A stretch of 23,058 bases of DNA from an uncultured Gemmatimonadota bacterium. Its GTDB lineage: Bacteria > GCA-2686955. The position numbers and the translations under genes were made by a program. The DNA lies in contig CAZBBK010000017.1 in NCBI GenBank assembly GCA_964490075.1, positions 62,001 to 85,058 on the forward strand, in the 5' to 3' direction. The notes under the pieces were generated by a model. It was given only the letters and a program-made list of their open reading frames with translations, was not told where the DNA came from and ran no database searches. Shown one piece after another: positions 1-23,058 of this stretch. How positions within the stretch are numbered: position 1 is the stretch's first letter; each line of letters opens with the position of its first letter.

Positions 1-420
1 CGCGGATCGGATCTCGCGGTGCCGCTGGACCACACGCTGCTGGCCCTGCGCGGGCGTTCGGTGGTCTTCGTGGTCTCGGATTTCGCCGGCGCGGGCTTCG
101 ATAGGTCGCTCAAGGTGCTGGCCCGCAAGCACGACGTGATTCCGGTGGTGCTCTCGGATCCGCGGGAGCACGCCCTGGTCGATGCCGGACTGGTGGTGGT
201 CGAGGATCTCGAAAGCGGGCGCCGGCACCTGGTCGACAGCGGCGATTCCGGAGTGCGCGAGAGCTACCGGAGCGCGGCGCGGCGGCGCGTGGAAGAGCTC
301 GAGGAGCTGTTCCGCTCCGCGGCGGTCGACGGGATCGCGGTCTCCACCGAGGGGGACCACGTCGAGGCCCTGATCCGTTTCTTCAAGCTGCGGGCGCGGC
401 GACGGGCGGCGGGGCGTTGA
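1..420 (+). CDS. DUF58 domain protein (MoxR-associated, vWA-like), 5'-truncated by window edge
   Basis: Frame is open from base 1 (RGSDLAVPLDH...). Motifs 'RSVVFVVSDF', 'RKHDVIPVVLSDPRE' and 'VEDLESG' are typical of the DUF58 C-terminus. It lies directly upstream of Bat genes. Confidence 0.85.
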   Translation, partial: RGSDLAVPLDHTLLALRGRSVVFVVSDFAGAGFDRSLKVLARKHDVIPVVLSDPREHALVDAGLVVVEDLESGRRHLVDSGDSGVRESYRSAARRRVEELEELFRSAAVDGIAVSTEGDHVEALIRFFKLRARRRAAGR

Positions 421-422
421 CC

Positions 423-1475
423 ATGAGGCACCGAATCCCGCTCTGGTTGGTGGTGATGCTGGGCGCGGCCGGCAGCGGGCGCGCCCTGGAGCCTCATGCC
501 GCCGCGGTGGTGGACAGCTCTGAGACATTGCCAGGACTCCCCGTTCATTTGTCTATCGGTGTCCATCACCAGCCTGAGGACAGCGTCGGATTCCCGGCTC
601 CAGAGAGCGCCCCATTCCCTGGTTTCTCGGTGCGGGCAATGGAGATGAGCGATCCCCTACCTTTGGACAATGGCCAGCACCGGAGCGCGGCGCGCTACCG
701 TCTCGTCTCGCATGTCCTGGACTCGACCCTGGTCATTCCGGCGCTCTCGATCGAAATCTGGCCCCCCGAGAGCAGCGCCAGTCCAGCCCTGGCCATCACC
801 GACGCCATCGCCGTCCGGGTCGGATCGCGCATCCCGACCGAGGACCTGGAGAGCGCCGAGGCACGCCCGGAGCGCCCCCCGGTGGCACTCCCGACGCCGA
901 CTCCCTGGGGGAAGCTGCTGGCCGTCGCGGCGGTCACCGCATTGCTCGCCTGGCTGCTGTGGCGCCTGTGGCGGCGGCGCCAAAACCGCGACGCCCTGGA
1001 GTCGGTGTTCGTGGCCTTCGAGCCACCGCGCCCGGCCCACGAGCTCGCGCTCGAGGAGCTCGACGCGCTGGAGGCTTCGGAAGTGGCGCGCAGCGGTCCG
1101 GCCAAGCAGTTCTTCACCGAGGCCAGCGACATCTTGCGGCGCTATGTCGACCGGCGCTTCCTCGTCGATGCTCCCGACCAGACCAGCGACGAGGTGCTGC
1201 ACGCGCTGGAGGGAGCGGAGCTGCCGGGACGCACCCGCAGCCTGGTGCGCAACCTGCTCCGCGAGGCCGACCTGGTGAAGTTCGCGCGTCTCGATCCGCC
1301 CTGGTCGGAGTGGGCGAGCACGCTCGACCACGGGCGCGAGATCGTGCGCTCGACCATCCCCCCAGCGCCCGCGGAGACGCCGCTCGACAGCCTGAATGGA
1401 GCGCCAGGCAGGGCCGGCGACCGAGCCGAGTCGGCCGGCGCCGGCGATCGGAGCACGGAGGCCGGCGATGCCTGA
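423..1475 (+). CDS. Bat-operon membrane protein (DUF4381/BatD-like): signal peptide, beta-rich N-domain, one TM helix, conserved cytoplasmic domain
   Basis: ATG at 423 (alternative TTG at 417). N-terminal hydrophobic signal; TM 'WGKLLAVAAVTALLAWLLWRLW' followed by RRR; motifs 'PAHELALEEL', 'SDILRRYVDRRF', 'QTSDE', 'ADLVKFA'. Canonical position between DUF58 and batA. Confidence 0.75.
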   Translation: MRHRIPLWLVVMLGAAGSGRALEPHAAAVVDSSETLPGLPVHLSIGVHHQPEDSVGFPAPESAPFPGFSVRAMEMSDPLPLDNGQHRSAARYRLVSHVLDSTLVIPALSIEIWPPESSASPALAITDAIAVRVGSRIPTEDLESAEARPERPPVALPTPTPWGKLLAVAAVTALLAWLLWRLWRRRQNRDALESVFVAFEPPRPAHELALEELDALEASEVARSGPAKQFFTEASDILRRYVDRRFLVDAPDQTSDEVLHALEGAELPGRTRSLVRNLLREADLVKFARLDPPWSEWASTLDHGREIVRSTIPPAPAETPLDSLNGAPGRAGDRAESAGAGDRSTEAGDA

Positions 1476-2469
1476 GACGGTGTTCCGCTTCGAGTCGCCG
1501 TGGATGCTGAGCGGTCTCCTGGTGCTGCCTCTGCTCGGCGCCTGGCTCTTCGTCATCGCGCCGCGGCGACGCCCGGCGATCCGCTTCCCTCGAGTCGCCG
1601 AGCTGATCGAGATCGTGCCCTCCACCGCCCAGAAGCTCCACTGGCTGCCGAGCGCTCTGCGGGTGGGAGTGGTGGCCTTGCTGGTGCTGGCGGCGGCCCG
1701 CCCGCAGATCGGGCGGCGGGTCTCGACGGTGCTGACCGAGGGGATCGACATCTTGCTGGCACTCGACGTCAGTCGCTCGATGCTGGCCGAAGACTTCAAG
1801 CCGCGCAATCGGCTGCACGTCGCCAAGCAGACCATCGCGCGCTTCATCCGCGGGCGGCGCAACGACCGCATCGGCCTGGTGGTGTTCGCCGGTCGCGCCT
1901 ACACCCAGTGTCCGCTCACCACCGACTACGGTGTGCTGCTCTCGCTGCTCGACGAGATCGAGGTCGGCATGCTCGAGGATCCCACCGCGATCGGCACCGC
2001 GATCGCCACCGCCGCGGCCCGCATCAAGGACACTGAGTCCGCCTCGAAGGTGGCGATCCTGGTGACCGACGGCCGCAACAACGCCGGATCGATCGACCCC
2101 AGCACCGCCGCGGCGCTGGCGGCCAGCGTCGGAGTCAAGGTCTACACGGTCGGGGTCGGCCGCGAGGGCGAGGTCGACTACCCCGATCCGCGGGCCCGCG
2201 GAGGCTACACGCGCATCAAGTCGGACATCGACGAGCCCACCCTGGAGGCAATCGCGGAGCAGACCGGGGGCGCCTTCTTCCGGGCCCACGATCCCGACGC
2301 CCTGGAGGGCATCTTCGCCCGCATCGACGAGCTCGAGCGAACCAAGCGCGAGACCAAGGACTACACCCGCTACCGCGAGATCTTCCTGATCCCCGCCGCC
2401 CTCGCCCTGCTGCTGCTGCTCTTGGAGCGAATGCTCACCGCCACCCGCTTGCGAACGGTACCAGGCTGA
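1468..2469 (+). CDS. batA: BatA-type vWA domain membrane protein
   Basis: ATG at 1468 after GGAGG. N-terminal 'FRFESPWML' BatA motif, 'AAARPQ', MIDAS 'DVSRSM', 'DRIGLVVFAG..YTQCPLTTD', 'TAIG', 'TDGRNN', 'IAEQTGG', and a C-terminal TM. Confidence 0.9.
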   Translation: MPETVFRFESPWMLSGLLVLPLLGAWLFVIAPRRRPAIRFPRVAELIEIVPSTAQKLHWLPSALRVGVVALLVLAAARPQIGRRVSTVLTEGIDILLALDVSRSMLAEDFKPRNRLHVAKQTIARFIRGRRNDRIGLVVFAGRAYTQCPLTTDYGVLLSLLDEIEVGMLEDPTAIGTAIATAAARIKDTESASKVAILVTDGRNNAGSIDPSTAAALAASVGVKVYTVGVGREGEVDYPDPRARGGYTRIKSDIDEPTLEAIAEQTGGAFFRAHDPDALEGIFARIDELERTKRETKDYTRYREIFLIPAALALLLLLLERMLTATRLRTVPG

Positions 2470-4223
2470 TGCGGCTCGTCTTCCCCTGGCTCCTGATCCT
2501 GATCGTTCCGGCGCTGGCGCTGCTGCGCGCTTTTCACGCACGGCGGCGCCGGGCGCTGCGCGAAGGTCGCGCGGCGATGGCGGGCACGCGATTGGCCGAG
2601 CTGACTCCGGAGCTGGCCGACGCACGGTGGCGCTGGAAGGCCCTCCTGGTCGGCTCCGCGGTGCTCTTGATCATCGCCGCCCTGGCCAGGCCGCAGTTCG
2701 GCACCCGCTTCACGCAGGTGAAGAAAGAGGGAATCGACATCGTCTTCGCCATCGACACCTCGCTGTCGATGACCGCCGAGGACCTGCGTCCCAACCGCCT
2801 GGAGCGGGCCCGGCTGGAGATCGAGGCGCTGCTGCCGCGCCTGGGCGGGAATCGGGTCGCGGTCGTGGCCTTCGCCGGGGCGGCGTTCGTGCAGTGCCCC
2901 CTGACGCTCGACCACGGCGCTTTGCGGCTCTTCCTCGACGCCCTCTCGCCCGACCTGATCCCGCGCCCCGGCACCGACCTGGCGCAGGCGATCGACAAGG
3001 CGATCGCCGCGCTCCCATCCGACGACACGGCGTCGCGCGTGGTGGTGCTGCTGAGCGACGGCGAGGGCTTCGAGGGCGACGCCCAGCGGGCCGCCGAGGC
3101 CGCCGCCGATCGCGACGTCATGATTCACGCGGTGGGAATCGGCAGCCCGGAGGGGGAGCCGATCCCGGCCTACGATGCCGAGGGGCGACGCGACGGATAC
3201 AAGAAGGACGCCGCGGGGCAGACCATCATGTCGCGCCTGGACGAGGCGGCGCTGGCTCGGGTCGCGGCGGCCAGCGGAGGGCGCTACTATCGGGTATCGG
3301 GGGGTGGTTTCGCACTCGACGAGGTGATGGACGAGATCGCTGCCATGGCCCGCAAGGAGACCGAGAGTCGGTTCGTGGCGGAGTACGAGGAACGCTTCCA
3401 GGCGCCCTTGCTGGCGGCGCTGGTGCTGCTGATCGTCGATGCCGGCATCGTTCTGGCACGGCGCCGAGCGATTCTGGGGCTGGTCTTGCTGCTGGCGGCG
3501 GGGACCGTGGGATCGCGCGCCGAGGCCCAGGACGGAATCGAGCACGCCGCGGAGGGGGATCGGCTCTACCGCGAGGGCGACTTCGAGGGGGCGCTGGGTG
3601 CCTACAAGCAGGCCGCGATCGACGCTCCCGAACGCGCCGATCTCGAGTTCAACGTCGGCACCGCTTTGCTGAAGCTGGGGCGCACCGACGACGCCGCCCA
3701 CAAGTTGGAGCGTGCCGCGGAAAAGGCGCAGGATGCGCCCGATCTGGAGCGCGACGCCCACTACAATCGCGGGTTCACGCGCATGGCCGCGCAGCAGTTC
3801 CAGGCGGCGGCCGAGGCCTATCAGGCCGCGCTAGATCTCGATCCGGGCGACGACGACGCGCTCTACAATCTGGAGCTGGCGTTGCGAATGCTGAAAGAGC
3901 AGCAGGAGCAAGAGCAGGAGCAGAGCGAGCAGAACGAACGGGAGCAGGAGGAAGAGGAGCAAGAGACGGAAGAGGACGATCAGTCCGAGGAGCCGCAGCA
4001 GGACCAGGAGGAAGAGCCCCAGGAAGAAGAGGATTCCGAGGATCAGGAAGAGAGCTCCGAGGATGAGGAAGAGCCCCGGCCCCCGGAGCCCGATTCTCTG
4101 CGGATCGATCCCGAGCTCGCCCAGCAGATCCTGGAAGCGATCGCCGATGACGAGCAGGAGCTGCACGAGCAGCGCGCCCGCTGGGCGATTCCCACCACCG
4201 ACATGCCGGAGAAGGACTGGTGA
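2469..4223 (+). CDS. batB: BatB-BatC fusion: vWA domain, TM, TPR repeats and acidic tail ending EKDW
   Basis: TGATG coupling to batA. 'ALARPQFG', MIDAS 'DTSLSM', 'PNRLERA', 'PLTLD', 'LSDGE'; then TPRs ('FNVGTAL', 'HYNRG', 'ALYNLELA'), an E/Q/D-rich tract and the BatC-type terminal 'EKDW'. Confidence 0.88.
   Translation: MRLVFPWLLILIVPALALLRAFHARRRRALREGRAAMAGTRLAELTPELADARWRWKALLVGSAVLLIIAALARPQFGTRFTQVKKEGIDIVFAIDTSLSMTAEDLRPNRLERARLEIEALLPRLGGNRVAVVAFAGAAFVQCPLTLDHGALRLFLDALSPDLIPRPGTDLAQAIDKAIAALPSDDTASRVVVLLSDGEGFEGDAQRAAEAAADRDVMIHAVGIGSPEGEPIPAYDAEGRRDGYKKDAAGQTIMSRLDEAALARVAAASGGRYYRVSGGGFALDEVMDEIAAMARKETESRFVAEYEERFQAPLLAALVLLIVDAGIVLARRRAILGLVLLLAAGTVGSRAEAQDGIEHAAEGDRLYREGDFEGALGAYKQAAIDAPERADLEFNVGTALLKLGRTDDAAHKLERAAEKAQDAPDLERDAHYNRGFTRMAAQQFQAAAEAYQAALDLDPGDDDALYNLELALRMLKEQQEQEQEQSEQNEREQEEEEQETEEDDQSEEPQQDQEEEPQEEEDSEDQEESSEDEEEPRPPEPDSLRIDPELAQQILEAIADDEQELHEQRARWAIPTTDMPEKDW
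3895..4075 (+). repeat. Low-complexity purine-rich coding tract (GAG/CAG/GAA codons) encoding the E/Q/D-rich BatC linker
   Basis: Translates to EQQEQEQEQSEQNEREQEEEEQETEEDDQSEEPQQDQEEE...; imperfect codon repeats. Confidence 0.7.
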
Positions 4224-6133
4224 TGCGAGCATCCGAGTCGTGCCGGAGCATCGAGGGAGCACATGGCTCTGGTGCGTGCTCCGGCTTGCTGCTCCGGGTC
4301 GTGGCACTGCTCCTGGTCGCGGCCACGGGCGGCGCAACGGCGGCGACCATCACGGCGCGCCTGAGCCCCGAGGTGCTCGGCATCAAGGATGAGGCGGTGC
4401 TAGATGTGTCGGTGTCGGCAGGCGCGACCGGGGCTCTGGCCACCCCGCAGCTGCCCCACCTGGACGGCTGGCAGGTGGTGTCGCGCGGCTCGAGCCGCAA
4501 CATGAGCTTCGTCGGCGGCGAGCTCGAGACCTCGGTCACCTACAGCTACACGCTGCGCCCCTTGCGCGAGGGCACGCTGACCATCCCGGCGATCTCGGTG
4601 GAGATTGGCGGCGAGCGGATCGCGAGCGAGCCGCTCACGGCCGAGGTGAAGTCCGGCAGCCTCACCCACGGGCGCGGAAGGGGGCGCCGCAGCCTTCTCG
4701 ACGATCCCTTCGCGCGGCGTCGCAACCGAGGGAGCGGGCGCGAGATCGATCCCTATCAACACGTGGAGATCGAGACCCGGGTCGACCGCCGGGAGTGCTG
4801 GGTGGGAGAGCAGGTCACGCTGGCCTTCCGCCTCGCCACCTCGCCCTACATCCGCTTCGATCGCCAGCCGCTCTACACCGCGCCGGAGGTCGCCGGAGCG
4901 TGGGTCGAGGCGCTGGGAGACCAGATGCGCCGCACCGAGGTGCGGGGCGGGGTCGAGTGGGAGGTGGTGGAGATCCGCTACGCCCTCTTCCCGACGACCG
5001 CCGGGGTGGTCACGGTCGGCCCCGCGAAGCTCGATGGGGTGGTGAACGCCGGCTCGATGGACATCTTCTCGATGATGCGGCGCAGCGGCCGGCGGCTCCT
5101 GCTGGAGACCGATCCGATCGAGATCAGCGCCGCCGCGCTGCCCGAAGCGGACCGGCCGAAACAGTTCGCCGGTGCGGTGGGACAGTACCGGGTGCGCGCC
5201 GACGTGGAGCGCGACCATGCCACCGCCAACGATCCCTTGACGCTGACCATCGAGGTCAGCGGCATCGGCAACCTCAACACCGTGCCCGAGCCGGCGCTGC
5301 CGGAGGTCGAAGGGCTGCGCTTCTTCGAACCGCAGAGCGAGGTGGAACTGGCTCCGCAGGGCGCGCGCCTGGCCGGCCGGCGGGTGTTCACGCGGCTGAT
5401 CGTTCCCGAGTCGGCAGGCACGATCATCCTCCCAGAGCTGGAGCTCAACTTCTTCGACCCCGTCCGCGAGAGCTACCGCAGCACGCGCAGCAGCGCGATG
5501 CGGATCGAGGTGCTGCCCGACCAGGCGCAATCACGCGGTCCAATCGTCACCGGCCTGTCGAAAGAAGAGGTGAAGCGGCTGAAGGCCGAGATCGAGTACA
5601 TCAAGACCGATCTGAGTCGAATCGAGCACCAGGGGGGTCAGAGCTACGACGGCGGCGGCTTCTGGGCGATGGCCGGCGCGCCTCTGCTGGCAATCGCGGG
5701 AGCCTTGGCGATCCGCCGCCGCCGCCATCTGCTCGAGACCGACGTCGGCTACGCCCGCGGCAGCCGAGCGATGAAGCGCCTCGAATCGCGCCTGGCGGAG
5801 CTCAGGTCCATTCCCGAAGGCAGCAACCAGGCCTGGGCGCTGGCGAGTCGAGTCCTTCTCGACTTCGTGGGCGACAAGCTGAACCTCAACGCGGCGGGAC
5901 TCACCACCGACGAGACCCTGTGCCTGCTCGAGTCGTCGGAGCTGCCCGACGAGGTGGTGGCCGAGGTGCGCGAGTTCCTGAGCGCCTGCGACCTGGCGCG
6001 TTACGCCTCGGCGTCGTTCAGCGAATCCCAGGCCGGGTTGGTCGAACGGGTGCGGGCTCTGGCCCGCAGGATCGACAAGCCCAGCAGCGCGCCGGCGCCG
6101 ACGAAGACCGGGACCGGGAGGCGCCAGATATGA
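4220..6133 (+). CDS. batD: BatD family protein (oxygen-tolerance domain repeats, C-terminal TM)
   Basis: GTGATG overlap with the upstream stop (start 4220 or 4223). Signal-like segment; 'YSYTLRPLREGTLTIP', 'WVGEQV', 'YALFP..AG', 'FAGAVGQY', 'SGIGNL', 'FFDP..ESY'; TM near the C-terminus. Confidence 0.85.
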   Translation: MMRASESCRSIEGAHGSGACSGLLLRVVALLLVAATGGATAATITARLSPEVLGIKDEAVLDVSVSAGATGALATPQLPHLDGWQVVSRGSSRNMSFVGGELETSVTYSYTLRPLREGTLTIPAISVEIGGERIASEPLTAEVKSGSLTHGRGRGRRSLLDDPFARRRNRGSGREIDPYQHVEIETRVDRRECWVGEQVTLAFRLATSPYIRFDRQPLYTAPEVAGAWVEALGDQMRRTEVRGGVEWEVVEIRYALFPTTAGVVTVGPAKLDGVVNAGSMDIFSMMRRSGRRLLLETDPIEISAAALPEADRPKQFAGAVGQYRVRADVERDHATANDPLTLTIEVSGIGNLNTVPEPALPEVEGLRFFEPQSEVELAPQGARLAGRRVFTRLIVPESAGTIILPELELNFFDPVRESYRSTRSSAMRIEVLPDQAQSRGPIVTGLSKEEVKRLKAEIEYIKTDLSRIEHQGGQSYDGGGFWAMAGAPLLAIAGALAIRRRRHLLETDVGYARGSRAMKRLESRLAELRSIPEGSNQAWALASRVLLDFVGDKLNLNAAGLTTDETLCLLESSELPDEVVAEVREFLSACDLARYASASFSESQAGLVERVRALARRIDKPSSAPAPTKTGTGRRQI

Positions 6134-6915
6134 GCCGAATGAAGGTCCTGTGGATCACCGGAGTGCTCGCCCTCTCGGCGGGCGCCGAGCCCCTCGGGTC
6201 CGAGGAGCCGGCCGCTCTTCCCGAGGCGCCGCTCGCGCTCTTCCAGAACGGCAACGAGGCCTACGCCGAGGGCGACTACGAGACCGCGATCGCCAGCTAC
6301 CAGGGAATCGTCGCCGCCGGGGTCGAGAACGGCACCGTGCTCTTCAACCTCGGCAATGCCCACCACAAGCAAGGCGACCTGGGGCGCGCGATCCTCGCCT
6401 ACGAGCGTGCGCGGCGCCTGATTCCACGGGATCGCGATCTGCGCGAAAACCGCGACTACCTCGACGTGCTCAAGCACGACAAGAGTCCGGAAGCCTCCAC
6501 CGGGGTGCGAGCGGTGAGGCGCGCGGTCCATTCGCTCACCGTCAGCGAGGCCGCCCGGGCGGCGCTGGCGCTGTGGATCGTGCTCGGACTGCTGCTCACC
6601 CTGCGCATCCTGGCACGCGGCGGGCGCCGCGCCCGGCGACCGCTCGAAGTCGCCGCGATCGCAATTCTGGTGCTGCTGGTGGGCGCGCTCTGCCACACCG
6701 GCTACTTGATCTACGAGCAGTCCCGGCCCGACGCCATCGTGATCGCCGAGCAGGTCGCGATCCGCTCCGGCCCTTCCGAGGGCGACGTGACGGAGTTCAA
6801 GCTACACGCCGGCACCCGGGTGCGGCTGGGACGGCACAGTGGCGACTGGGTCCAGGTCGCGCTCTCCGAGGAGCTGCGCGGCTGGTGCCGGGCGCGGGCG
6901 GTGGAGGGGATTTGA
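6130..6915 (+). CDS. batE: BatE family protein (TPR, two TM helices, C-terminal SH3-like domain)
   Basis: ATGA overlap with the batD stop at 6130-6133, so the real start lies inside the 4795..6915 ORF. 'FQNGNEAYAEGDYETAI', 'FNLGNA', 'AILAYERA..L.P'; SH3b-like 'IRSGPS..FKLHAGTRV..DWVQV..GW'. Confidence 0.88.
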   Translation: MSRMKVLWITGVLALSAGAEPLGSEEPAALPEAPLALFQNGNEAYAEGDYETAIASYQGIVAAGVENGTVLFNLGNAHHKQGDLGRAILAYERARRLIPRDRDLRENRDYLDVLKHDKSPEASTGVRAVRRAVHSLTVSEAARAALALWIVLGLLLTLRILARGGRRARRPLEVAAIAILVLLVGALCHTGYLIYEQSRPDAIVIAEQVAIRSGPSEGDVTEFKLHAGTRVRLGRHSGDWVQVALSEELRGWCRARAVEGI

Positions 6916-6955
6916 GGAGGCGGAAGCTCGGGGGGGGATGCAGCGATCAGCCCCC

Positions 6956-9178
6956 TCAATCCTCCAACACCCCCACCTCCGCCTCGGTCTCTTCGGTCTC
7001 CGGCTCCAGCTCGGCGACCTCCATCGTCACCTCCGTCGCCGTCTCGACCACATCGGAGTAGAGCGCTGCCCTGAGATCCTCGCGCTTCGGCTTCTCGTTC
7101 CAGCACCAGGCGTCGAACGATTCATCGAAGTGCAGCATGCCGTCGTGGGCGCACTTCACGACCCACAGATCTTCCTCTCCCCCTTCTCCGGGCGGGTCGA
7201 AGGACTCGCTGGTGCCGAAGGCGATCCAACCGTCGTCGGTCGTCAGGATCCGCTTCAGCTCGTCGAGCCCGAGCCCCTGGAAGCTCTTCCAGTAGACGAT
7301 CTCACCCTGCTCGTCGATCTTCAGCACCCAGGAATCCATGTCGTCACCGAGCTCGGTCTTGCCGCACACCAGGTAGCCGCCCTCGGCGGATTCGATCGAG
7401 CTGAAGTAGTCCCATGGAGTGTCGCCGGTGCCCCGTGGACCATCACCCTCGGTGGCATAGACCATGGACCATTCGAGGTCTCCATCCGGATCGATCCTGC
7501 CGATCCACGACTTGTAGCATTCGCCGCCGAAGGGCGATTCGCGCACCGCTCCAGCGACGACGAAATCGCCATCGCTGGTTTCCGTGATCGACCGACCGGC
7601 GTTGGATGATCCACCGTTGTTGAGTTCTCGGGACCACAAGGGCGACCCGTCGGAGTCGGTTCGCAGCACGTAGATCGATTGCCCGCTGTAGCCGTCGGAG
7701 TCGTTCATCTTCCCTACGGCCACCAATCCGCCAGCGCTCGCCTCGTCCACCTCGTAGAGCTGCCCGCCGCGATAGGTCTTCGCCCAGAGCACCGTGCCGT
7801 CGGAGGGATCGACTCTCATCAAGAGCGCCCGGGTCTTGTCCGCGCTGACCACCTCTCCGCAGACCACGATCGAGCCATCGGAGAGCAGCTCCAAGTCGTC
7901 CGCCCGGGCGGTGATGGCGGAGGTGTAGGACCGGGTCCAGACCGGCATCAGCTCCGAGTCGAGACGAGAGATCCAGATCGTTCCGGCCGAGTTGCGATCG
8001 CCCACGACCACGTAGCCGGCGCCGGCGACGGACTCGATCGCGAGGGGTTGGTAGCCATGAAGGAACCTGCGCTGATGAATGGGCATTCCCTGCTGATCAA
8101 GGGTCAGAATCCAGCCCGTGCCGATGCCGTTTTCACCGACGATCACCTGGCGACTGTCTCCAACTCCGTCCGCCGCGGCAATGTCGAACCCGGTGTTGCC
8201 GGCATCGGAAAGATCGTATGACCGCGACCAGCGCGCCCACCCATCGTTGCCGACATCGACCAGCGATCCGCCGGCATCCGCCAGAGGTGTTTTCCCGGTC
8301 AGAAGTGTCGCCAGCGGATTGGTCCCGGTCACGACATCGTACTCACCCGCCACCATTTCGATGCCGCCAATGAGCTCCCACCAGGGATCGGCGACAGGAC
8401 GAACCTCGAGCCGACCGTAGGTATCGATCCCCATGTAGGGGCCGATGATGAAGTCGACCGGAAAGGCCAGGTCGACCAGAGTATGGATCTCGGCGTCGAT
8501 GCCGGACTCGCCAGAGAGCTCGGGTGGAGAGTATTGAACCAGGAAATCCGGCGTCTCGGAGATCGGCGTGTAGCTGCCCCAGTCGTAGTCAAAGCCCTGA
8601 GTGACGCTGTACTGTTGAACCAGTGAAGTGGTCAGGCGGGCCTCGGCGGTCGCGTCCACAGCGGCCGCCAGTCGCAGCACGGGTGTGATCGATACTCCTT
8701 CTGCGATGGGGATCGGCACAAGATAGAACTCCACGGCATCCGACTCCCAGCTGAAAAGCTCCGCCTCCAGGTCGGCGCTGAGTTCGAGCGCCGAGGAAAC
8801 CGTCACGGTCCAACTCAGCTCGATGAGGGCATCGCACGATTCGGAGAGGAAGCTCGAGCAGAGATCGACGTCGAGGGGATCGATCAGAATGCTGCCGTTC
8901 AGCAACACTTGGTCCCCGGTGGTCTGGTGATCGCCATCGGCGTCGTAGACCACTTCGTCGTTGAAGGTCAGGTAGAAACCCCCGTATCCCTCACAGTCCA
9001 CGACCGACGCAGTGGGGACTCCGTCGATCTCGATCGGCCCCTCCGGCCCGAGCAGGTAGTTGTGGCAGACGCGGCTCTCCAGCGCATCCGGCGGATCGGC
9101 CGCCAGGGCCGACGCCGGCGCTGAGGGAATGGCGCACAAAGCAGCATAGAGAGCGATCGAACGCGAAAGCACGGACAT
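6956..9178 (-). CDS. Secreted acidic hypothetical protein with a C-terminal beta-propeller-like repeat region
   Basis: ATG at 9178 preceded by GGAGA. Signal peptide ending ALA. Repeated blades such as 'RTDSDGSPLWSR', 'RIDPDGDLEWSM', 'KIDEQGEIVYWK', 'ITETSDGDFVVAG', 'LTTDDGWIAFG'. 740 aa. Confidence 0.75.
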   Translation of the reverse strand: MSVLSRSIALYAALCAIPSAPASALAADPPDALESRVCHNYLLGPEGPIEIDGVPTASVVDCEGYGGFYLTFNDEVVYDADGDHQTTGDQVLLNGSILIDPLDVDLCSSFLSESCDALIELSWTVTVSSALELSADLEAELFSWESDAVEFYLVPIPIAEGVSITPVLRLAAAVDATAEARLTTSLVQQYSVTQGFDYDWGSYTPISETPDFLVQYSPPELSGESGIDAEIHTLVDLAFPVDFIIGPYMGIDTYGRLEVRPVADPWWELIGGIEMVAGEYDVVTGTNPLATLLTGKTPLADAGGSLVDVGNDGWARWSRSYDLSDAGNTGFDIAAADGVGDSRQVIVGENGIGTGWILTLDQQGMPIHQRRFLHGYQPLAIESVAGAGYVVVGDRNSAGTIWISRLDSELMPVWTRSYTSAITARADDLELLSDGSIVVCGEVVSADKTRALLMRVDPSDGTVLWAKTYRGGQLYEVDEASAGGLVAVGKMNDSDGYSGQSIYVLRTDSDGSPLWSRELNNGGSSNAGRSITETSDGDFVVAGAVRESPFGGECYKSWIGRIDPDGDLEWSMVYATEGDGPRGTGDTPWDYFSSIESAEGGYLVCGKTELGDDMDSWVLKIDEQGEIVYWKSFQGLGLDELKRILTTDDGWIAFGTSESFDPPGEGGEEDLWVVKCAHDGMLHFDESFDAWCWNEKPKREDLRAALYSDVVETATEVTMEVAELEPETEETEAEVGVLED

Positions 9179-9408
9179 GGGATCTCCCGGGGTTGGGGGC
9201 ATGCACTAGAGAGAGCCGGCCCGGTTGCGTTTCTGGGCGCGGACGGCCGCGACGGCTCGGAGAGCCAGACGAGGCGCTATGAGGTAGAGGCCGCGTTGGT
9301 GCGCTGAGGGAACCGGCTGCGCAGCGTCGGCGTGGCAAGAAGCTCGGGCGGGTCGGCTCTGTGGAGACGAGCTGTTTTCGAGGACCGCCTGCCGGCCGAA
9401 AACCGCCC

Positions 9409-9708
9409 CTACCTCCGAACCGCCCTCTTGAATATGGCGAAATCGGCGATCTGAGTCACCGCGCAGAGCTCCCAGCCTTCGCGGCTGCGCTCTTCGAGCA
9501 TGGTCGCGAAGAGCTCTGGATGGCGACCGAGCGGCTTGATCGAGACCAGCTCGTGCTGGTACGTGATGTCCGGAACGGGAGTCTCCTCCTCCATGCCGGT
9601 GGTGGCGGGCGGGGAGAGTTCGGCGCGGGCCAGCGTGCCGACCAGGGCGGCGCCGGCGGCGAGGCCGGAGAGGAAGACCAACAGAGACGAGACGGAGAAG
9701 AAACGCAT
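9409..9708 (-). CDS. Small exported/membrane-anchored DUF4177-like protein
   Basis: ATG preceded by GGAG. Hydrophobic N-terminus, then 'YQHELV...LEERSREGWELCAV....IFKR', which resembles the DUF4177 pattern (L..lg.eGWELv....FKR). Confidence 0.65.
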   Translation of the reverse strand: MRFFSVSSLLVFLSGLAAGAALVGTLARAELSPPATTGMEEETPVPDITYQHELVSIKPLGRHPELFATMLEERSREGWELCAVTQIADFAIFKRAVRR

Positions 9709-9728
9709 GGACGAGCTCCAGAGAGCGA

Positions 9729-9895
9729 TCGGTTGGAGGGATAGGATGCCGAGAGGTGGTCCCCATTGTGACGCGAACGACGCTGGTCTTCGACCCGATG
9801 ATCACGACTTTCGGCGACCAACCGACCTTCTTGGGGGAGCGCGCTGTGCGAGAATGGCCGCGGCCGCGCCCCAGCGCTTCCCGAAGCCCCAAGAA
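9729..9895 (+). promoter_or_regulatory. Candidate structured leader or divergent regulatory region upstream of modA
   Basis: Nested inverted repeats: TCGGTTGG 9729-36 / CCAACCGA 9818-25; GCCGAGAG 9748-55 / CTTTCGGC 9808-15; TTCTTGGGG 9828-36 / CCCCAAGAA 9887-95, the last next to the AGGAG RBS. Confidence 0.3.
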
Positions 9896-9912
9896 CCAGG
9901 AGACGATACGCC

Positions 9913-10731
9913 GTGAATCACCGCGAAGCGTCGAGCAGCGCACCGAGCTCGGGACGCCTGGCGTGGCTGGCGATCGGCGTCGTGGCGGCGCTCGTGGCGC
10001 TGGCGCTGGCGGGGCTGCGGCGCGGTGGGGGCGACGAGGCCCTCTTCGTCTACGTGGGCGCCGGCTTCCGGCTGCCGGTCGAGGAGGCCGCCGGGCGCTT
10101 CCGCGAGCAGACCGGGATTCCGGTCGAGCTCTCGTTCGGCGGCTCGGGTTGCGTGCTGGCGCAGGCCTCACTCTCGCGGCGCGGTGACCTCTACATGCCG
10201 GGCGAGGAGTTCTTCATGGCGCAGGCGCGGCGGCGCGACATGATCGTCGCCGAGCGCCCGATCGCCCACATGTGGCCGGTAGTGCTGGTGCAGGAAGGCA
10301 ATCCGCTGGGGATCACCGGCCTGGACGACCTGCGACGCGCCGGCCTGCGGGTCGGACTGGGGGACCCGGAAGCGACCGCCTGCGGCATCGCGGCCGATGC
10401 TCTCCTGCAACGCCGCGGGCTGAAGGCCCCGGTCGCGGCCAACCAGATCATGGCGGCCTTGAACGTCAACGAGCTGGGCACCGCCGTGGCGCTCGAGGCG
10501 CTCGACGCGGCGATCGCCTGGGACGCCACCGCCGATCTCTTCGCGGCCGATGTCGACGTGGTGGCGATTCCTCCCGGTGTGGGCCGGCGCACCACGATCC
10601 CGCTGGGGATCCTGAGCTACTCCAAGCGGCCCGAGGCGGCGCGGCGCTTTCTCGAATTCATGGCCTCGCCCGAGGGCGGCGTGGCGGTGTTTCGCGAGCA
10701 CGGCTACGACGTATCGGATCGCACTTCGTGA
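9913..10731 (+). CDS. modA: Molybdate/tungstate ABC transporter substrate-binding protein (ModA3-like subgroup)
   Basis: GTG with AGGAG upstream. N-terminal anchor; 'YVGAGFRLPVEE', 'FGGSG', 'GDLYMPG', 'GNPLGITGLDDL', 'LGDPEA', 'DAAIAW', 'ARRFLEFM', 'FREHGY'. Confidence 0.85.
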   Translation: MNHREASSSAPSSGRLAWLAIGVVAALVALALAGLRRGGGDEALFVYVGAGFRLPVEEAAGRFREQTGIPVELSFGGSGCVLAQASLSRRGDLYMPGEEFFMAQARRRDMIVAERPIAHMWPVVLVQEGNPLGITGLDDLRRAGLRVGLGDPEATACGIAADALLQRRGLKAPVAANQIMAALNVNELGTAVALEALDAAIAWDATADLFAADVDVVAIPPGVGRRTTIPLGILSYSKRPEAARRFLEFMASPEGGVAVFREHGYDVSDRTS

Positions 10732-11510
10732 GTCGAGCTTTCCGGGTCGGAGCGCTCGGCATGCTGGCGACCTTCGCCACGATGGTGGCGATCCTGGTCG
10801 GATCCGACCTTCTCTACCTCAGCCCGGCGGTGCTCTGGCAGGAGCTGATTCGCGCCGAGACGCTCTTCGCGATCCGTCTCTCGCTGATCACCGCCACCAT
10901 CACCACGGTGTTGGCGATGGGAATCGGCGTACCAGCCGCCTACGCCCTGTCGCGCTTCAAGGTCCCCTGCGCCGGTCTGATCGACACCCTGATCGATCTG
11001 CCGATCGTGCTGCCACCGCTCTTGATCGGCTTCAGCCTGCTGATCGTCTACCAGACCGCCTTCGGCCACCTCCTGGTCGCCGGAGGGCTGGACCTGCGCT
11101 ACAGCGTGCCGGGCATCGTGCTGGCGCAGTTTCTGGTGGCGGCGGCGTTCGCGATCCGCACCCTGAAGGCGGCCTTCGATTCGATCGATCCGCGTCTGGA
11201 GCAGGTCGCCCGCACCTTGGGAGCATCGCCCGGCCGTTCCTTCCGGTGCATCGTGCTCCCGCTCGCCCGCCGTGGCATGGTGGCCGGCGCGGTCATGACC
11301 TGGGCGCGGGCGATCGGCGAGTTCGGCCCGATCCTGGTGTTCTGCGGAGCCACGCGCTGGCACACCGAGGTGCTGCCGATCGCCATCTGGCTCGACTTCT
11401 CGATCGGCCGGATCGAGGCGGCGATGGCGTTGGCGGTGATCATGCTCGCCATCAGCACGGCGAGCCTGGTGGCCTTCAAACGCCTCGGCGGGAAGGGCTA
11501 CCTGTGGTGA
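10728..11510 (+). CDS. modB: Molybdate ABC transporter permease
   Basis: GTGA overlap with the modA stop. 'FAIRLSLITA', 'GVPAAYALSR', 'DLPIVLPP', EAA-like 'LEQVARTLGAS', 'WARAIGEFG'. Confidence 0.88.
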   Translation: MSRAFRVGALGMLATFATMVAILVGSDLLYLSPAVLWQELIRAETLFAIRLSLITATITTVLAMGIGVPAAYALSRFKVPCAGLIDTLIDLPIVLPPLLIGFSLLIVYQTAFGHLLVAGGLDLRYSVPGIVLAQFLVAAAFAIRTLKAAFDSIDPRLEQVARTLGASPGRSFRCIVLPLARRGMVAGAVMTWARAIGEFGPILVFCGATRWHTEVLPIAIWLDFSIGRIEAAMALAVIMLAISTASLVAFKRLGGKGYLW

Positions 11511-11514
11511 GCCG

Positions 11515-12543
11515 ATGATCCGCGTGAGCGAGCTGAGCGCGACCGCCGGCGCCTTCCGCCTGCGCAAGATGTCGCTGGAACTGCCGAGCGGCGGCTACGG
11601 GGCCATCGTCGGGCCGACCGGGGCCGGCAAGACCGTGCTGATCGAAGCCATCGCCGGTCTACAACCCGTGGACTCCGGTAGCGTCGAGGTCGACGGGCGC
11701 GACCTGACCCGGGCGGCTCCCGAGGTCCGCCGCTTCGGCTACGTCCCGCAGGACCGCGCTCTTTTCCCCCACATGTCGGTAGCCCAGAACATCGTGTTCG
11801 GACTTGACCGAAGCCCACCGGACAAGTGGGAGCGAATGTCCGATCTCGTCCAACTGCTGGGCATTGGACACCTGTCCGAGCGTCGCCCGCGAACACTCTC
11901 CGGCGGGGAGGCGCAGCGGGTCGCGCTGGCGCGGGCCCTGGCCCCTGATCCTCCCGCGCTGCTTCTGGATGAACCGCTCACGGGGCTCGACCACGACACT
12001 CGCCGGGAGATGGTCGGGGTATTGGAGCTCATCCACCAATCGACCGGCGCCACAGTCCTCCACGTGACCCATGACCTGGACGAGGCGCTGGCGCTGGCCG
12101 ATCACCTGGGCGTCATTCGCGGTGGACAAGTCCTCGAGTGGGGATCGATCGACGCGGTCTTCGGCCACCCCCGGGACGAGCGAGTGGCACGCTCGGTGGG
12201 AATGGACAACCTCCTCGATGTCCAGATCCTGGGCCCAGGACGGATGCGCGTTGCGGGCCTCGAATTCCCTTGTCTCGAAGGGCTGTCATCGGGTTCTGCC
12301 CGGGTGGCGATTCGCGCCGGCGATGTGCTGATCACGAGCTCGGGGGACGAGCGCGGCCGACCGGCAACGGTTTCCGCCATGCGGCGCCGGAGCCGCGATA
12401 TCCTGGTGCGGCTGAGCGCCCACGCGGACGCCGAGATGGCGCTGCTCGCTTCCTGCTCACCGGCGCGCGCCCGCCAACTCGGGCTGCGGGTCGGCGGCGA
12501 GGTGCGCGTCCTCATCGAACCGGAAAGAATCCACCTGCTGTGA
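11515..12543 (+). CDS. modC: ABC transporter ATP-binding protein with C-terminal TOBE-like domain (ModC/WtpC-like)
   Basis: Walker A GPTGAGKT, Q-loop YVPQD, signature LSGGEAQR, Walker B LLLDEP, H-loop VTHD. C-terminal 'QLGLRVGGEVRVLI' is TOBE-like. Confidence 0.88.
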   Translation: MIRVSELSATAGAFRLRKMSLELPSGGYGAIVGPTGAGKTVLIEAIAGLQPVDSGSVEVDGRDLTRAAPEVRRFGYVPQDRALFPHMSVAQNIVFGLDRSPPDKWERMSDLVQLLGIGHLSERRPRTLSGGEAQRVALARALAPDPPALLLDEPLTGLDHDTRREMVGVLELIHQSTGATVLHVTHDLDEALALADHLGVIRGGQVLEWGSIDAVFGHPRDERVARSVGMDNLLDVQILGPGRMRVAGLEFPCLEGLSSGSARVAIRAGDVLITSSGDERGRPATVSAMRRRSRDILVRLSAHADAEMALLASCSPARARQLGLRVGGEVRVLIEPERIHLL

Positions 12544-12806
12544 TTATCGAGCTCGACTCCGCGCTGGCCGACCTGGCGGGCGGCAGCACATTCGAATACC
12601 GCCCGGCCGCCGGCGCGACGGCGGCGGACGCAGTCCAGTACCTGGCGGACGCCGTGGGCGGACGCTTCGCCGAGCGGGTGTATACGCCCGACGGGTGGCT
12701 GGCGATCATCGTCGCGGTGCAGGGCGAGGTGTCCGGCTCACCCGCAACACGCGACCTGGAGGGAGTGGAGCGGATTCTGCTCTTCAGTCCCCTGGCGGGA
12801 GGATGA
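12540..12806 (+). CDS. MoaD/ThiS-family ubiquitin-like sulfur carrier protein (88 aa)
   Basis: GTGA overlap with the modC stop. VIIELDSALADLAGG...GATAADAVQYL...IIVAVQGE...ILLFSPLAGG-stop gives a beta-grasp pattern and C-terminal diglycine. The E1-like gene follows directly. Confidence 0.8.
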   Translation: MIIELDSALADLAGGSTFEYRPAAGATAADAVQYLADAVGGRFAERVYTPDGWLAIIVAVQGEVSGSPATRDLEGVERILLFSPLAGG

Positions 12807-13546
12807 GGGTGACGATCGATCCGATGGAACGGGCCCGAGACCAGATGTTGCTGCCCGGGTTCGGCGCCGAGGGCCAGGCGCGCCTCGCGGCCGCGACCGT
12901 GCTCTGCGCGCGGATCGGCGGACTGGGCGGCCCGGCCGCGCTGGAGCTGGCCGCTGGCGGCGTGGGGCGGCTGCGCGTCGCCCACGGCGAGCCGATCAAG
13001 CCGGCCCACATGCACCGCATGATCGCCATGACCGATCAGGCGCTGGGCGAGCCGGGAATCGACTCGGGCATCGAGGGCCTGCGGCGCGTCAACGGCGACA
13101 TCGAGCTGCAGGCCCTTCCCTCCGACACGCGTAGCCTCGCGCATGCGATGGAGCTGGTGGAGGGCGTCGACGCGGTGCTCAGCGCTCCTCCGTCGATGGA
13201 GCAGCGGCTGTGGCTGAACGAGGCCGCGGTGCGCGCCGGCGTGCCCTTCGTCGATGCCGCGATGCACGGTTGGCTGGGGCAGGTGCTGGTGGTGCTGCCG
13301 GGCGAGACCGCCTGCCTGGCCTGCATCTGCGCCGCGCCCCCGGCGTTGCAGAAACCCTTCCCCGTGCTCGGCGCCACCTCTGCGGTGGCCGGCTGCCTGG
13401 CGGCCGCCGAGATCGTCAAGATCCTGGCACGGCTGCCCGGGGGCCCCGCCGGGCATCTGCTGCGCTTCGACCTGACAACCTGGAGTTTCCAGAGGCTCTC
13501 GGCCCCCAGAAAGGCCGACTGCCCGGTCTGCGCCCAGGCTTCGTGA
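12803..13546 (+). CDS. HesA/MoeB/ThiF family E1-like protein, HesA-like and divergent
   Basis: ATGA overlap with the previous stop. 'QMLLPGFGAEGQARL', 'IGGLGG', 'AAGGVGRL', 'LNEAAV..GVPFVDAAM', two CxxC zinc motifs (CLAC, CPVC), 'AAEIVKIL'. Confidence 0.87.
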   Translation: MRVTIDPMERARDQMLLPGFGAEGQARLAAATVLCARIGGLGGPAALELAAGGVGRLRVAHGEPIKPAHMHRMIAMTDQALGEPGIDSGIEGLRRVNGDIELQALPSDTRSLAHAMELVEGVDAVLSAPPSMEQRLWLNEAAVRAGVPFVDAAMHGWLGQVLVVLPGETACLACICAAPPALQKPFPVLGATSAVAGCLAAAEIVKILARLPGGPAGHLLRFDLTTWSFQRLSAPRKADCPVCAQAS

Positions 13547-15228
13547 CAGCGCTCGCCGCCTTGGTCGTGGCCGCGACCGCGGCGCTCTTCACGGTCTTCG
13601 GTCTGGGTGGCGGGATCGTCTACCTGCCCTTGATCTACGGGCTCGGGGCGTCGTACCGGGTGGCGGCCTCGACGGCCCTCTTGCTCAACGTGGTGGCGGG
13701 ATCGGCGGCGACCCTCGAGTACGTTCGCGGGCGGCGGATGATCGGCGCGGTGGTCTGGCCCGCCGCCCTGATCGGGGTCGCGGTCGCCCCCCTGGCCGCC
13801 TTCGAAGCCGGCCGCTCCGACGTCCGGTTGCTGCGCTGGGGCTTGGTGGCGCTGCTGGCCTTCGCGGCGCTGCGCTTCCTCACCCAGGGCGAGTCCGAAT
13901 CGCGGCCCGAGTCCGCACGGCGGCGGCGTCCTCCCAGATCGATCCTGCTGCTCACCGGCGTGGCGCTGGGTGCCGGCAACGGCGTGGTGGCGGGACTGCT
14001 GGGGATCGGCGGCGGCATCATCACCTCGCCTCTGCTGCTGGCGGCGGGCGTCTCCCCCGCCCGCACCGCGGCGACGACAGCGCCGATCGTGGTCGCCGCC
14101 TCCGCCGCCGGCTTCATCGGCCACCTCTCCTACGGAGTCGTCGACACCCGCTGGGCCCTGGCCTGCGTGCCGGCGGCGCTGATCGGTGGGGCGATCGGAT
14201 CACGGATCCACCGCATCGGGGGGCTGCGTCCCGAGCTCGTCAAGCGGGCTTTCGGCGCTCTGCTGGCGGCAGCCGCGGTGCTGGTCGGATCGATCACCGC
14301 GGGCCGCGCCGATCCCTACAACGTCGACCGTCTGTCGCATACCGTGCTCGGGATCCTGCGCCTGGCCGAGGGCGAGGGACCGGGCCTGTCGCCCCGGGCG
14401 GCCGAGCGGGTGCGCCCCGTGCTGGAGGCGCTGGTGCGCCTGCGCCGCGGCGGCACCCTGTCGCCGGAGGCCCAGGCCGCGTCGGCGGGAGTGCTGGACG
14501 GCTTCGCCGACGCGCTTCGCGATGCGCTGCCGGAGGAGCAACGCCGCTGGCTGGGCTCGACGCGCACCAGCGTTCGGGATCTGAGGGAGCTCTCGAGGGC
14601 CCCCTTCGATCTGGCCCCGGGCAGCCCAACGCCGCGCGTCCGCGACGTGCCGCCGCTCGACCTGCGCAGGATGCGTTGGTGGCGGACCGGCAACGCGGTG
14701 CGCCGCGTCGCCGAGGGCGGCGGCGGCAGCGCGATGGCGCTGAGCAACCGTCCGCCATGGGCGGCCGAGCTCGCGGAGCAGCTCCCGCTGCCGATCCGCC
14801 TCGACCGCACCAGCGGTGCGCTCCGCTTGCGATCCGATCTCGTCCCGGCCGACGCCGGTGGATCCGCGGTGGTCACGCTCTGGGTCGACGGGGACGGCGA
14901 TCGACGACTCGGCGCGGATGCCGATGTGGCCTTTCGGTGGCGCCGCTCCGCCGACGGAGGCGCTCCGGTCGGCGAGGCAGGACGCTACGTGGGACGCGTC
15001 GACGATCCCGATCTACTGGCCGACGATCAGAGCCTGTGGCGCTGGTCGCCCGCCGCGGAGCCTCTCCGCGTCGACCCGGAACGGGCGCGGCTGCTGGTCC
15101 GCCTGAGCCGTGGCAGCCCCGATGCTCCCCAGATCGGCCGCCCCAGCTGGCAATGGCCGCGCGCCACCTCGACGGTCCTCGACCCCGCCACCTGGGAGCC
15201 GGTCAGTCGTCTTCCTTCTCCGGATTGA
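13543..15228 (+). CDS. TauE/SafE (sulfite exporter, DUF81) family transporter fused to a ~305-aa unknown C-terminal domain
   Basis: GTGA overlap with the E1 stop. Two internal-repeat motifs 'FGLGGGIVYLP' and 'LLGIGGGIITSP', multiple TM segments to ~14310; the frame stays open to 15228. Confidence 0.8.
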   Translation: MTALAALVVAATAALFTVFGLGGGIVYLPLIYGLGASYRVAASTALLLNVVAGSAATLEYVRGRRMIGAVVWPAALIGVAVAPLAAFEAGRSDVRLLRWGLVALLAFAALRFLTQGESESRPESARRRRPPRSILLLTGVALGAGNGVVAGLLGIGGGIITSPLLLAAGVSPARTAATTAPIVVAASAAGFIGHLSYGVVDTRWALACVPAALIGGAIGSRIHRIGGLRPELVKRAFGALLAAAAVLVGSITAGRADPYNVDRLSHTVLGILRLAEGEGPGLSPRAAERVRPVLEALVRLRRGGTLSPEAQAASAGVLDGFADALRDALPEEQRRWLGSTRTSVRDLRELSRAPFDLAPGSPTPRVRDVPPLDLRRMRWWRTGNAVRRVAEGGGGSAMALSNRPPWAAELAEQLPLPIRLDRTSGALRLRSDLVPADAGGSAVVTLWVDGDGDRRLGADADVAFRWRRSADGGAPVGEAGRYVGRVDDPDLLADDQSLWRWSPAAEPLRVDPERARLLVRLSRGSPDAPQIGRPSWQWPRATSTVLDPATWEPVSRLPSPD

Positions 15229-17767
15229 CCTTCGCCTCGAGCTTCTGCAGGCGCCCCTCGAGCTTGCGCACGGTCTCCTCCAGGCGCTCGATCTGCTCCT
15301 TGGCCGCGGCCTTGGGGCCGCCCTCCGCCCTTCCCCGCAAGCGCCGAATCAAGCGGTCCAGGTCGGGATGGTCCTGCGCGGCGAAGGTCGCCTTCATGGT
15401 CTCGATCGCGGCGGCGGCGCCCGGCGTCTCGAGCGGCGCCAGGGCGTGGGCGACCGTCCAGCGGATCAGCTCCTGCGGGTCGCGGGTCAGGTCGAGCAGG
15501 CGCGCCTCGTGCGGCCGCCGCTCGTGCGGCGCGCGCCAGCTGAGCGCCGCGGCGAGGGCGCGAACCGCGGCGGGTCGGCAAAGGTCGGTCTCGGCCCCGT
15601 AGCCGATCCGGCCGCCGAGCACCTCCACCGCGCGAGGGCTTCTGCTGCGCCCCAGGGCGAGCAAGGCGGCACGGCGCAGCTCTCCGTTCCAGCCCTCGGT
15701 ATCGAGCGCCGTGATCAACCGCTCCAGATCGTCGCCATCGAATTGCGCCGCCAGGGCAGCGAGCGCCGTTCCGCGCGCCCGGTATCCCAGATCATCGCGC
15801 TCCAGGTAGCGACGCAATGCCTCCGCCACCCGCCGGTCGCGGTAGCGGCCGCAGGCGGCGGCAATCACGGCCATGACGCGCGGATGCGCCTCGCTCTCCA
15901 GGCAACGCACCAGAATCGCGATCGCCAACTCGTTGTTGGAACGCGCCAGGGCACGCGCCATCTCGATCCGCACTCCCCAGAAGGGCTCGGCCCCGTAGAC
16001 CTCCCCCACCGCGTCGAAGTTTCGTCGGCCACCGCTTTCGATCAGCTCGCGCGCCGCCAAGATGCGACCTTCGATGTCCTCCGCCTCCACGAGTTGCCGG
16101 CGCAGCATCCCCTCGCCCGGATTGAAGCTGATCTTGCGCAGTAGCTTTCCCTCGGGATCGATCCGCACCTGGCGCGGTTTCGAGCTCATCGGCACCACGA
16201 AGCTCTGCTTCTGCTCGCCGTCGATCGCCACGACCACGCGGTGCGGCTCGCCATCGGCGCTCTGCCACCACAGATCGAGATCGAACACGAAGGGGCCAAT
16301 GCCGCGCGCATCGTCTTTCTGTGTCTGCTCGATTCCGAATACGCCCTCGCGCGCCTCCTGGTCGTACCTGAAACGCGCCTTCAGCTTCGGGTAGCCGGGT
16401 GCGTAGATCCACTGGTCGAAAAAGCGCTGCAGGCTGCGGCCCGAGTGCTTCTCGAGCACCCGCCGAAAGTCGTCGGTCTCGACCACGTCTTTCGAGTAGC
16501 GCGCCACGTAGTCCCGAACCGCCGGCCAGAAAACCCCGTCTCCCAACATCGCCCGCAGCATGTGGATGCGACATGCGCCCCCGGGATAAGTGTGGCGATC
16601 GAACATCTGCCAGCTAGAGACATAGTTTCTGGTGGTGATCGGACGGGCGTAGTGCTCGTCGACTTCGTGGAAGTAGCGATGGGCGTTGATCCAAAGATCG
16701 TAACGCGCCTGGTCCGCCCCTTCGATCTCCTCCAACCAGACCGTCTCGATGTAGGTCGCCCACGACTCCTTGAGCCAGCAGTGCGAATGATCGCGGATGA
16801 CGATCGCATCGCCGAAGTAGGAGTGCGCCATCTCGTGGATGTTGGTGGCGTCTACGTCGGCGCCTGCCTCTCGGTGCAGTGTCTCATCCTGGATGTAGCG
16901 CGCATCCCAGCTCACCAGAGAGATGTTCTCCATGGCGCCGGGAATGCCGGGCAGCGCGAACTGATAGTATTTCGCAAAGGGAAAGGAGGCGCCCAGACGG
17001 CCGACCAGCCAGCGCATCATTTCGGGTGTGCGCCCGAACGAGCGTCGCAGATCCTCGGGACTGTAGCCCTTGCGCGGACCGAAGTAGGCGATCTGCACGC
17101 CGTCGACCGACTCGTCGTCGTAGCGACAGAAATCGCCGATGGCGACACAGAGCAGGTAGCTGGGGCAGGGATAGTCGAGCGTCCAGATCGAGGTTTGCGT
17201 GCCGTTGCCGTTGTTGACCGTCTCTTGCTCGGCACCGGACGCCAGAATGGTCAGATCGGAGGGCGCGGTCAGCCGCATCTGGTAGGTGGTGCGCACCGTT
17301 GGCAGGTCGATGCAGGGCAGCCAGTAGCGAGCCCGCTCGGTCTCATGGTCGGTGGAGGCGTAGAGCGGACGCTCGGGATAGGCATCGTCGGGCACCGAGA
17401 AGAGCAGGCCGGAGATCGGCTCGCTGACGGAGTAGTGCACGCGCACTCGGCGCACCTCGGCGGCCGCGAAGGGGGCGGCCCAGGTGAGGTGGATCTCGGA
17501 GCCGTCGTAGCTGAACGAGAGCTCGGCGCCGTCGGCGTCCTCGACGCGCAGGTCTTCGAAGCCGATGGCGTTCAGGCACAACGAGCGCGGCCCATCGACG
17601 CGCGCCGCGACCGAGGTGGTCGCGCAACCGCGCACGGTCCGCGCGCTCGGATCGAAGGCGAGATCGAGCTCGATATGGCGTGGCTCGAGCTCGAGATCGG
17701 GCGGATAGTGGGGCCTCGCGCCAAGGCCGGCGAAGTCTGTCGGGGCGGGTCTCGACCTGTGCTCCAT
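15203..17767 (-). CDS. M1 family zinc aminopeptidase with C-terminal HEAT-like repeats and coiled coil
   Basis: GAMEN motif, HEMAH-X18-E ('HEMAHSYFGD...WLKESWATY'), 'ARYWLPCID', 'FFDQW'. HEAT-like repeats; terminal 'IERLEETVRKLEGRLQKLEAK'. Confidence 0.92.
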   Translation of the reverse strand: MEHRSRPAPTDFAGLGARPHYPPDLELEPRHIELDLAFDPSARTVRGCATTSVAARVDGPRSLCLNAIGFEDLRVEDADGAELSFSYDGSEIHLTWAAPFAAAEVRRVRVHYSVSEPISGLLFSVPDDAYPERPLYASTDHETERARYWLPCIDLPTVRTTYQMRLTAPSDLTILASGAEQETVNNGNGTQTSIWTLDYPCPSYLLCVAIGDFCRYDDESVDGVQIAYFGPRKGYSPEDLRRSFGRTPEMMRWLVGRLGASFPFAKYYQFALPGIPGAMENISLVSWDARYIQDETLHREAGADVDATNIHEMAHSYFGDAIVIRDHSHCWLKESWATYIETVWLEEIEGADQARYDLWINAHRYFHEVDEHYARPITTRNYVSSWQMFDRHTYPGGACRIHMLRAMLGDGVFWPAVRDYVARYSKDVVETDDFRRVLEKHSGRSLQRFFDQWIYAPGYPKLKARFRYDQEAREGVFGIEQTQKDDARGIGPFVFDLDLWWQSADGEPHRVVVAIDGEQKQSFVVPMSSKPRQVRIDPEGKLLRKISFNPGEGMLRRQLVEAEDIEGRILAARELIESGGRRNFDAVGEVYGAEPFWGVRIEMARALARSNNELAIAILVRCLESEAHPRVMAVIAAACGRYRDRRVAEALRRYLERDDLGYRARGTALAALAAQFDGDDLERLITALDTEGWNGELRRAALLALGRSRSPRAVEVLGGRIGYGAETDLCRPAAVRALAAALSWRAPHERRPHEARLLDLTRDPQELIRWTVAHALAPLETPGAAAAIETMKATFAAQDHPDLDRLIRRLRGRAEGGPKAAAKEQIERLEETVRKLEGRLQKLEAKVNPEKEDD

Positions 17768-17929
17768 GGAATCGAAGTCTTTCTGCGGGGGGTTGGGGCT
17801 CGTGGGGACAGCACAGTGTAGTGCGTCGATGGGGCGGCGTGGGGGCCGGGGAGGAGTGGTCTCGCGGAGAGCTCGCTGCTTGCGTCAATTCGCCCCTTCG
17901 AGCACGGGCAAGGGCTCGGGCCGCCGCGA

Positions 17930-18472
17930 TCAGTTGATGAACCCGCAGTCCGGTCGACCGCTCAAGGGCACGCCGCAATCGATGGTGCCATTCCAATCGA
18001 CGCGCGAGGCGGCGTCGAACGACACGCTGGGCAAGGGCGGCACGAGATAGCCGATCCCCGTGACCCAGCCATATCCCGGGGTGTTTTCGGGCCTTGGGCC
18101 AAAGTCGATGCGGCCACTGGTCATCACGAAGCTCAGTGGATTGGTCGTGCCGCACAAGTAGAAAGCGTCGGCGCGAAGGAAGTTGGCCGTGGAGCCTTCC
18201 AGGTGGATGAAGACCACGAACCCCAGTGTGTCGCCGCTGTCGAACCAGTAATCCTCCGGCGTGTACCAGAGACACCCGCCGTCACTGAACCAACTATCCC
18301 ACCACTCGGTCTGCTCCCAGTTCCCTTCCTTGCCTGCTGCGGTGGTGTAATCGTGGCAGATGCCAACGCAGTCGACCGCTCTGTTGGCGAGCAGGTCGAT
18401 GGAATGCGCCGGGCCCGAGAGGCAGAAAGTCAACACAATGGCAATCGTTCTTCTCTTGACCTCAGTCTCCAT
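17930..18472 (-). CDS. Small secreted Cys/Trp-rich hypothetical protein (~180 aa)
   Basis: Probable start at ATG 18472 (METEVKRRTIAIVLTFCLSGPAHS, signal-peptide-like). Globular composition unlike shadow ORFs; fills the gap between two minus-strand genes. Confidence 0.6.
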   Translation of the reverse strand: METEVKRRTIAIVLTFCLSGPAHSIDLLANRAVDCVGICHDYTTAAGKEGNWEQTEWWDSWFSDGGCLWYTPEDYWFDSGDTLGFVVFIHLEGSTANFLRADAFYLCGTTNPLSFVMTSGRIDFGPRPENTPGYGWVTGIGYLVPPLPSVSFDAASRVDWNGTIDCGVPLSGRPDCGFIN

Positions 18473-18637
18473 CCAGATGTGTTGATCGTGCCCCTCTTGC
18501 GAGGCTAGCCCCTCGCTCAGTACCAGACCAGTCTGATCGCGCCTGCGGCAATGCCCCCGTTGGCGGAGCCGTGCGCGCAATCTCTGACGAGGCCGAGAGC
18601 GCGAATGGACCGATCGCCTCTCACCCCCCCCCTCACA

Positions 18638-19234
18638 TCACACCGCCCGCGCACCCGAATCCCGCTCCAGGCCCAGCTCGGGAGCCGCGTGCACCAGAAA
18701 GGTGCGCAGGATCCAGCCGGTCACGCCCCACACCAGGACGGCCCGCCACTCCACCGCATACGACTCGATCGAGCGACCGCGCCACTCCACCTCGCGCAAG
18801 CCGAACCCGGCCGCGACTGCCGCGAAGGGGATCTCGATCACCTGCTCGACCTCGGCTGCCTGCGGCGCGTAGCGCAGCTCCGGCGGCAGCACCGCGACGA
18901 AGGGCGCGACCCGGAACCCCGAGGTGGTGACCATCTGGTCGAGGGCGCCAAGGACCCGCGCGGAGTGGATCCCCACCTCTTCGTCGGCCTCGCGCAGGGC
19001 GGTAGCGCGGAGGTCGGTGTCGCCGGGCTCCATCCCCCCACCCGGGAACGACACCTGTCCCTTGTGGTGCTCCACCGTGGAGGTGCGCTTGGTGAACACC
19101 AGGTGCGGCGCCCCGGCGCGCTCCACGATCGGCACCAGCACCCCGGCGGGTCGCAGATCGGGCCGGTCGGCGGCCAGGTCGAGGGGCGTGTGAGCGGCCA
19201 GCGCCCGCTCCAAGCGCAAGATCAGGCCATCCAC
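18638..19234 (-). CDS. Nudix hydrolase, CoA pyrophosphatase (NudL/PCD1-like)
   Basis: GTG at 19234 with GGGAGA upstream. NuCoA motif 'FTKRTSTVEHHKGQVSFPGG', Nudix box 'GGMEPGDTDLRATALREADEEVGI', C-terminal 'VWGVTGWIL'. Confidence 0.9.
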   Translation of the reverse strand: MDGLILRLERALAAHTPLDLAADRPDLRPAGVLVPIVERAGAPHLVFTKRTSTVEHHKGQVSFPGGGMEPGDTDLRATALREADEEVGIHSARVLGALDQMVTTSGFRVAPFVAVLPPELRYAPQAAEVEQVIEIPFAAVAAGFGLREVEWRGRSIESYAVEWRAVLVWGVTGWILRTFLVHAAPELGLERDSGARAV

Positions 19235-19540
19235 GGCGGCTCTCCCGCGTTCGTGGCGCCGGGGGGGGGGAGCGACCCGGACCGCCCCGGCCCCGGTCGC
19301 GAGCCACCGCGGTGGGCGCGCAATTAGGCGATTACCGCCCCCACATCGAGCAACGCCCGNNNNNNNNNNGGGCCGCGCCCCCCCCCCGCCCCACGCCCAA
19401 CACCCGGCCACCCCCGGCGGCTCCCCCCCGTGCGGGGCGCCGGGGGGGGGGGAGCGACCGGGACCGCGCGGGCCCCGGTCGCGAGCCTCAGCGTTGGGCG
19501 CGCTATTCGGCGATTCCGGCGACCTCTTCGAGCATCGCCG
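19190..19540. other. Scaffold gap (10 N, 19360-19369) flanked by two error-laden copies of the same ~170 bp; probable unmerged contig overlap
   Basis: ~19190-19359 aligns to 19370-19540 at an offset of ~182. The left copy ends with a corrupted version of the citrate synthase 3' end; the right copy begins with a corrupted version of the Nudix 5' end. Confidence 0.8.
19454..19482 (-). terminator. GC-rich hairpin just downstream of citrate synthase (possible terminator or stabilising hairpin)
   Basis: GCGACCGGG (19454-62) / CCCGGTCGC (19474-82), ~20 nt past the stop codon. No U tract visible, but the adjacent poly-G is low-quality sequence. Confidence 0.35.
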
Positions 19541-20810
19541 TGGTGACCGACTTGGGCCGCTCGATCGGATAGCCGAGGGCGCGGTCCCAGGTGATGTTGG
19601 CCAGGGTGCCGATCGCTCGACCGATGCCGAAGAGCACCGTGTAGAAGGAGTACTCGGTCACGCCGTAGTACCACTGGATCACGCCGGACTGGGCGTCGAC
19701 GTTGGGCCAGGGGTTCTTCGCCTTGCCGTGCTCCATCAGCACCGGCGGGGCCACCTTGTAGATGGTGTTGATCACCTTGAAGAGCGGGTAGTCCGGCAGG
19801 TTCTTCTCGCAGAACTCCATCTGCGATACGTAGCGCGGATCGGTCTTGCGCAGCACCGCGTGGCCGTAGCCCGGAACCACCTGACCGCTGTTCAGGGTGT
19901 CCCACAGGGCCTGGCGGATCACATCCTCGGTCGGCTCGGCGTCGCCCAGCTCTTCGATGAAGTTCTGGGTCCAGCGCAGCACGTTCTCGTTGGCCAGCCC
20001 GTGCAGCGGCCCGGCGAGGCCGTTGAGGCCGGCGGAGAGGGCGTAGTAGGCGTCGGAGAGGGCCGAGGCGACCAGGTGCACGGTGTGCGCCGACACGTTG
20101 CCCGACTCGTGGTCGGAGTGCAGGATGAAGTACATCCGCGCCACGTCGTCGTAGGGGGCGTCGATGCCCATCATGTGCGCGAAGTTGCCGCCGAAATCGA
20201 GCTCGGGGTCGGGCGCGATCGGGGTGTCGGCCTTGAACTTCATGCGGTAGATGTAGGCGCCGATCTCCGGGAGCTTCGCCAGGAGGTTGCAGCAGTCCTC
20301 ATAGGTCGAATCCCAGAAGTCCATCTTGCTCATGCCCTTGCGATACTCCTCGGCGAACTCCGACTCGCGCTGCATGGCGAGGATCGCGGCCGAGAACATG
20401 GTCATCGGGTGGGTATCTCGGGGCATGGCGCGCAGCACGTCGAACACGTACTGCGGCACTCGGGCGCGGGTCTTGAAGTCGCGGGCGACCTCTTGCGCCT
20501 GGTCGAGGGTCGGCACCTCGCCGGTCAGCAGGAAGTGCCAGAACCCCTCGACGTAGGGGTATTCGCTGCCGGGGACTTTCGGCAGGGCGGCGAAGGTCTC
20601 GGGAATGGTCTTGCCGCGGAAGCGGATGCCTTCCATGGGGTCAAGGTAGGAGATGTCGGTCACCAGGCAGCGGACTCCCCGCGCGCCGCCAATGGCCTGG
20701 CCGATCGTGACTTCGCCTACCTTCGCATCTGCGTGCTGCTTGAGAAGGCGCGTGGTTCGCGCTCGGTGCTTCTCGATCTGCTGGAAGAGGGTTTCCTTAA
20801 GCGTGGACAT
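19503..20810 (-). CDS. gltA: Citrate (Si)-synthase, eukaryotic/mitochondrial type
   Basis: ATG with AAGGAG. 'EGIRFRGKTIPE', 'HSDHESGNVSAH', 'GLAGPLHGLAN', 'VVPGYGHAVLRKTDPRY', 'KNPWPNVDAQSG', 'PIERPKS'. Confidence 0.95.
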   Translation of the reverse strand: MSTLKETLFQQIEKHRARTTRLLKQHADAKVGEVTIGQAIGGARGVRCLVTDISYLDPMEGIRFRGKTIPETFAALPKVPGSEYPYVEGFWHFLLTGEVPTLDQAQEVARDFKTRARVPQYVFDVLRAMPRDTHPMTMFSAAILAMQRESEFAEEYRKGMSKMDFWDSTYEDCCNLLAKLPEIGAYIYRMKFKADTPIAPDPELDFGGNFAHMMGIDAPYDDVARMYFILHSDHESGNVSAHTVHLVASALSDAYYALSAGLNGLAGPLHGLANENVLRWTQNFIEELGDAEPTEDVIRQALWDTLNSGQVVPGYGHAVLRKTDPRYVSQMEFCEKNLPDYPLFKVINTIYKVAPPVLMEHGKAKNPWPNVDAQSGVIQWYYGVTEYSFYTVLFGIGRAIGTLANITWDRALGYPIERPKSVTTAMLEEVAGIAE

Positions 20811-21074
20811 GAAGGGGCTCCTTGGCCAAGGTTCTCAGCTTGTCAAGCGACGAGTTTAGCGCATTGCGGCATAGGATCCTCGCAGGAAATCGTGCCCCTG
20901 ACCCCGGGCGCGGCGAAAGGCGGCGATGCCGGGCGTGCAGCCTATGATGAGGCTACTCTGAAGTGGCATACTGCCCGGGCCATGCCCGCTCCCGCGCACC
21001 GCCAAGTCCCACCCCCGACGCCGCCTCTCGCGCCGCCCCTTCGACTCCGGAGGTCGCCTTGAAGACCCTGAGCG

Positions 21075-22664
21075 ATGACTGACTACCAGAAGGGCCTCAA
21101 GCGGGAGGTCGCGGAGGTCAAGTTCCTGATCCACGACCTGCGCGTGGAACGCTTCATCAACGAGGTGATCCACTTCCACGTCACGCTGAACACCGACCTG
21201 GAGCTCTACGACGTCGACCAGGCCCAGGTGATCCACGGCGAGGATCTGCAGGAGCTCAAGCAGATGGCGGCCGGGCTGCGCCGCTCCCACCAGGACTACT
21301 GCAACGCGGTCACCAGCTTCTCGCCCGATCGCACGATCCTGCTGGCCGGCAAGAAGTACGTCGAGCGCATCTATGATGTCTGCGATCTGATTCTGAACCC
21401 GCTCTGGGGCCGCTTCGACAAGGTGATGTCGTTCCTGCCCGAGGAGTCGCGTTCGGCGCAGACGCAGAGTCATTACCGGAACTGCCTGCGCTGGGTCTGC
21501 GGGGTCTACTACCGGATCGAGCATTTTCTCGACGAGCAGGGCGACAAGGACGTCTCCGAGCGCTTCGACGTGGCCCGGGATCTGCAGGATTTCACCCGCA
21601 ACGTGATCTACGGCTACGTCGTCGAAAAGGGGGGCGCGCGGGTGGAGCTGCAGCTCGGAGGACTCGAGTCGGCGGTGCTGGAGGGGAACCGCCACCGCTT
21701 TCGGCGCATGTACTTCAACCTGGTGATGAACGCGGTCGACGCGATGGTCGGCAAGAAGGTCGGGGTGATTCATGTCTCCACCGCGATCGAAGGCGAAAGG
21801 GCGGTGATGCGGGTGCGTGACACGGGCTCGGGCATGCCCGCCGACAAGGTGCGCCAGCTGCTGGCCGACAAAGAGTCGCTGGACGGCGAGCTGCACTCGC
21901 TCGGTTTTGTGTTCGTGCGCCAGACCATCGCCGAGTATGGGGGGGAGCTGTCGATCGAGAGCGAGCCCGGCAAGGGGACCGAGGTGGTGGTGAGCCTGTC
22001 TTTCCTGGCCGCAGTCGAGGCGCCGCCGGCGCGACCTTCGCGCTGTGAGAAGTTCGAACTGTCGCGAACGCTGCCACCGGCGCTGCCGGAAGCTGGAACG
22101 GGCGCGGCGGGCGAGGGCGAGCAGGCCGGAGACGGACCCGCGACTGCGCAGACGGAGACCCGTGGGACGAGCTACGGCGCACTGGTCTTGAGCGACTTCC
22201 AGCGCTCGGACGCACAGCCGCCGGGCTGCATCTTCGCGATGGCCAGCCAAGACGACGGCGAGATCGACTTCTTCACCCACCGCCCCTACGAGAAGTTCTG
22301 GAACATCAGCCACGAAGATCTGTCGCCGATGTTCTTCGAGGCGACGATTCGCGGTCGGATGGAGCAGGACGACGAGCTGCAGCCGATGCTGATTCTGAAG
22401 TCGGCACAGAATATTCGCGAGTACTTCGAGTTCAAAGAGGTCGCGGAGAAAGTGCACAGCCAGGAGCGTTTCGCGGCGATGCTGCGCGACGAGCTCATCC
22501 GCATCGCGCGCAAACTGATCGAGACTGGTTTACCGGCCGAGACCGGAGTGGTGATGAGCGACCTGGAGAAGCTCTTCGGGGACTGTCCGGAGCTGTTGGA
22601 GAAGGAGCCTTTCGAGCTGGGTTTGCTGGCGGGGGTGCGGCAGGCGGGGGAGGGTGGGGGCTGA
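21075..22664 (+). CDS. Soluble HATPase_c (GHKL) domain protein, atypical histidine-kinase-like
   Basis: N box 'FNLVMNAVDAM', G1 'VRDTGSGM', terminal 'GGELSIESEPGKGTEV'. F and G2 boxes are degenerate. No TM segment; unknown N- and C-terminal regions. Confidence 0.8.
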   Translation: MTDYQKGLKREVAEVKFLIHDLRVERFINEVIHFHVTLNTDLELYDVDQAQVIHGEDLQELKQMAAGLRRSHQDYCNAVTSFSPDRTILLAGKKYVERIYDVCDLILNPLWGRFDKVMSFLPEESRSAQTQSHYRNCLRWVCGVYYRIEHFLDEQGDKDVSERFDVARDLQDFTRNVIYGYVVEKGGARVELQLGGLESAVLEGNRHRFRRMYFNLVMNAVDAMVGKKVGVIHVSTAIEGERAVMRVRDTGSGMPADKVRQLLADKESLDGELHSLGFVFVRQTIAEYGGELSIESEPGKGTEVVVSLSFLAAVEAPPARPSRCEKFELSRTLPPALPEAGTGAAGEGEQAGDGPATAQTETRGTSYGALVLSDFQRSDAQPPGCIFAMASQDDGEIDFFTHRPYEKFWNISHEDLSPMFFEATIRGRMEQDDELQPMLILKSAQNIREYFEFKEVAEKVHSQERFAAMLRDELIRIARKLIETGLPAETGVVMSDLEKLFGDCPELLEKEPFELGLLAGVRQAGEGGG

Positions 22665-22799
22665 GGGAGCTCAACCCAGGGCTGGGGAGACGCACCGACG
22701 AAGCAACGCGGGCGCGGCGGGTGTTCGTCCGCGGACCGCCCCCGGTCGATCCCATCGATTCGATCTAGGATTTGCCGGCTTCCGTTGCCGGGGACTACT

Positions 22800-22990
22800 T
22801 GGATGTTCCCCCGTTTTCGTAGCCACTGTTCTTATGCTGCTCTTGTTCCAAGTGTAGCCGAATTTTCGAATTCCCGTGGACTGACGCCCCCGAGGTACGA
22901 GTGCCGCCTACGAGTATTGTAGAAGCTCTCGATGTACTCGAAGATCGCGGCCTTCGCGTCCTCGAGCGAATCGAAGTCGGTCCGGCGCAT
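22800..22990 (-). mobile_element. IS3-family insertion sequence remnant (right end: transposase C-terminus plus terminal inverted repeat)
   Basis: Minus-strand peptide 'FDSLEDAKAAIFEYIESFYNTRRRHSYLGGVSPREFE' matches the IS3 OrfB C-terminus; stop at 22832. TGGATGTTCCCCCGTTTTCGTAGCCAC (22800-22826) resembles an IS3-type TG-starting IR. Confidence 0.75.
22832..22990 (-). pseudogene. Truncated IS3-family transposase (integrase core C-terminal fragment)
   Basis: Similarity ends near 22990. The expected upstream 'DNA..ESFF..LK.E' segment is absent in all three minus frames of 22990-23058. Confidence 0.65.
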
Positions 22991-23058
22991 CGGGATCAGC
23001 AAGTCCGGCCGCCGGTGGTAGCCGTGGAGCCAGGGGCTCTTGGCCCGGATGAACATGG

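Follow-up and report, generated by a model that had tools for sequence, protein, structure and literature searches.

A HesA-clade E1 and a Gly-Gly ubiquitin-like protein encoded with a Mod-type importer in a conserved operon of a Gemmatimonadota bacterium without detected nitrogenase genes

Minimal nif clusters of the kind employed in engineering reach full nitrogenase activity only with HesA, a protein that has no established substrate, and the operon described here raises the question of what such an E1 might do beside an oxyanion importer in a bacterium in whose genome (95% complete) none of nifH, D, K, E and N was found. Since a partnered HesA relative occurs where no nitrogenase was found, HesA function becomes testable in this operon, and the small GG protein encoded there is a concrete candidate HesA partner that offers a simple in vitro test.

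The stretch that was analysed (the window, 23,058 nucleotides from an uncultured Gemmatimonadota bacterium) contains six successive plus-strand ORFs (Table 1), the last of which, at 13543-15228, encodes both parts of a TauE fusion. A codon model fitted to this genome calls all six, and they are joined by GTGA overlaps at 10728, 12540 and 13543, an ATGA overlap at 12803 and a 4-nt gap (11510/11515), in agreement with the initial annotation of six same-strand, closely coupled genes. The families are, in order, SBP_bac_11/modA, BPD_transp_1/TIGR01581, ABC_tran with TOBE, the 88-aa GG protein (Ubl), ThiF and TauE. The operon is confirmed as genuine and conserved, with dN below dS for all six genes in a comparison with a genome of the same family, and its stretch is covered, with one base differing, by contigs from three other DNA runs that belong to a single study, none of these contigs spanning the whole. 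No Moco, thiamine, JAMM or rhodanese protein is present among the 16 window proteins scanned with profiles, four more called ORFs being judged by eye, which bears out an earlier statement that the window lacks such genes. No Rfam match and no promoter-like site was found, and the one terminator-like site is at chance level.

Table 1. Features of the operon, with positions in the window and the basis of each assignment.
Position	Strand	Feature	Basis
9913..10731	+	ModA-like oxyanion-binding protein, N-terminal membrane anchor, single domain	PF13531 E 1e-47
10728..11510	+	ModB-like permease, TIGR01581 clade	TIGR01581 220.7 vs 210.3 cut-off
11515..12543	+	ABC ATPase with C-terminal TOBE	PF00005, PF03459
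12540..12806	+	88-aa MoaD/SAMP-like protein, C-terminal Gly-Gly, no Lys, no Cys	translation; family alignment
12803..13546	+	HesA-clade E1-like protein	PF00899 125 bits; tree; residue tallies
13543..14304	+	TauE/SafE (TSUP) membrane domain, residues 1-254, eight hydrophobic segments	PF01925 E 2e-29; hydropathy
14305..15228	+	soluble tail of ~310 aa, fused to TauE; helical at first, then beta-rich with an invariant DxDGD	invariant columns; low-confidence model

The importer resembles ModABC, WtpABC and TupABC in having an SBP_bac_11 binding protein, a class I permease and a TOBE-bearing ATPase, but the permease and ATPase score below the ModB, ModC, WtpB and WtpC cut-offs and the permease belongs to TIGR01581. 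The canonical ModABC equivalog set is therefore incomplete: the binding protein passes narrowly (TIGR01256, 64.3 bits with a cut-off of 62.5), while the permease (TIGR02141, 167.7 with a cut-off of 182.6) and the ATPase (modC, 199.1 with a cut-off of 285.05) fail. The closest solved relatives of the binding protein are ModA and PEB3. Several Planctomycetota orthologues of the permease score under the TIGR01581 cut-off; this clade goes by the name 'NifC-like' and is not known to have an established substrate. The ModA-like copies of Planctomycetota are mostly tandem domain pairs, whereas the window copy has a single domain, and the pocket Ser, retained in the window ModA, is replaced by Cys in 40 of 81 ModA-like domains (second domains of the tandem proteins), 39 of which have a second Cys.

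The window Ubl has no Pfam or NCBIfam match of its own; its two orthologues match ThiS weakly, below the cut-off, other family members do so above it, and a profile made from the neighbours of related E1s, with the window Ubl as one of the seeds, matches it at E 7e-19. The best match among solved structures is SAMP1, which is weak and non-significant over the whole length (E 0.83). The terminal GG is invariant in 26/26 aligned members, and the operon Ubls form a sequence family apart from the MoaDs at MoaE loci. In 46 of the 47 loci with a Ubl its gene is directly adjacent, and on one contig (L109) Ubl and HesA are fused. A co-fold of the E1 with the Ubl, as proposed in the initial annotation, supports the pairing weakly, with a score of 0.59 against 0.01 for the best control, contact agreement of at least 95% between runs, a partner pLDDT of at least 89 and a pLDDT of 90 for the Ubl chain inside the predicted complex; with scores of 0.60 or less, the pass mark was reached by 18/157 solved complexes and by both of the only two mismatches (of 215) that passed, and the pass may be explained by likeness to MoeB-MoaD.

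The E1 was previously described as HesA-type, and it does join HesA from nif clusters, not MoeB/ThiF/MoeZ (SH-aLRT 99.8, 66 rows against 25), in a quick IQ-TREE tree without bootstrap, where rows P0020, P0033 and P0037 carry a 'nif' label without a check of DNA context and were excluded from the residue tallies. A long branch (1.42) leads to the window subclade. The model (pLDDT 94.3) has MoeB 1jw9 as its best structural match (E 1.8e-23, TM 0.90), and the zinc cysteines C171, C174, C240 and C243 in two CxxC motifs, the Arg73 equivalent R72 and the glycine loop are kept. The window E1 also shows the HesA-clade signature, with His or Arg in place of Asp62 (numbering Asp62/Gly38/Asn70), Phe at 186 and no Cys187 equivalent. 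Across the clade the acidic residue after strand 2 is replaced, by His in 118/119 rows and by Arg in one, and a Cys in the Cys187 zone is found in 0/119 rows against 15/25 canonical rows.

Two catalytic residues are absent from the window E1, a point overlooked in the initial annotation: G85 stands for Lys86 and S127 for Asp130, positions occupied by K and D in 25/25 canonical rows. All four members of the host's subclade lack equivalents of Arg14, Lys86 and Asp130 and have extra cysteines at 35 and 176, whereas Asp130 is kept in 88 of 109 other clade members, all 109 of which have Arg for Lys86. Catalytic roles of the Lys86 and Asp130 equivalents are treated in two papers (PMC13139853, PMC12355090), the former of which gives the Asp130 equivalent as essential in yeast Tcd2. 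With these two residues missing, the window copy may be unable to adenylate, as judged from its sequence. The gene is nonetheless strongly conserved, with a dN/dS of about 0.10 against 0.26 for the MoaD-MoaE control.

Compared with nif HesA of Paenibacillus, cyanobacteria and Frankia, the window E1 shares the tree clade, the His/Arg after strand 2, the short F-P/S-V crossover loop and the lack of a Cys187 equivalent, but its host has no detected nitrogenase, its Arg finger is replaced, an Arg is present in the glycine loop and Lys86 and Asp130 are also missing. It further differs in having a dedicated GG protein, which is absent at the six Bacillota and cyanobacterial nif loci examined, the cyanobacterial one being only 3.7 kb long. 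Genetics links nif HesA to both Mo and S, with hesA mutants that are partially rescued by high molybdate or cystine but not by moeB and that retain nitrate reductase (PMC6361004), and one paper speculates that HesA targets the GG termini of NifB and NifN (PMC3798268). The E1 fold, the Zn site and a GG-tailed small partner encoded directly upstream are shared with MoaD-MoeB and ThiS-ThiF, from which the operon differs by the lack of a nearby MoaE or ThiG, by five positions of the active-site signature and by a host that encodes the canonical pairs elsewhere. In Iyer et al. 2006 (PMC1779556), row 4e combines ThiS/MoaD, JAB, E1 and SirA with sulfite/sulfate ABC transporters; it is similar in placing a Ubl and a rhodanese-less E1 beside an oxyanion ABC transporter, while the window operon lacks JAB, SirA and sulfate-reduction genes and has a HesA-clade E1 and a Mod-type importer. 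No description of the arrangement as such turned up in the literature searched, which did not include the E1-superfamily paper of Burroughs et al. 2009.

A core of five genes, modA-modB-modC-Ubl-hesA, recurs widely, and the gene order, for which a search of other genomes had been suggested, is conserved for the importer, the Ubl and the E1. TauE, claimed earlier as part of a six-gene unit, is found in only 3 of 108 outside loci and is accessory, outside the general core. Its substrate is not predictable from TauE/SafE (TSUP) membership, according to PMC5840216. The tail (model pLDDT 43.6, dN/dS 0.28) is confined to four related proteins; searches, one of them limited to lengths of 308-982, gave two further weak partial matches and no other relatives, the ESM Atlas had no match, and fold searches with the low-confidence model were uninformative. 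The E1 often follows modC directly without a Ubl, which is present in 10 of the 23 metagenome importer-E1 loci that have 3 kb or more of upstream sequence. Among 201 Planctomycetota genomes 28 carry the E1; the importer adjoins it in 19 of these, 20 have a GG-ending Ubl and only two have nifH, and the importer's ModB clade is found anywhere in the genome of 26/28 carriers against 9/173 others. Canonical modB is over the cut-off in only 4/28 carriers, though MoaE is present in 26/28, against 106/173 others, a comparison confounded by kinship and genome size. In one genome (G211) E1, Ubl and importer are all inside a nif cluster, where the partner of the Ubl is ambiguous because it is flanked by HesA and a canonical MoeZ; in another (G103) E1-Ubl-TauE adjoins canonical modABC. 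MoaE, MoeA, nifH and AOR were not found in the E1-bearing draft genomes G103 and G071.

We put at roughly 0.45 the probability that the operon represents, in the form peculiar to its lineage, a conserved module of importer, Ubl and HesA that works independently of nitrogenase. Molybdate uptake would here be linked to a sulfur relay through the Ubl, which would condition Mo for a client beyond ordinary Moco synthesis. The ABC transporter would import molybdate or a close oxyanion; the E1 would bind the GG-tailed Ubl, which most members of the family would also adenylate, a step that is weakest for the window copy because the active site has diverged further in the host lineage; a NifS-like or rhodanese persulfide donor, encoded outside the operon, might convert the Ubl to a thiocarboxylate; this sulfur, together with HesA, would turn the imported Mo into a sulfur-ligated species meant for some client that is not molybdopterin synthesis, which is the Mo/S role attributed by genetics to nif HesA; and TauE may move a sulfur oxyanion or a product. 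Gene content, conservation, HesA ancestry of the E1 and the separateness from the host's other Ubl systems are observed. For the mechanism speak the clade membership and hesA genetics, the importer co-location, the Ubl adjacency and fusion, the co-fold, the two independent links to Mo in G211 and G103, and the scarcity of canonical modB among carriers that mostly have MoaE. Against it count the Gly and Ser at Lys86 and Asp130, the ModABC and TupABC that the host already has, the many importer-E1 loci without Ubl, the two carriers without detected Moco, nif or AOR genes, the ambiguous Ubl partner in G211, and the absence of an identified client.

The same residues would fit an E1 that in the host lineage is non-catalytic or altered in chemistry; it would bind the Ubl together with either an adenine nucleotide or a metal species and serve as sensor, as chaperone or as regulator of the importer. 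The three missing residues, the long branch, the strong constraint despite these losses, the clade-wide replacement after strand 2 and the E1 genes placed after modC without Ubl all favour it, but the invariant GG, the retained Arg73 and glycine loop, and the 88 other members with Asp130 (all 109 having Arg for Lys86) leave it rather unlikely. We give similarly limited credence to an importer for another sulfur-containing or thiophilic oxyanion (thiosulfate, sulfonate or selenite) that serves an envelope system and not Mo metabolism. The dedicated Mo and W importers of the host, the Cys-substituted pockets, the two carriers just mentioned and sulfate-activation genes in 3/108 loci are in line with it, as is the importer clade tracking a three-cysteine protein in Planctomycetota (27/35 against 3/166 of the 201 genomes), while the nif and modABC settings, the modA score and the pocket Ser of the window ModA are not; for selenium, no in-frame TGA or read-through was seen at conserved positions, cysteines included, of five families, and selA is in 2/108 loci, which are near-identical.

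A SAMP/Urm1-like system that conjugates the Ubl to other proteins or, as raised in the initial annotation, to the transporters is improbable because the E1 has no Cys187 equivalent and the operon no E2 or JAMM; neither was prominent among recurring neighbours in clusters judged partly by eye, and the host's JAB protease gene, which together with the SAMP1 match and the cysteines at 35 and 176 might have suggested it, sits within a cysteine-synthase cluster. Also improbable is that the operon serves a Moco pathway, be it ordinary, split or redundant, with the Ubl as MoaD for MoaE and the E1 as MoeB. MoaE in most carriers and 13 molybdo/tungstoenzyme matches in the host are compatible with it, but among 19 MoaE loci fetched from carriers 18 have a MoaD of their own, adjacent or fused, the operon Ubls are a separate family, and nitrate reductase is independent of nif HesA (PMC6361004). 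Moreover, a look for a separate canonical set in the host found a MoaD-MoaE fusion, a MoaD-ThiF-rhodanese fusion (MoaD-MoeZ), ThiS/ThiF/ThiG, ModABC and TupABC, so the operon is not the host's Moco pathway and is separate from its Moco, thiamine and cysteine Ubl systems. With the gene order conserved, a HesA-type E1 and these canonical pairs, the operon is neither peculiar to this genome nor its only MoaD/MoeB, and the view of it as a stand-alone module holds. Tungsten, offered as the alternative metal, found no support, AOR being present in 4/28 carriers against 57/173 others and TupABC being separate.

In Planctomycetota the module accompanies an uncharacterised FtsX-type ABC exporter, the three-cysteine protein and large beta-propellers; the host has no detected three-cysteine protein and no clear orthologues of the exporter or large propeller. 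The three-cysteine protein, which has no Pfam or NCBIfam match and only unnamed clusters in the Atlas, occurs without a HesA-clade E1 in 7/201 genomes and the importer clade in nine, which also counts against the Mo-conditioning reading. It is conceivable, if doubtful, that the ancestral setting of HesA was an undescribed metal-sulfur cofactor pathway, in which an imported oxyanion would be sulfurated by Ubl and HesA, re-exported (by the FtsX-type ABC in Planctomycetota, possibly by the TauE fusion here) and passed by the three-cysteine envelope protein to the large beta-propellers, giving a site of Mo or another metal that is neither Moco nor FeMo-co, with HesA later borrowed by nif clusters for Mo/S delivery. 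The HesA clade is in any case widespread in the absence of nitrogenase, next to a Mod-type importer and in many cases accompanied by a GG protein of its own. The larger Planctomycetota system around the core had been overlooked in the initial annotation, and this uncharacterised multi-gene system is present in about one seventh of the Planctomycetota genomes sampled.

Re-inspection of the window sequence confirmed the six open reading frames, four overlaps and one 4-nt gap described in the initial annotation, and all six genes are called by a codon model trained on the host genome. In order they encode a ModA-like protein, a TIGR01581 permease, an ABC ATPase with a TOBE domain, an 88-residue ubiquitin-like protein ending in GG (Ubl) for which the family search gave no match, a ThiF-family protein (E1) and a TauE protein with a 310-residue tail, and the 3' end of the last gene shares 26 nt with the convergent M1 aminopeptidase gene. 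The module is real and conserved, and is built from known families in an arrangement that was not found in the literature searched, though it may be listed in Burroughs et al. 2009 (PMC2732565) or in the supplement to Iyer et al. 2006. The terms HesA, molybdate and planctomyc are absent from the main text of PMC1779556, and the arrangement was likewise not found in the consulted passages of PMC6361004, PMC6147048, PMC5840216, PMC2948915, PMC3798268, PMC4284476 and preprint 10.64898/2026.10.06.756941.

Features of the window, the host genome (G000) and other loci
Feature	Location	Strand	Basis or remark
Ordinary Bat operon (DUF58, DUF4381, two BatA/VWA, BatD, BatE-like)	window 1-6915	+	first and last gene assigned by eye
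~740-aa secreted-looking protein	window 6956-9202	-	weak beta-propeller matches
99-aa gene, divergent from modA	window 9409-9708	-	no Pfam and no strong NCBIfam match
Six-gene operon	window 9913-15228	+	
M1 aminopeptidase with HEAT repeats	window 15203-17767	-	family match
Citrate synthase	window 19503-20810	-	family match
Histidine-kinase-like ATPase protein	window 21075-22664	+	family match
Insertion-sequence-like fragment, window end	window 22832-23056	-	by eye
Ubl followed by BNR-repeat protein	L012:10009-11372 (G000:C22)		ThiS family
AOR and HdrA-like/bifurcating-module cluster, then TupABC and microcompartment shell genes	G000:C32:37975-50799		mostly by eye
Planctomycetota nif cluster, HesA of non-nif subtype	L211 (G211:C5:1633300-1653200)		
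Tandem ModA (example)	L193:12430-14031	-	second domain with Cys at the anion-binding Ser position and a further conserved Cys

The E1 is present at ~80% identity in two of three same-family genomes, and its two closest matches among named records are in Gemmatimonadota MAGs (L027 and L028). All six genes occur in the same order at L028, interrupted ahead of the Ubl by a single opposite-strand gene, and are split over two contigs in G003. Ratios of dN/dS against the genome G002, computed from dN and dS with dS near saturation, are 0.17 for ModA, 0.12 for ModB, 0.24 for ModC, 0.42 for Ubl, 0.10 for E1 and 0.28 for TauE with its tail, and 0.08–0.26 for four control genes; sequence comparison indicates that the E1 is under strong selection. 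Both same-family genomes have a gene similar to the 99-residue one upstream of modA, and the gene for the secreted-looking protein has a lower GC content (62–64%) and is absent from the same position in two relatives. Short N runs near 18.6–19.4 kb introduce X into the reading frames there.

Importer, Ubl and E1 recur together in Planctomycetota and in metagenomes, and the conserved gene order on which the initial annotation had let its proposal depend is thus found elsewhere, but its full six-gene set is not general, with TauE at only 2 of the best 80 of at least 452 confirmed metagenome matches, picked by E1 similarity alone. At these best 80 loci at least one importer gene is found in 41 and a Ubl in 27 (23 and 13 among the 38 loci with at least 3 kb upstream), and five nif marker queries gave zero matches; the neighbour profiles were built from the same loci, and the window's own proteins as queries gave the same picture. 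Among 201 evenly sampled Planctomycetota genomes the E1 is found in 28 carriers, where the region within ~10 kb holds the importer in 19 (all three genes in 18), the Ubl in 20 and both in 17, several of these loci being broken off at contig ends. By our arithmetic, chance adjacency would be below 1% per genome. The ModB clade (at least 250 bits) occurs genome-wide in 26/28 carriers against 9/173 others, MoaE in 26/28 against 106/173, and a secreted three-cysteine protein in 23/28 against 7/173, enrichments whose significance is overstated since the genomes include kin and are not independent. The Ubl immediately adjoins the E1 in 46 of the 47 loci with a Ubl and is fused to it on a 1.2-kb contig (L109). 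The operon Ubls form a family apart from MoaD, which was seen at 18 of 19 MoaE loci (19 of 29 loci fetched).

That the E1 is HesA-type is borne out by a quick tree without bootstrap (91 of 147 prepared rows, omitting for size three of four rows from metagenomes and most of those from Acidobacteriota), where a branch with SH-aLRT 99.8 separates the window E1, six nif-locus HesA and the Planctomycetota E1s from 25 canonical MoeB/ThiF/MoeZ. Residues were tallied over these 25 and over 119 HesA-clade rows (6 nif, 4 of the host clade formed by the window E1 and close relatives, 109 others). The acidic position after strand 2 holds D/E in 25/25 canonical and H or R in 119/119 HesA-clade rows; in the Cys187 zone (MoeB-type numbering) the HesA-clade rows all lack a Cys. 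The Lys86 equivalent is K in 25/25 canonical rows, R in 115/115 of the HesA clade outside the host clade, and G or A in the host clade; the Asp130 equivalent is D in 25/25 canonical, 6/6 nif and 88/109 other rows, and S in 4/4 of the host clade. In rows from outside nif clusters, W mostly takes the place of the Arg finger (98/109), and the glycine loop contains an Arg (113/113). PMC13139853 reports that MoeB/ThiF can do without the Arg finger, and treats the Lys86 equivalent as important and the Asp130 equivalent as essential in Tcd2; PMC12355090 lists the same residue set. Since both the Lys86 and Asp130 equivalents are replaced, the window E1, predicted to be well folded, may not be a normal adenylyltransferase, and the enzyme of the window copy may be inactive. 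In a further HesA-clade subgroup that keeps the Arg finger (L107, L108, L114, L122, L154, L156), a ~300-residue gene without Pfam match is always next downstream of the E1, with no importer nearby.

Co-folding of Ubl and E1, proposed in the initial annotation, passed at 0.59 against 0.01 for the best control, with at least 95% agreement of contacts between runs and partner pLDDT of at least 89, and weakly supports binding of the Ubl to the E1; scores up to 0.60 comprised 18 of 157 solved complexes and both mismatches that passed (2 of 215), and as MoeB-MoaD is already solved the pass may reflect likeness to that complex.

The operon Ubl and E1 would work as a sulfur-carrier pair of the MoaD/MoeB type that is linked to the uptake of an oxyanion, but the operon is not the Moco pathway. 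The host genome (5.7 Mb, 95% complete) has the separate canonical moaD/moaE/moeB-type set that the annotation had proposed looking for: besides the operon Ubl there are four ThiS-family genes, namely a MoaD-MoaE fusion, a MoaD-ThiF-rhodanese fusion adjoining cysteine synthase and a JAB protease with moaC-moeA near, thiS-thiF-thiG, and the Ubl preceding the BNR-repeat protein, and the genome has three ThiF-family genes. It also encodes a canonical modABC and, adjoining AOR, a TupABC-like importer (recognised by PF12849 and by eye), so that every ordinary Ubl/E1 job, and the import of both metals, is already provided for. Matches to the DMSO-reductase family number six, to AOR one and to the xanthine-oxidase family six, and tRNA-Sec, selA and selB are present. 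The E1 belongs to the same HesA clade as nif HesA, yet it is not nif HesA; searches of the host genome for nifH, D, K, E and N found none of them, and nifH is present in 2/28 carriers.

Links to molybdenum and sulfur are found elsewhere. In the nif cluster of the Planctomycetota genome G211, E1, Ubl, a canonical MoeZ and the importer sit between nifENX and nifZ-W-V-S, and in G103 a canonical modABC directly adjoins E1, Ubl, a ThiS-ThiF fusion and a half-size TauE, the last also found with Ubl and E1 at L136 and L165; canonical modB is present in only 4/28 carriers. According to PMC6361004, Paenibacillus without hesA retains almost no nitrogenase activity; the defect is relieved in part by high molybdate or cystine but not by moeB, and nitrate reductase is spared. 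Among ModA-like domains, 40/81 have Cys for the pocket Ser and 39/81 the second Cys, and the paired Cys of the second ModA domain suggests a disulfide or dithiol pocket. A simple molybdenum reading is weakened by these cysteines, by the redundancy in the host, and by two E1 carriers where no Moco or nif genes were detected.

The module offers a candidate partner for HesA and brings a larger unknown system to light, with substrate and client still at candidate level. In Planctomycetota and at many metagenome loci the neighbours of the core include 1200–1500-residue PQQ-type beta-propellers that contain methyltransferase domains together with LamG or malectin ones, an ABC exporter of the FtsX type, and the secreted three-cysteine protein, which has a Cys at its N terminus and an invariant CxC. 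None of these partners was found in the host genome, which has the TauE fusion instead; that the fusion stands in for them is speculation. A string of large propeller with methyltransferase domain, family-less three-cysteine protein, exporter, tandem ModA, ModB and ModC recurs at L193, L199, L207, L127, L235 and L249 (Planctomycetota and metagenomes), with Ubl and HesA variably present, and resembles an import-modify-export system of an undescribed kind. In several genomes the importer and the three-cysteine protein occur with no E1 nearby, indicating that HesA is frequent but not obligatory in the larger system.
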